This document shows, piece after piece, positions 1-64,000 of a stretch of 64,000 nt of DNA. Each line of letters begins with the position of its first letter. The stretch's first letter is position 1. The stretch comes from Candidatus Hydrogenedentota bacterium (GTDB lineage Bacteria; Hydrogenedentota; Hydrogenedentia; Hydrogenedentales; GCA-2746185). The stretch covers positions 17,118 through 81,117 of the forward strand of contig CANKTP010000001.1 in the NCBI GenBank assembly GCA_947486375.1. Direction: 5' to 3'. The notes beneath the pieces were generated by a model. That model was given only the letters and a program-made list of their open reading frames with translations. It searched no databases and had not been told where the DNA came from. A program made the translations under genes and the position numbers.

Positions 1-1
1 C

Positions 2-3000
2 ACTGAATTCACATGGACCGCCCGCGAGGTGCGCCGGATAGGCGAGCCCGCGGAGAATCTTTGGACCGCCTCCGACATCCCGTTTTTGACGCTCGAACCG
101 AATACCGCGACCGACGGTACCGTGACGGGCGAAGACCGTATCGAGGGCACGACTTCGACCGAAATTGACCAGATCAACCTTATTGCCAATCGCACAGGTC
201 TTGCGTCTCGCGACTACACGGACATCGGCATCGAGATTCAAAGCAGCGCGGGAATCCAAGTGGTTCCCGTGTCGCTCAAGGTAATCCAGGCCCTGAGCGT
301 CACCCCGACGGTACCGCTGCTTATCCAACCGAACCTCAACTCCGAGACCTTCACGATTCGCAACAACGGCTCGTTGCCATTGTCGTATCGTGTGGACGCC
401 CTCTCGGATCCCGACGATCTAGGCTCCATCATCCCTCTGCCGGAATATGTTGACCGTATCCCCCCCGGCTCGATTCCGGCCGGTAGCTCCAAGCCCATCG
501 TAGTGACCATCGACCGGACCGGCCTGGACCCGGCGCAATACACCACCTATCTACTAATTCGGACCGAAGTCGGCAGTCCCGCAACGAACGGAGGGACTGC
601 GGTGGTGGAAGTCATCTTTGGCGTCGGCGGCGTTGGCGTTTTCGAGGTCACCCCCGATAACATTACCGAAACGGTCAATATTTTCGGCTCGACCGAGCCC
701 AGGGACATTCAATCCATCACGATTAGCAATCCCGGTACTCAACCGCTCACGTTTGCCTTGAAATTCGAGGAAGCCAGCGACGATTTACTCGGAGAACCTG
801 CGGAACTCCCATCGTTCATCTCCATCGTGCCGACAAGCGGGACGGTGGCTGCGGGCCGGGACCTCGACCTGAAAGTGACCCTCGATCCCACCGGACTTAG
901 CGAGGAAACCCGCGTCGATATCAACGTCATTATCGAGGCGGAGGGGTTGGGAAGCGACACGGTCCGCCTCCAGGTGTCCTCCGAATTGGGGCCACGGCTT
1001 TCCATCCAGCAAGAGCCCCCATTCCGCACGTTCGGATCGCTCGATTTCGGGCGCGACAAAGACATCTTGACCATCGGGGTCGGAAACACGGGCCGGGTGG
1101 GACAATCGCTGAAGTTCAGGCTCCAAAACGCCAAGCCCTCGAGCCTGATTATCCTGCCCGGATTGGCCACGGGCGAAAGCACGGCAAACGAGTGCCTCTT
1201 CTCCGAATACATCTCGTGCCATGACTGGCAACAATTCAGCGTCGCCATCCGCCGCTCGGCCATCAACCCGGCATCCGATGTCGATGGCGGTTCGTTCGAA
1301 ATCGTCGCCGTCGACGATGCGGGCGCGGAATTGGAAGGCATCGATCCGATTTCTGTCTCGGTGAAGGTCGAGCGCGCGCCGCTGCGCGTCGAGGGCGCGA
1401 CCAACCGCAGCCGCCCGCCCAGCGTCATGCGGTTCGTGTTCATGCTGCGCGATTCGCTGCTCAAGACCGTCGACACCCTTGATCGCGACGTCATGCGGAG
1501 CCTGCAATTCGATATCGAGGAGAACGAGTTGCCCCTCGAGCTCGACGAAACGAATTTCTTCGTACAGGGCCCCGAAAATTTGGTACACAACATCGTGATC
1601 CTCCTCGATTTCACGGGAAGCATGTTCAACGCGGGCACGGAAGAGTCGCCCCCGGTGGCACAAGGCGTACGGATCGAGGCCATGCGCAAGGCGGTGGTGG
1701 ATTTTATCGAGCATCTGGCCGAGATCGATCACCCGGAGAACTTTCGCATCGCCATCCACGAGTATCACGAACAGGACCAGATTTCCAACGTGATACACCC
1801 ATTCTCGACGAGCACGGATTCGCTGGCCGGCGCCTTGGAGAACTTTACGCTGGCTCCCGCCGACCATGGCGAATCGGAAATATTCGACGCGCTCGACGAT
1901 GCGGTGACCGCGCTCGATGGCCAGGACGCGGGAGTCATCTCCTTCGACGAGGCCGATGTCAGGTCGATCATCTTTGTGTCCGATGGAAACGACACCTCGA
2001 GCGCACTCGACATTAGCGCCGTCATCGATCACGCAAACGAAAAACGCGTTCGCTTGTACCCGGTATCCTATGGGGACAATGCAAACTTGGGCAACTTGAT
2101 CCCCATGGCCAGCGAAACCGGCGGAAGCACCTACAGTGTCCTCGGTACGAGCACCCTGGCCAGTTTCTTCGGGACTGCGGACAAGGAAGGCGACATTTGG
2201 TACGACCTGCAACGTCAATTGGCGTTGACCTATATCTCGCTCGCCGATGGCGAAACCACCTACAACATCACAGTGTCCCTGGCGGACAATGTCTCGGGAC
2301 AATTCGAGCGGGACGCGACCGTATTCACGGGCGATTCGCGCGCTGGCCAACTCTCCCTCTTGACGGGCGGCAATACGGCCACGGCGGACGCCAACGGCAT
2401 CGCGGAAGTCATCGTCCGGCTCGACTACGCGCCCCGCAATATTTCCCAGTTTCGCTTGCGGTTCATCATCCCGCCCGAGTATCGGGCCAACTTGCTGATC
2501 CCTGCGGACCCGGGCCCCGGCTTTGTCGATGACGCCGTACTGCTTTCGGCGAGCGATGACGATGGGCTTTTGAGTGGATGGCACATGGCGCCCGAGGGCG
2601 ACAACGTATACAGTCTCGTCACTTTCCCCGACAATCCCCTACCCTTCGGGGCCTTCGGGAACATGATGCGCTTGACATTCCATGGGCTCACGCCCGGGGA
2701 TGAATTCGAAGTCGGATTCCGCGTGGACAACACGCTTTACCAGCAAGCCGATCCGAACAGCTCGGTAAATACGAAGTTCTTCGTCTATCCCGGCGCCCAC
2801 ACAAACCCCGAAGGCGTCCTGGCGGTCACGAAAAACCCGGGGATCGCGGGGCCGGGCGAATCGATTGCGGCCTTGCAGGACACTTCGTTCAATCCCGAGG
2901 CCGTATTCGCCTACGACCGCGACAAGGACGGGTTGTTCGACTTCGACGATCCGTTCCCAGACGATAAAGACGCCCCAGGGGCAATGATAGACCCCGCCTT

Positions 3001-3325
3001 CCTTACAGTGCCTGTCGGGGCGGTCGCCGGAACTGTCCTGCTCACGAACAATCGCCTGGACACGCTAAGTTGGGAAGTCGACCTGGATCCCTCGTCGCCC
3101 ACGGGACCGTCCGGGCCCCTGTTCGATGCCCTCACCCTGCCGGAAGGCGTCGAGCGCGTTCGTTTTTCCCCGAACTCAAGCGTACTCGAACCCGGGCATT
3201 CGGTGGAAATTGCGGTGACGATAGATCGAGCCGGGCTGCCGGCCGGCGTAATTTTCGGCGACGTGGGCATCCTTACAAATCTGACGGTCGACCCCGTCGC
3301 GCTTCGCTTAAACGTGGTGAAATAA
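2..3325 (+). CDS. Large extracellular surface protein, 5'-truncated at the window edge. It has repeated Ig-like beta-sandwich domains (choice-of-anchor-D/ASH-like) and a central von Willebrand factor A (vWA) domain.
   Basis: The reading frame is open from nt 2 with no upstream stop; the first alternative start (GTG) is at 29. There is no signal peptide at the apparent N-terminus, consistent with truncation. Repeated motifs of the form 'FG.LDFG....ILTIGVGNTG' are typical of choice-of-anchor D domains. The vWA MIDAS-like motif 'ILLDFTGSM ... VSDGNDT' sits at about 1580-2000. The protein is Thr/Asp/Gly-rich. It is paralogous to the next gene. Confidence 0.6.
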   Translation, partial: TEFTWTAREVRRIGEPAENLWTASDIPFLTLEPNTATDGTVTGEDRIEGTTSTEIDQINLIANRTGLASRDYTDIGIEIQSSAGIQVVPVSLKVIQALSVTPTVPLLIQPNLNSETFTIRNNGSLPLSYRVDALSDPDDLGSIIPLPEYVDRIPPGSIPAGSSKPIVVTIDRTGLDPAQYTTYLLIRTEVGSPATNGGTAVVEVIFGVGGVGVFEVTPDNITETVNIFGSTEPRDIQSITISNPGTQPLTFALKFEEASDDLLGEPAELPSFISIVPTSGTVAAGRDLDLKVTLDPTGLSEETRVDINVIIEAEGLGSDTVRLQVSSELGPRLSIQQEPPFRTFGSLDFGRDKDILTIGVGNTGRVGQSLKFRLQNAKPSSLIILPGLATGESTANECLFSEYISCHDWQQFSVAIRRSAINPASDVDGGSFEIVAVDDAGAELEGIDPISVSVKVERAPLRVEGATNRSRPPSVMRFVFMLRDSLLKTVDTLDRDVMRSLQFDIEENELPLELDETNFFVQGPENLVHNIVILLDFTGSMFNAGTEESPPVAQGVRIEAMRKAVVDFIEHLAEIDHPENFRIAIHEYHEQDQISNVIHPFSTSTDSLAGALENFTLAPADHGESEIFDALDDAVTALDGQDAGVISFDEADVRSIIFVSDGNDTSSALDISAVIDHANEKRVRLYPVSYGDNANLGNLIPMASETGGSTYSVLGTSTLASFFGTADKEGDIWYDLQRQLALTYISLADGETTYNITVSLADNVSGQFERDATVFTGDSRAGQLSLLTGGNTATADANGIAEVIVRLDYAPRNISQFRLRFIIPPEYRANLLIPADPGPGFVDDAVLLSASDDDGLLSGWHMAPEGDNVYSLVTFPDNPLPFGAFGNMMRLTFHGLTPGDEFEVGFRVDNTLYQQADPNSSVNTKFFVYPGAHTNPEGVLAVTKNPGIAGPGESIAALQDTSFNPEAVFAYDRDKDGLFDFDDPFPDDKDAPGAMIDPAFLTVPVGAVAGTVLLTNNRLDTLSWEVDLDPSSPTGPSGPLFDALTLPEGVERVRFSPNSSVLEPGHSVEIAVTIDRAGLPAGVIFGDVGILTNLTVDPVALRLNVVK

Positions 3326-3384
3326 TGTGGCGGCATGGCGGGGTAGCCGATGCCGGCAAGCCGGTACGCAGTAAGGAGCAGGAC

Positions 3385-6300
3385 ATGTCTCGCATGACAG
3401 TACGCTTGGCGAAGACTGCCGTGGCGATCGTCGCCGCCGTCGCGCTCGCCGGGTGTCCCACCGGCGGGGGGGCCACGCTCACGATTTCGCAAGTCGCGTT
3501 CGTATTCAATAGTGACGCCACTGCGGATACATTCACCATCTCCAACACCGGCTCCGGGGATTTGGCATGGTTCGTCACGGCCGACGTCCTGCCTGATTGG
3601 CTCCAGCTCTCCCCGCTCGAGGGAACTGTCAGCGCCAATCCGGACGGCGATTTGAACGGCGCGCAAGTGGTGACCATGTCCCTAGTCGAGGCGGAGGCAG
3701 AGGTCCTTGAACCGGGCCTCTATCGCGAGGAGTTCACCGTCTTCTCGGACGGGGGAAATGAGGTCATCTCGGTCACGCTACGCGTCTCGACGCTTGGCGA
3801 TCTCATCGTCGACCCGGCGGAAATTCCCTTCGGCGACATCACGGTCGAGGCGTCGTTCACCATTGCCAATGGCGGCGACGAGGCGCTCAACTGGGAGATA
3901 GCCTCGATAGAACCCGAGGACGAATGGCTCAGCATCGCCACCGGCAGTCCCCGCGAAGGGACCATTCCCAATTCGGGCTCGGAGCCGCAGACGGTCAGGG
4001 TCGCCGTAAACCGCAACGCCCTTGAGCCGGACGACTATATCGGTTCCATCGTCGTAACCTCGGACGGCGGTACCAGGACAATCGGCGTTACGATGTCAGT
4101 GACCGAACTGGCCGGGGAATTGCAGGTTGCCCCGGACGAACTGAGTTTCGAGACCGACACGCAACAGACCAAACAGGTCGTGGTCCGGAACACGGGCACC
4201 GCTGCCATCGAGTGGTCGATCAAGTCGAACACGGGCGATTTGCCAGACCGGCTCAACTTCGATGTGACCTCCGGGGACATCGCGGCCGGTGCCGCAGGCG
4301 ACCGTCTGGCCCTCACGGTCGACGCGACAAACCTAGATCCCGCGACGTACCGCCAAACGATTGTCTTCTCGGCGGTCGGCCCCGACAACGAATTCGCCGG
4401 CCCAGACGAATCCCTGGCCGTGACCCTTACGGTCCCGATTCCGATCCCGAAACTCGAGGTCATCACCTCCCTGCCGGATCATCGAATCGCGATGGCGGGC
4501 CAACAGACCGACGACTTCTTCCGTATCGAAAACGCCGGGACCGGGGTGCTCGTGTGGACACTGGCCGTGAGCGAAGATTCCGGATGGATCCAGATCGCGG
4601 AAGAAGACTTGTCCGGTTCATCCGACATCGATAGCGGCATCGTCGACTTCACCATCGATAGGGCCTCATTGAACCCGGGCACCCAGGTCGGAACCGTGAC
4701 CGTTAGCTCGTCCAGCGACCCTGCGGCCGATCCCGATGTGATCGTTACCATAGAAGCCGTGGTGCTCCCTCCCCGGCTCGAGGTGGTGCCCGATATCCTT
4801 GAGTTCGACACAAACATCGTTACCCGGCGTATCCTGATTTTCAATTCCGGCGTGGGAGAAATCACGTGGACCATCGACACCGACGATGACGCCACCGATC
4901 CGCTCCAGGCGGATGAACTTCCGGGATGGCTCCGCCGGCCTGGTAACGGCCCGGCCTTTTTCTCGAAAACCTCCGGCGTGGTGAGCGCGAACACGACCGA
5001 CCTTGTCGAAATCTCCGTGAACCGAAACGGCTTGCCTCCGGGCAATTATGCATGGCCCTGCACCTCCGCCGCCGATTGCGTCGCCCCGGGCGATTTTGCC
5101 GATTTCCCGGATTTGCCGCAAATCGTCATCCGCGGCGGCACGCGCGTTGTCCCGTTGCGGCTATTCATGTCCGTTTCCGAGAATCCCGCGTTCGCCGTTA
5201 ACACCGGCGGCAGCGTGGATTTGGATGGGGTCGCTTTCGTGAATGTCGGTTTACAAACCGAAGCGGACTTCACCATCTCCAACGAAGGAACGGGCACGCT
5301 GACATGGCGAATCATGCCGGATCCGGAGGAATCTTTCCCCTCATGGCTCACCGTCGGCCCCCAGGGGCCCAATTCCCTGGCGAGTTCCGACGGCGATGTC
5401 CCGATTCACATCGCGGTAAACCGGACTGGTCTCACCGCAGGCTCGCAGAAATACACCTTCCACTTTATCACCGACGACCCCGACACGCCTGACGTCCCGG
5501 TACGGGTCGAAATGGTCGTGCCTCCGGTGCCCATAATCGAGGTGTCCCCTGAGAACCTCGACTTCGGGTTCGCGGACACCACTGCGGACGTGTTTGTCGC
5601 AAATTTTGGCGACGATCCCTCCGTGTTGGATTTCGAGGTGACCAGTAACAAACCCTGGCTCTTCGCGTTCCCCGCCATCGGGCAGAGCCAGGGCGTCGCC
5701 GATCCCGAATTGGCCGCGGACTACCAGGTGGTCAGCGTCTCGATTGACCGCTCGGGCCTCTCGGAAAGCGGCTCTGGGACGGGAACCCTCACCATTGTTG
5801 CCCTGATGGACGGTGTAGATGACGAGAACAACGCCATCAAAATCCCCGATCCATCCATCGAGCCTGCCGAGATATTGGTGTCGGTCGGAGCGGCCGAACT
5901 GTTTTTCGAGGTGGCCCCGGCCCGGCTGCGCGTACCGACTCAAGCGCGATACGTCATGTCGATGCGAAACCTTCGATTCGGACCGATCACCATTCCCGAC
6001 GACAAGTTGGCGGAAATTAGCAATGCGTTCCTCCTTTTCGAGGACAATCAAGCGGTCGAGTTGAGCGAGACAAATTATTTCGTCACCAGCGCGTCGAACC
6101 TGCGCACCGAAATCGCGATACTCCTCGACTATTCCGGAAGCGCCGTCGAGTCCGCATACCTCGCCCAGGACAATCACTTGGCGGTCCTGGATCATCTGGT
6201 CGACGAGGCCGCCGAAAACGGCACGGGACGCGATTACGAGGAATTCGACGGGTTCGCCGAGGCGCCGGATCCGCTCCAGTTCATCTACAACGCGACCATC

Positions 6301-9300
6301 GGCAAACTAATCTCCGAACTCCCCGAGCATTACCGCATCGCGATCCGGGAATTCCACGACCGCGATCAGGAAGGTCAAACCGTAATCGGTTTTACTCCCA
6401 ACACCGTTGCGGGCCGCGTGAGACTTATCGAAGCGCTTGAAGCGATCAATATCACCGATCCCGGCGCCACCGAGCTGGTGCCGGCGATAATCGATGCCGC
6501 GACCGCCATCTATTCCGAGGACGTTCCGCTGCCATCGAGAAATCCCGTTGTGCCGATCATTTCGTTCAACGATGCGGACGTGCGGGGAATTATCGTGGTC
6601 TCGGACGGCCGTTTAACCACGGGTCCCACGGAAATCCCCGACGCAGTGGATGCCTTGCGAGGTTTCCGCGCACGCCTGTTCGCTATTTCGTGGGGTGCCG
6701 AGCCCAATCCGGGCCCCTTGGCGACCATTGCCGCCGAGACGGGAGGTCACCTCTACGTGGCCCCCCTGTTGCTCAATGGCCCCTTGCTCGGCGAAGACAC
6801 GGAACGGGTGCCCGGCATCGAGACATTGTACGATTGGTGCAGCACGGACATACTGGACGACGATTGCGACTTGTCGATCAAGAACGACCTCATATCGCAA
6901 CTGGTCCTGAGCTACGTCTCGCTCAGCGCGGAAGATACAGTGGCAAGCCGCACTGCGGCCACCTTCAACGATCCGAGCGATGGGCGCTTTCCCTGCGACC
7001 TGCCGAACCAAGGCCTCATCTCGGGAGGTTTTTCCCAGGACATCGATATCGGATTGGTGAACGGCAACCTCTCGCCCTTTGTTGCGTTCCCCGGCGGAAT
7101 CACCAACGTGGCCCAATTTGGGATGTCCACGCTTGGCGATGAACGCGGGCTTGCCACGGTCGATATATTCATGGACTACATGCCGCATGACATTCGCACC
7201 ATGCGATTTGTGTTTGCCGCCAATGAAATCAATCCCGACACGGCGGTCTCGATTGACGACATCAACTTGGAAGTCGTAATCGCTACCATTGGCGACGGCG
7301 GGGTGGCTTCCACGGCATGGACCCTGACCGGGCCGGTGGACAGCGGAATCGATGCCGAAACCAGCCTCGACACAGTGACCTACACCTTCGACCTAGCCGG
7401 CGGGCCGCCGATCGAATACGGTCTTTTCGGGAATCTCCTGCGCGCCACCATGGACGTCCCGGGAGGCACGCCGTTCAACTTCCGGCTGCTTTCCATCACC
7501 GGCGAGACCGGAAACGACGATGTTCCTGGATTCACGCACCCTGACGGGATTCCCATCGCGGCGGATGAAGACGCTGTCCCCATCGATGCATTGGCGCCCT
7601 CGTTCCCGACCGCGCGTTTCTCGAACACGATACTTGACTTCTTCGATTCGGAAAGCGTGGCTACCTTCACCATCGAGAATATCGGCGGGGCATTTACCGA
7701 GGGCGGAATCTCGCTCCAATGGAACGTAATCGGCGGGGAGAAGCCGACCGAGGGGGTCCGTGTGTTCCCGTTCGTGGGCAATCTTGCCACCACCGCCGAC
7801 GTGGATCCGGTCCGGGTATTCGTCGACCGGAGCGCATTCGATCCCGGCCAACTCGGGGCCACGTTCGACATGCGAGCGGCAACGGGCATAGGCGGGGTGG
7901 TCCAAGATATCCCGTTTGTCATTAGTGGAATTATCCAGGATCCCGTGATCGAGGTGGTTTCCGGCGGATTTAGTCCTCCGGACACGCAACAACTCCCGTT
8001 CGACGTGTCCCCCCTCGATCTTCGCCAGCAAGAGGAGGTGGTCACGGTCCTCAATACCGGGGACAGCAGCATGGGCTTTTTCCGCGCGGACGATGCCCCT
8101 GCGTGGTTGGATGCCGACCAAACCGGAAACAACATCGTCGATCCCAACGATCTACCCCCGGGCGATACGGCCGTCCCCTTCAATATGATCGTCAAGGTTG
8201 ACCCCACCCTGCTTGGGTTTGTCTCCCCGGTCGTATTTCCGATCGCTATCCAGCACGACATCGTGCTTGTCGGCACCGATCCGAACGGGCGCGAGATCGG
8301 GAGGCAAACTATCCGGGTCATCGCGAATGTCAGTCCGAATCCGATCACCGTCGCGGATATCCCGGACGCGACCGTAACCCAGGGGTCCACCTATACTGGC
8401 CCAACCCCGGCGATACTCGAGACGGGCGCCATTCCATTGGCTTGGACGCTGGTGTCCGGCCCTGCCGGCATGACTATCAATGCTTCTACCGGTGTCGTGA
8501 GCTATCCCAATGCGAGCTTGACGGGGAGCCCGCATACGGTCACGATACAAGCAAATCGCACGGACAATGCCGCGACGTTGGATACCGAGACGTGGCTTTT
8601 GACGGTGGCGCCGCTCGCCATCGTGGACATACCGGACGATTCGGTGGTCGAGGGCGACTCGTATACCGGACCTACGCCGGCTAGTGCGTCTCCCGGTGCG
8701 CAGACGTTGACGTGGTCGCTGGTCGTCGGCCCGGCTGGAATGACCATTAGCGCCGCGACCGGCGTCGTGTCATACCCTGTGGCCAGTCTCGCGGGAAGTC
8801 CGCATCTCGTGACAATCCGCGCGCAAAATGCCACGGACCCGGCGATTGTTGCCAGCGAATCCTGGTTGCTCGCCGTGCTCGCCACGTCGCCGGTGATACA
8901 GACCATTTCGAATATCACCGTGAACGAAGGCGCCGCCTATGTGGGACCGATACCCACCTTGCTCCAAGGCGGCGAGGTCCCCGTGGTGTGGACGTTGCTG
9001 CTCGGCCCTGCCGGCATGACGATCGACCCGGCCACGGGTCAGGTGACGTATCCCAACGCCAGCCCAGCCGGCAGTCCGTACTTCATCACCATCAAGGTCG
9101 CAAACGCGGAAGACCCCTCCTTGTTCGATATTATCTCGTGGCAATTGACGGTCACGCCGACGCCCGTGGCGCCGATTCTGGCCGCAATCGACGACGACAC
9201 CGTGGCGAATAACGACCCCTACACGGGCCCGACGCCGGTGGTGGTGACGGGCACGTTGCCCGTGACGTTCAGCCTCGTGCAGTCCGCGCCGGGGATGACC

Positions 9301-9432
9301 ATCGTTGCGACCACGGGCGTGGTGTCGTGGTCCGCCGCGGACAGCACCGTTGGCACGGTGACCATTGGTATCCGCGTCGTGAACACGGCCGGAACCTACA
9401 TCGAGTTCTTTGATCTCACGGTGGACCCATAG
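3385..9432 (+). CDS. Giant (2,016-aa) lipoprotein-type surface protein. It has multiple choice-of-anchor-D-like Ig domains, a vWA domain (about 6100-6620) and 4 C-terminal cadherin-like/'putative Ig' (He_PIG-like) repeats.
   Basis: The track ORF 3070..9432 overlaps the upstream gene. An internal ATG at 3385 is preceded by AAGGAG (3374-3379). It is followed by a lipoprotein signal 'MSRMTVRLAKTAVAIVAAVALAGC' with the lipobox LAGC. A perfect MIDAS motif 'LLDYSGS' is present, with downstream 'VVSDGRLTTG'. The C-terminus carries four ~91-aa repeats containing 'YTGPTP...GPAGMTI..ATGVVSYP'. Confidence 0.75.
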   Translation: MSRMTVRLAKTAVAIVAAVALAGCPTGGGATLTISQVAFVFNSDATADTFTISNTGSGDLAWFVTADVLPDWLQLSPLEGTVSANPDGDLNGAQVVTMSLVEAEAEVLEPGLYREEFTVFSDGGNEVISVTLRVSTLGDLIVDPAEIPFGDITVEASFTIANGGDEALNWEIASIEPEDEWLSIATGSPREGTIPNSGSEPQTVRVAVNRNALEPDDYIGSIVVTSDGGTRTIGVTMSVTELAGELQVAPDELSFETDTQQTKQVVVRNTGTAAIEWSIKSNTGDLPDRLNFDVTSGDIAAGAAGDRLALTVDATNLDPATYRQTIVFSAVGPDNEFAGPDESLAVTLTVPIPIPKLEVITSLPDHRIAMAGQQTDDFFRIENAGTGVLVWTLAVSEDSGWIQIAEEDLSGSSDIDSGIVDFTIDRASLNPGTQVGTVTVSSSSDPAADPDVIVTIEAVVLPPRLEVVPDILEFDTNIVTRRILIFNSGVGEITWTIDTDDDATDPLQADELPGWLRRPGNGPAFFSKTSGVVSANTTDLVEISVNRNGLPPGNYAWPCTSAADCVAPGDFADFPDLPQIVIRGGTRVVPLRLFMSVSENPAFAVNTGGSVDLDGVAFVNVGLQTEADFTISNEGTGTLTWRIMPDPEESFPSWLTVGPQGPNSLASSDGDVPIHIAVNRTGLTAGSQKYTFHFITDDPDTPDVPVRVEMVVPPVPIIEVSPENLDFGFADTTADVFVANFGDDPSVLDFEVTSNKPWLFAFPAIGQSQGVADPELAADYQVVSVSIDRSGLSESGSGTGTLTIVALMDGVDDENNAIKIPDPSIEPAEILVSVGAAELFFEVAPARLRVPTQARYVMSMRNLRFGPITIPDDKLAEISNAFLLFEDNQAVELSETNYFVTSASNLRTEIAILLDYSGSAVESAYLAQDNHLAVLDHLVDEAAENGTGRDYEEFDGFAEAPDPLQFIYNATIGKLISELPEHYRIAIREFHDRDQEGQTVIGFTPNTVAGRVRLIEALEAINITDPGATELVPAIIDAATAIYSEDVPLPSRNPVVPIISFNDADVRGIIVVSDGRLTTGPTEIPDAVDALRGFRARLFAISWGAEPNPGPLATIAAETGGHLYVAPLLLNGPLLGEDTERVPGIETLYDWCSTDILDDDCDLSIKNDLISQLVLSYVSLSAEDTVASRTAATFNDPSDGRFPCDLPNQGLISGGFSQDIDIGLVNGNLSPFVAFPGGITNVAQFGMSTLGDERGLATVDIFMDYMPHDIRTMRFVFAANEINPDTAVSIDDINLEVVIATIGDGGVASTAWTLTGPVDSGIDAETSLDTVTYTFDLAGGPPIEYGLFGNLLRATMDVPGGTPFNFRLLSITGETGNDDVPGFTHPDGIPIAADEDAVPIDALAPSFPTARFSNTILDFFDSESVATFTIENIGGAFTEGGISLQWNVIGGEKPTEGVRVFPFVGNLATTADVDPVRVFVDRSAFDPGQLGATFDMRAATGIGGVVQDIPFVISGIIQDPVIEVVSGGFSPPDTQQLPFDVSPLDLRQQEEVVTVLNTGDSSMGFFRADDAPAWLDADQTGNNIVDPNDLPPGDTAVPFNMIVKVDPTLLGFVSPVVFPIAIQHDIVLVGTDPNGREIGRQTIRVIANVSPNPITVADIPDATVTQGSTYTGPTPAILETGAIPLAWTLVSGPAGMTINASTGVVSYPNASLTGSPHTVTIQANRTDNAATLDTETWLLTVAPLAIVDIPDDSVVEGDSYTGPTPASASPGAQTLTWSLVVGPAGMTISAATGVVSYPVASLAGSPHLVTIRAQNATDPAIVASESWLLAVLATSPVIQTISNITVNEGAAYVGPIPTLLQGGEVPVVWTLLLGPAGMTIDPATGQVTYPNASPAGSPYFITIKVANAEDPSLFDIISWQLTVTPTPVAPILAAIDDDTVANNDPYTGPTPVVVTGTLPVTFSLVQSAPGMTIVATTGVVSWSAADSTVGTVTIGIRVVNTAGTYIEFFDLTVDP
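8330..9430 (+). repeat. Four tandem ~273-nt coding repeats encoding ~91-aa cadherin-like/He_PIG-type Ig domains at the C-terminus of the 3385..9432 protein.
   Basis: In the translation, blocks of the form 'I.DIPD.TV..G..YTGPTP......P..W.LV.GPAGMTI...TGVVSYP.ASL.GSPH.VTI' recur four times. Confidence 0.6.
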
Positions 9433-9465
9433 CTGGCGAGTGCGATCATTCGGGAAATACTTGTC

Positions 9466-9505
9466 CCCCGGACGGATCGACCGTCCGGGGGGCGTTTCGT
9501 TTCCG
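9466..9505. terminator. Bidirectional intrinsic terminator (11-bp GC stem, 5-nt loop) between the convergent 3385..9432 gene and pdxH.
   Basis: CCCCCGGACGG-atcga-CCGTCCGGGGG is followed by gcgTTTcgTTTcc on the + strand. It sits in a 90-nt convergent gap. Confidence 0.6.
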
Positions 9506-9523
9506 GCCACCGATGGGGTCGAA

Positions 9524-10126
9524 TTATGGATACAGAAGCCGCGTCTCCCACGGGCCATCCAATGCCGCGCGCGCATAGACGCGCCGGTCGTGGAGACGGT
9601 GGCGCCCGCCTTGCCAGAACTCGATATAGACCGGGGCCAATCTAAACCCGGACCAATGCGGCGGCCTGGGAATTTCCTGTCCGTCGAACCGCCTCGTGAT
9701 TTCCTCGAACCGGGCATCGAGTTCCGCTCGCCCGCCCGCGAGCGGTCCCGATTGGTACGACGCCCACGCGCCAATCCGGCTCTCGCGCGAGCGCGTCGCG
9801 AAATAGGCGTCGGCTTCGGCATCGGAGACGCGCGTCACGAGCCCCTGGACCCGGACTTGGCGATCGAGAGGCATCCAGTAGAAGCAGAGGCCTGCCGCCG
9901 GGTTCGCCAGAAGATGGCCGCCTTTGCGGCTATTGAAGTTGGTGTAGAACGCGAACCCATTCGTATCGACGCCCTTGAGGAGGATTACCCGCGCCCAAGG
10001 CATGCCCGCGCCGTCGACCGTGGCGAGGGTCATCGCGTCGGGCTCGCGCAGCTCCCTGCATGCCCGGGCGTCGGCATGCCATTGCGTAAAGAATTCAATT
10101 GGATCGTCGACTACGGGAATACTCAT
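9524..10126 (-). CDS. pdxH: Pyridoxamine/pyridoxine 5'-phosphate oxidase
   Basis: The hallmark C-terminal block 'APVYIEFWQGGRHRLHDRRVY...P' is present. 'YTNFNSRKG' and 'IGAWASYQS' are also conserved. The start overlaps the ggt stop by 4 nt. Confidence 0.85.
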   Translation of the reverse strand: MSIPVVDDPIEFFTQWHADARACRELREPDAMTLATVDGAGMPWARVILLKGVDTNGFAFYTNFNSRKGGHLLANPAAGLCFYWMPLDRQVRVQGLVTRVSDAEADAYFATRSRESRIGAWASYQSGPLAGGRAELDARFEEITRRFDGQEIPRPPHWSGFRLAPVYIEFWQGGRHRLHDRRVYARAALDGPWETRLLYP

Positions 10127-11943
10127 GGGGTCTCCGGTGCGCGTCCTTTCGGGGGCTCGACCGCCTCGGGCTGCGTTTCGACGGGCGCTACTTCCTCGGG
10201 CGATATGCGCTCTTTTGCGTGGCCGGGGAATAGGCCCGCCGCCGCATTCTCCCCGCGGGGATCCGGGGCGCCATAAAATCCGTCATCGCCCACGAGAATG
10301 CAATTGGCCTGGCCGATGTGGCCCGCTGGCTCGTCCAACACATGCCCCATTGCCGCCAACGCCTCGGCCACGTCCTTGGGGAAGGCGCGATCCTCGTGGA
10401 TAACGGTGTCCGGAAGCCACTGGGAATGATGCCTGGGCGCGTCCACCGCTTCTTGTATGTCCATGCCGAAGACAATGGCGTTCAGGAGTACTTGGAGCAC
10501 GGTCGTGATGATGGTCGATCCTCCGGGCGATCCCGCGATGATCCATGGCTTGCCATCCTTGAGCACGATGGTGGGGGACATCGAACTCAACATGCGCTTG
10601 CCGGGCCCGATTGCGTTCGCCTCGCTTCCCACCAAGCCGAATAGGTTGGGTACGCCCGGCTTGACGGAAAAATCGTCCATCTCGTTATTGAGCAGGAAGC
10701 CAGCCCCATCGACCACAATGCCCGAGCCGTAACTGGCGTTAAGCGTGGTGGTGACCGCGACCGCGTTGCCTTCCTTGTCCGCCACCGAGTAGTGGGTGGT
10801 CTCCGTGTTTTCCGCGGCCGGGGGATCGCCCGCCCGGACCTCCGCGCTGGGAGTGGCCCTCGTCATCGATATGTCCCCGGCCCTGGAGAGCGCGTATTCG
10901 CGCGACGCCAAGCCTGCGACCGGCACTTTCCATGAGTCGGGATCTCCCAAGTGTTCGGCGCGGTCGGCGAATGCGCGGCGCTCGACCTCGGTGAGCAGGT
11001 GGACATAGGCGGAACCGTTCCAGCCCATGTCCTCGAGGGGCCGGTCGGAAAGCATGTTGAGCAGGTGGATCAACATGACGCCGCCCGAGCTTGGCGGGCC
11101 CATCGAGAGTATTTCGTGCCCCCTGAACTCGCCGGCGACCGGTTCCCGGTAGACGGATTCATATGCATCGAGATCCGCCTCCGTGATGAGACCTTCCCTC
11201 GATCGCATCTGGCGTGCGATCATCGCCGCGACGGGGCCCCCATAGAACCCGTTGCGACCCCCGCTGGAAATCCGCCGGAGCGTCTTGGCCAGGTCTTCCT
11301 GCACGAATTGATCGCCTGCTTCCCAGAGGCGCCCGTCAGCCCGGACGAATATTTTCGCCGCGCCGGGGTCGGCGGTGAAAAAGTCCTTGTGTTCGTTCAG
11401 GTCGGCGGCGAGCCCGCGCGACAAGGGAATGCCCGAACGCGCCAGCTTGATTGCGGCGGCGAATAGCTGTGGGCGCGTGATTTTCCCGGAGCCGTGGTCC
11501 TCCCAGGCCTTCAGGAGGCCGTCCACCGTTCCCGGTACTCCCGAGGCCAGGTGCGATCGAAGCGACAAGCCTTCCCTGACCTGTTGGTCCTTGTCGAGGA
11601 ACATGTCCTTGTGCGCGGCTGCCGGTGCTTTCTCGCGGAAGTCAAGCGTAAATGCCTTGCCATTGGCGAGCCGGGCCACGAGGAACCCTCCGCCGCCAAG
11701 ATTGCCCGCCTGGGGGTGTGTCACGGCAAGGACGAAGCCCGTCGCCACGGCCGCATCGATGGCGTTGCCCCCCTCGCGGAGAATCTCGATGCCGGCCTCG
11801 GAGGCCGCTCTCGAGGCGGACACGATCATGCCGTCCGGCGCGTACACGGGGTCGGGACTGGCCGCGAGCGCCGCGCGGCTCGAGAGCGCGGCAAGAAGTA
11901 CCGGGACGATCACGCCCCATGAGAAGCGATTCAACAACGTCAT
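10123..11943 (-). CDS. ggt: Gamma-glutamyltranspeptidase (secreted)
   Basis: The catalytic-threonine block 'TTHYSVADKEGNAVAVTTTLN' is present, along with 'GSPGGSTIITTVLQ' and 'GGGGFLV'. The track ORF extends to 12201. The start was moved to the internal ATG at 11943, which has GGGAGA about 8 nt upstream and gives the signal peptide 'MTLLNRFSWGVIVPVLLAALSSRAALAA'. Confidence 0.85.
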   Translation of the reverse strand: MTLLNRFSWGVIVPVLLAALSSRAALAASPDPVYAPDGMIVSASRAASEAGIEILREGGNAIDAAVATGFVLAVTHPQAGNLGGGGFLVARLANGKAFTLDFREKAPAAAHKDMFLDKDQQVREGLSLRSHLASGVPGTVDGLLKAWEDHGSGKITRPQLFAAAIKLARSGIPLSRGLAADLNEHKDFFTADPGAAKIFVRADGRLWEAGDQFVQEDLAKTLRRISSGGRNGFYGGPVAAMIARQMRSREGLITEADLDAYESVYREPVAGEFRGHEILSMGPPSSGGVMLIHLLNMLSDRPLEDMGWNGSAYVHLLTEVERRAFADRAEHLGDPDSWKVPVAGLASREYALSRAGDISMTRATPSAEVRAGDPPAAENTETTHYSVADKEGNAVAVTTTLNASYGSGIVVDGAGFLLNNEMDDFSVKPGVPNLFGLVGSEANAIGPGKRMLSSMSPTIVLKDGKPWIIAGSPGGSTIITTVLQVLLNAIVFGMDIQEAVDAPRHHSQWLPDTVIHEDRAFPKDVAEALAAMGHVLDEPAGHIGQANCILVGDDGFYGAPDPRGENAAAGLFPGHAKERISPEEVAPVETQPEAVEPPKGRAPETP

Positions 11944-12221
11944 CCGCACGATCTCCCATTGCCCATCGTCCGGTCGATTGTGGCAGACCGGAAGGGATTT
12001 GTCCACGCCCCGCACGGTCCCGCCCGGGGCGGTACCACGGCCATCGCCGCCAATCGGCATCGCCTTGGCGAGCCGAGCAGCGTTAATGTACACTATCGAT
12101 GTCTCGGGGAATAACCGCTGGCGGCATTCCAGCGCGATGCAAGGTGTCCATGATGTGTTACGCGCGCGCTCCGATACGTTGCTCTTGGCGGCGTTGCCCA
12201 ACCCCCCGCTCGTTCGTCCCT

Positions 12222-13583
12222 TTGCCCATTATCCGTGCGTCCCTGTGGATACTGTGCCTGGCCGCTCCCGCCCCTGCCGGCACGCTTGTCGAGAACACTA
12301 CCCTCGACCATGACGGGCTTGTGCGCTATTTCGATTATTACGTGCCGTCTTCGTTGCCGAATGCGCCCGTCCCGCTCGTATTCGTCCTTCACGGCGGCAC
12401 CCAGAGCAACAAGGACATGCTTCTGTTGCGCTCGACATGGGCGCAATGGCCGATCATTGCCGACCGCGAAAAGTTCATCCTCGTCCTACCCAACGGCACC
12501 ACCGAGGCCACGGGTCTTTCCGGTCCCACCGGCGACTTCACTTGGAACGATTGCCGGGGCGATGGGATCAACACGACGGCCGACGACGCCGGATTCATTG
12601 CGGCGTTGATTGAGTGGGCGGAATCGGATTTTGCAATCGACCCGCAACGAATCTATTCGACCGGCGCCTCGAACGGGGGGATGATGTCCTTCCGGCTGGC
12701 GCTGGAGTACTCGAACCGAATTGCCGCAATCGCGGCCGTGGTGGCGAACCTTGCGGTCGACAGCGACTGCTCGGAGGACCAGCCGGCGCACCCGATCTCC
12801 GTCCTCATCATGAACGGCACCATGGACACATGGGTGCCGTGGAACGGGGGCCAAGTGATCGGAAACAGGGGCACGGTGATGTCGGCCCACGCGACGCGGG
12901 ATGCCTGGCGATCTATCCTGGGAACTTCCGAAACTCCCGTCCATACCGATTTCCCGGATTTCAATTCGACCGACAATTCGACCGCCGCGCTCGACCGTTA
13001 TTTCGGTGGCGCGGAGGAGACCGAGCTGCTCTTCCATACCATCTCGGGCGGCGGTCACAACATCCCGAGTCTCTCGCGTTACATCGGCGCCTTTGCGGAG
13101 TCCCTCGTCGGCAAGCAGAATCGCGACATCGAGGCCACAGATATCATGTGGACATTCTTCGAGGGGCATACCTTGGACGAAAGCGGGGAGGGAGAGGGGG
13201 AAGGTGAGGGCGGGGATCCGCCCCGTCCCACGTTTTTTCTATACGAAGAAGGCGACCGATTCGAGCGGACGATTCCGGATCCCGTGGACGTCGAACAGCC
13301 GATCCGTTGGTATCGCGACGGGATTGAGCTGGAAGATGGGGGGGCGATACACGGCGCGAACAGCGCCACATGCGTGATCGATCCGTTGACGGCCATTGTC
13401 GATTCGGGAACGTATCACGCCACCTACGACAATGGGTCGAAGACCGGCGCCCTCTATGGCCCTCTCGTGATCATCGTGGTCGAGGCAGGCGAGCTTCCGT
13501 TGGACGGGCTGTCCGTCGCGGCGGCGCTCGCGGGACTCCTATCCTCCCTCGGCGTGCGGGTTTTGGTTCGGCCCCGGCAATAA
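12222..13583 (+). CDS. Secreted alpha/beta-hydrolase esterase (PHB-depolymerase/LpqC-like). It has a GEGEGEGEG linker, a C-terminal Ig-like domain and a hydrophobic + basic C-terminal tail.
   Basis: The oxyanion/nucleophile context is 'LVFVLHGGTQS' ... 'YSTGASNGGMM'. The start is uncertain: the track ORF begins at 12099, and a TTG at 12222 would give the signal-like 'MPIIRASLWILCLAAPAPA'. The C-terminus reads 'WYRDG...TYHATYDNG' (Ig-like), then 'LPLDGLSVAAALAGLLSSLGVRVLVRPRQ'. Confidence 0.6.
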   Translation: MPIIRASLWILCLAAPAPAGTLVENTTLDHDGLVRYFDYYVPSSLPNAPVPLVFVLHGGTQSNKDMLLLRSTWAQWPIIADREKFILVLPNGTTEATGLSGPTGDFTWNDCRGDGINTTADDAGFIAALIEWAESDFAIDPQRIYSTGASNGGMMSFRLALEYSNRIAAIAAVVANLAVDSDCSEDQPAHPISVLIMNGTMDTWVPWNGGQVIGNRGTVMSAHATRDAWRSILGTSETPVHTDFPDFNSTDNSTAALDRYFGGAEETELLFHTISGGGHNIPSLSRYIGAFAESLVGKQNRDIEATDIMWTFFEGHTLDESGEGEGEGEGGDPPRPTFFLYEEGDRFERTIPDPVDVEQPIRWYRDGIELEDGGAIHGANSATCVIDPLTAIVDSGTYHATYDNGSKTGALYGPLVIIVVEAGELPLDGLSVAAALAGLLSSLGVRVLVRPRQ

Positions 13584-13878
13584 GCCCGAGGCATCTCCCC
13601 TCCATCGGCCTTGGTTCTGGTTCAATACCCCGATCGGGCCTCCACCTTCCTGGGCCAAGCCTGCCGTCAAAATCGGAAGGCGGGAATGTCGCGGATCTAA
13701 CGGATGCGCCGATCGCATCGACCGGCATACCCGGAATTTGCCAAAGACGCTTCGTCACGGGCAATGCGTCTCCGTTTCGCAGCACGCTTGAGGCAGGGGC
13801 ATTTCGCGGTTATGCTATGCGGTCTTGAAGAGCCGGTTCAGGGCAAATCACGCGGGTTAACCAAGGAGCGAAGCGGGA

Positions 13879-14667
13879 ATGAGCGCATCGATAAGTTTGA
13901 AGGGCAAGGTCGCCATCGTTACGGGCGGCGGGCGGGGCATCGGCAAGTCGATCGTGAAGAAGTTCGTCGAGGCGGGGGCGGACGTCGTCATTGCGAGCCG
14001 CAAGATGGAGAATCTCGAGGCCACGGCGAGGGAATTCGCGGATCTTGGCGGGCGCATCCATCCCGTGGCCTGCCACGTGGGCCAGGCCGACCAGTTGGAG
14101 AACCTCGTCAAGGAGGCCGAGAAGGCCTTCGGGCCGGTCGACATCGTGGTCAACAACAGCGCGACGAACATCGGCCAGGGGCCCTGCCTGAGCGTCACGG
14201 ACGACATGGTCGACAAGATGGTCGACATCAACGTGAAGTCGGCCATGCGGCTGATCAATCTCACGGTGCCCAAGATGATCGAGCGGAAGTCCGGCGGATC
14301 GATCATCAACATCGTCTCGATCGCCGGGTTGCGTCCGCAATTCCAGGGACTGCTCTACAGCTTCACCAAGGCCGGGCTCATCATGATGACGAAAAGCTAC
14401 GCGCAGGAACTGGGCCAGCACAATGTGCGCGTGAACGCCATCGCGCCCGGCCTCATCAAGACGGACTTTAGTTCCTTCTTCTGGAAAAACGAAGATCGCG
14501 TCGAATCCGTTCACCACAGCCAGCCAATTCCGCGCATCGGCGATCCGGACGAGATTGGCTTCGCGGCCTTGTATCTTGCCTCGGACGAATCGAGTTACAT
14601 GACAGGCGAGATCATGGTCATCGACGGCGGCGCGCTCTACTCGAAACCCGGCGGCGGCACGATCTAG
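13879..14667 (+). CDS. Short-chain dehydrogenase/reductase (SDR) family oxidoreductase
   Basis: The Rossmann motif '[15 protein letters not shown]' is present with the 'NNSA' motif. The catalytic 'YSFTKAG' Y-x3-K and 'IAPGLIKTD' are present. AAGGAG lies upstream of the ATG. Confidence 0.85.
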
Positions 14668-14696
14668 CGGGCATCCCCGGCCGGCAAGACGGACAC

Positions 14697-16103
14697 ATGC
14701 GAATGGCAAACGATCCCTACACCCCGGCGGGTTTGGCGCATCTCGACAAGGACCGCCTGATCCATCCGTTCACGTCGATTGCGCGACACCAAGCAACCGG
14801 GCCCTTCATCGTGGAGAGCGCGCGCGGAATTCGGTTGCGCGGCGCGGACGGTCGCGAATACATCGACGGCATGGCCGGGCTGTGGTGCGTCAATTGCGGA
14901 TACGGGCGCGAGGAGATGGCCACGGCCATCGAGGCGCAAGTCCGGCGGCTCTCGTACTATCACTCTTTCCTACAAACCTCGACCGAGCCGGTCATCCGCG
15001 TGGCCGAACGCCTGGGCGCGATCGCTCCGGGCAACCTGAACAAGATATTCTTCGGGAACTCGGGGTCCGACGCGAACGACACGAACGTCAAGCTGGTCTG
15101 GTACTACAACAATCTCCGTGGCAAGATGCGCAAGAAGAAGATTATCGCGCGGAAAAAGGCCTACCACGGCGTCACGATCGTCGCATCGAGCCTGTCCGGC
15201 CTGCCAAACCTGCATGCCTCGTTCGACGTGCCCCTCGATCGCTTTCTCCATGTCTCGACGCCGCACCACTACTGGGAAGCGCCCGCGGGCATGTCCGAGC
15301 GCGACTACTCCGCCACGCTCGCCACCGAATTGGACGAAACCATCCAGCGCGAGGATCCGGAGACGGTCGCCGCGTTTATCGCCGAGCCGGTCATGGGCGC
15401 GGGCGGCGTGCTAGTCCCGCCCGAGGGGTATTTCGATGCGATCGTCCCGGTGCTCAAGAAGCACGATGTCCTCTTCATCGACGACGAGGTCATTTGCGGT
15501 TTCGGCCGCCTGGGCACTCCCTTCGGCGCGCAGAAATTCGGTTTCCAGCCCGACATGATGACTGTCGCCAAAGGCCTCACCTGCGGCTATGTCCCCATGT
15601 CCGCCAGCATTATTTCGGATGACATCTGGGCCGTGCTGCGCGAGGCTTCGCCCAAGGCCGGCCCTTTCGCGCACGGATTCACCTACTCGGGGCATCCCGT
15701 GGCCGCCGCAGCCGCCCTGTGCAGCCTCGATCTCATGGAGAAGGACGGCTGGGTGGCGAACGCGGAATCCACCGGGGCCTACATGCAGCAGCGATTGCGC
15801 GAGAGTTTCTCGGGACATCCGATCGTCGGCGAGGTGCGGGGAATGGGACTCATCGCAGGCATCGAACTTGTCGCCAGTAAGGAAGCGAGGAAGCCCTTCC
15901 CATTGGACCTCGGCATCGCGATGCGCCTGCACTACCTTCTCAAGGAGGAGGGCCTCATCAGCCGCGCCATGATGAACACCATGGCCCTGTCGCCCCCGCT
16001 GATCATCACACCGGCGGAAGTCGACGAGGTGATCGCGCGCTTCGCGCGTGGCCTCGACAAACTCACGAATGAGCTTTCCCGCGAGGGAGCGATTCAGGAT
16101 TGA
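14697..16103 (+). CDS. Class-III (omega) aminotransferase, PLP-dependent
   Basis: 'GLWCVNCGYGREEM' and 'FGNSGSDANDTNVKL' are present. The PLP lysine region is 'IDDEVICGFGRLGTPFG...MMTVAKGLT'. Confidence 0.8.
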   Translation: MRMANDPYTPAGLAHLDKDRLIHPFTSIARHQATGPFIVESARGIRLRGADGREYIDGMAGLWCVNCGYGREEMATAIEAQVRRLSYYHSFLQTSTEPVIRVAERLGAIAPGNLNKIFFGNSGSDANDTNVKLVWYYNNLRGKMRKKKIIARKKAYHGVTIVASSLSGLPNLHASFDVPLDRFLHVSTPHHYWEAPAGMSERDYSATLATELDETIQREDPETVAAFIAEPVMGAGGVLVPPEGYFDAIVPVLKKHDVLFIDDEVICGFGRLGTPFGAQKFGFQPDMMTVAKGLTCGYVPMSASIISDDIWAVLREASPKAGPFAHGFTYSGHPVAAAAALCSLDLMEKDGWVANAESTGAYMQQRLRESFSGHPIVGEVRGMGLIAGIELVASKEARKPFPLDLGIAMRLHYLLKEEGLISRAMMNTMALSPPLIITPAEVDEVIARFARGLDKLTNELSREGAIQD

Positions 16104-16122
16104 ACCCACGGAGGGATATTTC

Positions 16123-17421
16123 ATGTCCCAAGAACTGACGCGGCGCGGCTTCGTCAAGGCAGGCGCCGCCGTTGCGGCGTTGACCGCCATGTCGAACAGG
16201 CGCGTTCATGGCGCGAACGAACGGATCCGGGTCGCCTTCTTTGGTGTCGGCAATCGCGGCGGCCAGCTCATCGATGCCGCCCTGCCCAACGAGGACATGG
16301 AGATCGCCGCCCTCTGCGACGTGTATCGCCCATACCTAGAGAAATGGAAGGCGAAGCTCGGCGGCGCGCCCTCGATCCACAAGGACTTCCGCGAGATTCT
16401 CGACCGCGCAGACATTGATGCCGTGTTTGTCGCCACCCCCGACCATTGGCATGCAATCCAGGCTGTCATGGCTTGCGATGCCGGCAAGCATGTCTACGTC
16501 GAAAAGCCGCTCAGCCTTACCGTTTTCGAGGGGCGCAAGATGGTCGAGGCGGCGCGCAGGAACAACCGCGTCGTGCAGGTGGGAGTACAACGCCGCGCCT
16601 CCGCCATGCACCGCGACCTGGGCGAGTTCGTGCGCGGCGGCGGTATCGGCAAGGTCACCATCGCCAGCGCCCACAGGCTGAATAACATGGCCCCGGACGG
16701 AATCGGCAAATTGAAAGACTCCGCGCCGCCCGCCGAACTCGACTGGGACCTGTGGCTCGGCCCGCGGGCCGAGCGGCCGTTCCGCGAGAACATCGCGCCG
16801 TACAAATTCCGCTGGTGGCAGGACTATTCCTCCCAGCTCGGAAATTGGGGCGTGCATTACTTCGACACGATTCGCTGGCTCTTGGGCGAGGAAGCGCCCG
16901 TATCGGTCTCCGCGCACGGCGGCAAATTCGCCGTCGACGACGACCGCACGATCCCCGACACCTTGCACGCGACCTACGAATTCGCCTCCGGGCGCCTCCT
17001 GCTTTTCTCGCAGTTCGAGGCCAGCGGCGTACCCATTTTTCCGCACGGTGCCGAAATCGAGTTGCGCGGCACAAATGGCATTGTCTATGCTGGCCAAGAC
17101 GAATATCGGCTCATCGCCGAAGAAGGAGGCCAGTTCCAGGATCCCGCGCCCCGCCTTGAATCCAAGCATGCGAAGTCCACCGACGGCGACCTTACGAGAC
17201 AACACATCCGCAACTTCCTTGACTGCGTCAAGTCGGGCGATCGTCCTGCTGCCGACGTCGAGGACGGCCATCGTTCGACCACCTTCGCGCACCTCGGTAA
17301 CATCGCCCTGGCCACCCGGTCCCGCATCGAGTGGGACCCGAAGGCCGAGCGCATCACGAATAACGAATCGGCGAACGCGCTGTTACACTATGCGTACCGG
17401 AACCCTTGGACCCTGGGCTGA
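16123..17421 (+). CDS. Gfo/Idh/MocA-family NAD(P)-dependent oxidoreductase with a twin-arginine (Tat) signal peptide
   Basis: An internal ATG at 16123 is preceded by GGAGGGA. The N-terminus 'MSQELTRRGFVKAGAAVAALTAMS' is a canonical Tat motif. 'RVAFFGVGNRGG' is the Rossmann region and 'ATPDHWHA' is present. Confidence 0.8.
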   Translation: MSQELTRRGFVKAGAAVAALTAMSNRRVHGANERIRVAFFGVGNRGGQLIDAALPNEDMEIAALCDVYRPYLEKWKAKLGGAPSIHKDFREILDRADIDAVFVATPDHWHAIQAVMACDAGKHVYVEKPLSLTVFEGRKMVEAARRNNRVVQVGVQRRASAMHRDLGEFVRGGGIGKVTIASAHRLNNMAPDGIGKLKDSAPPAELDWDLWLGPRAERPFRENIAPYKFRWWQDYSSQLGNWGVHYFDTIRWLLGEEAPVSVSAHGGKFAVDDDRTIPDTLHATYEFASGRLLLFSQFEASGVPIFPHGAEIELRGTNGIVYAGQDEYRLIAEEGGQFQDPAPRLESKHAKSTDGDLTRQHIRNFLDCVKSGDRPAADVEDGHRSTTFAHLGNIALATRSRIEWDPKAERITNNESANALLHYAYRNPWTLG

Positions 17422-17468
17422 TTGGGCCGCCCGGGAATCGCGCCGAACCTCGACGGGAGTATCGCGAC

Positions 17469-18614
17469 ATGAAGCAGTATCGAACGATGATTTGGGCGCC
17501 GCTGGCCGTGATGCTGTCCGTATTGCCGGTTTACGCGGACGATCTGCCGAACCCCGAAGAAATGGGGCCCTATCCGGTGGGTGTTACCACGGTCCTCCTC
17601 GAGGATCACAGCCGGATCGATGCCCTGACCAAGGGACCCCGCCCGCTCATGACGGAGATTTGGTATCCCGCCACGGATGACACTCGCGGCATGCCAAAGA
17701 ACAAGATGTCGGATTTCTATCTCAAGGGGACGCATCAAGGCCTGGCCACCGCGCTCAAGATGGCCTTCAAAGTCGACCTGATGGAGCTCGACAAGACATT
17801 CGAGAACGAGTCGGTCCGCGACGCGCGGGTGCGCGATGGCGTGTTTCCCTTGGTATTGTTCTCGCACGGCAACGGCGGGATGCGCATGCAGAACGCGTTC
17901 TGGTGCGATCACATTGCCAGCCACGGCTATATCGTCGTCGCGCCCGACCACACCGGAAATGCGTCGGTGACGACCATCGACGGGAAGCTCATCCCCATGA
18001 ACCCCGCCCAGCGCGAAGCCTCCTCCGCCGATAGGCCCAAGGACATGAGCTTCCTGATCGACGTCATGACCCGCTGGAACGCGGGGGCTGACAGCCGCTT
18101 TCTCGGGAAGTTCGATATCGAGCACATCGCCATGTCCGGGCATTCCTTCGGCGGATACACCTCGACCAAGGTCGCGGATGTCGATCCCCGGGTCGATTGC
18201 ATCATCCCAATGGCGGCCGTCGGGATCGGGAGAGTCAATTATGCCGTCCCCGCGCTAATCATCATCGCCACCGAGGACGACACCATCGGTGTCGCGGGCA
18301 ACGCCAAGATGCGCGAGTACTACGAACAATCCACGGGCCCGAGGGTCCTCCTCGAATTCAAGAATGCGGGCCACTTTTCCTTCACCGAGATGTTCCAGTT
18401 CATACCCGATTTTGGCGACGGCGTGGGAAAAGGCAAACGTACCTCGAACGGCGAGGAGATTTCCTACGTACCCAAGAAGACGGTCTATCGCTATACCAAC
18501 GGGTTCAGTACCGCGTTTCTGGGAAAGTATCTGAAGGGCATGGACGGATACGATGGGTATTTGGCGAAGAACCCCGACCCCTCGGAACTTATCCACGATG
18601 CCAAACTTCCCTAA
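17469..18614 (+). CDS. Secreted alpha/beta hydrolase (PAF-acetylhydrolase/lipase-like)
   Basis: An ATG at 17469 is preceded by GGGAG. The signal peptide is 'MKQYRTMIWAPLAVMLSVLPVYA'. 'VLFSHGNGG' and the nucleophile elbow 'MSGHSFGGYT' are present. Confidence 0.65.
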   Translation: MKQYRTMIWAPLAVMLSVLPVYADDLPNPEEMGPYPVGVTTVLLEDHSRIDALTKGPRPLMTEIWYPATDDTRGMPKNKMSDFYLKGTHQGLATALKMAFKVDLMELDKTFENESVRDARVRDGVFPLVLFSHGNGGMRMQNAFWCDHIASHGYIVVAPDHTGNASVTTIDGKLIPMNPAQREASSADRPKDMSFLIDVMTRWNAGADSRFLGKFDIEHIAMSGHSFGGYTSTKVADVDPRVDCIIPMAAVGIGRVNYAVPALIIIATEDDTIGVAGNAKMREYYEQSTGPRVLLEFKNAGHFSFTEMFQFIPDFGDGVGKGKRTSNGEEISYVPKKTVYRYTNGFSTAFLGKYLKGMDGYDGYLAKNPDPSELIHDAKLP

Positions 18615-18660
18615 CTATCTATGCCTCAAGGAATTGCAGGGAGTAGATTGTTTACGGCAC

Positions 18661-18689
18661 TTGACTAATTTTCGAATAGTGTCTATCCT
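18661..18689 (+). promoter_or_regulatory. Near-consensus sigma70-type promoter (TTGACT-17 nt-TATCCT) upstream of the coiled-coil/MshEN gene
   Basis: TTGACT at about 18661-18666, a 17-nt spacer, and TATCCT at about 18684-18689. It sits in a 104-nt intergenic gap. Confidence 0.4.
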
Positions 18690-18718
18690 TAGCACGGCAA
18701 TAGCGGCGTGAAACCTCC

Positions 18719-20191
18719 GTGTACGGGACAAATTTGACGACGGGGTACGACTGGATGGACAAGCAGGGACTGGACGACTTATTTACCAAGGTGAAGGTCG
18801 CGCTCGGCGAGCATGCGGCCCGGGCCGTGGATGGGAACAACGACATTTCGGCGCGTATAGCGGAGATTCGCGATACGTTGGGCGAGGTGATCGACAGGGC
18901 CGCGAGCGAGCGGGCGAAATCCGTGGGTCTCGCCGATGCGGTAAAGGAACGCCTCAAGGCCCTCGAGGAGTCGATTCCGCGACTGCCCTCAGAGGAGGAT
19001 AAGGAGCGGCTCGCAAAACTGGAGAAGTCGCTTGGCGAGCGCAGCGACGAAGTCGTCGCGTCGAAAAAACGAATCGCCCAACTTGAAAAGGCGCTTTCCG
19101 AGCACGCGGAATCGGAACAACACGCCGCACGAACGATTGCCGCCCTCGAGAAGGAACTTCTCGAACGCAACGAGGCCACCCAAGCCGCAACGCACCGAAT
19201 CGCCGAGCTGGAGAGCCAGGCTGCGGCGATTCCACGGGAAAGGTTGGCCGAACTCGAGAAAACCGTCGCCGACGCCAGAAACGCCGGGAAGGCGTCCGAG
19301 GAAAAACAGAAGGCCCTTTGGGACCAAGTGTCCGCCGAGAAGTCAGCGACCGAGGCAGCGTCGCGGCGGGTATCCGAGCTGGAAGTGGCGGTGCAGGATG
19401 CCCGTGGCGAGCTGGAGTCGCTCCGCAAGGAACGCCAAGCGGAACGGAAGAATCTCGATGAGGCGAATATTTCCGCCCGGGAGGCGGACAACCTCGCGAG
19501 AATGCTCGAGGCGGAGAAGGAACGCGCGAACGCCCTTGATCGAGAACTTGTCGATGAGCGCAAAAAGAGCATGAAATCGGTCCTCGCGCAGCAGCTTACC
19601 GAGGCCCTCAAGGATCGGGAGGACACCCTCGAGGAGGCCATCCGCCTTCGCGCCGAGCTTGCGACGCTCCGAAACGAAGCGCAACCCGCGGGCCCAGGCC
19701 CGGCGAAACCCAAGGACAAAATCGAGGAAAAGATCCGGCAGGCCGCCGCGCCGGACAGCGAGGAAGCGAGGAAGCGCATGGGGGACATCCTCGTGGATGC
19801 GGGCGTGATCACCGGGAAACAACTCGAGGACGCCATCGCGGAACAGAGGGAGTTTCCCATGAAGCGACTCGGGGCGATCCTGGTCGAGAAGAGATTCGCC
19901 AGCGAGGATGTCGTGGCCCAGGCGCTGGCGTTCCAACGCAACGTCGAGTTCGTCCGAATCAAGGCGGAGACCATCGACACGGCCGCCGCAAAGCTCATTT
20001 CGGGCCGGCTCGCCGAACACCACGGTTGCATCCCGATTAGCACGTTCCGGGGAAAGATGACCCTGGCGATGATCAATCCGCTCGATCTCATCGCGATCGA
20101 GGATGTCGAGCGAGCGAGCAACCACCAAGTCGACCCGGTGGTCGCCACCTCGACCGACATCATCAATTGGATTCGCGAAATCTACGACTGA
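18719..20191 (+). CDS. Coiled-coil protein with a C-terminal MshEN domain (N-terminal domain of type II secretion ATPase GspE). It is a putative c-di-GMP receptor.
   Basis: The N-terminal ~330 aa are heptad-rich (ELE/KALSE/RLAELE). The C-terminus contains two tandem matches to the MshEN c-di-GMP motif RLGxxLLxxGLIxxxxLxxxLxxQ. The first is 'RMGDILVDAGVITGKQLEDAIAEQ'. The second is 'RLGAILVEKRFASEDVVAQALAFQ'. A T2SSE_N-like tail '...MINPLDLIAIEDV...' follows them. The track start at 18719 is GTG; an alternative ATG is at 18755. Confidence 0.7.
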   Translation: MYGTNLTTGYDWMDKQGLDDLFTKVKVALGEHAARAVDGNNDISARIAEIRDTLGEVIDRAASERAKSVGLADAVKERLKALEESIPRLPSEEDKERLAKLEKSLGERSDEVVASKKRIAQLEKALSEHAESEQHAARTIAALEKELLERNEATQAATHRIAELESQAAAIPRERLAELEKTVADARNAGKASEEKQKALWDQVSAEKSATEAASRRVSELEVAVQDARGELESLRKERQAERKNLDEANISAREADNLARMLEAEKERANALDRELVDERKKSMKSVLAQQLTEALKDREDTLEEAIRLRAELATLRNEAQPAGPGPAKPKDKIEEKIRQAAAPDSEEARKRMGDILVDAGVITGKQLEDAIAEQREFPMKRLGAILVEKRFASEDVVAQALAFQRNVEFVRIKAETIDTAAAKLISGRLAEHHGCIPISTFRGKMTLAMINPLDLIAIEDVERASNHQVDPVVATSTDIINWIREIYD

Positions 20192-20325
20192 TGCGCCCCC
20201 TGGGCGCGCGCGAATTCGGGACCGCCGGGCCCGTTTGTTATACTTGAACTCCCCCCGCTCGAGACTCGTCCCCGTCATGGCGCCTTGGAGACGGGGCGCT
20301 TGCAACCGCGTCATATCGAGGACTC

Positions 20326-21369
20326 ATGAGCGACGCAAAACTCATCATCGGCATGCCCGCCGGTTCGCTGGCCGATGCCCAGCGCGGCGGCAGCCTTGTC
20401 ACCCTGCTCAAACAGGCTGGTTTCGCCACAAATGGGTACGCCACCGGCGGCCCGACCGTCTTTCCCTTGACGCCGTTCCTTGTCGGCTGGGATGGCCGTC
20501 CGCAGGAATTTGCCAGCCAAATCGCCCTCGAGGAAATCGACATCGCGATTGCCGGCAGCGACTGGATAAACGAACGGCGCCTCGAGTTCAAGTACGAATA
20601 CGGAAGGGAGATTCCGCTCGAGAATGTCCTCTCGCTTGAACGCGGCCACGTGCGGATCGTCATCATCAACCAAGACACGCGCCCATGCGACGATTGGTTG
20701 GGCGAACTTCTCCGGTGCAAACCGCTTGTCACCATGGTCTCCGAGATGCCGTATCTCGCCCTCGATTGGTTCCAGCGCAAGGCCTCGGCGCTGGGATTCG
20801 GAGAATCGCATGGGGGCCTCTACTCGGTACAAAAATTCAAGACCCCGCCGCGCATCGCCAACGGTATCGTGATATACGAGACTTGGGGAAAGACCGAGGC
20901 CAAGGTGGTCAATGGCAGCGTCGATTTTGGCTTGGAAATCACCCAATCCGGGAGCGCCATACGCAACTATGGGCTCAACGTAGCCGACGTGGTGATGCAC
21001 TCCGAGACGGGCGCGTGGATCAATACCGCGCTGCGACAGAATCCCGAGAAATACGACCTTGCGAAGATGGTCCTATTGAATTTGTACGGGGCGGTGTTCG
21101 CCGAACACAAGGTGCTTCTGATGTTCAACAGCCGCAAGGCCGGCGTGAAGGATGTGATCGCATATCTCGAACGGAACAAATTGTTCGCCGACGAGCCGAC
21201 CCTGATCGAGGGCAGCGGTTTCGTCGAGTTCAGCATACAGCTCGACGCGATCTCGAGCGAGTTGCCGTTGGCAAAGGTCCGATATGAACTCGCGAAGCTC
21301 GGGGCGACTGGCATCGAGACCGTGCCGCTCGAGTCGTCGATTCCGGGAATCGACGCGATTGCATTCTGA
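20326..21369 (+). CDS. hisG: ATP phosphoribosyltransferase-like protein (HisG family, long form with an insertion)
   Basis: 'LIIGMPAGSLADAQRGGSLVTLLKQAGF', 'DIAIAGSDWINE' and 'VNGSVDFGLEITQSGSAIRNYGL' correspond to the E. coli HisG blocks LRIAMQKSGRL..., DLGIIGENVLEE and NGSVE...STGATLEANGL. Confidence 0.6.
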   Translation: MSDAKLIIGMPAGSLADAQRGGSLVTLLKQAGFATNGYATGGPTVFPLTPFLVGWDGRPQEFASQIALEEIDIAIAGSDWINERRLEFKYEYGREIPLENVLSLERGHVRIVIINQDTRPCDDWLGELLRCKPLVTMVSEMPYLALDWFQRKASALGFGESHGGLYSVQKFKTPPRIANGIVIYETWGKTEAKVVNGSVDFGLEITQSGSAIRNYGLNVADVVMHSETGAWINTALRQNPEKYDLAKMVLLNLYGAVFAEHKVLLMFNSRKAGVKDVIAYLERNKLFADEPTLIEGSGFVEFSIQLDAISSELPLAKVRYELAKLGATGIETVPLESSIPGIDAIAF

Positions 21370-21396
21370 CGCTGGCGCAATTTGGAAGGACCGACG

Positions 21397-22074
21397 GTGA
21401 AATTCGTATTGACCAACGACGACGGCATTGACGCCCCCGGAATCCGGGCGCTGCAAATTGCCATCAAGGGCGAAGGCACCGTGGTGGCCCCCAAACACCA
21501 TAAATCCGGGTGTAGCCACACGATTACCACCACGGAACCGATCCATGTGGCCCGGCGCGGCGAACGGGCTTTTGCGGTCGACGGCACCCCCGCCGACTGT
21601 GCGCGTCTTGCCATCACCCACCTATGCCCCGATGCGAACTTTGTGCTGTCAGGCATAAACGCGGGCGGCAATCTTGGCGCGGACGTCTACATCTCGGGAA
21701 CGGTGGCGGCCGTTCGTGAGGCGGCGTTTCTCGGCGTGCCCGGGATCGCGGTTTCGCTTCACCAACGGGATTTTCGCGCCTTCGATTGGGAGACGGCGGC
21801 CCGATGGACGGCGAAGGTCATCGAGGACCTCTTGGCCCTTCCGCTTTCCCACGGCGAATTTTGGAATGTAAACCTGCCGCATCTCGATGCCGGCGTGCCG
21901 GATCCAGAGGTCGTGTTTTGTGCGGTCTGCACCGCCCCGAAGTCCGTGCGATTTAGGCTCGAGGGCGAGCACTACCATTTTATCGGCGACTACGCCGACC
22001 GTCCGCCCACGCCCGGGGGCGATTTCGAACAATGCCTTGCGGGCAAGATTACGGTGTCGAAACTGATACTCTAG
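21397..22074 (+). CDS. surE: 5'/3'-nucleotidase SurE
   Basis: 'VKFVLTNDDGIDAPGI', 'SGINAGGNLG' and 'SGTVAAVREAAFLG' are present. The track start at 21382 is TTG. A GTG at 21397 has GGAAGGA 6 nt upstream. Confidence 0.8.
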   Translation: MKFVLTNDDGIDAPGIRALQIAIKGEGTVVAPKHHKSGCSHTITTTEPIHVARRGERAFAVDGTPADCARLAITHLCPDANFVLSGINAGGNLGADVYISGTVAAVREAAFLGVPGIAVSLHQRDFRAFDWETAARWTAKVIEDLLALPLSHGEFWNVNLPHLDAGVPDPEVVFCAVCTAPKSVRFRLEGEHYHFIGDYADRPPTPGGDFEQCLAGKITVSKLIL

Positions 22075-22132
22075 TCCCGTCGCAACTTTCCGCCGGATTG
22101 AGGCATCCATCGGGCAGGGGTATAGTGGGCCC

Positions 22133-23050
22133 ATGGAATCGAAACTCGCATCGTCTGTCCGGCGTTTCGGCTGGAAAAGCGCCGCGCGCTTTAGTCTCGC
22201 CCTGGGCATCGGCTTGGCGTTTCTCCTGCGCCCCGATGCGGTCGGCGGCATCTCGCAACACACCGCGTTGATGGATGCGTCCGGCCAGTTGCTCGACGAT
22301 TCGTTGGATCGCAACCTCGTCACATTCATCAGCCTGAGCGGCATCAAGTCTGTCCTGGCCTTGGTCGAGGGTAGCTCGGTCGGGGTGGGATTCGATATCG
22401 AGGTGGGCGACATCATCCAGCCGGCCTACGACTACGTCGATTTTATCTGGACGATTTTTGTCTACGCCCTGCTCGTGCTCGGGTTCTACAAGCTGCTCCT
22501 GGAGACCGGGATCCTCGGCGTGGGGTTCGCGTTCATCGGCGGCGGCTTGATTCTCATTGCCGCGGGCCGGCTTCCCTCGGCAGCCGCGGACATCCTGCGG
22601 AGGTGGGGCCGATTCATGGGTCTCGCCGGCATCCTCGTGTCCTATATCGTGCCCCTCTCCCTATTGGCCACCCAGTACGTGGGCGACAAGTACCTTGCGC
22701 CGGCAAAGGCGTCCAATGCCGCGCGCATCGACAGCGTCAGGGCGAATTTCGACGCCGCACAGGAGTCATTGCTCGATCTCCGCGACAAGATTTCGCTGCT
22801 CAATCCGGGGGAAAGCTACGAACAGGTTAAAACCAGCGCCCTGTCCATAGCGAACCGCGTCGCCGATTCGGTTTGGGGGAGCCTTTTCGCGTTTTTGAAT
22901 TTTGTCCTGATACTTCTCGTCGAATTGCTGTTGCTCCCGTTCTTGAGTGCGTTTCTATTGTATCGAATCCTGTCGATCGCGACCGGGGGAATTCCGATGC
23001 CGGGGCGCAAAGGCGATGGCGCCGCAGTCGCGCCTCCGCCAGGAACTTAG
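22133..23050 (+). CDS. Hypothetical integral membrane protein
   Basis: Several hydrophobic helices are present, for example 'IWTIFVYALLVLGFYKLLL' and 'SLFAFLNFVLILLVELLLLPFLSAFLLY'. No recognisable catalytic motif was found. Confidence 0.5.
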   Translation: MESKLASSVRRFGWKSAARFSLALGIGLAFLLRPDAVGGISQHTALMDASGQLLDDSLDRNLVTFISLSGIKSVLALVEGSSVGVGFDIEVGDIIQPAYDYVDFIWTIFVYALLVLGFYKLLLETGILGVGFAFIGGGLILIAAGRLPSAAADILRRWGRFMGLAGILVSYIVPLSLLATQYVGDKYLAPAKASNAARIDSVRANFDAAQESLLDLRDKISLLNPGESYEQVKTSALSIANRVADSVWGSLFAFLNFVLILLVELLLLPFLSAFLLYRILSIATGGIPMPGRKGDGAAVAPPPGT

Positions 23051-23086
23051 GCCGGGGTCTTGTGCCGGGCGCCCGGACTCGTTAGC

Positions 23087-26000
23087 ATGTCGGGGTACGA
23101 GGGCAGCAGCGGGGACGCACTCATGGAAACACTTGGCGGGAGCGGGAGCGAGTCGGGGCCCGAATCGGAAAGCCCCAGACAAGTATCGATACCCACGGTT
23201 CGCCCAGAAAAGGGCGGTCTTCGCCCGGATGCCCCGCGCACCCCCAGCCCCGCGCCCCAGACAAGGCCGCGCGAATACGATGGGTTTCAATTCTCGTCGC
23301 GCTTCGGACGGCTTCGGGTTCCCCAAGGCCGGATGTATCCCGTCTCGCGCTGGATTCTCCTCATCGCTTTTGTCTTGGCGAGTGTTTACACCGTAGGCCG
23401 AATGATCTGGAGCCAGACGCACACGCGCCTACCCAATTCGTTCGGTCTCGGACTCGATAGCGCGCACCACGCCAAGATATTCAATCTTGACGACGGATAT
23501 CGATTGGTCGAGGTTGACGGCATCCCGGTGGGGAACCCCGGCACGCTGTCCGAAGTGCTCGATTCGTCGTCCGCCAAGGAAACGCGGCTTCGATTCGAGA
23601 GGCAAGACCGTTCACGGCGAATCGCCCGCGAAGTTGTGTGGGTGGTGAGTCCCGAGTTGCCGGAGATCGATGGGCCAATTCACGACTCGTATCTCCTTGG
23701 CCCCGGCGTCGACCCCGGCCGGTACGGCATGGCCGGCGGGGAACGCATTGTTTCTGTCGGCGGCCCCTGGCCCGGCGGCCCTGGCTGGCAACGATTGTTC
23801 GATGTTCCGGACACCGGAATCCTAAGGCTCACGGTGCAACCCGCAGGCCGGGATTTGCCGCCTCACGATGTCATCATTTGCCACATCGATTGGAGTGCCC
23901 AGTGGACCCGATTTTCCGTGGGTTCCTTCTTGGGGTTCCTGGGCGTATTCGTCTTTTGGAGGTTGCCTGAGACGCGAAGCTCCCACGGTTTCACCGCCTT
24001 GACCCTGATGATGGGACTCTCGATTTTCTCGGGGGCGGTCCCGCATCCATACCGTCTCGAATTGGAGAATGTCGCGCGGCTGCTACTCCATGTGCTCTTG
24101 CCCTCGGCGGCGTTGCTATTCGTGCTGCGCTTCTCGGCATGGCGGCTGGCGGTTGCCAAGGCACGTTTCCCCATGCTGCTTACGTGGAGCCTCGGCGCGT
24201 GCGCCATCGTGGCGAATCGAAGGTTCTTTCCGGACGAGGCCGACGCGGGTTCGTTGGGAAGCCCGATCGTTCGGGCCATGATTGGCGTGTACGCGGCGCT
24301 GGTCCTGTGCGCTCTTTGCGGGGAACCGCTGGCCAGGGCATTCCGTGCACGCCTCCGGGCGACCGATCGCCAGCGCGGCATAACGATGCGTTTCGTCGCA
24401 TGCGTGGCCCTCCTCCTGGCCCTGGTGTACGCGGCCTTGTCCTATTGGGATGTCGGACGGGATATCAGGATATTCCTCGAATTTGCCGTAATGGCCTGCC
24501 CCGCGATGCTTGCGTATGCTGTCCTGCGCCATGGTGCGCTTGAGTTCCGGGAACTTATACGCGACGCGGCGCCCTATCTGGCGCTTCTCGTGGCGCTCCC
24601 AGCGGCCTACGCGGCATTGGTTGACGGACTCTTGCCCCTCGCCGGACTATGGGCCGGTCTCGAATTTGGCCTGGCAAGCCCGGTCGTCATGGCCGCACTG
24701 GGGCTTGCAGCTGTCCTTATCCGGCCGCGCATACGGGACCATTTCCAATTCCGAATCCAGGGCGTTCCGGCGAACTACGATTCCCTTCTCCAATCGTTCA
24801 GCGAGAAGGCCGCCATCGAGCGCATGCCCCAGGCTTTTTGCGACATGGCCGCGCGGGAACTTGCCCGTACTTCCCATGCGCCCAATGTCGTCATCATCAC
24901 AAGGTATCCCGGCGACGATAGTTGGAACATCGCCGCCGCGACGCCGGGGCCACGGTTGGAACGCGCCCTCGAGTGCATGGACGCCCTGGTCTCACTCCTG
25001 CAACTCTCCCGCAGGGAGATTCGCCGTGACGACTTGTTGGAAGACGTGCGTTACGGCGAGGTGCGATTGCGGGCGCTCGCGGCGATGGACGAGCTGTCCG
25101 CATCCGTTGTGCTTCCGATGATGATCCACGATCGAATGGTCGGTGTGGTCGCCTTCGGCGACAAGGCCGGTTTTCGAAACTTCTCGACCGACGATCTCCG
25201 CTCCTTGCGGAGGGTCACGCGCCACATGGCGTTCACTCTCTGGGGTATGGTCGACACGCTCTTGGCGCGGCGTAACACGCGGATAGTGGACCTGCACCCC
25301 GCGCTGCCCGACGTCATCGGTCGATGGAGCATTTCCGGGTTTCTGGGCAAGGGAGGCATGTCCTACGTATATCTCGGGCGCCATGAGGGTACCGAGGCGG
25401 CCGTCAAGGTGGCCAACGGGGCCGTGCAGGCGAGCGTTCTTTTGCTCGAGCGCTTTCACCGGGAGGCCCTCTCGATGAAACGCATTGACCATCCGAACAT
25501 TGTCCATGTCCTCGAGGTTGCCCACGCCAAAGGCGAACCCTATATCGCGTTGGAATACTTCTCGGGCGGCTCGCTGCGCGACATGGTCCGGACGCGCGGC
25601 CCGCTCGGGGAACCCGAGGTGCTCGATTACGCCCGCCAAGCCGTACACGGGCTAAACGCCGCACTTCGACACGGCGTCATTCACCGGGACATCAAACCGC
25701 GCAATTTGTTTCTTTCCTCCGGGGGGGTACTCAAGGTGGGGGACTTCGGGCTTGCGCGCATGGAGGATATTTCGACCATCACGAGCGTTGGCGACGTCTT
25801 GGGCACGCCCGATTACATGAGCCCCGAGGTGGCGCGGGGCGACCGCGTCGATTGGCGCGCCGATCAATATGCGTTGGGCATCACGATGTACGAGTTGCTC
25901 GCGGGGAAGCGGCCCTTCAAGTCCGATCGCGCCGATGCCCTCATCCTGCAATACCTCACCGGGTCCGTCCCCGATATTCGCAAGCAGCGTCCGGAGGTCT

Positions 26001-26152
26001 CCGTCCTGACGGCCCGGATCATCATCCGGATGATATCCAAGGTGCCGGAGAAGCGTTTCCCCTCGTATGACGAACTCATCGAGGCCCTGTCTCACGCACT
26101 CGAGTGGAACCGGGGCGGCGGCCAGGTAGACGGGAGCGAGGGAATTCATTGA
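23087..26152 (+). CDS. Multi-pass membrane sensor Ser/Thr protein kinase. It has an N-terminal PDZ-like segment, about 8 TM helices, a GAF-like domain and a Hanks-type kinase.
   Basis: The kinase motifs 'GKGGMSYVYLG', 'AVKV', 'HRDIKPRN', 'DFGLAR' and 'GTPDYMSPE' are present. A GAF-like block 'VLPMMIHDRMVGVVAFGDKAGFRNFS' is present. The start is uncertain: the track ORF begins with TTG at 23060, and ATGs lie at 23087, 23123 and 23333. Confidence 0.75.
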   Translation: MSGYEGSSGDALMETLGGSGSESGPESESPRQVSIPTVRPEKGGLRPDAPRTPSPAPQTRPREYDGFQFSSRFGRLRVPQGRMYPVSRWILLIAFVLASVYTVGRMIWSQTHTRLPNSFGLGLDSAHHAKIFNLDDGYRLVEVDGIPVGNPGTLSEVLDSSSAKETRLRFERQDRSRRIAREVVWVVSPELPEIDGPIHDSYLLGPGVDPGRYGMAGGERIVSVGGPWPGGPGWQRLFDVPDTGILRLTVQPAGRDLPPHDVIICHIDWSAQWTRFSVGSFLGFLGVFVFWRLPETRSSHGFTALTLMMGLSIFSGAVPHPYRLELENVARLLLHVLLPSAALLFVLRFSAWRLAVAKARFPMLLTWSLGACAIVANRRFFPDEADAGSLGSPIVRAMIGVYAALVLCALCGEPLARAFRARLRATDRQRGITMRFVACVALLLALVYAALSYWDVGRDIRIFLEFAVMACPAMLAYAVLRHGALEFRELIRDAAPYLALLVALPAAYAALVDGLLPLAGLWAGLEFGLASPVVMAALGLAAVLIRPRIRDHFQFRIQGVPANYDSLLQSFSEKAAIERMPQAFCDMAARELARTSHAPNVVIITRYPGDDSWNIAAATPGPRLERALECMDALVSLLQLSRREIRRDDLLEDVRYGEVRLRALAAMDELSASVVLPMMIHDRMVGVVAFGDKAGFRNFSTDDLRSLRRVTRHMAFTLWGMVDTLLARRNTRIVDLHPALPDVIGRWSISGFLGKGGMSYVYLGRHEGTEAAVKVANGAVQASVLLLERFHREALSMKRIDHPNIVHVLEVAHAKGEPYIALEYFSGGSLRDMVRTRGPLGEPEVLDYARQAVHGLNAALRHGVIHRDIKPRNLFLSSGGVLKVGDFGLARMEDISTITSVGDVLGTPDYMSPEVARGDRVDWRADQYALGITMYELLAGKRPFKSDRADALILQYLTGSVPDIRKQRPEVSVLTARIIIRMISKVPEKRFPSYDELIEALSHALEWNRGGGQVDGSEGIH

Positions 26153-26344
26153 GTGAGGGCTGTTTTGACGGTGCGGCGCAGGGTTTGAAAGCGCTGGGAA
26201 GGTGCGCATATGATTCGATTGCCGCGAATTGGGAAGCGAGAGGCTCGGAACAGCCGGAAGGCGCGAGTCGCCCGTGGCGATTTCGGGTTTAATTCCCATG
26301 GAGCATACGAATCCTTCTTGGAAATGATGGGGACACCGGTCTCA

Positions 26345-27133
26345 ATGCATTCGATAAATGGCGCGGCTTTGGCCCTGCTGGCGCTCGTGTGTTGTCCCTT
26401 CGCGCATGCGGGCGACGCCACCGAGTCGCCTTTCGTGGATTGGCAGTATCCGGCGTGGTTCGACGCGACGCAGGGGGTGACCGTGTCGTTTCGCGCGGGG
26501 ACCTTGGCCGGGGGGACTACGGAGACGGTTGTCGAGTACGTTTACTCGACCGGACCCAAGGGCCAGATAATCGCGGCGGCGGATCCTTCCGAGAACGGCC
26601 GTTTCGCCGCCGTAATACCGGGACTTCCGGAACCGGTGCTTGGGAATTTGGAAGTCACCGCGCGCGCCAAGGTGGACGGACGCGAGCTGCGCTCGCAGAC
26701 AGTCGCGATTGCGGCCGCGTACGTGAAAGAATTCGAGGTGACGGGGAATCCGCCGGTCGTGCTGCCCTACCCGCTCCTCGATGACGCTTATCTTGCGCGG
26801 TACATCCCCTGCTGCAATATCTTTGGCGGCGTCCTGGTAGGCAAGCGGATTCCGGTGTTGCCGACCGACACGCGAGACGGTCTCCCCGCGAGATTGGTGA
26901 GTGACTTCGCCGTACTCGAGCCCGACGGTCTCACCGAGTCGACTGCGGGGTTGCACATGCAATTTCGTTACGACCCCACCGCCGTCGAGGCGACGGGGGT
27001 GACTACCGTCGCATTGTATACGTGGGATATCCGGGCATGGCGTGAAGTCCGGAGTTACGAAATCGATACCCTCGCGGGGACGGTCGATTTCCATTGCCCG
27101 GCGGGCGGGATTTTTGTGCTCGGAGAAAAATAG
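26345..27133 (+). CDS. Hypothetical secreted protein
   Basis: The internal ATG at 26345 gives the signal peptide 'MHSINGAALALLALVCCPFAHAG'. No recognisable domain was found. Confidence 0.45.
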   Translation: MHSINGAALALLALVCCPFAHAGDATESPFVDWQYPAWFDATQGVTVSFRAGTLAGGTTETVVEYVYSTGPKGQIIAAADPSENGRFAAVIPGLPEPVLGNLEVTARAKVDGRELRSQTVAIAAAYVKEFEVTGNPPVVLPYPLLDDAYLARYIPCCNIFGGVLVGKRIPVLPTDTRDGLPARLVSDFAVLEPDGLTESTAGLHMQFRYDPTAVEATGVTTVALYTWDIRAWREVRSYEIDTLAGTVDFHCPAGGIFVLGEK

Positions 27134-27179
27134 CAGGCCACCGCCGATGTCGGTTTGGTTGCCGCGGCGCGCTTTCCCT

Positions 27180-27360
27180 ATCAAATGTTCGCTATGTTTG
27201 TCAGTGGAGAATCGAGAGTGAAGTCTCGTTGGCGATAATTATCGATAGTAACGTATCAATTATGTAGACAACTAAATGCAATTAAAGGCGTTGTGCTATA
27301 AATTTCTATACTGAGTATCAATGGAATGAAAATTGCTATGAAAAATGCGGGAAAGCCTGC
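27180..27360. promoter_or_regulatory. AT-rich island (roughly 35% GC) immediately upstream of the giant gene. It is a probable promoter/regulatory region.
   Basis: The run 'tatcaaatgttcgctatgtttgtcagtgg...ataattatcgatagtaacgtatcaattatgtagacaactaaatgcaattaaagg...ctataaatttctatactgagtatcaatggaatgaaaattgctatgaaaaatg' contrasts with the ~65% GC flanks. The palindrome AGCGCAtttcttgTGCGCT lies at about 27381-27399. Confidence 0.5.
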
Positions 27361-27451
27361 CTTGTGGTAGCATGAAGCGTAGCGCATTTCTTGTGCGCTG
27401 CGGAATCTGTATCATCGAATGTCGTGATTGGATCAAGTGGGAGGGGAAGAC

Positions 27452-30400
27452 GTGCGGCATCAGCCGGAATCCGAAACAGGGGGCGGTGTTTCGGGTTTTC
27501 GTGTGCCGGTCTTGGCGTTCACCCTTGTCGCCCTGCTTGGGGCCTTTGCCGCGTCTGCGGCAGAATACGCAACCGAGTTTTTCGAAGGAACGGATGTCGA
27601 TCTAGGCGGGCAGTCGTTCACGTTCACCCCGGATGCGTCTGGGGGGAACTATGCGGTTTGCCGGTCATTGGCGGCTGCCTTTCCTGCCGCAGTGGACGCT
27701 GCGGCCCAGATTGTCCTGGGCGACGACGACTTTGAGGAAATCGTCCTTCTAGACGGGGCGACGGTTGGATATTTTGGCCAATCGTACACGTCCGTTTTCG
27801 TCGGCAGCAACGGGTACCTGACGTTCGGCTCGGGTGACTGGGGTTATTTCGAGTCGCTCGAGGCCCACTTCGACTTTCCGCCGCGGATTTCGGCCCTGTT
27901 CGACGACCTGAACCCCACGGCGGGGGGCTCGGTCTTTTTTGAACAAGCGGCCGACCGTATCGCGGTCACCTTTCAAGACGTGCCCGAATATAGCGTGGGC
28001 GGGGCGAATAGTTTTCAGGTCGAGCTTTTCTTCAGCGGGACCATACGGATCACGTATTTGGGTCTGTCGACGCTGGATGGGCTGGCGGGGCTTTCGGCGG
28101 GGCAGGGGTTGCCGGACGATTTTCAAGAGAGCGATTTCTCAGGCCTGCCCATGGGGTGCGACGACCTCGCGATCTCGCCGCAGGCGCCGTTCGACTCTTA
28201 CGGCCTGGTGGGCGGCCCGTTCGGGCCGTCCGCAAAGGTATACACGCTTTCCAATGCGGGGACCCAGCCGCTCGATTGGAACGCCGGGACTATCTCGCCC
28301 GTGACGTGGATGTCCGTGGTGCCCACAGGGGGGACCCTAAATCCGAGCGAGTCGGTCGTGATAGCGGTCGCGCTCACGGGCGAGGCCGACACCCTGCCGG
28401 CAAGCGCTGTCCCTTATTCGACCCTAATCGCGATTACGAACGCGACAAGCGCGCGAACGAGTTTCCTCGAGGCGGGGTTGGAGATTCGTAATCCTCCGGG
28501 AGATCTCCTTATCCGGGACAATGTAATCCCCAGATATGACCGCCGGTTGTCATTCCGTGACGTCGCCGTCGGTTCGACGGGCGGAGTACCCAATTCGGCG
28601 CTCGGCGTCATTTCGTTGAAGAACCTCGGGCCGGGCGCCCTTACCATCGCCCGGATCGGCCTGATGCGGTATTTCGAGAGTTTCAGCGACGGACTCGCTT
28701 CCGGATGGACGCCCGACGTGGGCGACAACTGGGCGGCGGCGAACAGCATGTTCCGAGCCAGGAACACCTCGACCGATCCCGATTTCATGACCGCCGTCGA
28801 GTCGACCGAATGGAACGAGGACATCGCGGTCGAGGTCACCACGGTCCAACAAGGAAACGATTCGCATCCGCACGGGATAGCCATCGCGGCGTCGGAAGGT
28901 TTCGACGCCGGCGAATTCGACGGGACGTTGCACGCCACCGGGAGCGGTTATGTGTTTCTTATCGCGTCGAATGGCGCCTTTAGCGCGTGGAAGTTCGAGA
29001 ACGGAAGCCAGATTCCGCTAAAGGCGTGGAGCTATTCGGCGGCCATCGAATCCGTGGCGAACGACTTGCGCGTGACGGCCGTTGCCGAACCCGATGGCGG
29101 CGTCCGGTTTCGATTCGCGATCAACGGGACGCAGGCGTGGAGCGGGGAGGACCTCGAGCCGCTTCCCAACGGCCGCATCGCCCTCATTGGATATAGCGAG
29201 GGCAATAGCACCATCTATCGCTTCGACAACATTCTCGTCAGTCCGCCGGGGGCGGAAGATGGGGTATCGGCCTCGACGCCTGCTTTCGGTTTGCCAGCGG
29301 ACAGTCTCCCCGACTTGCCGTTGACCATCGAGGCCCAAGCCGAGGCGTCTTTCGACGTCCTGTTTCAGCCCGACCACGAGGGTGACTTCAGGGACGTGCT
29401 GGTAATCCTGAGCGACGACGCCGACGACCCGGACGCCCAGGTCTCGCTCGAGGGCGCCGGCGAATCCGTGATCGAAATCGTCCACGATCCGCTGCCCGAC
29501 ACCGTCGATTTGGGTCCGTATAGCGCGATCGCCGCCATCACGGCCGGCGCCGGGCTTCTCGAGTCGGAATTGTGGCTCTATTATCGAGTAGTCAGCGGCG
29601 GACCATTCGCGCGCTTGCCGCTTTCGGTCTTGGAGAGCGGAAGTTATTTCGCCGAGATTCCCGCCCAAGCATTGGGAACACAGGTCGAGTACTACATTTC
29701 GGCGAGTGACGTCATGGGGCATGTCCTTACGGATCCGTTTAGGGTCCCCGATCGGCTCCATTCATTCATCGTTGGGCTACCGTCCTTGGTCGTGACTGTC
29801 CTGGCCCCGACCCTGGATGTGGAGTTGGCGTCCGGCGACAGCCAGACGATCCCGGCGTCAGTCCGTCTCGACAACGTGGGTTATGGCGACTTGATTTGGA
29901 GCGTAGGCGAGACGGTCCGTTCGCTTGCCGGGACGATTCAGTCCGCGTCGCTGCAACCGTTTGCCGTGCGGCCGGGGACCGAGGATATTGCGACCAAGGG
30001 GGTGCAACAACCGGCCTCCGGCAGTCATTCCGGAGTCGAGTCGATCGGCGGACCTGACGAAGGGGGATACACCTATACCGACAGTATCGAGCCCGGCGGA
30101 CCGTCGGTCGGCCAGTATTGGGTCGAGATAAGCGAGACCGGCACGAACCTGGGCATGACAGACGACGTATACGCCTTTCCGATCCCGCTCGATTTCATCT
30201 TCGATTTTTACGGGACGGCGTACACGGAAGTCGCCGTGGGGTCGAACGGGCTGATTTATTTCGAGGACACCTACCTCGGGTACGGCAATTCGTGCATTCC
30301 GGGAATGAACTACTACGGCGTGAATCGATTTATCGCGCTTTATTGGGATGACCTATATCCATCTGGAACCAACAACGTCTATTGGCAGGTGACGGGAGAC

Positions 30401-33400
30401 GCGCCGAACCGCAAATTTGTGGTGCAGTGGCACCACGTGGCGCATTTCGGCGCGGGCGGCGATCTCACCGCCCAGGTCCAGCTATTCGAAAGCGGCGGAA
30501 AGATAGTGCTGCTCTACCAGAACGCCGCGCCCACGTTTGGCCAAAACGCGACCGCCGGAATCCAAGGCGACCCGGAGACGGGCCTGCAGTACCGCTGCGA
30601 CGCCCCCAACCTCGAGGGAGGCTTGGCCGTCCTGTTCCAGCGAGGGGTGGGTTGGCTCGATGAGGTCCCGACCTCGGGAAGAATCCCGGCGGGCGGGTCT
30701 TCGACCATCGACCTTGTCTTCGACGCCGCGGGCTTGCCGCCGGGCTATGAGGAGGGGGCCCGGCTCGTCTTCTCGAGCAACGACGCCGACACGGCGGTAC
30801 CGGACTTCGCCGATGCCAGCTTGCGCGTGGCGCAAGCGGTCCGAATTGACCACGATCCCCTGGGAGACACGGGCGACACGGCCGGGCCATACCCCGTTTG
30901 CGCGAATATCACGGCGGTCGAAGGCGTGGATACAAGCGCGCTTTGGGCGTATTACCGCGTCAACGGCGACGGGGCATTCCTCCCCGCACCCATGTCTAAC
31001 ACCGGCGGCGATAATTTTTGCGGTTCAATTCCGGGCCAACCGATTGGCACGGAAGTCGAATACTATCTTGTCGCGCAGGACATGCTTGGCGGGGTCACGC
31101 GCCATCCGCCACAAGCGCCGTCCCTCGTGCATGCGTTCCACGTTGTCGATGCATCGGGCCAAATTGAGGTGATCGACCCCGTCGAGCCGTCGAACGACCT
31201 GTTCCTGCCATTCTCGCCGCCGGCGCTGGAAATTGGGACAAGCGCGGTCCGGACAGTGACCATTCGGAATGCCGGATTGGCGGCGTTGACCATCACGGGA
31301 ATTCTCGATAGTTTCCTGTACCGCGAAAGTTTCGACGACGGACTTGCCCAAGGTTGGGTCGAGGCGGTCGACTCCCAGTGGAACGCGGTCGACGGGGAGT
31401 ATCGCGCATTGACGGACCAACCCGGCGTCTGGATGCAATCAACTTATGCCGCCGCGACTTGGGAAGACCTTTCCGCGAGCGTCGTGATGCGCCGCGCGGG
31501 CGACACCGGGAACGTGTCGGCGTTGGCGGTGCGCACAAGCCCGGATTTCGACTTGGGATCGTACAGCGGATCGGCTTATGCGGTCGGCATCGACGGTTCC
31601 GGCAATTTTTGGGTCATCCGGTTTAGCCCCGGGGCCTATGCGTGGCTTCAATCTTGGACCTTCTCGCCGTATCTGAACACCGGCGAGTCGGCAAATGAGG
31701 TCACCCTCAGCGTCGAGGGCCCCGCGATTGGAGTCTATTTCAACGGGAACTTGGCGTGGATGGGATTCGACTTGGGTCTTGCAGGCCCCGGCGGCATCGC
31801 CCTCGATGGCTACAGCGGCTATGGCTTGGCGACCACCCATGTATACGACGACTTCGAAGTAGGGCAGCCGTTGCCCGCCCCGGCCGGACTGAACGCCGCG
31901 CAGCAATGGTACAACGGACATGCAAACGAGGCGGGATCGCCGGAGCTCGCCCCGCCAAACGATTTCGTTCCGCCCTATCCCGGCGGCGATCCGGGGGCGC
32001 TGGCGGATGCGACCGAAGTGCCGGAGACGCTCCCCGATGTATTCGAGTTGCAGGCGGTGCCCGAGCTGCCGTTGTTGCTGGCGCCGGACGCATCGGTCAC
32101 CTTTGACGTGGCCTTCAACCCGGTCGAGACCGGCGAGTTCAGCGGGGCCGTCGTGATCGAGAGTGACGATCCGGTGTCTCCCGAAGTAATCCTCGTCCTG
32201 ACCGGAATGGCATCGGAAGCCCTCGCGCTCGCTCATGTGCCGTTGCCGGACACGACGAACGCCCTGGGGCCATACCCAGTCGAGGCTTTGGTGACGTCGT
32301 TGTATGGGGTCGCCTCGGCGACCCTGCGGTGGAGTATCGATGCGGGACAGAATTTCACCGAAGTCGAGATGGTCGAGGGACAGGCTGGTGTCCACTCGGG
32401 CAACATTCCGGGACAGGACTCCGGCACGACGGTGTTGTATTCGATCGAGGTGGTGGACAGCCTCGATGCCTCCGTGGCCGACCCCGTCGGGGGCGGAACG
32501 CATCAGTTCCAAGTGACGGGCATACCAAACCTTACGCTTTCCCCCTCCAATCTAGAATTCGAGATTCCCCATGGCGAAACGGAAACCCGCGAAATTACAT
32601 TGCAAAACACCGGGAATTGGCCGGCCACTTGGTCGCTTCGCGAGTTGTTTGCGCCAAACCTAAAGGCACTCGGCGTGAACGCGCCGCAAGGCGGTCCGGG
32701 CGCGGCGCCATTGGCGGGCGCGAATCGCCCGAAGCCCCCGGGCGGAGGTCCGGCGGTGGATTGGCGTACGGCACACGTCCCCGGTCGATTGCTCGTGAAG
32801 TTCGCGCCAACCAAGTCCGGCCTGTCGGCCAAGGCGTCTGTCCATGCCTTTGCGGGCGGCCGCCCGATTCACTCGTTCCGCTCGATTCCGTTGGATGTGG
32901 TGCAAATTCCGCGCGGGGCGAACCTCGCGGCGATGGCGGCGGCATACCGCGCCCGCCCGGAAGTCGAGTACGCGGAACCCGATTACATCGTGCAGGCCGA
33001 CGTGTTCCCCGACGATCCCGCCTTCGCGCAACAATGGGCACTGCACAATACCGGGCAGACCGGCGGCCTCGAGGATGCCGACATCGATGCCCCCGAGGCG
33101 TGGGACACGCAGACCGGTAGCGCTACCGTGGTCGTGGCCGTCATCGATACCGGGATCGACTATACCCACCCGGATCTGGCCGCCAACATTTGGATCAACG
33201 AGGCCGAGGCCAACGGGACGCCCGGGCTCGACGACGATGGCAATGGCATCGCGGACGACCTCCACGGGGCGCGCTGGACCGATGGGACGGGTGCGCCGAC
33301 CAGCGGCGACCCGATGGACGGCAATGGCCACGGAACGCACGTGGCGGGGACTATCGGCGCGGTGGGCAACAACGGCACCGGTCCCGCCGGCGTGGCGTGG

Positions 33401-36400
33401 GACGTGCGCCTAATGGGCCTCAAGTTCCTGACTGACAGCGGCAGCGGTTCCATCTCGGACGCCGTTTCGGCCCTCGAGTACGCCATCGAGATGGGGGCCC
33501 ACGTGTCGAGCAATTCCTGGGGCGGGGGCGGGTTCAGCCAGGCGATGGCAGACATGATTGACGCGGCGCGCGCGGCGAACCAGCTTTTCATCGCCGCGGC
33601 GGGCAACGAGTCCCAGGACAACGACGCCAATCCGCACTACCCAAGCAGTTACGAACTGGACAATATCCTCTCGGTTGCGAGCAGCGACCAAGCCGACGCG
33701 ATGTCTTGGTTCAGCAATCATGGGGCGACCTCGGTCGACCTCGCCGCCCCGGGGTCGGATATATATTCGACTTGGCCGGGCGGCGGGTATAACACGATTA
33801 GCGGGACATCGATGGCCACGCCGCACGTCGCGGGCGTTGCCGCGCTCTTGTTGGGAAGCGCCCCAGACACGCCGTACTCCGACCTCAAGGCATGGCTGCT
33901 ATCGAGCGCCGATGTCCTGCCCGCATGGAGCGGGTTAACCTTGAGCGGCGCGCGCCTGAACGCCTCCGCGGCGCTCGGCAACTCGGGCAAGCCCTGGATC
34001 GACGAGGACCCAATTGAGGGAACGCTCGCCTCGGGCGAATCCAAGACGATCGCCGTGACCGTCGATACCACTCGACTCGAAAATGGCTTCTCCGATACGG
34101 CGATTTTGTCGATTGCCGGCGATCCCGACGGCGCGATCGAAGCCGGGGTGTCCCTGAATGTGGCCGGGTACGTTGCCTTTGACCATGATCCCTTGGTGGA
34201 CACAACCGCATCCGGCGACTACGAAGTGTGCGCCATGATTACGGCGCTGTCCGGTTCGATTGTCCGTACCGAGCTGTTCTGGAGCGTCGACGGGGGCGCA
34301 TTCACCGCGATTCCCATGACCGGCAGCGGCGGCGGCAATCTGGACTGCGCGGCGATACCGGCCCAAGCCGTCGGGTCGGATGTGTGCTATTACATTGAGG
34401 CCGAGGACGATCAAGGCCACGTTCAACGCAGGCCCTTCGAGGGCGCCGTCGCGCCGATTTGTTTCCAGGTCCAGGGAATTCCAAACTTGGAAGTCGCACT
34501 GCCCGAACCTGGCGGCCTGGATTTCTTCCTCAACCCGGGCGCCGCCGAGACCCGCGGTATCGTGATCACGAATTCGGGCACATGGCCCGTCGATTGGTCC
34601 CTGGGACTTCCGGGAGCGGGAGTGCTGACGACCACGATCGTCGATCTGCCGGCCATCTCCGCCATACCACGGGCGGGTATTTCGGGTGTTTTACCCGAGG
34701 GATGGGCCAGTTCGGGCCGTCCTTCGTCGCGGGAGGCCGTGCGCTCCTTGATACGCGCCGATGCCACGCCCGTCGATCTATTGATATTGTCGCCGAATAG
34801 CGTTCCGTCGACGCTGCAGGCCGGTCTGGAGGCATTCGAGGACATCGGCGCCCTGGACTATTTCGACGCCGCGATTTCCCCTCCCATCCCGGCCGATCTC
34901 GCGCCGTACGGCGTCGTGATCGTGGCGAATGGATTCTACTGGGCGGACGCCGAGGCGACAGGAAACGTGCTGGCGAGTTATGTCGATTCCGGGGGTAAAG
35001 TCATCGTCGCCGAGGCGGGATTCGACGGGTTCTGGGGATATGGCCTCCAGGGCCGGTTCGCGGACGAGTCCTATGGACCCTTCGTCGGCGGGCTCATTGA
35101 CCAATCCATTCAAAGGACCCTCGGCGCCCACGATGCCGATCATCCCATCATGGCCGGTGTCGAGTCCCTGGCCGATTCCGTCGTTACCCTGGTGGATTTG
35201 CAGCCCGGGGCCCAATGGGTCGCGGAGTGGGGGGATGGAGTTCCCCTCGTCGCGGTCATGGATTTTTCGTCCGTGGTCGGAATCAACATGTTCCCCTTCG
35301 ATTACGGCAACATCTCCGGAGACTATATATCCCTGTTCCATAATGCGGTCGTTTGGCTGGCGGATGGAGGGACCTCGAACGGGTGGATGTCGATGGGATC
35401 GGCATCGGGCAGGCTCGACCCCGGGGCATCGGTCGAGGTGCTCATCACGGCGGACGCGACCGGTCTGCACGACGGATTCCATGCGTGCCGGGGACTCGAA
35501 TTGTCGGGCGATCCGGATGGCGTACTGGATGTCACGGCGTGCCTGACCGTGTATAACGGCGCGCTTTTCCTCGGGCATTCGCCCCTGGAGGACACTTCGA
35601 ACGAGGGGCCGTATCCCGTCGAGACTACCATCGTTTCGGCCAGCGGCGTGTCGCGCGCGGACCTGTACTGGAGCACGGACGGGGGAGCGGTATTTGCCAC
35701 GACGCCGATGATCCCCATCTCCGGCGATTCGTACGGCGCATCGATCCCCGACCAGCCCGTGGGCACGATCATCGACTACTACCTCGAGGCCGAGGACGGC
35801 ATCGGCAATATCGCCGCGGAACCCGATACGGCGCCAGCCTTGTTGCACCGGTTTGAAGTCGTATCGACTCCCCCCGATATTTTCGTGACCGACTCGGTGG
35901 TCCCCGCGGACGATGGGATCGTGTCCTTCGATCCGCCGATCCCGATCGGGTCGAGCTCGGTCGAATCCATCACGGTGGAGAACCTGGGCGAACAGCCGCT
36001 CACCCTGAGCGGCGCGAGCGTGGCGTACAGGGTATCGGACAACAACAGCCCGCAAGGACCGGCCTTCGACTGGATCGAGATTGGCGTAAGCGGGACCAAC
36101 CTTGCCCTCATCGACGATAGTTATTCGTACCCGATCTCCCTGCCGTTTGGTTTCGAGTTCTACGGAAACGAATATACGGATATCGCCGTGGGATCGAACG
36201 GGGCGGTCTATTTCGAGGACAAATATTTTGCCTTTGCCAATTCCTGCATCCCCGGGAGCGGTGCCGTGGACGTCAGCCGGTTCATCGCCTTGTATTGGGA
36301 CGATCTCAGCCCGTCCGGCATCGACAACGTCTACTACCAGATTGTGGGCGAAGCCCCAAGCCGCAGGCTCGTGGTCGAATGGAGCAACGTGCCGCACGTT

Positions 36401-39400
36401 TGCTGCGGCGGGTCCCTGACCGCGCAAGTGCAACTCTTCGAGTCCACCGGGCACATACTCTACTTGTATTCGGAAACGGACCCCGGGGAAGGGGAGGGCG
36501 CCACCGCCGGTATTCAGGATTCCCCATCGCAAGGCCTTCAATATAGTTGCGACGATTCGGTGCTTGCGCCGGGATTGGCGGTGTTGTTTCAACCGGAACG
36601 GTATTTCGCCCTCGAGAACCTGCCCGACTTCCCGGCGGTGTTGGACCAGTTCGATTCGTTGTCGTTCGACGTCCGGTTTCAATCGCCCGACATTGGGAAT
36701 TTTCTCGGCGCGGTATCCATCCGGAGCGACGACCCCGACGCCCCCGAGGTTCAAGTCGATGTGGCCGGGTCGGCGGTCGATGTGATCGTGATCGGCCATA
36801 ATCCCTTGGGCGACACGAGCTTGGCCGGCCCGTATTCCGTGGAAGCGACCATCGCGGCCCCGCATGGCCTGGTGCGGGCAGACCTCTTGTGGAGCGTGGA
36901 CGGCGGAAATTCGTTCACATCCACGCTATTGTCCATTGTATCCGGCGATCTTTACGAGGCATCGGTTCCCGGTCAGCCCGTGGATACGGTGGTCGATTAC
37001 TACATCGAGGCGGAGGACTCCATGGGCAGCGTGCGCCGCGAGCCCGCCGATGCACCCTTCGCCACGCATCGGTTCTCGGTCGTGCCGCCGTCTGGCGACA
37101 TTGCCGTTTCGGACACCGCCCTGCCCGCCGACGACCGATGGATTCCGTACTCGCCGCCGATCGTCGGGCCCGGCGATAGCGTACTTCATACAATCACGGT
37201 CGATAACGCGGGCCTCGGAAACTTGGTTATCACCTCGATTCGCGCGGGCTTGTACTACGTCGAGAATTTTGAGGATGGCCTGCCGCAGGGTTGGACGGAA
37301 TCGGTCGACTCGCACTGGACGGTAACAGGGGGCGAATACCGCGCCCAAGCGGGATTTCCGGGCGTGAGCATGCAGTCGCGTTACGACGCCGCGTCCTGGG
37401 ACAATCTTTCGGCCCGGGCGCTGATTCGACGCACGGGAAATTCGTCCAACGTTTCGGTGTTGGCGGTCCGCACCAGCCCGGATTTCGACTACGCGACATT
37501 TGCCGGGTCCGCGTATGCCACGGGCATCAACGTGGACGGGACGTATTGGGTCATCCGGTTCAGCCCCGGCGGATTTTCATGGCTCCAATCGTGGACATTC
37601 TCCCCCTATCTCAATACCGGGGAAGCAACCAACGATGTGATGTTCAGCATCGACGGGGACGCCATCAACGTCTACTTCAACGGCAATTTGGCATGGAGCG
37701 GCTTCGACAGCGGCCACGGCGAGGCCGGCGGCATCGCGCTGGTGGGGTATAGCGGTTCCCTGTTCGAGATCGCCCATTTCTACGACGACGTCGAGGTCGG
37801 CCTTCCGGTACCGCCCGTTGAAGGCCTGTCGGCGGCCCAAGCGTGGTACAACAACCGTCCGCTCGAGGGGGGAACGCCGGCGGAGGCGCCGCCGGGTGCC
37901 GCCATCGCGGAATTTCCGGGCACGGCGGGAGGCCCGATTGTGGGAGATGCCCTGTCGGCGGAATCGGTGATGCCGGCATTCGTGACGGAAGGACTTCCGT
38001 CGTTGCCCGCCGTGCTGGGACCGGGCCAGTCATTCGCATTCGAGGTGCGATTCCAACCGGAGGCGCAAGGCGAGTTTACCGAGACCTTGTTCATCAACAG
38101 CGACGATCCCGATACCCCGGCATTGGAGGTGGGGTTGACCGGGACCGCCGGCGATCTTTTCGGAATCGAACACGGGCCGCTTGGCGACACGATCAACGAT
38201 GGGCCCTATGTGCTCGGGGCCACGATAACGGCCGCGAACGGAATCGCTCGCGCCGACACCATTTGGACCGCGGACGGCGGAGCCACGTTCTCGTCCGTCT
38301 CGATGGCGAATGTATCCGGCGATCATTACGTCGCGGCGATCCCGGGAGGACACCCCGACGGCACGGTCATCGGGTATTACATCGAAGTCGAGGATGCCGT
38401 GGGCAACATCGACACGGGACCCGGCGGGGCGCCGGTCGAGTTATACGAGTTCACGATCGAGGCGCCGCCAGGCGATCTCGCCGTGTTCGATTCGGTGGAT
38501 CCCGTGGACGACCGGCTATTGCCGTTCTCGCCTCCAACGGTGACGGTGGGCTCGAGCGTTGTCGAAACGATTACGGTCCTCAATGATGGGCTCGGGCCCC
38601 TGACCATTGGGAGCGTGCTCGGAGGATTATTCTACGCGGAGAATTTCAACGATGACTTGGCCCAAGGATGGGTCGAGACCGTTGACGCCCAATGGAATGT
38701 CTCGGGCGGCGCATACGCGGCCCGGGAAGATGTCCTGTCCACATGGATGCAGGCATCGTACGATACCGCGCCCTGGGAGAATTTTTCGGCAAGCGTCCGT
38801 ATGTCGCGGACGGCGACCGCGTCGAATACCTCGGCATTCGCGGTGCGTACCAGCCCCGATTTCGATATCCAGACATCGACCGGGTCCGCGTACGCCACCG
38901 GTATTCTCGGAGACGGTACTTTTTGGGTCATTCGGTTTAGCCCCGGCGGCTATGCATGGCTCCAATCGTGGACCTTCTCTGCGTATCTGAATACCGGGGA
39001 GGCGGTCAACGACGTCGCCATGAGCGTCAGCGGCGACGCGATCGCCGTCTATTTCAACGGTCATTTGGCCTGGAGCGGCTCCGATTCGGGAATTCCCGAT
39101 GCCGGGGGAATTGCGCTCATGGCCTACAACAACCCGGAAGGCATTTACCTCTACGACGACATTGAAGTGGGTCTGCCCATACCGTCCGCGGATGGATTGA
39201 GCGAGGCCCAAGCCTGGTACAACAGCCATCCCCTCGAGGGAGGATCGCCTTGGGAAGCGCCCGCGGAATCCATGGTCGCCGCGTTTCCCGGGGAGCTGGG
39301 CGACCCGATGGCTTCGGACAATCGCACATCTGGCGGCGAATTGGGATTGGAGTCCGTCGGGTATTCCGCGCTGTTCAATTCCGGGACCGATGGATTCACG

Positions 39401-42400
39401 GCAGACCCCGTCATGGGCGGTGGCTTATGGCACCAGACCGCGGGCTGCGAAGCGGCATCCGGGGACCACTCCACGCCCGGGGCGCTGTACTACGGAGTGG
39501 ACGGGGCATGTAACTACGACGCGGGCATTACCGCCGGGGCCGTGGTATCGCCGCCGATTGCGCTACCCGGGGACGCGACGGCAACCTTGACGTTCGCGTA
39601 TTTCCTGGAAACCGAGCGCGCCCCATCGTACTTCGACATGGCCTCGGTGGAGGTTTCGTCAGACGGGGGCGTCACCTATACGCTCGTGGCCCATAACGAT
39701 GCGAACGCAGGGGCCGCATTGATCGAGGAAACCGAGGGTGCGTGGCGGCAGTTGACCGTGAATCTGGCCGCGTTCGCCGGCGACGAAATTGTGATTCGCG
39801 TCGGTTTCGCGACGGTCGACAGCGGCGCGAATACCTATCGCGGATTCTATATTGACGACCTGTCGGTCGACCTGGATTCGACACAGCCATTTGAATTCGA
39901 AGGTCTCCCCGCATTGCCTGCAGTGCTGGCGCCGGGCGAATCTTTCGTGTTTGACGTCCGGTTCCAACCGATCGTCGATGGTCCATTCACCGGCGTCGTC
40001 CACATCGAGAGCGACGATCCGGAGACTCCGTCGGCCCGGGTGGATTTGTCGGGAATGGCCCAGTTCGCCATCGTCATCGATCACACGCCGCTGGGCGCCG
40101 CCGCTGCGGATGGGCCTTATGCGGTCGACGCCGCGATACTCAGCCAGGCCGCCCTCGTGCGTTCCGAGGTGTTTTGGAGCACGGACGGGGGGGCGAATTA
40201 TGCGTCCGTCCCGATGGCGATTGTCTCCGGCGATCTTTATCAGGCGCTAATTCCCGGGCAACCCGTGGGGACGCAGATCAAGTACTACATCGAGGTCGAG
40301 GACTCGCTGGGACTTGTGATTGCCCATCCGGCCGCGGCCCCCGGGGAGACGCACCAATTCGACATCGTGATTTATCCCGGCGACATCGAGGTCACGGATT
40401 CCGTCGAACCCCCGGACGACTTTTCGGCCCCATTCTCCGCCGTCAATATTGGCGCCAGTGCCACCGAGACAATGACGATCCGGAATAACGGCTTGGGGCC
40501 GCTCTCGATCGAGAATATTTCGGAGGCCGCGGCGCCCGGGATGAATTCGGCGCCGGACTCCGTCGGCGGCCCTGACGCCGGGGGCTACACGTTTATCGAC
40601 AATTACGAGCCCGGCGGACCCGCGTTCGACTGGATCGATGTGACCGGTACCGGCACGAACCTAAACCTTGTCGACGAGAGCTCGTCGCCACCGATCGCGA
40701 TTCCCTTCGCATTCGAGTTCTATGGGTCGGCGTACGACGCATTCGTAGTGGCCGACAATGGCGCGATCTATTTTGAGGGCGGTTACTTCGGTTATGCGAA
40801 TGCCTGCCTCCCCGACGGCGGCGTCTCGGGGATCGGCGCCTTTATTGCGCCATACTGGGCCGACCTATACCCGGGAGGGACGAACAACGTCTATTATCAG
40901 GTCGTCGGCGATGCCCCCAATCGCAGGCTCGTGATCGAGTGGTACAACGTCTATAGCGTGATCGGGGGCGAAACCGTCACCGCCCAAGTCCAATTGTTCG
41001 AGAACGGCGGCGACATCCTGTTTCTCTATGAAGACGCGTATCCCGTTTACGGCGGATACGCGGCGGCGGGTATCCAGGGAGATGCCGTCACCGGAATTTC
41101 ATACAGCTGCCAACAAGGCGATCTCTACCCGGGTTTGGCGGTATTGTTCGAGCCCGGCGATGCTCCCGGCGAAGGCGAAGGAGAGGGGCCATCCGCGTTT
41201 TTCATCGAGGGTCTTCCCGAATTTCCGGCGACCTTGGCCCCGGGCGACTCGCTCTCCTTCAGCCTGCGTTTCGAGCCGATTGTGGCCGGCGAGTACTCGG
41301 GGACCGTGTCCATCGAGAGTGACGATCCTTCCTCGCCGGTGATTGAGACGAACTTGACTGCTTCCGGCTTCGAGGCGTTTGGCGTCGCCCATGATCCCCT
41401 CGAGGGCGCATACGATTTTGCCCCATACGCGATTTGCCTGGAACTCAGCGCGTTCGAGGGGCTCAATCCCGCCGAACTTTGGTTGTATTACAGCATCGAT
41501 GGCGGGGTCACTTATGCGGGGCCGTTGCCCCTCATCCTGTCGGGCGAGGGCGTGTATTGCGCTGACATTCCCGCGCAACTTGCCGGCGCCACCGTGCATT
41601 ACTATGCCGTGCTCAGGGATGCATTGGGCCGCGTGGGGACATTTCCGCTTGGGAGTCCGTGGAGTTTCGAGGTTGCCGGCACGCCGGACTTCGAGGCGGA
41701 CCATCCGGACGAAATCGTATTCGTGCTAAATCCGGGGGCGTCGCAAACGCAAACGATTACCGTCGGCAATACCGGGCCCCAAGCCACGGCGGCGGGCGAG
41801 TGGCACATCGCGTCCGACGTGCTGCTGGCGTATGCAGGCGGACCCAAACCGGACGAGTTGCGTCGTCAACTCGAGGCCTTCCCCGAGGTCGCGCGGGTCG
41901 AGGCGTTTGACGCGTCCCGCTCGACACCCACCCTCGATGAACTCGAGGACTTCAACGTGGTGATCGTGCTGAGCGCGGATTCGTTCGCCGACCCGCTGGC
42001 GATGGGCGACGTCTTGGCGCTCTACGCCGCGGGCGGCGGCAAAATCATCCAGACCCTGGCGACCTTCGAGTCTTCCGCGGCGTGGGAGCTCGGGGGCGCG
42101 TTCGCGCGCGACTACAGCCCCTTCACGTCTGGCGAGTTTCAATTCCGGTACATGCAACTCGGCGACTACGATCTCGCCCACCCCATCATGGCCAGCATCG
42201 GATTCATCGAGGCCGAGTTTGCCGTCGGGGTTGGATTGGCGGAAGACGCCGAGCCGGTCGCCGATTGGGACGACGGGACCCCGGCGATCGCCACGCGAGG
42301 CGGAAACGTCGTCGCCATGAATGTCCTCCCGTTCGCGCAAGGCGAATGGCAGGCGGATGCGAACGTCCAGCAGCTGTTGCGCAATGCCATCGAATGGCTC

Positions 42401-45400
42401 AATCGCCAATGGCTCTCCGTGTTTCCCGTGTCCGGGAACTTGGAAATTGGCTCGGAAACCGTCGTGAGCCTGACGGCAAGCGCGGAAGGTTTTTCCGACG
42501 GCGACGAAACTACCACGACCCTTGTGATTGCCGGGGACCCCCATCCGGACGGTAACATCGAGCGGACCGTGAGACTGATCGTGGACGAGTATCTCTCGAT
42601 CGTGCATGAGCCGCTTGAGAACACGCCCGATGCCGCGGGCCCCTATCTGGTCGATGCGACGATCACCGCGGAAAACGGGGTGAACGAGTCGAAACTGAAG
42701 CTCTATTACAGCGTGAATCGCGGACCGATCGAGGAAGTCGCACTGCAGCCATTGGGGCTTGGCGCCTATCGCGGCGAAATTCCCGGCCAACCCTTCGGGA
42801 CCTTGATCGAGTACTACCTTTCGGCCCAGAACGCGATCGGGCAGTTACTGACCAATCCCATCGAGGCGCCAGACGACCGCCATGCGTTCAGGGTTTTCGA
42901 TCCCAGCTCCAACCTTTTCGCGGCGACATTCGAAACGGGCGGGGACGGCTTCGTCTTCGACAACGGCGCGGGCACCGGCGGCGGTTTGTGGCACCATACC
43001 ACGGCGTGTCAGGCAGTTGGGGCGGAAGGCGCCTTGTACTACGGTATCGACGCCTCCTGTTCCTATGACGCGGGCAACACCCAGGGCTTCGCGGTTTCCC
43101 CGCCCGTGGTCCTGCCGCCGCCGGGTCAATCCGCGACGCTGACATTCTCCTACTTCCTCGAGACCGAGGGGCTGCCCTCGAGTTACGACAGGGCGTCGGT
43201 CGAAGTCTCGACCGACGGGGGCGCCTCATGGGGGTTGGTCGCCCACAATTACGCCGGCGCGGCGGCCGGACTCGTGCTATTGCAGGATCCGACGGCCTCA
43301 TGGCGCCGCGCGACGGTCAATCTGTCCGCATTCGCCGGCTCGGAAATCATGCTTCGCCTCGGGTTCGCGACCGGCGATTCGATCGCGAACGGCCATAAGG
43401 GGTTCTATGTCGACGACCTGTCCATCGACCTCGCTCCGGACTGTGAAGTCCCGGCAAATCCGAGTCCGGCCGACGCAGAGGCGAATGTCGCGGTCAACGT
43501 CACGTTGGCATGGGACCAGGCCAAGGCGTTGGCCGAATATCTCGCCGCGTTGCGTGCGGGCGAGACCGGGGTCGAGTCCCTGGTTCGCGGCAGCGACGAG
43601 ACTCCGCTGTTCCCGCCGGTGCCGTCCGAGACGCCGCCCGTCGTTGTGCCCGACGCCCTGGCGAGCGTGGCGATCTTTCAGAACCTGGCGCCCTGGGGCA
43701 CGGCCTCGAACCAGGTCGTCTTGACGGCCAATGGAATCTCGCACCAAATCTTCGGCTCCGCCGACATGGGATACGTCGACTTGGCGGGCTTTGACAAAGT
43801 CATCGTGTCGTCTGTTCAGGATGCCCAGTTTTATGCGGCCCTGGCGGCCAATCGAGACTGGTTCGAGGACTATGTGATCTCGGGCGGATTGCTCGATCTG
43901 CACCTGGCGTCGTATACCTCGGCCCCGGCCGACGGCTTGGAGCTGCCGGGCGGCTTCGTGACACAAAGTTTGTTGTCCAGCTCGGTCTCGATTGCGGATC
44001 CGTTCCACCCCATCGTGACGGTGCCCCACGCAATTTCCCACGCGGAGCTTCAGGGTTGGAATTATTCGACGCACGGCATTTTCAGTTCGGCGCCGCTGGA
44101 CGCGGTGCCCATCGTGAACGAGACCGGCAGCGGGCTTCCGTGCGCCATGGAGTTGGCGCTCGGCGCCGGGCGTATCCTCGCCACGCTCCAGACGGTCGAA
44201 TGGATCGGTTCGTCGCCCAATTATTTCGAGAACATGACCCTCCACGAACTCGGCGGGTGCGCGCCCTCGTACGACGTATATTTCGGGACCGATCCCAATT
44301 CGCTGGCCCGGGTTTACACCGGCCTCGAGCAGCCCTACTGCGATTTTCCCTCGCTGAGTCCCGGCACCGTCTATTTCTGGCAGGTGGATGCGATCCGTTG
44401 CTGTGGCGCCACCCTTGGCCCCGTCTGGAGTTTCACGACCGGCACGGGACAGCTTTCGGTGGATGCGTTTGAAGCCGACGACTCGCCCCAGTCCGCGTCG
44501 CCGATCGCGCTCAACGGCGTGCCCCAGGAGCGGACCCTCGATCGACCGGGCGACGTCGATTGGGCGATTTTCTTCGCCGCGGCGGGACAGGCCATTCATG
44601 TGGACGCGACGGCCTCTGCCCCGGGCGCGCAGCTCTTTGTCCAACTGTATCGCTTGGAAGGCATTGCCCTTGTGGCCGAATCCGTCCCGCTCGGGAATCG
44701 CGACGTTTCCGCCTCGATCGAATGGACCGCCGACGCGAGCGGGGGATACCTTGTCCGCGTCGCCACGGCCACTCCCGCGGCCACCGGCGCCAGCGCTGCT
44801 TACCGCCTCGACGTTTGGGTCGAATCAATCATCCCCAGCACGCTCATCGTCCGCGCCGTCGACGAAGCGACAGGAGAGCCCATCGACGGCGTGGAAATCA
44901 TCATCGACGACCTCGCCAACGGTTACTTCACGAATGAGGATGGATTGTTTACCCTCCCAATGGAGCCGGGTCCCCACACGGTGTGCGCAAATGGCGGCGC
45001 CGTCGGTTTCACGGCCACCTGCGAGAGCCCGGCAAACGTCGACGTATCCGACTCGGAACAGGAAGTCGTCCAATTCGAGCTCGATCCCGACGCGAAACTC
45101 GAGGTGACGCCCGCCGGGCTTAACTTCGGGCGGGTATACCTCGGCTCGACGGTGGAGCGCCTCGTTACCGTCACAAACGTCGGCACGGGCACGCGCGTCA
45201 TCACCGGCGACGCTCTGTGGAACGCGCTCGGTCCCATACGAATCATGGACGGGTCTCACTATGTTTTAGACCCCGGTCAATCGAGCCAGGTTATCGTCGA
45301 ATTTGCCCCCCTGGCACCGGCGATCACCCAAGGGACGATGGAATTCACGACCGGTGTCCGCGGCAGCGAGACGATTGTGGTGTCCGGGACCGGCAGGGAA

Positions 45401-48400
45401 AATGCCGCGCCGGTGCTCGCGGGCATCGGCCCCAAGGCATTCACGGAGAACCAGGCGGGTAGTTTCACTGTCACGGCGAGCGATGTCGACGGCGACACGC
45501 TGACGTATGGCGTGTCCAATGCCCCGGAGGGCGCCGTCTTCGATCCCGGCACGCGCACGTTCTCCTGGACGCCGGACTTTGACAACGCCGCGGCGTACCC
45601 CGGCGTGACGTTCACCGTGACGGACGACCGCGCGCCTTTCAGAAGTGACACGGAGACGATTACGATCACGGTACAAAACACGAACCGGCCGCCCGTATTG
45701 AATTCCATCGGCGATCAAGCGTTCACCGAAGGGCAGTTCGACAGATTTACAGTGACCGCCACGGATCCGGACGGCGACGATTTGACCTACACCGCCATCG
45801 GATTGCCGTCCGGCGCGGCGCTCGACTCCGTCACCGGCGAATGCTCGTGGTCGCCCGGTTTCGAGTCCTTGCGAAGCTACTCGGGCGTCCAATTCATCGT
45901 GACGGACGACGGATTGCCAGTGCCCCTCCAGGCCTCCGGGCCGATAACGATCACGGTGGCGAATACGAACCGGGTGCCGTTTCTGGATTCAGTCGAAGAT
46001 CAGTCCGTGGCCGAAGGAGAAACGCTTTCCTTCACGGTGACTGCCAGCGATTTCGATGGTGGCACGCCGGTCTTAAGCGTCTCAAACCTACCCGGCGGCG
46101 CCACCTTCGATCCGGCCACCGGAAACTTCGCCTGGACCCCGGGGACAACCGATGCGGGCCCATACGAGGTGACCTTCATCGCCACCGACGGCGAGGGGCT
46201 GGCGGGCACCATGAGCGTTACCATTACGGTCACCAATGTGAACCGCGCACCCTCGTTGGATCCGATCGATAACCAATCGATTGCGGAGGGAGAACTCCTT
46301 ACATTCACCCTCTCGGCGACCGATCCCGACGACGATACGTTGACCTTCGGCGCGACGGATTTGCCCGGCGATGCCACGTTGAACGCGACGACCGGCGTGT
46401 TCGTATGGACACCGGGTTACGAGGATGCCAGCGAATATCCCGTCGAGTTTACAGTCTCGGATGGCGCTGCGCCGCCCGTTGCGGGGGCCGTCGTCATCAC
46501 GGTGTCGAATACGAATCGCGCCCCCGCGTTGTCGCCGATAGGAAGTCGGGCGGCGGGCGAGGGGGAAACCCTGACCATCGTTCTCTCGGCTTTCGATCCG
46601 GATGGCGACGCCATCGCGTATGCCGCGTTCGGCCTTCCCGAAGGCGCGCAATTCGATCCCGGGACAGCGACGTTCACTTGGACTCCGGGATTCGGCGAAT
46701 CGGGGAACTATGGCGTCGAGTTCGCGGTCACGGACAACGGTACGCCCGTTCTCAGCGCCTCCGAGGCGATTACGATTTCGGTGGGCGATGTGAATCGCCC
46801 GCCCGCGCTCGAGGCAGTCGGCGACCGGCAGGCCTTGGAAGGCGAACGCCTGGCATTAACGCTCACGTCCGTCGATCTCGACGCGGAAGACACGATGACC
46901 TACCTCATGACCAACGCGCCTACCGGGGCGGAACTCGATCCGGTGACCGGATCGTTTGGTTGGACGCCCGGATTCGACGACGCCGGGGTGTATACGGGAG
47001 TTGTGTTCACGGTAGCCGACGACGGAACGCCCATCGAATCGGACTTCGAGTCCATCACGATTACGATCATCAACTCGAACCGCGCGCCGGAGTTGGCCGA
47101 AGTCGCGGATCGAGAAGTGGCCGAGGGCGCGCCCCTCGAGATTGCGCTTGGCGCGAGCGATCCGGATTCGGGCGATGCGCGGACATTCGCCATGTCTAAT
47201 ACACCACCCGGCGCCTCACTCAATCCCATCACCGGCGTGTTTGCGTGGACGCCGGGGTTTGACGATGCCGGGAGGTACGACGTCGCGTTCACGGTGACCG
47301 ACGATGGAACGCCGGCGCCCCTGGATGACGCGGAACTCGTCACAATTACGGTCACCAATACAAACCGTCCGCCGACATTGGCCGCCATCGCGGACAGCGA
47401 GATTTTGGTTGGGCAGCGGCTCGAGATTGCGCTGGATGCCGTCGATCCGGATTCGACCGATCGATTGACGTTTGGCGTCACGGGTCTTCCGCCGGGCGAG
47501 GGTTCCATCGATCCAATCACGGGTGTGTTCGCATGGACACCCAGCGCCACGGGCACGTATGAGGCGATGTTCACCGTGACCGACGACGGCACGCCGGGGC
47601 CGCTCCAAGCATCCGAGACGGCCACGATCGCGGTGAGCGCCTTGCCGGTGGCGGCGTTCAGCGCGGACGTGCGCTTGGGAACCGCCCCGCTGACGGTCCA
47701 ATTCACGGATGAATCGGTATCCGGCAGCGCGGAGATTACTTCGTGGAATTGGAACTTCGGCGATGACACGTTCAGCGAGGAACAACACCCGGGACACGAT
47801 TACGCCTCTGACGGAGTGTACACCGTGTCGTTGACGGTGACGACCGCCACGGGTACCGACGCCGAGATCAAGACCGGCTATATCACCGTGACCGGCGACC
47901 CGGCGTCGCCAACGGCAGCATTCAGCGCGGACGTCCTCTTCGGTCCCGCCCCCCTCACGGTTCGATTCTCGGACGAGTCAGCCCCGGGCACCGCCCCAAT
48001 TACGGCGTGGGCGTGGAACTTCGGCGACAGCGGGCCGATCGGCGCCGATCCGGATCCAGAACATGTATTTGCGTTGGAGGGCGTGTATTCCGTGTCGTTG
48101 ACGGTGACGACCGCAGGGGGCATCGATCTCGAGATCAAGACCGCCTACATCACGGTGGGCAACGATCCGGTGCCGCCCGTGGCCGACTTCAACGCGGATG
48201 CGCGGTTCGGCCCGGCCCCCCTGTCGGTGCAGTTTGTGGACGAGTCAAGACCGGGCAGCACGGGCATAACCGAATGGTTGTGGAACTTCGGCGATGCCGC
48301 CACCAGCACGCAACCGAACCCAAGGCATGTCTATGAGTCCGACGGCGTGTACACGGTATCGTTGACCGTGACGACGGGCGTGGACGACAACACCGCGACG

Positions 48401-50452
48401 AGAACCGGATTTATTACGGTAAGCAGCCTCCCCGTGCCTCCCACGGCTGCATTCAGCGCGAATCCGACTTCCGGAACCGCGCCGCTCGCCGTGGAGTTCG
48501 CCGACGAGTCTGGCCCGGGAAGCGAATCGATTACCGGGTGGGAGTGGGACTTCGGCGACGGCACGAGCAGCAATCTCCAGAACCCGGCGCATGTCTATGA
48601 AGTGGCGGGCGTCTATCCGGTTTCATTGGCCGTCACGACGAGCGTGGACGAGGACACCGAGGTCAAGAACGGTTTTATCACCGTGCGATCCGCGGCGGGA
48701 CCGGCGGCGGACTTTAGCGCGAGCCTCACCTCGGGTCCCGCGCCCCTCACCGTGCAATTCACGGACGAGTCGGCGGAGGGGAACGCGGAGATTGCCTCGT
48801 GGGCCTGGACCTTTGGCGACACCGGCACAAGTGCGGAGCCGAACCCAGGCCATGTATACGACGCCGAGGGGGTCTATACCGTCTCATTGACCGTCACGAC
48901 CCCGTTGGGAACCGACACCGAGACGAAATTCGGATTCATCGAAGTATTGGGTTCGGGCGGGGAGCTATGCGACGTCTATCTCCAAATCCACGAGCAATAC
49001 GACGCATTCCGCTCCCACTTTGGGATCGTGGACGATGACCTCGACGACGATGGGTTGCCCGACGAAGCGCTGCTCGATCTGCTTCAAGGGTTGCTGTGCC
49101 CGGACCTCACGAAGGCGACGGTCGCGGATGCGGCCCTGCGCGCCGCCTTTGACACGAACCTCGCCGAACTGATTGCGCGGAACGATCCGGCGGTCGCCGA
49201 GTATCGCGAGCTACTGGCGCTGCTCCTGGCCGTGTCCGCAGAGAGCCGCGACGCCGTCATCGCCGAACTTGCCGCCGACGGCGTTACGCTTGCCGCCTCT
49301 GGCTTCGATACGTTGACGGGCGAGGACGCCCTATACGACGGAGGGGCGGACTTGGACGGCGACGGCGTGTCCAATGCCGACGAGTACGATCTCTTCGAGG
49401 CAACCTGCGATATCTGTAGCATCGAGGACTTGGTGGATGCCGTCAACAATCCCCTCAACGTCGGCGCCGAGCTGAGCATTTGCGAATCCCTGGGCGAAGT
49501 CGAAACCCAGTACGCGGCCTTTGTCGCCGCGTTCGCCGCCTCCATCGATCGAAACGACGACATCGACAACGATTTGCTTCCCGACGCCCATGCGCTTGCC
49601 CTGGTCGAGTTCACCTGCGGATTGGTCGACTGCGGGCTGTCGGGAGATTTGCGCCTGGCCTACGCCGGAAATTTGGCCGCCCTGGACGGCGAGAATCCGG
49701 CCGCCGTGACCGCGCTCGAACCATACCGCAACGTCTTAGCTGCGCTGATGACCCTCGGCGACGCCACCGTTCAAGCGGTGAAGGACATTGTCGCGACCCA
49801 GGCTTCCCTCACCGGCGCCTACACCGCCGTCGAGGGCGCTACCGTGGGGTGTATCGCGAACGCCGGGGCCGGGGTCAGCGAACTCTATTCAGCCGCCGGC
49901 GACTTCGACGGGGACGGATTCACGAACTTGGACGAATACGACAACGTAGCGGCCCGTGCCGGAACGACGATTGCCGATTTCGTCGAGGCGGCAACGGATC
50001 CCGGCTCGGATGGGTCCGCCGACAATCACGTCCCTTCGTTGAATGCCGTTGGCGACCAACAGGTCAAGGAAAAACAGCCACTGACATTCGTGATTTCGGG
50101 AGGCGATCCGGATGCCGGCGACTCATTAACGTACAGCGCCACCAACCTTCCCCCGGGCGCCTCGTTCGATCCGGCGACTCGTACATTCGCCTGGACACCC
50201 GCGGCGGGCGATGCAGGGACCTATCCCGGCGTGGTGTTCAAGGTTGCCGACCATGCCGGCCTATCGGACTCGGAATCGATAGCCATACTTGTCACCCCGG
50301 GCGGGTGCGGCTCCGCCGCAGATGGGCACGGCGGCGCCCCGGCGCCCCAAGGCGACCTTGAGTTGTCGCTGACGATCGCCGCTTTCCTGTATGCGTCGAG
50401 AAGGCGCGGCGGCTCCGGCGCACACCGCGAATCGGATGTAGCGCCCCGATAG
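27452..50452 (+). CDS. Giant (about 7,670-aa) mosaic cell-surface protein with many repeated modules and an embedded I9-S8 subtilase.
   Basis: A single uninterrupted 23-kb ORF; the track start at 27428 is TTG. A GTG at 27452 is preceded by GGGAGGGG and gives '...GFRVPVLAFTLVALLGAFAASAAEY' (signal-like). The domains were recognised by eye. I9 propeptide + S8: 'VAVIDTGIDYTHPD' (Asp), 'HGTHVAGTIGAVGN' (His), 'GTSMATPHVAGVAALL' (Ser). Five PKD domains: 'FGPAPLTVQFTDES...WNFGD....PNP.HVY...GVYTVSLTVTT'. Nine cadherin-like domains: 'NRPP.L..IGDQ...EG..L.FTVTATDPDGD.LTY......PGA.FDP.TG.F.WTPG'. Ca-binding loops: 'DLDGDGVSNADEYD', 'DFDGDGFTNLDEYD'. The C-terminus is '...LELSLTIAAFLYASRRRGGSGAHRESDVAPR'. 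Confidence 0.8.
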   Translation: MRHQPESETGGGVSGFRVPVLAFTLVALLGAFAASAAEYATEFFEGTDVDLGGQSFTFTPDASGGNYAVCRSLAAAFPAAVDAAAQIVLGDDDFEEIVLLDGATVGYFGQSYTSVFVGSNGYLTFGSGDWGYFESLEAHFDFPPRISALFDDLNPTAGGSVFFEQAADRIAVTFQDVPEYSVGGANSFQVELFFSGTIRITYLGLSTLDGLAGLSAGQGLPDDFQESDFSGLPMGCDDLAISPQAPFDSYGLVGGPFGPSAKVYTLSNAGTQPLDWNAGTISPVTWMSVVPTGGTLNPSESVVIAVALTGEADTLPASAVPYSTLIAITNATSARTSFLEAGLEIRNPPGDLLIRDNVIPRYDRRLSFRDVAVGSTGGVPNSALGVISLKNLGPGALTIARIGLMRYFESFSDGLASGWTPDVGDNWAAANSMFRARNTSTDPDFMTAVESTEWNEDIAVEVTTVQQGNDSHPHGIAIAASEGFDAGEFDGTLHATGSGYVFLIASNGAFSAWKFENGSQIPLKAWSYSAAIESVANDLRVTAVAEPDGGVRFRFAINGTQAWSGEDLEPLPNGRIALIGYSEGNSTIYRFDNILVSPPGAEDGVSASTPAFGLPADSLPDLPLTIEAQAEASFDVLFQPDHEGDFRDVLVILSDDADDPDAQVSLEGAGESVIEIVHDPLPDTVDLGPYSAIAAITAGAGLLESELWLYYRVVSGGPFARLPLSVLESGSYFAEIPAQALGTQVEYYISASDVMGHVLTDPFRVPDRLHSFIVGLPSLVVTVLAPTLDVELASGDSQTIPASVRLDNVGYGDLIWSVGETVRSLAGTIQSASLQPFAVRPGTEDIATKGVQQPASGSHSGVESIGGPDEGGYTYTDSIEPGGPSVGQYWVEISETGTNLGMTDDVYAFPIPLDFIFDFYGTAYTEVAVGSNGLIYFEDTYLGYGNSCIPGMNYYGVNRFIALYWDDLYPSGTNNVYWQVTGDAPNRKFVVQWHHVAHFGAGGDLTAQVQLFESGGKIVLLYQNAAPTFGQNATAGIQGDPETGLQYRCDAPNLEGGLAVLFQRGVGWLDEVPTSGRIPAGGSSTIDLVFDAAGLPPGYEEGARLVFSSNDADTAVPDFADASLRVAQAVRIDHDPLGDTGDTAGPYPVCANITAVEGVDTSALWAYYRVNGDGAFLPAPMSNTGGDNFCGSIPGQPIGTEVEYYLVAQDMLGGVTRHPPQAPSLVHAFHVVDASGQIEVIDPVEPSNDLFLPFSPPALEIGTSAVRTVTIRNAGLAALTITGILDSFLYRESFDDGLAQGWVEAVDSQWNAVDGEYRALTDQPGVWMQSTYAAATWEDLSASVVMRRAGDTGNVSALAVRTSPDFDLGSYSGSAYAVGIDGSGNFWVIRFSPGAYAWLQSWTFSPYLNTGESANEVTLSVEGPAIGVYFNGNLAWMGFDLGLAGPGGIALDGYSGYGLATTHVYDDFEVGQPLPAPAGLNAAQQWYNGHANEAGSPELAPPNDFVPPYPGGDPGALADATEVPETLPDVFELQAVPELPLLLAPDASVTFDVAFNPVETGEFSGAVVIESDDPVSPEVILVLTGMASEALALAHVPLPDTTNALGPYPVEALVTSLYGVASATLRWSIDAGQNFTEVEMVEGQAGVHSGNIPGQDSGTTVLYSIEVVDSLDASVADPVGGGTHQFQVTGIPNLTLSPSNLEFEIPHGETETREITLQNTGNWPATWSLRELFAPNLKALGVNAPQGGPGAAPLAGANRPKPPGGGPAVDWRTAHVPGRLLVKFAPTKSGLSAKASVHAFAGGRPIHSFRSIPLDVVQIPRGANLAAMAAAYRARPEVEYAEPDYIVQADVFPDDPAFAQQWALHNTGQTGGLEDADIDAPEAWDTQTGSATVVVAVIDTGIDYTHPDLAANIWINEAEANGTPGLDDDGNGIADDLHGARWTDGTGAPTSGDPMDGNGHGTHVAGTIGAVGNNGTGPAGVAWDVRLMGLKFLTDSGSGSISDAVSALEYAIEMGAHVSSNSWGGGGFSQAMADMIDAARAANQLFIAAAGNESQDNDANPHYPSSYELDNILSVASSDQADAMSWFSNHGATSVDLAAPGSDIYSTWPGGGYNTISGTSMATPHVAGVAALLLGSAPDTPYSDLKAWLLSSADVLPAWSGLTLSGARLNASAALGNSGKPWIDEDPIEGTLASGESKTIAVTVDTTRLENGFSDTAILSIAGDPDGAIEAGVSLNVAGYVAFDHDPLVDTTASGDYEVCAMITALSGSIVRTELFWSVDGGAFTAIPMTGSGGGNLDCAAIPAQAVGSDVCYYIEAEDDQGHVQRRPFEGAVAPICFQVQGIPNLEVALPEPGGLDFFLNPGAAETRGIVITNSGTWPVDWSLGLPGAGVLTTTIVDLPAISAIPRAGISGVLPEGWASSGRPSSREAVRSLIRADATPVDLLILSPNSVPSTLQAGLEAFEDIGALDYFDAAISPPIPADLAPYGVVIVANGFYWADAEATGNVLASYVDSGGKVIVAEAGFDGFWGYGLQGRFADESYGPFVGGLIDQSIQRTLGAHDADHPIMAGVESLADSVVTLVDLQPGAQWVAEWGDGVPLVAVMDFSSVVGINMFPFDYGNISGDYISLFHNAVVWLADGGTSNGWMSMGSASGRLDPGASVEVLITADATGLHDGFHACRGLELSGDPDGVLDVTACLTVYNGALFLGHSPLEDTSNEGPYPVETTIVSASGVSRADLYWSTDGGAVFATTPMIPISGDSYGASIPDQPVGTIIDYYLEAEDGIGNIAAEPDTAPALLHRFEVVSTPPDIFVTDSVVPADDGIVSFDPPIPIGSSSVESITVENLGEQPLTLSGASVAYRVSDNNSPQGPAFDWIEIGVSGTNLALIDDSYSYPISLPFGFEFYGNEYTDIAVGSNGAVYFEDKYFAFANSCIPGSGAVDVSRFIALYWDDLSPSGIDNVYYQIVGEAPSRRLVVEWSNVPHVCCGGSLTAQVQLFESTGHILYLYSETDPGEGEGATAGIQDSPSQGLQYSCDDSVLAPGLAVLFQPERYFALENLPDFPAVLDQFDSLSFDVRFQSPDIGNFLGAVSIRSDDPDAPEVQVDVAGSAVDVIVIGHNPLGDTSLAGPYSVEATIAAPHGLVRADLLWSVDGGNSFTSTLLSIVSGDLYEASVPGQPVDTVVDYYIEAEDSMGSVRREPADAPFATHRFSVVPPSGDIAVSDTALPADDRWIPYSPPIVGPGDSVLHTITVDNAGLGNLVITSIRAGLYYVENFEDGLPQGWTESVDSHWTVTGGEYRAQAGFPGVSMQSRYDAASWDNLSARALIRRTGNSSNVSVLAVRTSPDFDYATFAGSAYATGINVDGTYWVIRFSPGGFSWLQSWTFSPYLNTGEATNDVMFSIDGDAINVYFNGNLAWSGFDSGHGEAGGIALVGYSGSLFEIAHFYDDVEVGLPVPPVEGLSAAQAWYNNRPLEGGTPAEAPPGAAIAEFPGTAGGPIVGDALSAESVMPAFVTEGLPSLPAVLGPGQSFAFEVRFQPEAQGEFTETLFINSDDPDTPALEVGLTGTAGDLFGIEHGPLGDTINDGPYVLGATITAANGIARADTIWTADGGATFSSVSMANVSGDHYVAAIPGGHPDGTVIGYYIEVEDAVGNIDTGPGGAPVELYEFTIEAPPGDLAVFDSVDPVDDRLLPFSPPTVTVGSSVVETITVLNDGLGPLTIGSVLGGLFYAENFNDDLAQGWVETVDAQWNVSGGAYAAREDVLSTWMQASYDTAPWENFSASVRMSRTATASNTSAFAVRTSPDFDIQTSTGSAYATGILGDGTFWVIRFSPGGYAWLQSWTFSAYLNTGEAVNDVAMSVSGDAIAVYFNGHLAWSGSDSGIPDAGGIALMAYNNPEGIYLYDDIEVGLPIPSADGLSEAQAWYNSHPLEGGSPWEAPAESMVAAFPGELGDPMASDNRTSGGELGLESVGYSALFNSGTDGFTADPVMGGGLWHQTAGCEAASGDHSTPGALYYGVDGACNYDAGITAGAVVSPPIALPGDATATLTFAYFLETERAPSYFDMASVEVSSDGGVTYTLVAHNDANAGAALIEETEGAWRQLTVNLAAFAGDEIVIRVGFATVDSGANTYRGFYIDDLSVDLDSTQPFEFEGLPALPAVLAPGESFVFDVRFQPIVDGPFTGVVHIESDDPETPSARVDLSGMAQFAIVIDHTPLGAAAADGPYAVDAAILSQAALVRSEVFWSTDGGANYASVPMAIVSGDLYQALIPGQPVGTQIKYYIEVEDSLGLVIAHPAAAPGETHQFDIVIYPGDIEVTDSVEPPDDFSAPFSAVNIGASATETMTIRNNGLGPLSIENISEAAAPGMNSAPDSVGGPDAGGYTFIDNYEPGGPAFDWIDVTGTGTNLNLVDESSSPPIAIPFAFEFYGSAYDAFVVADNGAIYFEGGYFGYANACLPDGGVSGIGAFIAPYWADLYPGGTNNVYYQVVGDAPNRRLVIEWYNVYSVIGGETVTAQVQLFENGGDILFLYEDAYPVYGGYAAAGIQGDAVTGISYSCQQGDLYPGLAVLFEPGDAPGEGEGEGPSAFFIEGLPEFPATLAPGDSLSFSLRFEPIVAGEYSGTVSIESDDPSSPVIETNLTASGFEAFGVAHDPLEGAYDFAPYAICLELSAFEGLNPAELWLYYSIDGGVTYAGPLPLILSGEGVYCADIPAQLAGATVHYYAVLRDALGRVGTFPLGSPWSFEVAGTPDFEADHPDEIVFVLNPGASQTQTITVGNTGPQATAAGEWHIASDVLLAYAGGPKPDELRRQLEAFPEVARVEAFDASRSTPTLDELEDFNVVIVLSADSFADPLAMGDVLALYAAGGGKIIQTLATFESSAAWELGGAFARDYSPFTSGEFQFRYMQLGDYDLAHPIMASIGFIEAEFAVGVGLAEDAEPVADWDDGTPAIATRGGNVVAMNVLPFAQGEWQADANVQQLLRNAIEWLNRQWLSVFPVSGNLEIGSETVVSLTASAEGFSDGDETTTTLVIAGDPHPDGNIERTVRLIVDEYLSIVHEPLENTPDAAGPYLVDATITAENGVNESKLKLYYSVNRGPIEEVALQPLGLGAYRGEIPGQPFGTLIEYYLSAQNAIGQLLTNPIEAPDDRHAFRVFDPSSNLFAATFETGGDGFVFDNGAGTGGGLWHHTTACQAVGAEGALYYGIDASCSYDAGNTQGFAVSPPVVLPPPGQSATLTFSYFLETEGLPSSYDRASVEVSTDGGASWGLVAHNYAGAAAGLVLLQDPTASWRRATVNLSAFAGSEIMLRLGFATGDSIANGHKGFYVDDLSIDLAPDCEVPANPSPADAEANVAVNVTLAWDQAKALAEYLAALRAGETGVESLVRGSDETPLFPPVPSETPPVVVPDALASVAIFQNLAPWGTASNQVVLTANGISHQIFGSADMGYVDLAGFDKVIVSSVQDAQFYAALAANRDWFEDYVISGGLLDLHLASYTSAPADGLELPGGFVTQSLLSSSVSIADPFHPIVTVPHAISHAELQGWNYSTHGIFSSAPLDAVPIVNETGSGLPCAMELALGAGRILATLQTVEWIGSSPNYFENMTLHELGGCAPSYDVYFGTDPNSLARVYTGLEQPYCDFPSLSPGTVYFWQVDAIRCCGATLGPVWSFTTGTGQLSVDAFEADDSPQSASPIALNGVPQERTLDRPGDVDWAIFFAAAGQAIHVDATASAPGAQLFVQLYRLEGIALVAESVPLGNRDVSASIEWTADASGGYLVRVATATPAATGASAAYRLDVWVESIIPSTLIVRAVDEATGEPIDGVEIIIDDLANGYFTNEDGLFTLPMEPGPHTVCANGGAVGFTATCESPANVDVSDSEQEVVQFELDPDAKLEVTPAGLNFGRVYLGSTVERLVTVTNVGTGTRVITGDALWNALGPIRIMDGSHYVLDPGQSSQVIVEFAPLAPAITQGTMEFTTGVRGSETIVVSGTGRENAAPVLAGIGPKAFTENQAGSFTVTASDVDGDTLTYGVSNAPEGAVFDPGTRTFSWTPDFDNAAAYPGVTFTVTDDRAPFRSDTETITITVQNTNRPPVLNSIGDQAFTEGQFDRFTVTATDPDGDDLTYTAIGLPSGAALDSVTGECSWSPGFESLRSYSGVQFIVTDDGLPVPLQASGPITITVANTNRVPFLDSVEDQSVAEGETLSFTVTASDFDGGTPVLSVSNLPGGATFDPATGNFAWTPGTTDAGPYEVTFIATDGEGLAGTMSVTITVTNVNRAPSLDPIDNQSIAEGELLTFTLSATDPDDDTLTFGATDLPGDATLNATTGVFVWTPGYEDASEYPVEFTVSDGAAPPVAGAVVITVSNTNRAPALSPIGSRAAGEGETLTIVLSAFDPDGDAIAYAAFGLPEGAQFDPGTATFTWTPGFGESGNYGVEFAVTDNGTPVLSASEAITISVGDVNRPPALEAVGDRQALEGERLALTLTSVDLDAEDTMTYLMTNAPTGAELDPVTGSFGWTPGFDDAGVYTGVVFTVADDGTPIESDFESITITIINSNRAPELAEVADREVAEGAPLEIALGASDPDSGDARTFAMSNTPPGASLNPITGVFAWTPGFDDAGRYDVAFTVTDDGTPAPLDDAELVTITVTNTNRPPTLAAIADSEILVGQRLEIALDAVDPDSTDRLTFGVTGLPPGEGSIDPITGVFAWTPSATGTYEAMFTVTDDGTPGPLQASETATIAVSALPVAAFSADVRLGTAPLTVQFTDESVSGSAEITSWNWNFGDDTFSEEQHPGHDYASDGVYTVSLTVTTATGTDAEIKTGYITVTGDPASPTAAFSADVLFGPAPLTVRFSDESAPGTAPITAWAWNFGDSGPIGADPDPEHVFALEGVYSVSLTVTTAGGIDLEIKTAYITVGNDPVPPVADFNADARFGPAPLSVQFVDESRPGSTGITEWLWNFGDAATSTQPNPRHVYESDGVYTVSLTVTTGVDDNTATRTGFITVSSLPVPPTAAFSANPTSGTAPLAVEFADESGPGSESITGWEWDFGDGTSSNLQNPAHVYEVAGVYPVSLAVTTSVDEDTEVKNGFITVRSAAGPAADFSASLTSGPAPLTVQFTDESAEGNAEIASWAWTFGDTGTSAEPNPGHVYDAEGVYTVSLTVTTPLGTDTETKFGFIEVLGSGGELCDVYLQIHEQYDAFRSHFGIVDDDLDDDGLPDEALLDLLQGLLCPDLTKATVADAALRAAFDTNLAELIARNDPAVAEYRELLALLLAVSAESRDAVIAELAADGVTLAASGFDTLTGEDALYDGGADLDGDGVSNADEYDLFEATCDICSIEDLVDAVNNPLNVGAELSICESLGEVETQYAAFVAAFAASIDRNDDIDNDLLPDAHALALVEFTCGLVDCGLSGDLRLAYAGNLAALDGENPAAVTALEPYRNVLAALMTLGDATVQAVKDIVATQASLTGAYTAVEGATVGCIANAGAGVSELYSAAGDFDGDGFTNLDEYDNVAARAGTTIADFVEAATDPGSDGSADNHVPSLNAVGDQQVKEKQPLTFVISGGDPDAGDSLTYSATNLPPGASFDPATRTFAWTPAAGDAGTYPGVVFKVADHAGLSDSESIAILVTPGGCGSAADGHGGAPAPQGDLELSLTIAAFLYASRRRGGSGAHRESDVAPR
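32790..33980 (+). other. Embedded peptidase inhibitor I9 propeptide + subtilisin-like S8 serine protease domain inside the giant ORF. It has an intact D/H/S triad.
   Basis: I9-like segment: 'GRLLVKFAPTKSGLSAKASVHAFAGGRPIHSFRSIPLDVVQIPRG...EVEYAEPDYIVQA'. S8 motifs: 'DTGID', 'HGTHVAG', 'GTSMATPHVAG'. Confidence 0.75.
45400..47640 (+). repeat. Array of 8 tandem ~280-nt coding repeats (cadherin-like/He_PIG-type domains) within the giant ORF. A 9th copy lies at about 50020-50300.
   Basis: Eight consecutive ~93-aa units each begin 'NR[AP]P.L' and contain 'F[TA]VTA[TS]D.D.D.LT[YF]...P.GA..D..TG.F.WTPG'. Confidence 0.7.
47640..48950 (+). repeat. Array of 5 tandem ~270-nt coding repeats encoding PKD domains within the giant ORF
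   Basis: Five units of the form 'A[AD]F.A.....GPAPL.V.F.DES..G...I..W.W.FGD........P.HVY...GVY.VSLTVTT......E.K.G.ITV'. Confidence 0.75.
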
Positions 50453-50478
50453 ACTCCCCACACAGGATGACTATTGAG

Positions 50479-50520
50479 CGTCCCCCTGGATGGGTTCGAG
50501 GGGGACGTTTCTTGCTTTTC
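50479..50520 (+). terminator. Rho-independent terminator after the giant gene
   Basis: CGTCCCCC-(13-nt loop)-GGGGGACG is followed by TTTCTTGCTTTTC, starting about 27 nt after the stop codon. Confidence 0.65.
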
Positions 50521-50554
50521 CGCGCTATCCACACCTTCGTTTCGAGGGTGTAGA

Positions 50555-50595
50555 GAATACCCTTCTATTGTAGTCATATCTCTGATATAATCCGG
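50555..50595 (+). promoter_or_regulatory. AT-rich putative promoter for murC, with a TATAAT box at about 50587-50592
   Basis: 'cttctattgtagtcatatctctgaTATAATccggacacataccatatattgcaatgg' is the only AT-rich patch between the terminator and murC. The -35 element is weak (TTCTAT). Confidence 0.3.
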
Positions 50596-50622
50596 ACACA
50601 TACCATATATTGCAATGGCTTC

Positions 50623-52092
50623 TTGGCTTTACACAATAATTCGGCGGAGTCCGCAAGGGTGAACGGCGTCAAACGAAAAGTTCATTTTGTCGGTGTGGGC
50701 GGCATCGGCATGAGCGGACTTGCCGAAATCCTCCTGAATCTCGGATACGAAGTGTCCGGCTCCGATATTCACGCATCGGAAATCACCCGCCGCCTCGAGG
50801 AATTCGGGCTCTCCTTTCGCGAGGGCCATCAGGCATCGAATATCGGCGATGCTGGCATCCTCGTCGTCTCCGCCGCGGTGGCTGCGGACAATGTCGAGGT
50901 TGTCGCCGCGAAAGATCGCTCGACTCCCGTCATTCACCGGAGCGATTTACTCGCGGATCTGCTCCGGCTGAAGCCAAATGCGGTGGTGGTGGGCGGCACC
51001 CACGGCAAGACGACAACGACCTCGATGATCTCCGCCATCCTCGACCGGGCGAACATCGGGGCGACCTCGATCATCGGGGGCATCCTCCATCGGAGCGGCA
51101 CGAACGCGCGCTGGGGGACCGGCGAATATATTGTCGCCGAGGCCGACGAGCACGACGGATCGTTCCTGCGGCTTCACCCGACGATCGCGGTGGTGACGAA
51201 CATCGACGCCGAGCACCTCGAGTATTACGGCACCATTGACCGGATCAAGCGGGCCTTCGTCGATTTTTGCAATGGCGTGCCCTTCTACGGGTATTCGATC
51301 CTCTGCCGCGACGATGCCGGTGCCCGCGCCATACTCGAGCATGTGGACAGCGTGTGCCTTACCTATGGATTGGACGACGGTGCCTCGTTGACCGGGTCGA
51401 ATGTCGTCCTTGCCGAGGGGCGTCCCGGCGAATCCAACCTGCAGGGGCTCTCCCGCCTGCGTACCCGCTTCGACGTCACGAGCCATGACGCGCGCCTGCG
51501 CGCCACGGGCCGCCTGGGGACCGTCGAGATCAATGCAATTGGCGAGGACAACGTTCGCAACGCCCTCGCCGCGTGCGCCGTCGGCCTATGCCTCGGGATG
51601 CCGTTTCAGCGTATCGCCGATGGCCTCCGGGATTTCGACGGGGTACAGAGGCGTTTGCAGGTCCGGGGTACCGCCCGCGGGGTGGTCGTGGTCGAGGACT
51701 ATGCCCATCATCCGACCGAACTCGCCAGCACGCTGAACGCCGTCCGTTGGGCCGCGCCCAAGCGCGTCATTTGCGTGTTCCAACCGCACCTCTACAGCCG
51801 CACGAAATTCTTTAGCGACGACTTTGCCCGTGTCCTGTCGACGGCCGATCGGGCCGTCGTGACCGCAATCTATCCGTCGCGGGAGGAGGCCATGCCGGGC
51901 GTGGACGCCGCGCTCATCGTGGATGCCGCCCGCTCCGCGGGGGCCGAGCATGTCGAGCTGATCGAGGACATGAATGACGTCCCCGGGAGGCTCGCACCTG
52001 ATTTGCGCGCGGGTGACCTCGTGCTTGTGCTCGGCGCGGGAAACATCAACCGGATTGCCGGTCCGCTCTTGCGGGAAATTGAGGCGCGCTGA
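50623..52092 (+). CDS. murC: UDP-N-acetylmuramate--L-alanine ligase
   Basis: 'VHFVGVGGIGMSGLAEILLNLGYEVSGSD' and 'VVVGGTHGKTTTTSMI' are present, with a Mur ligase C-terminal domain. The track start is TTG; a GTG 12 codons downstream is an alternative. Confidence 0.85.
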   Translation: MALHNNSAESARVNGVKRKVHFVGVGGIGMSGLAEILLNLGYEVSGSDIHASEITRRLEEFGLSFREGHQASNIGDAGILVVSAAVAADNVEVVAAKDRSTPVIHRSDLLADLLRLKPNAVVVGGTHGKTTTTSMISAILDRANIGATSIIGGILHRSGTNARWGTGEYIVAEADEHDGSFLRLHPTIAVVTNIDAEHLEYYGTIDRIKRAFVDFCNGVPFYGYSILCRDDAGARAILEHVDSVCLTYGLDDGASLTGSNVVLAEGRPGESNLQGLSRLRTRFDVTSHDARLRATGRLGTVEINAIGEDNVRNALAACAVGLCLGMPFQRIADGLRDFDGVQRRLQVRGTARGVVVVEDYAHHPTELASTLNAVRWAAPKRVICVFQPHLYSRTKFFSDDFARVLSTADRAVVTAIYPSREEAMPGVDAALIVDAARSAGAEHVELIEDMNDVPGRLAPDLRAGDLVLVLGAGNINRIAGPLLREIEAR

Positions 52093-52871
52093 TGGCACGG
52101 CCCCGCAAACGCAGGCGGGCTGGACGCGGACGTTTCGTCGATCGTCCCATCGCATATGTCCTGGAGGCCGCGCTCGCCCTCGGCCTGCTCTACACGTTCG
52201 GCCAATCGTTCTATTCATACGCGCAGACCTCGCCTGCCTTCGGCGTCCGGAATATCCAGGCCCTGGGACTCCAGCGGCTCGACCTCGACGAGGTCGTCGC
52301 GGCGTCGGGCCTCACCACCGGGGACAACCTGTTGTTCCTCGACAAGGACGCCATCCGCGCGCGCGTCGAGTCCATGCCCTATGTGAAGTCCTGCGGCTTG
52401 CGGGTATCGTTTCCCGATCTCGTCATCCTCGACGTGGTCGAGCGCGAACCCTTCGCGGCGCTCTTGGTGCATAGCCGGTCATATGAGATCGATGCCGACG
52501 GCACCGTGTTGCGGGAGGTTGGCACCGCCGAGATGCCCCTCGCGCCCTTCATCAGTTGCGTGGGCGGACTGGAATTCGTCGACCTCGGCGACCGCATCGG
52601 CCTGCCCGCCCTGCAAGCCGCCCTCGAGCTTTGGAAAGTGTTCGGCGCCTCGCCGCTCGCGCGGCAATTCGAGATATCCGAAATCGCCGCGATTCATGAG
52701 GACGACCTTCGAATGTACGGTGCGGCCGTTCCCTACGAATTGCGCTGGGGACGGGGTGAATTCGCGGACCAGGCCCGTCGCCTAGAGATTCTATGGGAAA
52801 ACAAGGGAGGAGAGTTGGGATGCAACGAATTCCTCGATCTACGTTTCGGCGAAGGCCTGGTCTGCCGCTAG
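52092..52871 (+). CDS. ftsQ: Cell division protein FtsQ/DivIB (TM anchor + POTRA domain)
   Basis: The ATG overlaps the murC stop (ATGA). The N-terminus is basic and followed by a TM helix 'IAYVLEAALALGLLYTF'. A POTRA-like block 'VRNIQALGLQRLDLDEVVAASGL..GDNLLFLDKDAIRARVESMPYVKSCGL' is present. Confidence 0.75.
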   Translation: MARPRKRRRAGRGRFVDRPIAYVLEAALALGLLYTFGQSFYSYAQTSPAFGVRNIQALGLQRLDLDEVVAASGLTTGDNLLFLDKDAIRARVESMPYVKSCGLRVSFPDLVILDVVEREPFAALLVHSRSYEIDADGTVLREVGTAEMPLAPFISCVGGLEFVDLGDRIGLPALQAALELWKVFGASPLARQFEISEIAAIHEDDLRMYGAAVPYELRWGRGEFADQARRLEILWENKGGELGCNEFLDLRFGEGLVCR

Positions 52872-52965
52872 GATGGCCAACCGCGATACCGGGTTTGGAA
52901 ACATGCGTGATAGGATTATCAACGGGGTCTTCCGGGGCATGCCGGAAGCACGGAAAGGACCAGCG

Positions 52966-54222
52966 ATGAACATCGGGATATCGGATGAGCTCACGTCGTT
53001 CGACCAGGGGGCCGTCATCAAAGTCTGCGGCGTCGGCGGCGGCGGCAACAACGCCGTCATGCGGATGATCGAGGAGGGGCTTTCGGATGTGGAATTCATT
53101 GCAATCAATACGGACGCCCAGGCCCTCAAGAAGTCGCCGGCGGCGGTCCGGCTCCAAGTCGGCGCAGAGGTCACCGGCGGACTCGGTTCCGGCGCCAAGC
53201 CCGAGATAGGCCAGAAGGCCGCGATGGAGGATCGCGAGCGCATCGCGGATGTGCTTCGCGGGGCCGACATGGTCTTCATCACGGCCGGCATGGGTGGCGG
53301 CACCGGCACCGGCGCGGCGCCGATCGTGGCCGAGGTGGCCCGCTCGGGCGGCGCGCTCACGGTTGGGATCGTCACGCTCCCCTTCGGTTTCGAGGGAAAC
53401 GAGCGGATGGACAACGCCATGCGCGGCCTGGAGGCGCTCGAGCAACATGTCGACACCCTAATCGTCGTTCCCAACGATCGGGTCGCCGAGCTGTGCCAGA
53501 ACAACGTGTCGCTCCTCGATGCGTTCAAGCGCGCCGACGAGGTCCTCCATAACGGCGTGCGCGCTATCAGCGAGTTGATTACGGTTCCCGGTCTCATCAA
53601 TCTCGACTTTGCCGACGTGCGCACCATCATGCAATCCCGCGGCCGCGCCTTGATGGGGATCGGGGTCGCCGAGGGCGAGGGCCGCGCCATCCGCGCGGCC
53701 GAGGAGGCCATCATCTGTCCCTTGCTCGAGCAGTCGAACATACACGGCGCCATGGGCGTCATCGCCAACGTCAAGGGCGGGCGCGATATCGGCATGCGCG
53801 AGGTGCAGGATGCCGTGACCGCCGTGCAGAGGGCCGCGCATCCCAACGCCAACATCATTTTCGGCGCGGTCGTGGACGAACAAGAGCGTACCCAAATACA
53901 AGTCACCGTCATCGCAGCCGGATTCAGCAACCGCGCCACCGGGGGCCTTGCCCGCCAGCACCGCGCCGCCGCCGCGGACAATGTGATCGAGCTCCGGTCG
54001 AAGGAGCCCAAGGCCCGCGAGGTGGCTCCCGTGGCCGCGGCGCCCGCCTCCGCGGTTCCCGAGGTGCCAAGTCCCGCGACCGCGCAACCCAAGGCGCCGG
54101 AGCCCGAGCCGGATTATTTGTTTCCCCAAGACGAGCCCGCCGCCCGTCTCCCCAAGGCCTCGGATCCGGACGACGATATGAGCATTCCCGCGTTCATGCG
54201 GAACCGGAAGAAGTCGTCGTGA
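52966..54222 (+). CDS. ftsZ: Cell division GTPase FtsZ
   Basis: 'IKVCGVGGGGNNAV', the tubulin signature 'GMGGGTGTGAAPIVA' and 'NLDFADVRTIM' are present. The track ORF starts at 52873. The internal ATG at 52966 has GAAAGGA 6 nt upstream. It gives an N-terminus of typical length, 15 aa before 'AVIKV'. Confidence 0.85.
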   Translation: MNIGISDELTSFDQGAVIKVCGVGGGGNNAVMRMIEEGLSDVEFIAINTDAQALKKSPAAVRLQVGAEVTGGLGSGAKPEIGQKAAMEDRERIADVLRGADMVFITAGMGGGTGTGAAPIVAEVARSGGALTVGIVTLPFGFEGNERMDNAMRGLEALEQHVDTLIVVPNDRVAELCQNNVSLLDAFKRADEVLHNGVRAISELITVPGLINLDFADVRTIMQSRGRALMGIGVAEGEGRAIRAAEEAIICPLLEQSNIHGAMGVIANVKGGRDIGMREVQDAVTAVQRAAHPNANIIFGAVVDEQERTQIQVTVIAAGFSNRATGGLARQHRAAAADNVIELRSKEPKAREVAPVAAAPASAVPEVPSPATAQPKAPEPEPDYLFPQDEPAARLPKASDPDDDMSIPAFMRNRKKSS

Positions 54223-55325
54223 AAGACCATCGGGACCAATTTTTAAAACTGCTCCAGCGTGCCATCCAGAAGGATGCCTCGGACATACATATGAAGTCGG
54301 GCAGCCTGCCGTATTACCGCATTGATGGCCGGGTCGAGCCCCAGGGCTCCGAGGCCCTCCAGACGGAAGACATCGAGACAATCCTTTCCGTCCTGTTCAG
54401 CGACGAGCAGCGCAAGCACTTCGCGCGTAACGGCGATATCGACCTCGCGTTTACCGAGCGCGGCGTCGGACGTTTCCGCGTCAACGTGTTCCGCCAACGC
54501 GGGCTCGTGTCGATTGTGATGCGGCGCATCAAGAGCAAGATCCTGAATTTCGAGCAGCTCTATTTGCCCGAGGGCGTGCGGCGCCTCACCGAGTTCGTCC
54601 GCGGCCTTGTGCTCATCACCGGCACGACCGGCAGCGGGAAATCCACCACGCTCGCCTCGATCATCGACGCCATCAACGACACGCGCAAGTGCCATATCGT
54701 CACCATCGAGGACCCGATCGAGTTCGTCCACACCGACAAGAAGGCCGTCGTCAACCAGCGCGAGATCAACATCGACACCCGGGACTTCTCCTCCGCCCTA
54801 AAGGCCATGATGCGGCAAGACCCCGACGTGATTCTCATCGGCGAAATGCGCGACTTCGAGACCTTCCAAGCCTGCATTTCCGCCTCCGAGACCGGGCACC
54901 TGGTCTTCAGCACCCTGCACACGTCCAACGTGATGCAAACCATCGACCGAATCATCGATCTGTTCCCGTCCACCCAGCACGACCAGGTCCGCTCGCAGCT
55001 CTCGTTGCAACTCAAGGCCATCATGTGCCTGCGGTTGCTGCCCAGGGCCGACGGAATAGGCCGCGTTCCCGCCTGCGAATTGCTCTTTGGGAGCCCGATG
55101 GTGCGCAAACTCATCAAGGAAAACCGGATATCGCAGATCGAGACGGCCATCCAACAGGGTCGCGACGACGGGATGCTCACCTTCAACGACAGCCTCTACG
55201 GCCTGATCAAGTCCAAGCTCATCACCTACGAAGAAGGCCTCAATATCTCCGAAAACTCCGAGGAACTCAACATGATGCTCCAGGGAATCCGCCTGAATTC
55301 GGCCCGCGGCGGCATCATGAGGTAA
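54219..55325 (+). CDS. pilT: Type IV pilus retraction ATPase PilT/PilU family
   Basis: The GTG start overlaps the ftsZ stop (GTGA). 'ASDIHMKSG...YRIDGRV', Walker A 'GTTGSGKSTT', 'TIEDPIEF', 'ILIGEMRD' and the His box 'TLHT' are present. Confidence 0.85.
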   Translation: MKDHRDQFLKLLQRAIQKDASDIHMKSGSLPYYRIDGRVEPQGSEALQTEDIETILSVLFSDEQRKHFARNGDIDLAFTERGVGRFRVNVFRQRGLVSIVMRRIKSKILNFEQLYLPEGVRRLTEFVRGLVLITGTTGSGKSTTLASIIDAINDTRKCHIVTIEDPIEFVHTDKKAVVNQREINIDTRDFSSALKAMMRQDPDVILIGEMRDFETFQACISASETGHLVFSTLHTSNVMQTIDRIIDLFPSTQHDQVRSQLSLQLKAIMCLRLLPRADGIGRVPACELLFGSPMVRKLIKENRISQIETAIQQGRDDGMLTFNDSLYGLIKSKLITYEEGLNISENSEELNMMLQGIRLNSARGGIMR

Positions 55326-55523
55326 AAGTACCCTTGGGCCGCGCGGCGAAGCGGCCCGATGCGCATATGGTTCGATAATGCCGCGGGATTACCCGCAGAA
55401 ATCCCGCAGTGCCTGCGGGCCCTGCGCTTCGGAATGTCACTTGGGCGTCGTCCGGATGATCGCGCGGGCTCGATACGTTATAATGCGTGCGCTGCCCCCA
55501 CCGAGAAATCAAGGAGAACCGGC

Positions 55524-56393
55524 ATGTTTCGCGGATCGGTTGTCGCGTTGGTCACCCCGTTCAAGCAGGATTTCAGCATCGATTTCGACGCCTACGCGCG
55601 CCTGATCGAGTTCCAAATCGAGAACGGCACGCACGGCATTGTCCCCTGCGGATGCACGGGCGAAGCCGCCACCCTGAGCCACGACGAGCAGAAGGCGATC
55701 ATCAAGTATTGCGTCGAGCGCGTCGCGGGGCGTGTAGCCGTGGTCGCGGGGACGGGATCGAATAACACCAAGGAAGCGCTCAATCTCACGGCCTACGCCA
55801 AGGAAGTCGGCGCGGACGCGGCGCTATTGATCACCCCCTACTACAACAAGCCTACCGCCGCCGGGCTCATCGCGCACTACACCCTCATCGCCGAGAAGAC
55901 CGGCATTCCCATCATGCTGTACAACGTGCCGGGCCGGACAGGGACCAAGATTAGCCCCGAGACCATCGCCCAACTCAGCAAGGTTGCCCACATCGTGTCT
56001 GTGAAGGAGGCCTGCGGTAGCGTCGAGCAAGTCACGGACATCCTCAGTCTCTGCGACATCAACGTCATGTCGGGCGACGATTCGTTGACCCTTCCCATGA
56101 TGGCGGTGGGCGCACGCGGCGTCGTGTCGGTCGCGGCGAACGTCGTCCCGGACCGCGTGGCCGCCATGTGCAACGTATTCGACGAGGGCGACATCGAGGG
56201 TGCCCGGAAGATTCACTACGAACTCGCGCCCTTGGTCAAGGCCCTCTTCGTCGAGACCAACCCCATGCCCGTCAAGGCGATTCTCGCCGCAATGGGCATG
56301 ATCGAGAATGTCCTTCGGCTTCCCCTCACGCCAATGTTGCCCGAGAAATTCCGCTCGATAGAGCCCGTCATCGGCGCCTTGGCGGTTTCCTAG
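55524..56393 (+). CDS. dapA: 4-hydroxy-tetrahydrodipicolinate synthase
   Basis: An internal ATG at 55524 has AAGGAG 8 nt upstream. 'MFRGSVVALVTPF', 'GIVPCGCTGEAATLS', 'GTGSNNTKEA' and the Schiff-base lysine context 'VSVKEA' are present. Confidence 0.85.
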   Translation: MFRGSVVALVTPFKQDFSIDFDAYARLIEFQIENGTHGIVPCGCTGEAATLSHDEQKAIIKYCVERVAGRVAVVAGTGSNNTKEALNLTAYAKEVGADAALLITPYYNKPTAAGLIAHYTLIAEKTGIPIMLYNVPGRTGTKISPETIAQLSKVAHIVSVKEACGSVEQVTDILSLCDINVMSGDDSLTLPMMAVGARGVVSVAANVVPDRVAAMCNVFDEGDIEGARKIHYELAPLVKALFVETNPMPVKAILAAMGMIENVLRLPLTPMLPEKFRSIEPVIGALAVS

Positions 56394-56463
56394 GGCTTCG
56401 ACGGGATCGATTCCTTCGCCGATCCGGGAACACGCACTCGGCGGTTCCGCGCCGTCATTCATC

Positions 56464-57054
56464 TCAATCGCCGTCGCGAATCTGCCTGACCGTCGCCAAG
56501 GGAAACCCGGACACCTTTCGGATTCGGTCGAACGGCAGATATACGCCGTACACCCTGCCGATGATCGATGCCTTGGGCACCCCCGCGACTCGGGGCGGCG
56601 ACGATTCCTCGACCGCCCAGTTGTGGCTGTCGACGCTCTCGTTCCGGTTGTCGCCGAGCACGAAGATTTCATCTTCCGCCACCCGGTAGGGTTCGAGGGC
56701 ATAGTCGATCTCCTCCCGCAGGTAGGGTTCCGACGCGAAACTTCCGTTCAGGAACAGCGCCCCTCCGCGAACCGAGACCTCGTCGCCGCCGAGCGCAATC
56801 AGGCGTTTCACCAGATACTCGCCCGGAAACACCGGGTCGTCTATCACCACGATGTCACCGCGCCGATACGGTTCGCCCTGTAGTGTCACGAGATACTCCG
56901 GCGGCACAAGGGTCGGCTCCATCGAGCGGGTGGGCACGACGAAGAAACGCATCTGGCGGGCCACGAGAAGGTATATCAAGCACAACGATAAGACAATGAT
57001 GAGAACGTACCGGACATTTCTCCGAAAAAGGGAGGTCCTTCGGCTACGGCGCAT
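56464..57054 (-). CDS. lepB: Signal peptidase I
   Basis: The TM anchor is 'YVLIIVLSLCLIYLL'. The catalytic Ser block is 'VVPTRSMEPTL', the Lys block is 'YLVKRLIALGGD' and 'VLGDNRNESVDS' is present. Confidence 0.85.
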   Translation of the reverse strand: MRRSRRTSLFRRNVRYVLIIVLSLCLIYLLVARQMRFFVVPTRSMEPTLVPPEYLVTLQGEPYRRGDIVVIDDPVFPGEYLVKRLIALGGDEVSVRGGALFLNGSFASEPYLREEIDYALEPYRVAEDEIFVLGDNRNESVDSHNWAVEESSPPRVAGVPKASIIGRVYGVYLPFDRIRKVSGFPLATVRQIRDGD

Positions 57055-57150
57055 CGGTAAACCCGGAATCAGCCGTTGCAGGGGACTGACTCCGCCTTTT
57101 GCCCGGCAGTTTGGGCAAAACGCGGTGTCTGTCCCTCGCCCTCGCGCGGC

Positions 57151-58098
57151 TCACGACTTCGGCGCGGCCGGGGCTTGCGCCCGCTCCAGTAATTTCTTGG
57201 TCGGGTCGCTGTCCGGGTGCAACTCGAGCGCGGCGTGGAGAGGCGGCACCGCCAGTTCCGGCTTGCCTTCGTTTAGCCGGCAACGGGCCTCGTTCAAGTA
57301 CGTGTGGAACCGGTCTTGGTTGGTCCGGGCCAGCGTGCGCGCCGCCGCAAAGGCCTTCGCGGCCTCCCCCCAATCCACCTCGACCTTGAAGTTTTCCCCC
57401 GCAAAAAAATTCACGGCGTAATCCAGGCACATTTCGTAATCGTCCGGTGCGAACTTCGCGGCTTCGCGCGAGAGCCGCATTGCTTCCTTGTAAATCTTCT
57501 CCGGCTTCATGTCGTATCGGGCCTGGATGTCTGGGAAAAACAAGAGGTACATCTGCGCGAGGTTGTAGAGGTAGTCGGGATTCTTCTTGTCCAACTTCAA
57601 CGCCCGGCCCAGGTGAGTTAACCCCCGTGTGGGATCGCCCGAATGAAAGTAATGGATTCCAAGGTTGTTATGGGCCCGGTGTTCCTTCTCGTCGAGCTGC
57701 AAGGCCAACAACCACAACCGCACCCCGTCCATCGACTGGCCCCGGTAATCGTACATCACCTCGCCGAGGTACGTGTTCGCGCGCGCGTTATTCGGATAAC
57801 AATCGAGCGCATAACGCCAAGCCGTCTCGACCAAGTCGATCCGCCGCGTCGATTCCTCGATCTTCGCCTTTGCCAAGTCCTCCTTTTGCGCCGAGGCATA
57901 TTCGCCCGCGAGGGTCCGGTCCCATTCGACGAGGTCCTGCTGTTGCTTGTCGAGCCGGCGAACGGCGTCCACGAGCGCCTCCTCGTCGTCTTGAAGCGAC
58001 AACAGGTGCATCAATTCGAGAGGGAGCGGCGGATCCGCGCACATGCCGGGGAACGCCCCCGCGAACGCGACCAAGCCCATGACGACGAAATGTTTCAT
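57151..58098 (-). CDS. Secreted TPR-repeat protein
   Basis: The signal peptide is 'MKHFVVMGLVAFAGAFPGMCA' (ATG at 58098; an alternative ATG lies 4 codons upstream at 58110). Multiple 34-aa TPR-like units are present, for example 'ANTYLGEVMYDYRGQSMDGVRLWLLALQLD' and 'AHNNLGIHYFHSGDPTRGLTHLGRALKLD'. Confidence 0.65.
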   Translation of the reverse strand: MKHFVVMGLVAFAGAFPGMCADPPLPLELMHLLSLQDDEEALVDAVRRLDKQQQDLVEWDRTLAGEYASAQKEDLAKAKIEESTRRIDLVETAWRYALDCYPNNARANTYLGEVMYDYRGQSMDGVRLWLLALQLDEKEHRAHNNLGIHYFHSGDPTRGLTHLGRALKLDKKNPDYLYNLAQMYLLFFPDIQARYDMKPEKIYKEAMRLSREAAKFAPDDYEMCLDYAVNFFAGENFKVEVDWGEAAKAFAAARTLARTNQDRFHTYLNEARCRLNEGKPELAVPPLHAALELHPDSDPTKKLLERAQAPAAPKS

Positions 58099-58125
58099 GA
58101 CAAACCCCATACAATCCGGTGGGAG

Positions 58126-58458
58126 TTAAATAAGTTGGAGTTCCGCGACTTCCATCCCGCCTTCGTGGCGGAACGTCACTCCAAGGGGAAGCTCCTGGCC
58201 CCGGCGAACGATGTGAAAACGGGCCTGTTGCGGATGTCCGTTGGATGCCGGGGGAAGGTTGGCCAGCTCGCGCAATCGCGAAAGCAGGTCCACCGTCTCC
58301 TTGGCCGGCGGGTGTGGAAACGCCACATACTCGCCGCCCACCCGCATCTCGATGCGGAACCCGCGTTCGATCCGGGTTATCCGGATGTCGTTCGTCTCCA
58401 GCCGAAGCGCCTCGACGACGAGACTGCGAATATAGGTGTCGATCGAAGAGTAGTCCAT
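58126..58458 (-). CDS. Orphan ~110-aa protein resembling only the N-terminal (N2) region of GspE/PilB/PilT-type secretion ATPases. It has no ATPase core.
   Basis: The ATG at 58458 has AAGGAG 7-8 nt upstream. 'NDIRITRIERGFRIEMRVGGEY...LSRLRELANLPPASNGHPQQARFHIVRRG...LGVTFRHEGGMEVAELQLI' aligns by eye to the region preceding the Walker A in these ATPases. The first corresponding block is ASDIH..p....R.DG. The second is sRik.la.ld.ae.R.PQDGR. The third is lRvSt.Pt..GEkvvlRil. Confidence 0.5.
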   Translation of the reverse strand: MDYSSIDTYIRSLVVEALRLETNDIRITRIERGFRIEMRVGGEYVAFPHPPAKETVDLLSRLRELANLPPASNGHPQQARFHIVRRGQELPLGVTFRHEGGMEVAELQLI

Positions 58459-58504
58459 GGATAGGTCTCCTTTCCTGTGTTCGCGCCACGGTGGGGCCGC
58501 GAAC

Positions 58505-59446
58505 TCACGAGTATACCGAATCTTCACCCCCCTTTTGCCAGATGAAAGCCGACACGGGCCTCGCCATGCGAAACCCGAGACGTTCGTACAGCCGCCGCGC
58601 GGGGTTGGCAAGCGTCACCCCCAAGTCCATTCGCTGTATCCCCCGGTCCCGGTAGGTCCCGGCAAGGTCGCGCAACAACTGCATCCCAAGGCCGCGCCCG
58701 CGATACTTCGGCAAGACAGCCAGGTGCAGCACGAAGCCGATGCCCGGCGGTTCCTCGCAGCCAAGCACAATGCCCGCAATTTCCCCGTCAACCGTTGCGT
58801 GCAGGGCGTAACCGGGGAACACGCGGCCGTAGCCGCCGGACATCGCGGAGCATACGAATGTCGCCGCCTCCAAAAGGCTACTCGCCTCCGGATGCAGTTC
58901 GTTTCCCGGTTCCCCCCTGTAGGCCTCGTGCAATACCCGCGCGGCGCGATCAATGTCGCCGGGTTGAAGATCGAGGGACACTCGCTCCATGCCGGCAACG
59001 GTCGATACCTCCGCTGACATGAGGGCGCGTTCGAACGGCGTAAAACCCAGTGAGGCAAATGCCGTTTCCAGCCGGGCCTCACAGAAGCACAAGGGCTCCG
59101 CGAAGATGCGTCCCACGCCGTCCGACCGTAACGACTCGACCAAGGCCCCCACTAGGTGACTTTCCGCTCCAATCCCTGCCGCTTCCTTCAAGACATGCAA
59201 AAACGAGATGTGCCCCGTGCCGTTTCGGTTGACGGCCATGGCCAAACCAATGGTACGTCCATCGGACGTCGCCGCGGCCACGGACACCAAGGGATGCCGG
59301 ACCATTTGGGCCAGGTTTTCCCTCGCATGCGCGGAATTGCCCCGGGCAATCTCCCGCCCGTACAGCTCCTCCATCCCCTCCTGAATCTCAATCCAAAACT
59401 CCGCGTCATTTTCCGGAAGCGAATTCGGGTATTCAATCTGTATCAT
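58505..59446 (-). CDS. GNAT-family N-acetyltransferase (probably tandem GNAT fold)
   Basis: Two acetyl-CoA-binding-like blocks are present: 'ISFLHVLKEAAGIGAESHLV' and 'LHLAVLPKYRGRGLGMQLLRDL'. The track start at 59470 is TTG; the first ATG is at 59446. Confidence 0.65.
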   Translation of the reverse strand: MIQIEYPNSLPENDAEFWIEIQEGMEELYGREIARGNSAHARENLAQMVRHPLVSVAAATSDGRTIGLAMAVNRNGTGHISFLHVLKEAAGIGAESHLVGALVESLRSDGVGRIFAEPLCFCEARLETAFASLGFTPFERALMSAEVSTVAGMERVSLDLQPGDIDRAARVLHEAYRGEPGNELHPEASSLLEAATFVCSAMSGGYGRVFPGYALHATVDGEIAGIVLGCEEPPGIGFVLHLAVLPKYRGRGLGMQLLRDLAGTYRDRGIQRMDLGVTLANPARRLYERLGFRMARPVSAFIWQKGGEDSVYS

Positions 59447-59625
59447 GACCCCAGTATACACGGCATCCAACCCGGTAATCGCGGATTCGTGGGGAACATA
59501 GGGGGCAGGGCGGGGTTAATCAAGCGCGAAACGCTAAGCACCACTCACGATTAGCCGTGGCTTATTGTTATGATTCCTAATGATTCCCTGCTTGACCATG
59601 ACCCAAGCCAACATTTCGAGATCAA

Positions 59626-60141
59626 ATGAACGATCCATTGATCAATCAGGCCCGATTGCTCCACCCGGTGATATCAAGGCTGCGCAATCTCACGATGGCG
59701 AAAGTCCTTGTGCCTGCCGAATCGATGGCCGATTGCGCGGGTGCCCAATTAACTATTCCACAATGGAACACATTGACCGTCATTCGTGAACACAAGGACA
59801 TGAGCGTCAAAGACCTTGCCGAGGCCCAACATGTGTCTGCTCCGTCGGCATCGGCCATGGTCGAGCGGCTCGTCGAGATGGGTTTCGTCGTCAGGGAGCC
59901 CAGCCGGATAGACCGCCGCGAGGTCCGCCTGACGCTGTCGCCCGCAGGCAATGCCGGGGTGGATGCGATGGAGAGACACTTGCTCCAGTCGATCATCGAG
60001 ATCCTGGAGCGAATCGGACCCGAGGCAGCCCGTCAATGGGTGGACGTGTACGAGAAGATTCGGGTCGTGCTAGACGAGGATGAAGCAGTCGATCGGCCGT
60101 CATTCGGCGGCCGCATATCCCAAGGGAGCCAAGCGGTATGA
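59626..60141 (+). CDS. MarR-family transcriptional regulator
   Basis: Winged-HTH blocks: 'LTIPQWNTLTVIREHKDMSVKDLAEAQHVSAPSASAMVERLVEMGFVVREPSRIDRREVRLTLSPAG'. The stop overlaps the start of the downstream adaptor gene by 4 nt. Confidence 0.8.
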   Translation: MNDPLINQARLLHPVISRLRNLTMAKVLVPAESMADCAGAQLTIPQWNTLTVIREHKDMSVKDLAEAQHVSAPSASAMVERLVEMGFVVREPSRIDRREVRLTLSPAGNAGVDAMERHLLQSIIEILERIGPEAARQWVDVYEKIRVVLDEDEAVDRPSFGGRISQGSQAV

Positions 60142-61514
60142 GCAAGACATCGGCATCAAGAACGGTTTTTGTCCTCGTCGCATGCGCCGGAATTCTTGCC
60201 GCCGGCGTCGTTTCGATGCTTACCTTGGTTTCGATGCGGCAGCCGCCGGCCCAAGCGGAGATCAAGGAACGCGCCATGCGCGTGGTTGTGCAGGCGGCCA
60301 AGATTGAGGATGTGCCCGTGCTCATCACGGGCTACGGACAAGTGCGCGCCCGCGACGTAGTCACAGTCGCGCCCGAGGTCACGGGCAAGGTCGCCAAAAT
60401 TCACCCGCGGCTCGAGGTGGGCGAACTCATTCCTGCGGGCGAGGTTCTCTTCGAGATCGATCCCCGGGATTACGCCGCCCGTCACGACAACGCCGAGGCC
60501 ACGGCGAAACAGCTCGAGGTCACCGTCGAGCGATTGAAAAAGGAATTCGGGATCGACAAGGAACGCTTCCAGACATGGAGCCGCAGCCGGGACCTTGCCA
60601 AATCCGAATTCGACCGGGTGAGCCAGCTCCTCGCCAAGGACCAGGTAGGGACCCAGTCCGGGCTCGACCAATCCGAGCGCGCCTACAACCAGGCCAAGGA
60701 TCAGGCTGACCAGTTGGCGCAACAGATTGACCTTTATCCCCTGCGCATCCAGGAAGCCGAGAGCTCGCTGGCGTCGGCCCGTGCAATGCACCAGATGGCG
60801 CAGGCGAATCTCGACCGCACCGTCGTGCGTGCGCCCTTCGACGCCCGGGTCAAGGAGGTCAAGCTCGAGGCCGGCGCCTACGCCATGCAAGGCATGCAGG
60901 CCCTGACGCTCGCCAACGACACCATCCTCGAGATCAGCGTGCCGCTCGACAGCCGCGAGGCGCGCGACTGGCTGTATTTCGAGGATGCCGCCGCCATCGA
61001 TAACCCGGACAAGGCCTGGTTCAGCCGGCTTAAACAGACTCCCTGCGAAATATACTGGACGGAAGGCGAGGGCGAGGACAAATGGACGGGCACGCTTAAC
61101 CGCGTCGAGCAATTCGACCAGCAAACGCGCACGCTCACGGTGGTGATCCAGGTGAAAGGGGCAGACGCCCTTTCCGTGGGAGACAAGCGCTTGCCGATGG
61201 TAGAGGGTATGTTCTGCAAAGTATCGATTCCGGGCCGCATCGCCAAGTCCGTCGTGCGAATCCCGGCCGAGTCGCTTGCCTTCGACCGTGACGCCCAGGG
61301 CTTCCGGACGTTGTACCTCGCGAAACCCGGCGACTCCAATGAATTGCGCCTCACTGCCGTCAAGGTGAAGGAGGTCTACCAACGCGGCGAACTGGCGTAT
61401 ATCGGCGAGGGCCTGAAAGACGGCGACCTGATCGTCACGACCCACCTGGTGAACCCGCTCGATAACTCGCTCCTCGATACGGAGAACGCCGAGGGCGCGG
61501 AGATCGGCTCGTGA
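60138..61514 (+). CDS. Efflux RND transporter periplasmic adaptor subunit (membrane fusion protein)
   Basis: An N-terminal TM anchor is followed by lipoyl/barrel-sandwich motifs 'VTVAPEVTGKVAKI' and 'GEVLFEIDPRDY'. There is a long coiled-coil hairpin, and 'TVVRAPFDARV' is present. Confidence 0.8.
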   Translation: MSKTSASRTVFVLVACAGILAAGVVSMLTLVSMRQPPAQAEIKERAMRVVVQAAKIEDVPVLITGYGQVRARDVVTVAPEVTGKVAKIHPRLEVGELIPAGEVLFEIDPRDYAARHDNAEATAKQLEVTVERLKKEFGIDKERFQTWSRSRDLAKSEFDRVSQLLAKDQVGTQSGLDQSERAYNQAKDQADQLAQQIDLYPLRIQEAESSLASARAMHQMAQANLDRTVVRAPFDARVKEVKLEAGAYAMQGMQALTLANDTILEISVPLDSREARDWLYFEDAAAIDNPDKAWFSRLKQTPCEIYWTEGEGEDKWTGTLNRVEQFDQQTRTLTVVIQVKGADALSVGDKRLPMVEGMFCKVSIPGRIAKSVVRIPAESLAFDRDAQGFRTLYLAKPGDSNELRLTAVKVKEVYQRGELAYIGEGLKDGDLIVTTHLVNPLDNSLLDTENAEGAEIGS

Positions 61515-64000
61515 AGCCCATCTACCTGGCGTTCGTCAAGAACCCCGTATTCGTAAACCTCCTGATGGTGATCATCATCGGGGTGGGTTTGTTCGCGTCC
61601 CAATCGATGGTCCGCGAGATGTTCCCCGAGATTTCCGTCGACACCCTCATGGTCACCATTATTTATCCCGGGGCCGACCCCGAGGAGGTCGAGGAAGGCA
61701 TCTCACGCAAGGTTGAGGAAGCCATCGACGGCATCGAGGGGATCAAGCGTTACACCACGGTCTCGTCCGAGAACGCGGGACGCGCCGTCATTGAGGTCAA
61801 GGAAAGTCACAACATCGACGACGTCTACACGGATGTCCGCAACGCGATCGATTCGATTTCATCTTTCCCGGTGGATGCCGAGAAACCGATCATCACCGAG
61901 TTGACCATCATGTCCGACGTGCTCCAAATCGCCCTGTGGGGCGATCAGTCGGAGAAGACACTCAAGGAGCTCGCGGAGGAAATCAAGGACGACGTCCAGG
62001 GTCTCCCCTCGATTTCGCAGGTGGGCGTCCTCGGCACGCGCGACTACGAGATCGCCATCGAGGTCTCCGAGGAGCGTCTGCGAGAATACGGCCTGACCTT
62101 TGGCCAGGTGGCCGCCGCAGTTCGCCGTGGCAGCATCAACCTGAGCGGCGGCGTGCTCCGAACCAAGGGCGAGGAAATCCGGCTTCGCACCGTCGGCCGC
62201 AAGTACAGCGGCAAGGAATTCGCCTCGATCATCGTGCTCGCCCGGCCCAACGGCGAGACCATCACCCTGGACCGCATCGCCGACATTAAGGACGGATTTA
62301 CCGAGGACCCGATTTACGCGACCTTCAACGGCGAGGAGTGCGTCATTGTCACCGTCCGCAAGACGGAAGAAGAAGACGCCATCGCCATTTCGAGCGAAGT
62401 CAAGGAATACCTCGATAAGAAACAGGCGGCCCTACCCGGGGGAATGCACCTGACCCAGTGGAGTGATTTCTCGCCCCAAATCCAGGCACGAATCGACTTG
62501 CTCGTGTCCAACGGTATCCAGGGCTTTCTCTTGGTGTTTATCCTGCTCTGGTTGTTTCTCGACTTCAGGCTGAGCTTCTGGGTGTCGATGGGTGTCCCGT
62601 TGTCTTTCGGGGGTGCGCTCATCATCATGTGGATATTCGGGGCGTCGCTTAATCAGTTGTCCCTCTTCAGCCTGATCATGGTGTCCGGGATGCTCGTCGA
62701 CGACGCCATCGTCGTGGGCGAAGCGATATACGTCCACCGAAAACGGGGCGATGGCCCCATCGAGGCGGCCGTAAACGGGGTCATGGAAGTGGGCCTGCCC
62801 GTGGTCGGGGCGGTTACGACGACGATTATCGCCTTTCTCCCGCTCATGTTCGTTGCGGGCGTCATGGGAAAGTTCATCGCAATCATCCCGCTCGGCGTCA
62901 TTGCCTGCCTCGTCGTCTCGTTGTTCGAGAGCCTCTTCATGCTTCCGGCCCACCTTAGCCATTTGCCGGACCCCAAGAAGGCCTCCGAAAAACAGAATAT
63001 CGCCGACCGGATTCATCACTTCACGTCTAACGGCCTCGAGTATTTCATCGATCGCGTTTACTATCCGCTCGTCCAGCGGTGCGTGAAATACCGCTACATT
63101 TCCGCCAGCGTCGCGGCGTCCTTTTTCTTGTTCACCATGGGCCTCGTCGCCGGCGGGTTCGTCGAGTTTGTCGTGTTCAGTGCCAACGACGGAAACGACA
63201 TCGTCGCCAACGTCGAGTTTCCCCGGGGCACGCCAGCGGGCGTAACCCAGGAAGCGATGGTCAGAACTGAAGACGCGCTAAACCGGCTCGTCACGCGCTT
63301 GCCGAAAAAGGACGACGGACCCATCGTCAAGAATGTTTTTTCCATATCCGGGGCCGGCCGGGGGGCATCCCCGTTCGAGGGGGAATCCGGTACCCACATC
63401 GGCCAAATCCGCGTCGAGTTGGTGGACGGCCCATTGCGGTTGATGCGATCGAAGGAAATCCAGATCGCTTGGGAAGAGGAGACCGGGAAAATACCGGGGG
63501 CCATTCTCCAGTCCTTCGAGGCGCTCGAACAGGGGCCGCCGGGCGCGCCCATCGAGGTGCGATTGCGGGGGGAGAACCTGGACAACCTCCGCGCCATCGC
63601 CGACGAGATCAAGGCGAAGCTCGAGACCTACAAGGGCGTCTACCAGATAAGCGACACCTTTCGACCGGGTAAGAACGAACTGCGATTCGACCTCAAGCCC
63701 GAAGCCAGGACGCTCGGAATCACGCTCGAGGACTTGGCCCGCCAGGTATACGCCGGTTTCTTCGGCGAGGAAGCCCTTCGCCTCCAGCGCGGACGCGACG
63801 ATATCCGCGTTCGGGTTCGCTACACGGACGACGAGCGCGCGACGCTTGCCGAACTCGAGAAAGTCCGTATTCGGACCCCGAACGGCATGGAGGTCCCCTT
63901 CTTCAGTGTGGCCAGCGTACGGTTTTCACAAGGCTTTTCCAATATCACGCGCATCGACGGCCAGAAGGCGATTTCCGTGACCGCCGAGAACGACGAGAAG
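61511..64000 (+). CDS. Efflux RND transporter permease subunit (AcrB/CzcA superfamily), 3'-truncated at the window end
   Basis: The GTG at 61511 is preceded by GGAG and overlaps the adaptor stop (GTGA). The translation is 'VKPIYLAFVKNPVFVNLLMVIIIGVGLFASQSMVREMFPEISVDTLMVTIIYPGADPEEVEEGI...'. The frame is open to nt 64000; it is absent from the ORF track because it has no stop in the window. Confidence 0.8.
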   Translation, partial: MKPIYLAFVKNPVFVNLLMVIIIGVGLFASQSMVREMFPEISVDTLMVTIIYPGADPEEVEEGISRKVEEAIDGIEGIKRYTTVSSENAGRAVIEVKESHNIDDVYTDVRNAIDSISSFPVDAEKPIITELTIMSDVLQIALWGDQSEKTLKELAEEIKDDVQGLPSISQVGVLGTRDYEIAIEVSEERLREYGLTFGQVAAAVRRGSINLSGGVLRTKGEEIRLRTVGRKYSGKEFASIIVLARPNGETITLDRIADIKDGFTEDPIYATFNGEECVIVTVRKTEEEDAIAISSEVKEYLDKKQAALPGGMHLTQWSDFSPQIQARIDLLVSNGIQGFLLVFILLWLFLDFRLSFWVSMGVPLSFGGALIIMWIFGASLNQLSLFSLIMVSGMLVDDAIVVGEAIYVHRKRGDGPIEAAVNGVMEVGLPVVGAVTTTIIAFLPLMFVAGVMGKFIAIIPLGVIACLVVSLFESLFMLPAHLSHLPDPKKASEKQNIADRIHHFTSNGLEYFIDRVYYPLVQRCVKYRYISASVAASFFLFTMGLVAGGFVEFVVFSANDGNDIVANVEFPRGTPAGVTQEAMVRTEDALNRLVTRLPKKDDGPIVKNVFSISGAGRGASPFEGESGTHIGQIRVELVDGPLRLMRSKEIQIAWEEETGKIPGAILQSFEALEQGPPGAPIEVRLRGENLDNLRAIADEIKAKLETYKGVYQISDTFRPGKNELRFDLKPEARTLGITLEDLARQVYAGFFGEEALRLQRGRDDIRVRVRYTDDERATLAELEKVRIRTPNGMEVPFFSVASVRFSQGFSNITRIDGQKAISVTAENDEK

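Follow-up and report, generated by a model that had tools for sequence, protein, structure and literature searches.

The window, a 64,000-nucleotide stretch of DNA, carries a giant gene on its forward strand (Table 1). The frame is open throughout 23 kb, GC and GC3 being uniform along it, and its GC3 of 0.77 resembles that of the adjoining genes. The public record (ENA ERZ27280197, contig k141_1955775) calls the same 7,666-aa product from the GTG start, upstream of which lies a Shine-Dalgarno-like run, GGGAGGGG. The translated N-terminus has the basic n-region, hydrophobic core and A-S-A cleavage motif of a predicted Sec signal peptide. At the other end, a GGCGS motif (50300-50317) precedes a hydrophobic segment with an Arg cluster, putatively a membrane anchor or sorting signal. 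The hydrophobic stretch is short. None of the NCBIfam sorting-signal models matched this tail at E<=10; similar tails are found in the relatives P0001, P0016 and P0122-P0126.

Built as a rod, the protein comprises about ten units, each consisting of a half-Ig, a head, a second half-Ig and then a PPAD-type Ig. NIDO-like, LamG/DUF1080-like, ThuA-like and MAM heads occur, and a single unit has S8 with a prodomain. The ThuA-like heads are class-I glutamine-amidotransferase-like; 7 of 10 members match Pfam ThuA, weakly (best E 4.9e-5). No Pfam model matches the 'HDPL' spacer that ends a unit, but a profile from 14 HDPL copies matches, at E 6e-11, residues 319-412 of 4ytg, which are the Ig-like domain in Porphyromonas peptidylarginine deiminase. 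Boundaries between units take up 3-19 residues, and the long flexible linkers (48-65 aa) are all within units, joining host half-Ig to guest.

Table 1. Features of the giant gene (residues numbered on the 7,674-aa ORF; a slash marks a predicted cut)
Feature	Position	Strand	Remarks
Giant gene, ORF of 7,674 aa	27428..50452	+	likely start GTG 27452 (7,666 aa, same call in public record)
Predicted Sec signal peptide, MRHQPESETGGGVSGFRVPVLAFTLVALLGAFAASA/AEY	27452..27559	+	read from translation
Host Ig-like domain, N-terminal half, aa 1698-1737	32519..32638	+	'IgC' type, four predicted strands; self-HMM map
Leash, aa 1738-1785 (48 aa)	32639..32782	+	Pro/Gly-rich, flexible; between host half-Ig and prodomain
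Subtilisin-type prodomain, aa 1786-1857	32783..32998	+	Fervidolysin_NPro-like, Pfam PF22148
Predicted autoprocessing site A1857/D1858	32996..33001	+	YIVQA/DVFPDDP; placed by position
S8 catalytic domain, aa 1858-2185	32999..33982	+	Pfam PF00082, PDB 3vv3, AF2 model
VIDTGID motif, aa 1905-1911	33140-33160	+	in frame
Asp1907	33146-33148	+	catalytic residue
HGTHVAG motif, aa 1968-1974	33329-33349	+	in frame
His1968	33329-33331	+	catalytic residue
Asn2060	33605-33607	+	oxyanion; within AAAGNES, aa 2056-2062
GTSMATPHVAG motif, aa 2126-2136	33803-33835	+	in frame
Ser2128	33809-33811	+	catalytic residue
Host Ig-like domain, C-terminal half, aa 2190-2250	33995..34177	+	'IgD' type, five predicted strands; self-HMM, excision, model
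'HDPL' spacer, PPAD-type Ig-like domain, aa 2251-2346	34178..34465	+	one of 10 copies (self-HMM)
ThuA-like head nested in split Ig, then HDPL, aa 2350-2809	34475..35854	+	unit after S8 unit
Hydrophobic segment and Arg cluster, LELSLTIAAFLYASRRR	50357..50407	+	read from translation; putative membrane anchor / sorting signal

The pro-S8 cassette

The initial annotation had placed a complete propeptide-S8 cassette, with its Asp, His and Ser motifs, in mid-protein at 32790-33980 (aa 1788-2185). The cassette is indeed there, at aa 1786-2185 of 7,674, and the HMM search on which that annotation had staked its S8 fold returned Pfam Peptidase_S8 (E 2.6e-58; 198 bits, cut-off 21.8), covering profile positions 3-273 of the 288. 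Across an alignment of 75 sequences no substitution occurs at the Asp, His or Ser, and hardly any at the Asn. The catalytic domain of deseasin MCP-01 (3vv3) is found by phmmer at E 4e-106 with 56% identity, and the AF2 model of the S8 domain superposes on it with an rmsd of 1.2 A and a TM of 0.95. Judged from sequence, the pro-S8 identity of the cassette cannot be chance; the protease is complete and apparently active.

Directly upstream of the S8 domain, the prodomain matches PF22148 (E 8e-12; 45.8 bits, cut-off 21), and its predicted secondary structure (pLDDT 77-96) is the beta-alpha-beta-beta-alpha-beta pattern of subtilisin prodomains. A propeptide at this place had been correctly recognized, but as I9-type; Pfam Inhibitor_I9 did not match at E<=0.01, and the family is PF22148. 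The order noted at the same time as that of autoprocessing subtilases, an intact S8 domain directly after a prodomain, holds, and the junction motif EP[ND]Y..xA/...P[ND]DP is kept across homologues. To our knowledge, all characterised pro-subtilases with an intact triad autoprocess. D1858 aligns with residue 1 of the crystallised MCP-01 catalytic domain (3vv3_A), and in the Csp subtilases the position of cleavage is fixed relative to the mature domain (PMC3567191). By homology, a single self-cut is predicted near A1857/D1858, at the junction of prodomain and catalytic domain.

A check proposed with the annotation was to predict the structure and look for docking of the propeptide on the active site. 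Two AlphaFold models were compared with pro-subtilisin E (3whi), pro-SUB1, fervidolysin (1r6v) and ProN-Tk-SP (3afg): the prodomain lies off the canonical docked position (rmsd about 24 A), the TM-score coming from the catalytic domain alone, and the junction has pLDDT <50 in AF2. In these superpositions the canonical pose is thus not reproduced, and docking of the prodomain as chaperone or inhibitor is assumed from homology for this reason.

Nesting in a split Ig-like domain

The cassette is a guest in a loop of a split HYDIN/BACON-type Ig-like domain, and this context is a new finding. When the cassette was excised in silico (joining aa 1698-1737 to 2186-2250), the host gave one continuous Pfam match to HYDIN_VesB_CFA65-like_Ig (profile 1-86 of 100; 30.6 bits, cut-off 25.5) and also matched BACON_2 (2-73); excision likewise restored an above-cut-off Ig match in 4 of 7 other units tested. 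Across about 300 proteins, the half-Igs flanking a guest were of matched type in 91 of 93 cases and mismatched in 2. With nested homologues in the alignment the host half-Igs are modelled at pLDDT 92-95 (N-terminal half 92-94, C-terminal half 92-95 over model residues 501-520), versus 46-77 without them. From the confidence values, the Pfam match and the type-matching we infer contact between the two halves.

The two connections of the cassette differ. Only 4 residues separate the end of the catalytic domain from the C-terminal half-Ig, a rigid link, and the prodomain hangs from the flexible leash, which has pLDDT <50 in both models and ends in a conserved VDWxxxH motif. Except for this motif (VDW..PH), the leash varies in length and sequence across 21 homologous units. 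Nesting is common to all heads of the family, and so is no evidence of adaptation to S8 cleavage.

On sequence evidence, the nested S8 unit is widely recurrent. We found internal pro-S8 cassettes in 98 of the 145 best cluster representatives, in many proteins of 1-6.6 kaa and in a secreted protein of 738 aa (P0005); many relatives have 2-3 cassettes per protein. The order of S8 unit then ThuA unit is common to P0122-P0126, P0166, P0167 and P0168. D-H-N-S is intact in 106 of 108 internal cassettes, which suggests that catalysis in them is under selection, and the prodomain is kept in 94 of the 108.

Readings of the embedded protease

We lean, with modest confidence and from sequence and predicted structure, toward the S8 cassette being one displayed head module of a giant Sec-exported, C-terminally anchored surface protein of Candidatus Hydrogenedentes, the name borne by relatives of the FtsZ encoded next door. 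The catalytic domain has all its catalytic residues on an MCP-01-like fold and is set between two type-matched half-Igs. The prodomain would chaperone folding, after which a cut in cis at about A1857/D1858 would give an N-terminal chain of 190 kDa and an anchored C-terminal chain of 605 kDa. These probably stay non-covalently joined, because each gives strands to the same beta-sandwich. The leashed prodomain would then be degraded and the protease, displayed on the cell surface, would act on external proteins in trans, beside the neighbouring binding and ThuA-like heads and without dismantling its own carrier, although so close a protease could trim it.

The initial annotation had preferred a polyprotein that cleaves itself into separately functioning fragments. 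S8 would then process the precursor at several sites, much as happens in viral polyproteins or, by a cysteine protease domain, in MARTX toxins. In favour are a complete protease in an embedded position and the cut to be expected in any case at its own junction; since many relatives hold 2-3 pro-S8 cassettes, these would take several cuts if pro-S8 cuts. The idea is already published for S8 in giant bacterial proteins: autocatalytic cleavage into smaller products was put forward, as an untested hypothesis, for S8 and C39 domains of giant Omnitrophota proteins (bioRxiv 10.1101/2023.11.21.568195). Here, however, the tight boundaries between units expose no linkers, the long linkers being intra-unit only, and there is one protease per about ten units. 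Because the cassette sits in a loop of an Ig domain, the expected cut would nick the chain and the halves need not part; the host Ig should clamp them. Small relatives (the 738-aa protein and the family of about 1,450 aa) nest the same cassette with little or nothing to free. We know of no recurring cleavage motif in the giant protein. In CspBA, the fused subtilase studied best, another protease and not S8 cleaves the inter-protein junction, and does so even in a catalytic Ser mutant (PMC3567191). We found no sign of cutting at multiple sites and consider the polyprotein improbable; the tethered effector that the initial annotation gave as its alternative fits the architecture better.

A latent or regulated protease is also unlikely, if a more tenable idea. 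Its prodomain would stay bound as inhibitor after autoprocessing, as documented for CspB and PCSK9 (PMC3567191), until another protease, Ca2+ or mechanical load switched it on, or the cassette would serve mainly as a binding module. The 48-aa leash ties the prodomain to the host Ig, so that it could not diffuse off, and the conserved VDWxxPH at the boundary of leash and prodomain hints at a specific contact. But the S8 domain is closest to degradative enzymes of broad specificity, MCP-01 and thermitase, a type that normally degrades its prodomain; no stably docked prodomain appears in the AF2 models, and catalytic turnover is favoured by the near-universal conservation of the triad and the oxyanion residue. 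That same conservation, together with the junction motif, is hard to explain without catalysis if the prodomain is never cut and an inactive or weakly active S8 remains in a single covalent chain. The undocked prodomain tail and low junction confidence of the AF2 models agree with such a chain, but it is established that characterised pro-subtilases with an intact triad, the Csp proteins among them (PMC3567191), autoprocess, and absence of processing is very improbable. Least credible, and very nearly dismissed, is an artefact of assembly or gene calling, the ORF being a chimera of repeated modules with S8 from a separate, smaller gene. This is a metagenome assembly and domain-level repetition is high, but the internal DNA repeats are 62-81% identical, and with a maximum of 81% collapse of repeats is unlikely. 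The unbroken frame, its uniform composition and the public record of the same product also argue against it, as does the adjoining FtsZ gene, present on three contigs. The S8 unit is flanked by half-domains that make sense only together, and its internal arrangement is common to dozens of independent proteins.

Comparison with known systems

For the displayed S8 head that we favour, the closest solved structure is deseasin MCP-01 of Pseudoalteromonas sp. SM9913 (PDB 3vv3), a multidomain collagenolytic S8 protease. Both have a DDDGNG Ca-loop insertion, and MCP-01 is likewise secreted, with prodomain, catalytic domain and beta-sandwich accessory domains. Its prodomain, however, comes right after the signal peptide and its accessory domains (as named by depositors and in the literature) are C-terminal, whereas the cassette of the giant protein lies 1,785 residues in, inside an Ig-like domain.

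The closest catalytic domains found (64-68% identity) are those of P0122-P0126, Candidatus Hydrogenedentes proteins of about 1,450 aa annotated 'S8 family serine peptidase' (for example HOC68342.1 and OQC06541.1, same 90% cluster). These too have pro-S8 between half-Igs, a nested ThuA-like unit after it and a C-terminal hydrophobic/Arg tail. They are five times shorter, with two nested units only, a host Ig of subtype IgA/IgB and no HDPL spacers, and no NIDO-like or LamG-like head was detected among their domains.

The giant Omnitrophota proteins differ in that their S8 domains are described as N-terminal; these proteins have many transmembrane segments and other enzyme sets, and Ig nesting is not described for them (bioRxiv 10.1101/2023.11.21.568195). 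The clostridial germination subtilases CspBA and CspB unite subtilase domains, each with its prodomain, in one polypeptide; their autoprocessing depends on position, and after the cut the prodomain may stay bound (PMC3567191). These intracellular spore proteins lack Ig nesting and carry a jellyroll inserted into the protease. The S8 of the giant protein matches NCBIfam germ_prot_CspBA weakly (E 1e-13), far below cut-off.

In way of working, the giant protein resembles lactococcal PrtP and the streptococcal C5a peptidase ScpA, large C-terminally anchored surface proteins that carry S8 on a beta-sandwich stalk. In these the pro-S8 stands at the N-terminus and the protease hosts an inserted PA domain; in the giant protein the protease is itself the inserted guest. 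A functional analogy, without homology, can be drawn to the GAIN and SEA domains of adhesion GPCRs and mucins, also large surface proteins, in which one intramolecular cut leaves two chains held non-covalently in a folded domain. That cut is chemical and within the domain's own fold, whereas in the giant protein it would be enzymatic and in the guest, with the host Ig as clamp.

The giant gene and its modular product

A single ORF of 7,674 codons (the giant gene; residue numbers refer to its product) spans the protease region, which falls at aa 1788-2185. The public gene call (ENA ERZ27280197, contig k141_1955775) gives a 7,666-aa product starting at GTG 27452, and the N-terminus that follows reads as a Sec signal peptide. 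The window has 62% GC, and codon-position GC of the giant gene agrees with that of neighboring genes. No DNA repeats within the gene exceed 81% identity, and base composition is even along its length, which makes an assembly chimera or a recent insertion unlikely. Recent foreign insertion of the protease cassette itself was considered and dropped, its GC fraction (0.64-0.66, against 0.61-0.64 in the remainder of the gene) giving no signal.

Pfam recognized only scattered Ig-like, MAM, He_PIG, cadherin-like and PKD domains in the giant protein. Iterated self-profiles resolved its first 5,300 residues into about 10 units of one common plan: the N-terminal half of an Ig-like domain, a head, the C-terminal half of the Ig-like domain, and a 95-residue spacer, here called HDPL. 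The spacer has the signature H-x-P-L...GPY...YY.x.A.D, and its profile matches the Ig-like domain of Porphyromonas gingivalis peptidylarginine deiminase (4ytg 319-412, E 6e-11); it has no match in Pfam and may merit a family model of its own. Heads of the ThuA-like type gave a weak Pfam ThuA match in 7 of 10 members.

The C-terminal third of the protein consists of He_PIG/cadherin-like and PKD repeats by Pfam, and the chain ends in a hydrophobic segment followed by RRR. The last 54 residues matched none of the NCBIfam sorting-signal models at E ≤ 10; the sole weak NCBIfam match was to the tail region of myxosortase-dependent M36 peptidases (E 0.005, 14 bits). A MYXO-CTERM, PEP-CTERM or exosortase-type signal was rejected, since no curated model fits. 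Two alpha-helical repeats of about 140 aa each, near aa 7,230-7,520, carry at their ends the acidic motif D-x-D-G-D-G-x-x-N-x-D-E-Y-D (DLDGDGVSNADEYD and DFDGDGFTNLDEYD), which is reminiscent of Ca2+-binding loops of the thrombospondin-type-3 or dockerin kind; no Pfam match was reported for them.

We examined the neighborhood of the giant gene. Upstream are genes for a GAF-Ser/Thr kinase and gamma-glutamyltranspeptidase, and downstream are the housekeeping genes murC, ftsQ, ftsZ, a PilT-like ATPase gene and dapA; no sortase, exosortase or dedicated secretion gene was found among the neighboring genes examined. The ORF between the kinase and the giant gene was rejected as a conserved partner gene: it is unrelated to the ORFs upstream of P0125 or P0126 (two Candidatus Hydrogenedentes relatives, treated below), whose neighborhoods have nothing in common with the window. 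ftsZ begins one base after ftsQ (POTRA_1/FtsQ), with murC directly upstream and no ftsA between, so the end of the dcw cluster appears to be without ftsA at its usual place. The FtsZ encoded here is 100% identical to a protein of ENA contig k141_1955775 (91 kb), and every named relative of it belongs to Candidatus Hydrogenedentes. Many BACON_2, HYDIN-type Ig and He_PIG domains, and no protease match, occur in the two large ORFs at the start of the window, which are likely further modular surface proteins like the giant protein; their listed coordinates share 255 nt, so a later start of the second is probable.

Features of the giant protein and its surroundings
Feature	Window position	Strand	Residues of giant protein	Remarks
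Large ORF	29-3325	+		1,098 aa
Large ORF	3070-9432	+		2,120 aa
GAF-domain Ser/Thr protein kinase	23060-26152	+		1,030 aa
ORF between kinase and giant gene	26210-27133			307 aa; no Pfam/family match
Giant gene	27428-50452	+	1-7674	
NIDO-like heads			82-251 (first)	4 copies; first outside unit scheme
LamG/DUF1080-like heads				4 copies
MAM heads				2 copies
ThuA-like heads	34475-35854, 41675-42889			2-3 copies
Host Ig, N-terminal half			1698-1737	
Leash			1738-1785	
VDW-x-x-P-H motif	32750-32782		1775-1785	
Prodomain + S8 head			1786-1857 + 1858-2185	1 copy
Host Ig, C-terminal half			2190-2250	
HDPL domain	34178-34465		684-5154 (nine other copies)	
Alpha-helical repeats	49100-50000		~7,230-7,520	two repeats
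ftsQ, ftsZ	52092-54222			

The prodomain-S8 cassette and its host domain

The initial annotation had placed an S8 domain with its Asp, His and Ser inside the giant ORF, and this is borne out. The motifs it quoted are in frame, and the family S8 triad is present in order (Asp1907, His1968, Ser2128), within the motifs D[ST]G, HGTH and GTSM[AS]xP, with the oxyanion-hole Asn2060; among 75 homologues Asp, His and Ser are invariant and Asn nearly so. Pfam assigns the region to the family (PF00082 Peptidase_S8, E 2.6e-58, 198 bits vs a cut-off of 21.8). Among solved structures the nearest is that of the deseasin MCP-01 catalytic domain (3vv3; E 4e-106, 56% identity), on which the predicted AlphaFold (AF2) model superposes with rmsd 1.2 Å and TM 0.95, in keeping with a subtilisin fold.

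The segment directly upstream matches PF22148 Fervidolysin_NPro-like (E 8e-12, 45.8 bits vs a cut-off of 21). Its predicted secondary structure is beta-alpha-beta-beta-alpha-beta (E90-99, H107-116, E119-123, E129-133, H140-148, E153-160), and its junction with the catalytic domain, which it directly precedes, is conserved in homologues as EP[ND]Y..xA...P[ND]DP. The earlier description of an I9-type propeptide holds for the predicted subtilisin-type prodomain fold and its place directly N-terminal of the protease, and fails for the family, Pfam Inhibitor_I9 (PF05922) giving no match at E ≤ 0.01. As to docking of the propeptide, which had been proposed as a check by structure prediction, the canonical pose (over the active site, C-terminal tail in the substrate cleft) was not reproduced in either AF2 model: Foldseek alignment to the pro-forms 3whi, 3wiu, 8pol, 4tr2, 1r6v and 3afg gave rmsd of about 24 Å (pTM 0.64-0.72), with TM coming from the catalytic domain alone. 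At this pTM the outcome does not speak against docking as such, though it cautions against over-confidence.

Four lines of evidence support the view that the cassette (prodomain plus catalytic domain) is a guest nested in a HYDIN/ASH/BACON-type Ig-like domain. When the guest was excised and aa 1694-1742 were joined to 2186-2250, one continuous match to HYDIN_VesB_CFA65-like_Ig (PF22544) ran across the join (profile 1-86 of 100, 30.6 bits vs a gathering cut-off of 25.5); the joined halves also match BACON_2 (PF19190, profile 2-73), and guest removal restored the host domain in four of seven other units tested. Flanking half-domains, among about 300 proteins, are type-matched (A with B, or C with D) in 91 pairs and mixed in 2, and the matching holds across S8, ThuA-like, LamG-like and NIDO-like guests. 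The host halves were modeled at pLDDT 46-77 when the AlphaFold alignment was mostly without nested homologues, and at 92-95, as four and five strands, with 21 nested homologous units in the alignment. Inter-unit boundaries measure 3-19 residues, and every long Pro/Gly-rich linker (48-65 aa) is intra-unit, on one side of the guest.

As a strong inference rather than an observation, the two host halves are in physical contact, and they may form one beta-sandwich. The C-terminal joint of the cassette is rigid and has 4 residues; the N-terminal joint is a flexible 48-residue leash, with pLDDT below 50 in the model made from the 21-unit alignment. The leash is variable except for the VDW-x-x-P-H motif just before the prodomain, which is conserved in most nested C/D-type units and in the stand-alone protein P0001 and may serve as a docking contact or processing signal.

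Relatives with internal cassettes

A word-indexed homologue search with the S8 region alone gave, as its best 120 matches, ordinary secreted subtilases of 420-750 aa throughout, and the resulting impression of a unique insertion was refuted by searches with the whole unit and with the downstream region, which revealed many large proteins with internal cassettes. The downstream region led to Candidatus Hydrogenedentes proteins of about 1,450 aa (P0122-P0126). In these the host of the prodomain-S8 cassette is the other Ig subtype, and a nested ThuA-like unit comes next, as it does in the giant protein; of all catalytic domains found, theirs are the closest (64-68% identity). P0122-P0126 were absent from the best 120 of the word-indexed search despite being closer relatives, and the giant protein itself was returned by neither protein search, though its contig is in the collection; conclusions from the top of such hit lists can mislead. 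A scan of GTDB genomes with the unit gave only S8-level matches, at 49% identity or less, and none of these was an orthologue of the giant protein.

When the whole unit was compared exhaustively with 1.84 billion cluster representatives, 152,549 hits came back, the best 150 being mostly proteins of 1,000-6,577 aa. Among 145 of the best representatives, 98 have at least one internal cassette and 61 have two or three, counts that are not frequencies in nature because the ranking favors long, multi-copy proteins. In the 108 internal cassettes of this set the prodomain is directly upstream in 94 and the D-H-N-S residues are intact in 106. These results do show that internal cassettes are a common arrangement and that selection maintains their catalysis.

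A protein of 738 aa (P0005) is a minimal secreted version of the nested unit. Five proteins of 2.5-4.2 kaa (P0156, P0159, P0158, P0157 and P0160) each have two or three prodomain-S8 cassettes, complete and with intact triads; the first frequently lies at the N-terminus without nesting, the later ones being nested between half-Ig segments. The ThuA-like head, found also in P0121-P0131, P0166-P0168 and P0174, is always in a split Ig and repeatedly adjoins S8 units across unrelated architectures, which suggests a functional pairing. Among these architectures is P0132, with N-terminal S8, NIDO-like, nested ThuA-like and malectin domains.

Far from being a curiosity, internal prodomain-S8 cassettes are common in large environmental surface proteins, where they usually occupy split Ig domains and have NIDO-like, LamG-like, MAM and ThuA-like heads as neighbors. 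The pattern suggests that Hydrogenedentes and other uncultured phyla have a widespread but unstudied class of modular "multi-tool" surface proteins, with a probable part in capturing and degrading particulate protein.

Predicted processing and comparison with known systems

A subtilase prodomain assists folding and is then cleaved in cis. By homology, the prodomain of the giant protein would help the S8 domain to fold and would be cleaved in cis between A1857 and D1858. This autocatalytic site (YIVQA/DVFPDDP) is predicted only from the alignment with 3vv3, the first residue of whose chain falls on D1858; in Csp subtilases the cut position is fixed relative to the mature domain (PMC3567191). 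Given the nesting, a single cut would yield an N-terminal chain of 190 kDa and an anchored one of 605 kDa. As both would supply strands to the same host beta-sandwich, they would stay together as a two-chain assembly. Thereafter the protease would work in trans on the cell surface, beside binding-type and ThuA-like heads.

The initial annotation had preferred a self-cleaving polyprotein, an idea put forward before, as a hypothesis, for S8 domains in giant proteins (bioRxiv 10.1101/2023.11.21.568195), and had named a tethered effector as the alternative. The alternative fits, and the polyprotein finds no support. There is one protease per about 10 units; a polyprotein calls for several accessible inter-module sites, and the short gaps between units leave no exposed linkers; small relatives share this cassette and have hardly anything to release, if anything at all. 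By analogy, self-cleavage between modules is also made doubtful by the CspBA junction, where a different enzyme does the cutting, also when the Ser is mutated (PMC3567191). We think it rather unlikely that the tethered protease goes further and works as a clamp analogous to GAIN or SEA domains, in which obligatory autoprocessing would be a built-in maturation switch and the prodomain would stay leashed as a re-bindable inhibitor. The 7.7-kaa chain would then become two chains held only by split-Ig strand complementation, and force or a second protease could shed the 190-kDa N-terminal adhesive arm or unmask the protease. If so, relatives with two or three cassettes would form three- or four-chain assemblies, and this would be an undescribed way to build and regulate very large bacterial surface proteins.

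Two papers (PMC11573180; bioRxiv 10.1101/2023.11.21.568195) leave open whether giant bacterial proteins work as intact chains or are cleaved once made. For the tethered protease this locus offers a concrete case, in which homology predicts one cut and nesting predicts that the products stay together. The leashed prodomain, unable to leave its host domain, is also a natural experiment on release of the chaperone/inhibitor.

The enzyme belongs to an ordinary family, and multidomain subtilases on display at the cell surface are well known. What appears to be new is the prodomain-S8 cassette as guest of a domain-in-domain insertion within an Ig fold, and the occurrence of such cassettes in giant modular proteins, where obligatory autoprocessing would leave the carrier nicked but not severed. 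A literature search for S8 domains nested in Ig domains gave nothing comparable beyond CspB, and there the arrangement is the opposite of that in the giant protein: a jellyroll is inserted into the protease.

Follow-up and report, generated by a model that had tools for sequence, protein, structure and literature searches.

Why should the gene for a type IV pilus retraction ATPase begin on the stop codon of ftsZ? The question arises from a 64,000-nt stretch of DNA (the window) from an uncultured bacterium of Candidatus Hydrogenedentota, a lineage to which the encoded FtsZ points, being 60–79% identical to the FtsZ of Hydrogenedentota genome bins. A sequence-only reading of the window had described a minimal dcw cluster, murC-ftsQ-ftsZ, followed by a gene for a PilT-family ATPase and then dapA. 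Matches to TIGR and POTRA_1 profiles confirm this gene order, and the features on which the argument depends are as follows.

50476..50519, + strand: intrinsic-terminator-like hairpin with U-rich tail, UUUCUUGCUUUU (dG −30.5 kcal/mol, z −4.7, 0 of 200 shuffles as stable)
50582..50611, + strand: sigma-70-like promoter match (CTGATA, 18-nt spacer, TATATT), a consensus match only, just 5' of murC
50659..52092, + strand: murC, UDP-N-acetylmuramate--L-alanine ligase (TIGR01082, 447 bits, cutoff 335)
52092..52871, + strand: ftsQ (POTRA_1 domain, 48.5 bits)
52872..52965, + strand: ftsQ–ftsZ spacer, 94 nt, with Shine-Dalgarno-like GGAAAGGA (sequence, orthologue alignments and gene caller)
52966..54222, + strand: ftsZ, 418 aa (TIGR00065, 408 bits, cutoff 295)
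54169..54219, + strand: region coding for the FtsZ C-terminal peptide DDDMSIPAFMRNRKKSS, a conserved partner-binding motif plus basic tail
54219..54222, + strand: GTGA, pilT start on the ftsZ stop, proposed translational coupling site
54219..55325, + strand: pilT-family type IVa pilus ATPase gene, 368 aa (TIGR01420, 440 bits, cutoff 319)
55326..55523, + strand: pilT–dapA spacer, 198 nt, with a GC-rich hairpin that has no U-tract, TATAAT at about 55479, and AAGGAG
55524..56393, + strand: dapA, 4-hydroxy-tetrahydrodipicolinate synthase (TIGR00674, 365 bits)

The hairpin closes a giant gene of 7,674 aa (stop codon at 50450–50452) and marks the upstream boundary of the murC-ftsQ-ftsZ-pilT cluster; its stability and U-rich tail agree with the earlier placement of the cluster directly after that gene's terminator. 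The promoter-like match is the sole one between 50300 and 56700, where 1.6 would be expected, and is weak evidence. For murC, the maximal open reading frame opens with TTG at 50623; GTG 50659 is the more likely start, and the product called in the source is 477 aa long. Two details of the sequence-only reading need correction. The murC TGA and the ftsQ ATG have a single base in common (TGATG, a 1-nt overlap) and do not form ATGA, and ftsZ does not follow ftsQ directly. Although the ftsZ reading frame opens at 52873, orthologue alignments start only at Met32, which is ATG 52966; GGAAAGGA lies 7–14 nt 5' of this codon, and the source's gene caller picked it as well. ATG 52966 is most likely the ftsZ start, and a 94-nt spacer therefore follows ftsQ. 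The product matches both PF00091 and PF12327, the tubulin-type GTPase domain and the FtsZ C-terminal domain.

The spacer behind pilT likely marks the end of the ftsZ-pilT unit. Its hairpin, 3' of the pilT stop, has a fold that is not significant (z −0.58), and the spacer (55326..55523) returned no Rfam match. The dapA gene lies outside this unit: it starts at ATG 55524, with AAGGAG before it, and not at 55359. It thus has its own ribosome-binding site beyond a 198-nt spacer, and it neighbours pilT in none of the related loci, none of which gave a DapA match.

At the junction itself, the pilT GTG (54219–54221) overlaps the ftsZ TGA (54220–54222) to give GTGA, exactly as first claimed. In the pilT frame, this GTG is the only ATG, GTG or TTG codon ahead of ATG 54291. 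Were translation to begin at that ATG, the product would have 344 aa, a 68-nt spacer (54223–54290) would part the two genes, and translational coupling would be lost. The source's gene call is indeed this 344-aa protein (P0001, 100% identical over 93% of the query), but the 24 residues that GTG 54219 adds (KDHRDQFLKLLQRAIQKDASDIH) are conserved in all orthologues and match the PilT family profile from position 2 on (overall, positions 2–343 of 343). In solved PilT structures, the same residues pair with the N-terminal end and its first helix, which the window protein would lose with a start at Met25, and gene callers chose the overlapping start on three other contigs. We consider the shorter product very improbable.

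The tightness of this junction is constant among relatives, even as its form varies. All 16 related-sequence junctions are tight: 13 have a 4-nt GTGA or ATGA overlap, two a 1-nt overlap (TAGTG), and one a 2-nt gap (TAA-tc-ATG). Upstream of the overlap, the FtsZ C-terminal motif D/E-[ML]-[SGD]-IP-[AT]-F-[ML]-R is kept in 12 sequences (DMSIPAFMR in the window), and the purine-rich codons of the basic tail that follows double as a Shine-Dalgarno-like stretch before pilT. Such a stretch was found 5' of pilT in 13 of the 13 sequences tested, with a mean duplex dG with the anti-Shine-Dalgarno of −5.35 against a background of −2.99; this enrichment is soft, because it is confounded with lysine/arginine coding and the sequences are phylogenetically related. 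The conservation of the junction is likewise weaker proof of selection than it appears, because overlapped essential codons tend to persist by inertia.

Comparison with related genomes, which the sequence-only reading had proposed, shows the order murC-ftsQ-ftsZ-pilT in 11 of the 13 related loci with enough flank, and four more contigs found via PilT similarity carry it too. The flanks of this block differ from genome to genome, and the block alone is retained. The giant gene and dapA are its neighbours in the window only; elsewhere it is bordered by dnaA, a TIR-domain gene, ExbB-type genes or convergent genes. Two lineages (L003 and L010) lack pilT behind a retained ftsZ, and since L004, the sister of L003, has pilT, the absence in L003 reflects secondary loss. 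In eight related loci (L001, L002, L005, L008, L010, L012, L015 and L114), a block encoding TolQ-like, TolR-like, 8-repeat YbgF/CpoB-type TPR and VWA proteins lies just downstream, 3' of pilT in seven and 3' of ftsZ in L010. The TolQ-like (87 bits, cutoff 221) and TolR-like (57 bits, cutoff 127) matches are under their family cutoffs, and the block is absent from the window and several other loci. Where present, it hints that the setting is one of division or the envelope rather than of pili; no other pilus gene adjoins the ftsZ-linked pilT at any locus. Outside this lineage, none of 80 generic (unrelated) pilT loci, 45 of them with 1.5 kb or more of sequence 5' of the gene, had ftsZ, ftsQ or murC within 4 kb of pilT, so calling the ftsZ linkage unusual was fair. 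We still infer co-expression of pilT with ftsZ, as had been proposed, now much strengthened by the phylum-wide conservation of the junction.

The other striking feature of the locus is what it omits. An FtsA HMM found no match at E ≤ 10, either among window ORFs 50 aa or longer or across 16 related loci; as a positive control, it recovered ftsA 5' of ftsZ in 10 outgroup loci. Ddl and MurB queries gave no match in the window, the Ddl query being one sequence of limited sensitivity. The murC and ftsQ genes abut, with no unassigned ORF space between them. The cluster's proximal genes (mraZ, rsmH, ftsL, ftsI, murE, murF, mraY, murD, ftsW and murG) are not found upstream on the same strand, where the window instead encodes the giant surface protein (a protease/Ig-repeat protein), a kinase, SurE, an aminotransferase and others. 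Among five Hydrogenedentes genomes surveyed by Pende et al. in 2021 (PMC8178401, Supplementary Data 2), three carry an FtsA homologue on a contig other than that of FtsZ, one has FtsA adjacent to FtsZ, and one has no FtsA; SepF is absent from all five. Given the three genomes in which an FtsA homologue sits on a separate contig, the source genome probably has FtsA as well. The description of a minimal dcw cluster lacking ftsA and ddl is accordingly accurate for the locus; in the phylum, ftsA is probably encoded elsewhere (PMC8178401), an outcome that the sequence-only reading had itself said would count against it. That ftsA, ddl and murB are missing here reflects a rearranged gene order and probably not a genome-wide loss, and the locus is a detached distal part of the dcw cluster, typical of Candidatus Hydrogenedentota.

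What, then, is the protein whose gene was appended? The top PDB matches to the window PilT are PilT retraction ATPases (356–309 bits), led by Geobacter metallireducens PilT4 (6ojx, 356 bits), and PilU scores 291 bits; the window protein is about as close to solved PilTs as real PilTs are among themselves. The Walker A (GTTGSGKST), Asp box (EDPIE), Walker B (DPDVILIGEMRD) and His box (ETGHLVFSTLHT) motifs are invariant across 11 orthologues, with the His box of the window protein reading TGHLVFSTLHT. In its Walker A, Thr replaces the Pro of most PilTs, a substitution also present in 6 of 119 generic matches. The AIRNLIRE motif, a conserved hallmark of PilT near the C-terminus, is degenerate here and reads MVRKLIKE (4 of 8 identical). 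Orthologues follow x-x-x-[KR]-L-[IV]-K-[ED] at this site, with the first three positions variable and the seventh always K, as compared with A-[IV]-R-x-[LI]-[IV]-R-[ED] in generic PilTs. AIRNLIRE falls within the PilT–PilC interface predicted in a structural-modelling preprint (10.1101/2025.10.30.685630), and PilU lacks the motif (PMC6762196). The Thermus 'pili retraction protein PilT' (5fl3) is also non-canonical at this site (YVRELLKD), so divergence of the motif is compatible with retraction.

No PilB, PilC, PilM, PilQ or pilin gene lies within the 64-kb window. Across 179 Hydrogenedentota genomes, pilT and pilC are each recorded in 100%, pilB in 98%, pilM in 89%, pilQ in 85% and pilA in 83% (PMC11406978, Data Set S1). 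With its catalytic motifs intact, its closeness to solved PilTs, and PilB, PilC, PilM, PilQ and PilA near-universal in the phylum, the ftsZ-linked protein is most likely a functional type IVa pilus retraction ATPase. Since pilT (K02669) occurs in all 179 bins, many of them presumably incomplete, each genome should hold several PilT paralogues, and the ftsZ-linked copy is therefore not necessarily the main retraction motor.

Taken together, we favor, with a probability of roughly 0.6, a reading in which the Hydrogenedentota keep a distal piece of the dcw cluster whose ftsZ and pilT are coupled, such that an ordinary type IVa retraction ATPase is made in step with division. The piece would comprise a coupled murC and ftsQ, a short spacer, and a coupled ftsZ and pilT, with the latter two probably on one transcript and pilT its last cistron, translated by termination-reinitiation. 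Most likely, ribosomes that reach the ftsZ stop codon start again on the overlapping GTG, probably aided by the Shine-Dalgarno-like stretch drawn from the basic-tail codons. PilT output would then be a fixed fraction of FtsZ output, and the capacity for pilus retraction would follow growth and division. Elsewhere among rod-shaped bacteria, type IV pilus machines are put in place where the cell divides, at what will be the new poles. Delivery of the motor along with FtsZ would, we speculate, fit the assembly of pilus machines at new poles, for which we count the AMIN-domain dependence reported in Pseudomonas aeruginosa as a precedent (PMC10653833).

The same arrangement might carry no functional meaning: pilT could have inserted once behind an ancestral ftsZ, its overlap being kept since any change damages a stop or a start codon. 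Every case comes from one phylum and so may trace to a single evolutionary event, pilT has been lost here from two lineages that kept ftsZ, and compact bacterial operons often have stop codons that overlap start codons. Inertia of this kind sits poorly with a junction that has been remodelled into at least three forms (4-nt overlap, 1-nt overlap and 2-nt gap, with ATG or GTG) yet never loosened, and that remains tight across FtsZ divergence to about 58% identity. The block has also come through repeated reshuffling of the genes on either side. Moreover, the independent pilT-ftsA-ftsZ operon of Clostridium points to a recurring advantage, and we regard a meaningless adjacency as unlikely, though a serious contender.

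A different concern is that the PilT encoded behind ftsZ could be a specialised paralogue, serving the division site rather than a general pilus-retraction motor. Such a protein might power an envelope or division process with the TolQ/TolR/CpoB-like gene products, or a septal pilus-like assembly. The tight, phylum-wide coupling to ftsZ would suit this role, as would the block downstream in eight related loci, Tol-Pal and CpoB being division-associated in model bacteria. The diverged predicted PilC contact and the clade's Walker A variant point the same way, and the paralogues implied by the universal presence of pilT in the 179 bins could serve the ordinary function. The lack of adjoining pilus genes may also be cited, but in well-studied bacteria pilT commonly lies apart from the other pil genes. 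The diverged motif is compatible with a working motor, given that the Thermus motif is likewise non-canonical, and in its catalytic motifs and its sequence as a whole the protein is a normal PilT. The TolQ/TolR matches, for their part, are sub-cutoff, and neither the window nor several other loci have the block. We know of no PilT-family protein with a role in division and judge the specialised paralogue distinctly unlikely. A bolder proposal, which we consider a long shot, would have a PilT-family hexameric ATPase recruited into Hydrogenedentota division, made stoichiometrically with FtsZ and acting at the septum, from an ancestral ftsZ-pilT-tolQ-tolR-cpoB-like super-cluster in which ftsZ was separated from ftsA. 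Its role could be, for example, to power envelope constriction or to build new-pole machines; if true, it would make this protein the first PilT-like motor to serve in division.

Our preferred reading, an ordinary retraction ATPase coupled to FtsZ, can be set against several known systems. Like the canonical dcw cluster of Escherichia coli and Bacillus subtilis (...murG-murC-(murB)-ddl-ftsQ-ftsA-ftsZ), the window has murC, ftsQ and ftsZ in this order on one strand, with ftsZ as the last division gene. Unlike it, the window lacks ddl, murB and ftsA between murC and ftsZ, has the giant surface-protein gene upstream in place of the mraZ-to-murG part, and carries pilT, a non-dcw gene, at its end. 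The succession of ftsQ and ftsZ with no ftsA between them is shared with the Actinobacteria and Cyanobacteria, in which FtsA is absent genome-wide and Z-ring anchoring is SepF-dependent, whereas for the Hydrogenedentes the survey records no SepF and, in three of five genomes, FtsA homologues elsewhere (PMC8178401); this looks like relocation of ftsA rather than its replacement. At the protein level, the window PilT aligns over its full length with solved PilTs (309–356 bits; 6ojx, Aquifex aeolicus 2gsz/2ewv and P. aeruginosa 3jvu), with Walker A, Asp box, Walker B and His box all present and a C-terminal extension like those of the Geobacter and Aquifex proteins. It differs from them in MVRKLIKE for AIRNLIRE, in Thr for Pro in Walker A, and in genomic context.

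The closest parallel shows that a pilT-fts operon is not unprecedented. In Clostridium perfringens, pilT-ftsA-ftsZ is one transcript by RNA-seq, and the authors remark that a connection of type IV pili with the divisome is implied but still lacks an explanation (PMC6958937). Both systems join a PilT retraction-ATPase gene to ftsZ, with synteny kept among relatives. In C. perfringens, pilT lies upstream with ftsA in between; in the Hydrogenedentota it lies downstream, starting on the ftsZ stop, in a cluster without ftsA. The two linkages are of independent origin, because both the phyla (Bacillota and Hydrogenedentota) and the gene orders differ. Co-transcription has been demonstrated in Clostridium and is inferred in Hydrogenedentota, where the linkage of PilT to division genes is lineage-wide, with Clostridium as its one known parallel.

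Five genes lie on one strand of the window, identified with Pfam and NCBIfam models:

murC: TIGR01082, 447 bits
ftsQ: POTRA_1, 48.5 bits
ftsZ, start ATG 52966: TIGR00065, 408 bits
pilT, start GTG 54219: TIGR01420 (PilT/PilU-family type IVa pilus ATPase), 440 bits against a cutoff of 319
dapA, start ATG 55524: TIGR00674, 365 bits

The pilT GTG overlaps the ftsZ TGA as GTGA, just as the sequence-only reading had described, while the two preceding junctions required adjustment. The murC/ftsQ overlap, given as ATGA, reads TGATG, in which the murC TGA and the ftsQ ATG have one base in common, not four. The ftsZ gene had also been placed directly after ftsQ, and its frame does open 1 base past the ftsQ stop. 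Because all ftsZ orthologue alignments begin at Met32 (ATG 52966), because GGAAAGGA lies 7–14 nt upstream of this codon, and because the source contig's gene caller picked the same start, we favor ATG 52966 and hence a 94-nt ftsQ–ftsZ spacer. The dapA start is situated behind AAGGAG, 198 nt past pilT. At the other end, the cluster was said to follow the terminator of a giant gene, and that gene (7,674 aa; protease and Ig-like repeats) does end in a hairpin that is strong and terminator-like (dG −30.5, z −4.7). The sole sigma-70-like match of the region is located just upstream of murC. Overall, the earlier observation stands with these small corrections, and its interpretation stands in part only.

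The giant gene and three other large genes of the window carry the following domains:

27428–50452, + strand: giant 7,674-aa ORF, protease domain of subtilisin type and numerous Ig-like repeats (He_PIG/PKD)
29–3325 and 3070–9432: two more repeat proteins of very large size upstream of the giant ORF (1,098 and 2,120 aa), BACON/He_PIG domains
23060–26152, + strand: 1,030-aa protein, GAF domain and C-terminal eukaryotic-type Ser/Thr kinase domain

The giant ORF and the two repeat proteins are clustered, and all are predicted to be huge surface proteins.

In the annotation of the 91-kb source contig (ENA ERZ27280197 k141_1955775, P0001), pilT begins at ATG 54291 and encodes 344 aa, 24 codons short of the overlapping frame. 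GTG 54219 is the only in-frame start codon upstream of 54291, and the 24 extra residues it supplies (KDHRDQFLKLLQRAIQKDASDIH) are conserved in all orthologues, match the PilT family profile from position 2 on, and align with the first helix in PilT proteins of known structure. These lines of evidence argue that GTG 54219 is the real start and the overlap genuine; judged from sequence, the annotation is too short and masks the ftsZ overlap. Gene callers on three other contigs picked the overlapping start. As a practical outcome, the pilT start codon of the source contig can be corrected.

Relatives were collected with an FtsZ-based scan, retaining one genome per species. The scan assigned the window to Candidatus Hydrogenedentota: its FtsZ is 60–79% identical to that of sixteen genome bins, including three equally close ones labelled 'uncultured Nitrospirales'. 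Synteny in these relatives bears out the linkage, as the murC-ftsQ-ftsZ-pilT order recurs in 11 of the 13 related loci with enough downstream sequence and in four more contigs retrieved via close PilT homologues, one of them 445 kb long. All sixteen ftsZ/pilT junctions are tight: thirteen are GTGA or ATGA overlaps, two are TAGTG overlaps, and one reads TAA-tc-ATG. The form of the junction varies, but its tightness is constant even where FtsZ identity falls to about 58%. In the FtsZ neighbor-joining tree, L003 (a related locus lacking pilT) falls beside L004 (which has it), indicating secondary pilT loss; L010, the other pilT-less locus, keeps the TolQ-like block that follows pilT elsewhere. 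The three loci titled 'uncultured Nitrospirales bacterium' (L002, L005, and L010) carry murC-ftsQ-ftsZ, with pilT next in L002 and L005. Their FtsZ is 62–73% identical to that of the window, and their FtsZ, MurC, and PilT are as close to it as those of the Hydrogenedentota bins; by sequence, the Nitrospirales labels are probably wrong.

Conservation stops at the edges of this block. We rejected dapA and the giant gene as members of the conserved unit, as homologues occur in no related locus and both neighbor the block only in the window. Other loci have dnaA, convergent sensor genes, a TIR-domain gene inside the cluster, or a block of TolQ-like, TolR-like, CpoB-like-TPR, and VWA genes. Defence-type genes are unusual within division clusters. 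At L007 (6113–7705, DUZM01000191.1), a gene for a 530-aa TIR-domain protein interrupts the cluster between ftsQ and ftsZ. At L008 (1450–2856), dnaA lies ~3 kb upstream of murC, on which basis the murC-ftsQ-ftsZ-pilT block may adjoin the replication origin in some Hydrogenedentota.

As a background control, we inspected eighty generic pilT loci from metagenomes (42–50% identity) among the matches listed; for 45 of them, 1.5 kb or more of upstream sequence was available. Within 4 kb, none of the eighty listed loci had ftsZ, ftsQ, or murC, and 41 of them had tandem PilT-family genes. These loci come from a metagenome scan with the PilT alignment that gave, among the matches listed, generic PilTs only and no further in-phylum cases.

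The sequence-only reading proposed that pilT is co-expressed with ftsZ. Conserved tight junctions in sixteen sequences provide comparative support, and on this evidence co-expression would be well founded. In the most likely arrangement, the murC/ftsQ and ftsZ/pilT pairs would each be coupled, with the spacer between the pairs carrying the ftsZ ribosome-binding site. No spacer precedes pilT in 15 of the 16 junctions, and the remaining one has 2 nt. In each of the 13 junctions tested, codons of the basic C-terminal tail of FtsZ give rise to a purine-rich, Shine–Dalgarno (SD)-like stretch 4–20 nt ahead of the pilT start; its mean anti-SD duplex energy is −5.35 kcal/mol, versus −2.99 kcal/mol for windows inside ftsZ. 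As these bases also code for lysine and arginine, the enrichment is soft. Termination–reinitiation at the ftsZ stop would be the simplest mechanism, in which case PilT output would be a fixed fraction of FtsZ. An FtsZ–PilT fusion via −1 frameshifting was also considered. The pilT gene is in the −1 frame relative to ftsZ, and upstream of pilT this frame stays open over 666 nt in the window but over only 45–200 nt in other loci; there is no slippery site, and the fusion was rejected. The unit probably ends after pilT, as dapA comes with a separate ribosome-binding site and a TATAAT about 40 nt in front of it, and its linkage is not conserved. The fold of the pilT–dapA spacer is not significant, and neither this spacer nor the window as a whole yielded Rfam matches or tRNAs.

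The claim that the cluster lacks ftsA and ddl holds for the locus. A profile built from FtsA of four outgroup loci, which as a positive control recovered the ftsA that directly precedes ftsZ in ten outgroup loci, gave no hit in either the window or the sixteen related loci, even with the threshold at E ≤ 10, and Ddl and MurB queries were negative in the window. The rest of the dcw cluster does not resume beyond the giant gene, where the 27 kb upstream contain no dcw genes and the genes present are unrelated. For ftsA, the absence probably does not extend to the genome. The C-terminal peptide of FtsZ binds FtsA or SepF in other bacteria. This peptide is well conserved in the window and its relatives, consistent with an anchor encoded elsewhere. 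Among the five Hydrogenedentes genomes tabulated for FtsZ, SepF, and FtsA by Pende et al. 2021 (PMC8178401, Supplementary Data 2), the rows list SepF as absent in all five and place FtsA and FtsZ on separate contigs in three (UBA2224, UBA6118, and JGI 0000039-J10), with FtsA adjoining FtsZ in CG1_02_42_14, and absent in one further genome. Rows of that table give single FtsA hits next to FtsZ, which suggests, though not conclusively, that the search did not routinely pick up the related pilus protein PilM. The source genome thus probably encodes FtsA elsewhere. Across the phylum, the lack of ftsA between ftsQ and ftsZ looks like a change in gene order, and SepF has probably not taken the place of FtsA. 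Neither of two genomics papers on Hydrogenedentota refers to ftsZ, ftsA, or sepF.

By its sequence features, the ftsZ-linked protein is a PilT-type ATPase of full length. Eleven orthologues share invariant Walker A, Asp box, Walker B, and His box motifs. Among proteins of known structure, the retraction ATPases of Geobacter, Aquifex, Thermus, and Pseudomonas match its sequence best (309–356 bits), with PilU lower (291 bits). Across 179 Hydrogenedentota genomes (PMC11406978 Data Set S1), pilT and pilC are present in 100%, pilB in 98%, pilM in 89%, pilQ in 85%, pilA in 83%, and pilU in <2%. Given these near-universal genes, a pilus machine for PilT to act on is almost certainly present. The same catalogue records pilT in all 179 bins, many presumably incomplete, which points to a multi-copy gene, and the ftsZ-linked copy is probably one of several paralogues. 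The AIRNLIRE motif is conserved in PilT and missing from PilU (PMC6762196), and a modelling preprint places it within the predicted PilT–PilC interface (10.1101/2025.10.30.685630). This position reads MVRKLIKE in the window PilT and varies among orthologues. Generic PilTs among the matches listed retain A[IV]Rx[LI][IV]R[ED], and a solved Thermus PilT also departs from AIRNLIRE.

Two ORFs elsewhere in the window carry domains related to pilus ATPases:

58126–58458, − strand: 110-aa ORF, N-terminal domain only of PilB/GspE-type ATPases (PF00437 positions 5–93, 29 bits), no ATPase domain
18719–20191, + strand: 490-aa protein, long region resembling a coiled coil (weak SMC match) and, at the C-terminus, a cyclic-di-GMP-binding domain of MshEN type (PF05157; NF053729, 55 bits), no ATPase attached

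The 110-aa ORF, which neighbors a TPR protein (57151–58110) and an acetyltransferase with signal peptidase I nearby (56464–56952), may be either a free-standing domain protein or the remnant of a gene. It is not a copied fragment of the ftsZ-linked pilT, with which a BLASTP comparison gave no significant similarity. MshEN-type domains usually occur on pilus-extension ATPases.

On sequence grounds, and with the divergent motif and the probable paralogues as caveats, the most probable function of the ftsZ-linked PilT is ordinary pilus retraction. It seems unlikely that this paralogue has instead taken on a role at the division site, possibly together with the TolQ/TolR/CpoB-like genes downstream in many relatives. 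Those genes form a four-gene block in eight related loci (L001, L002, L005, L008, L010, L012, L015, and L114; for example, L008 11432–16836 and L114 7280–12752), behind pilT in seven and behind ftsZ in L010. Its products are TolQ/ExbB-like and TolR/ExbD-like proteins, a VWA-domain protein, and a TPR protein of ~785 aa whose eight repeats are of the YbgF/CpoB type (TIGR02795, 293 bits). The block may represent an envelope or division module akin to Tol-Pal. It was looked for in the window and not found.

The sequence-only reading called the pilT–ftsZ linkage unusual, which agrees with its absence from the eighty generic pilT loci among the matches listed but overlooks a known parallel in Clostridium. 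Clostridium perfringens and its near relatives have a pilT-ftsA-ftsZ operon, a single transcript by RNA-seq, for which the authors state that the reason is not known (PMC6958937). Two very distant lineages, some Clostridium species and essentially a whole candidate phylum, have placed a pilus-retraction motor in a shared expression unit with FtsZ, predicted as such in the phylum. This convergence suggests a real yet unexplained coordination of type IV pilus dynamics with cell division, in which new poles might, for instance, receive pilus machines as they form. In other rod-shaped bacteria, type IV pilus machines are put in place at the division site, which turns into the new poles. A dependence on the PilQ AMIN domains is reported for P. 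aeruginosa as well (PMC10653833). These findings offer a rationale, not evidence, for the Hydrogenedentota linkage. The significance is moderate, as the organisms are uncultured and current models are not overturned.

The C. perfringens operon is the closest precedent, with PilT in the same unit as ftsZ. In Hydrogenedentota, a different phylum, pilT instead lies downstream of ftsZ, the unit has no ftsA, and the two genes overlap translationally, differences that argue for an independent origin of the linkage. Hydrogenedentota also represents the cleaner test case, since the link is a conserved stop/start overlap that would fix the PilT:FtsZ synthesis ratio.
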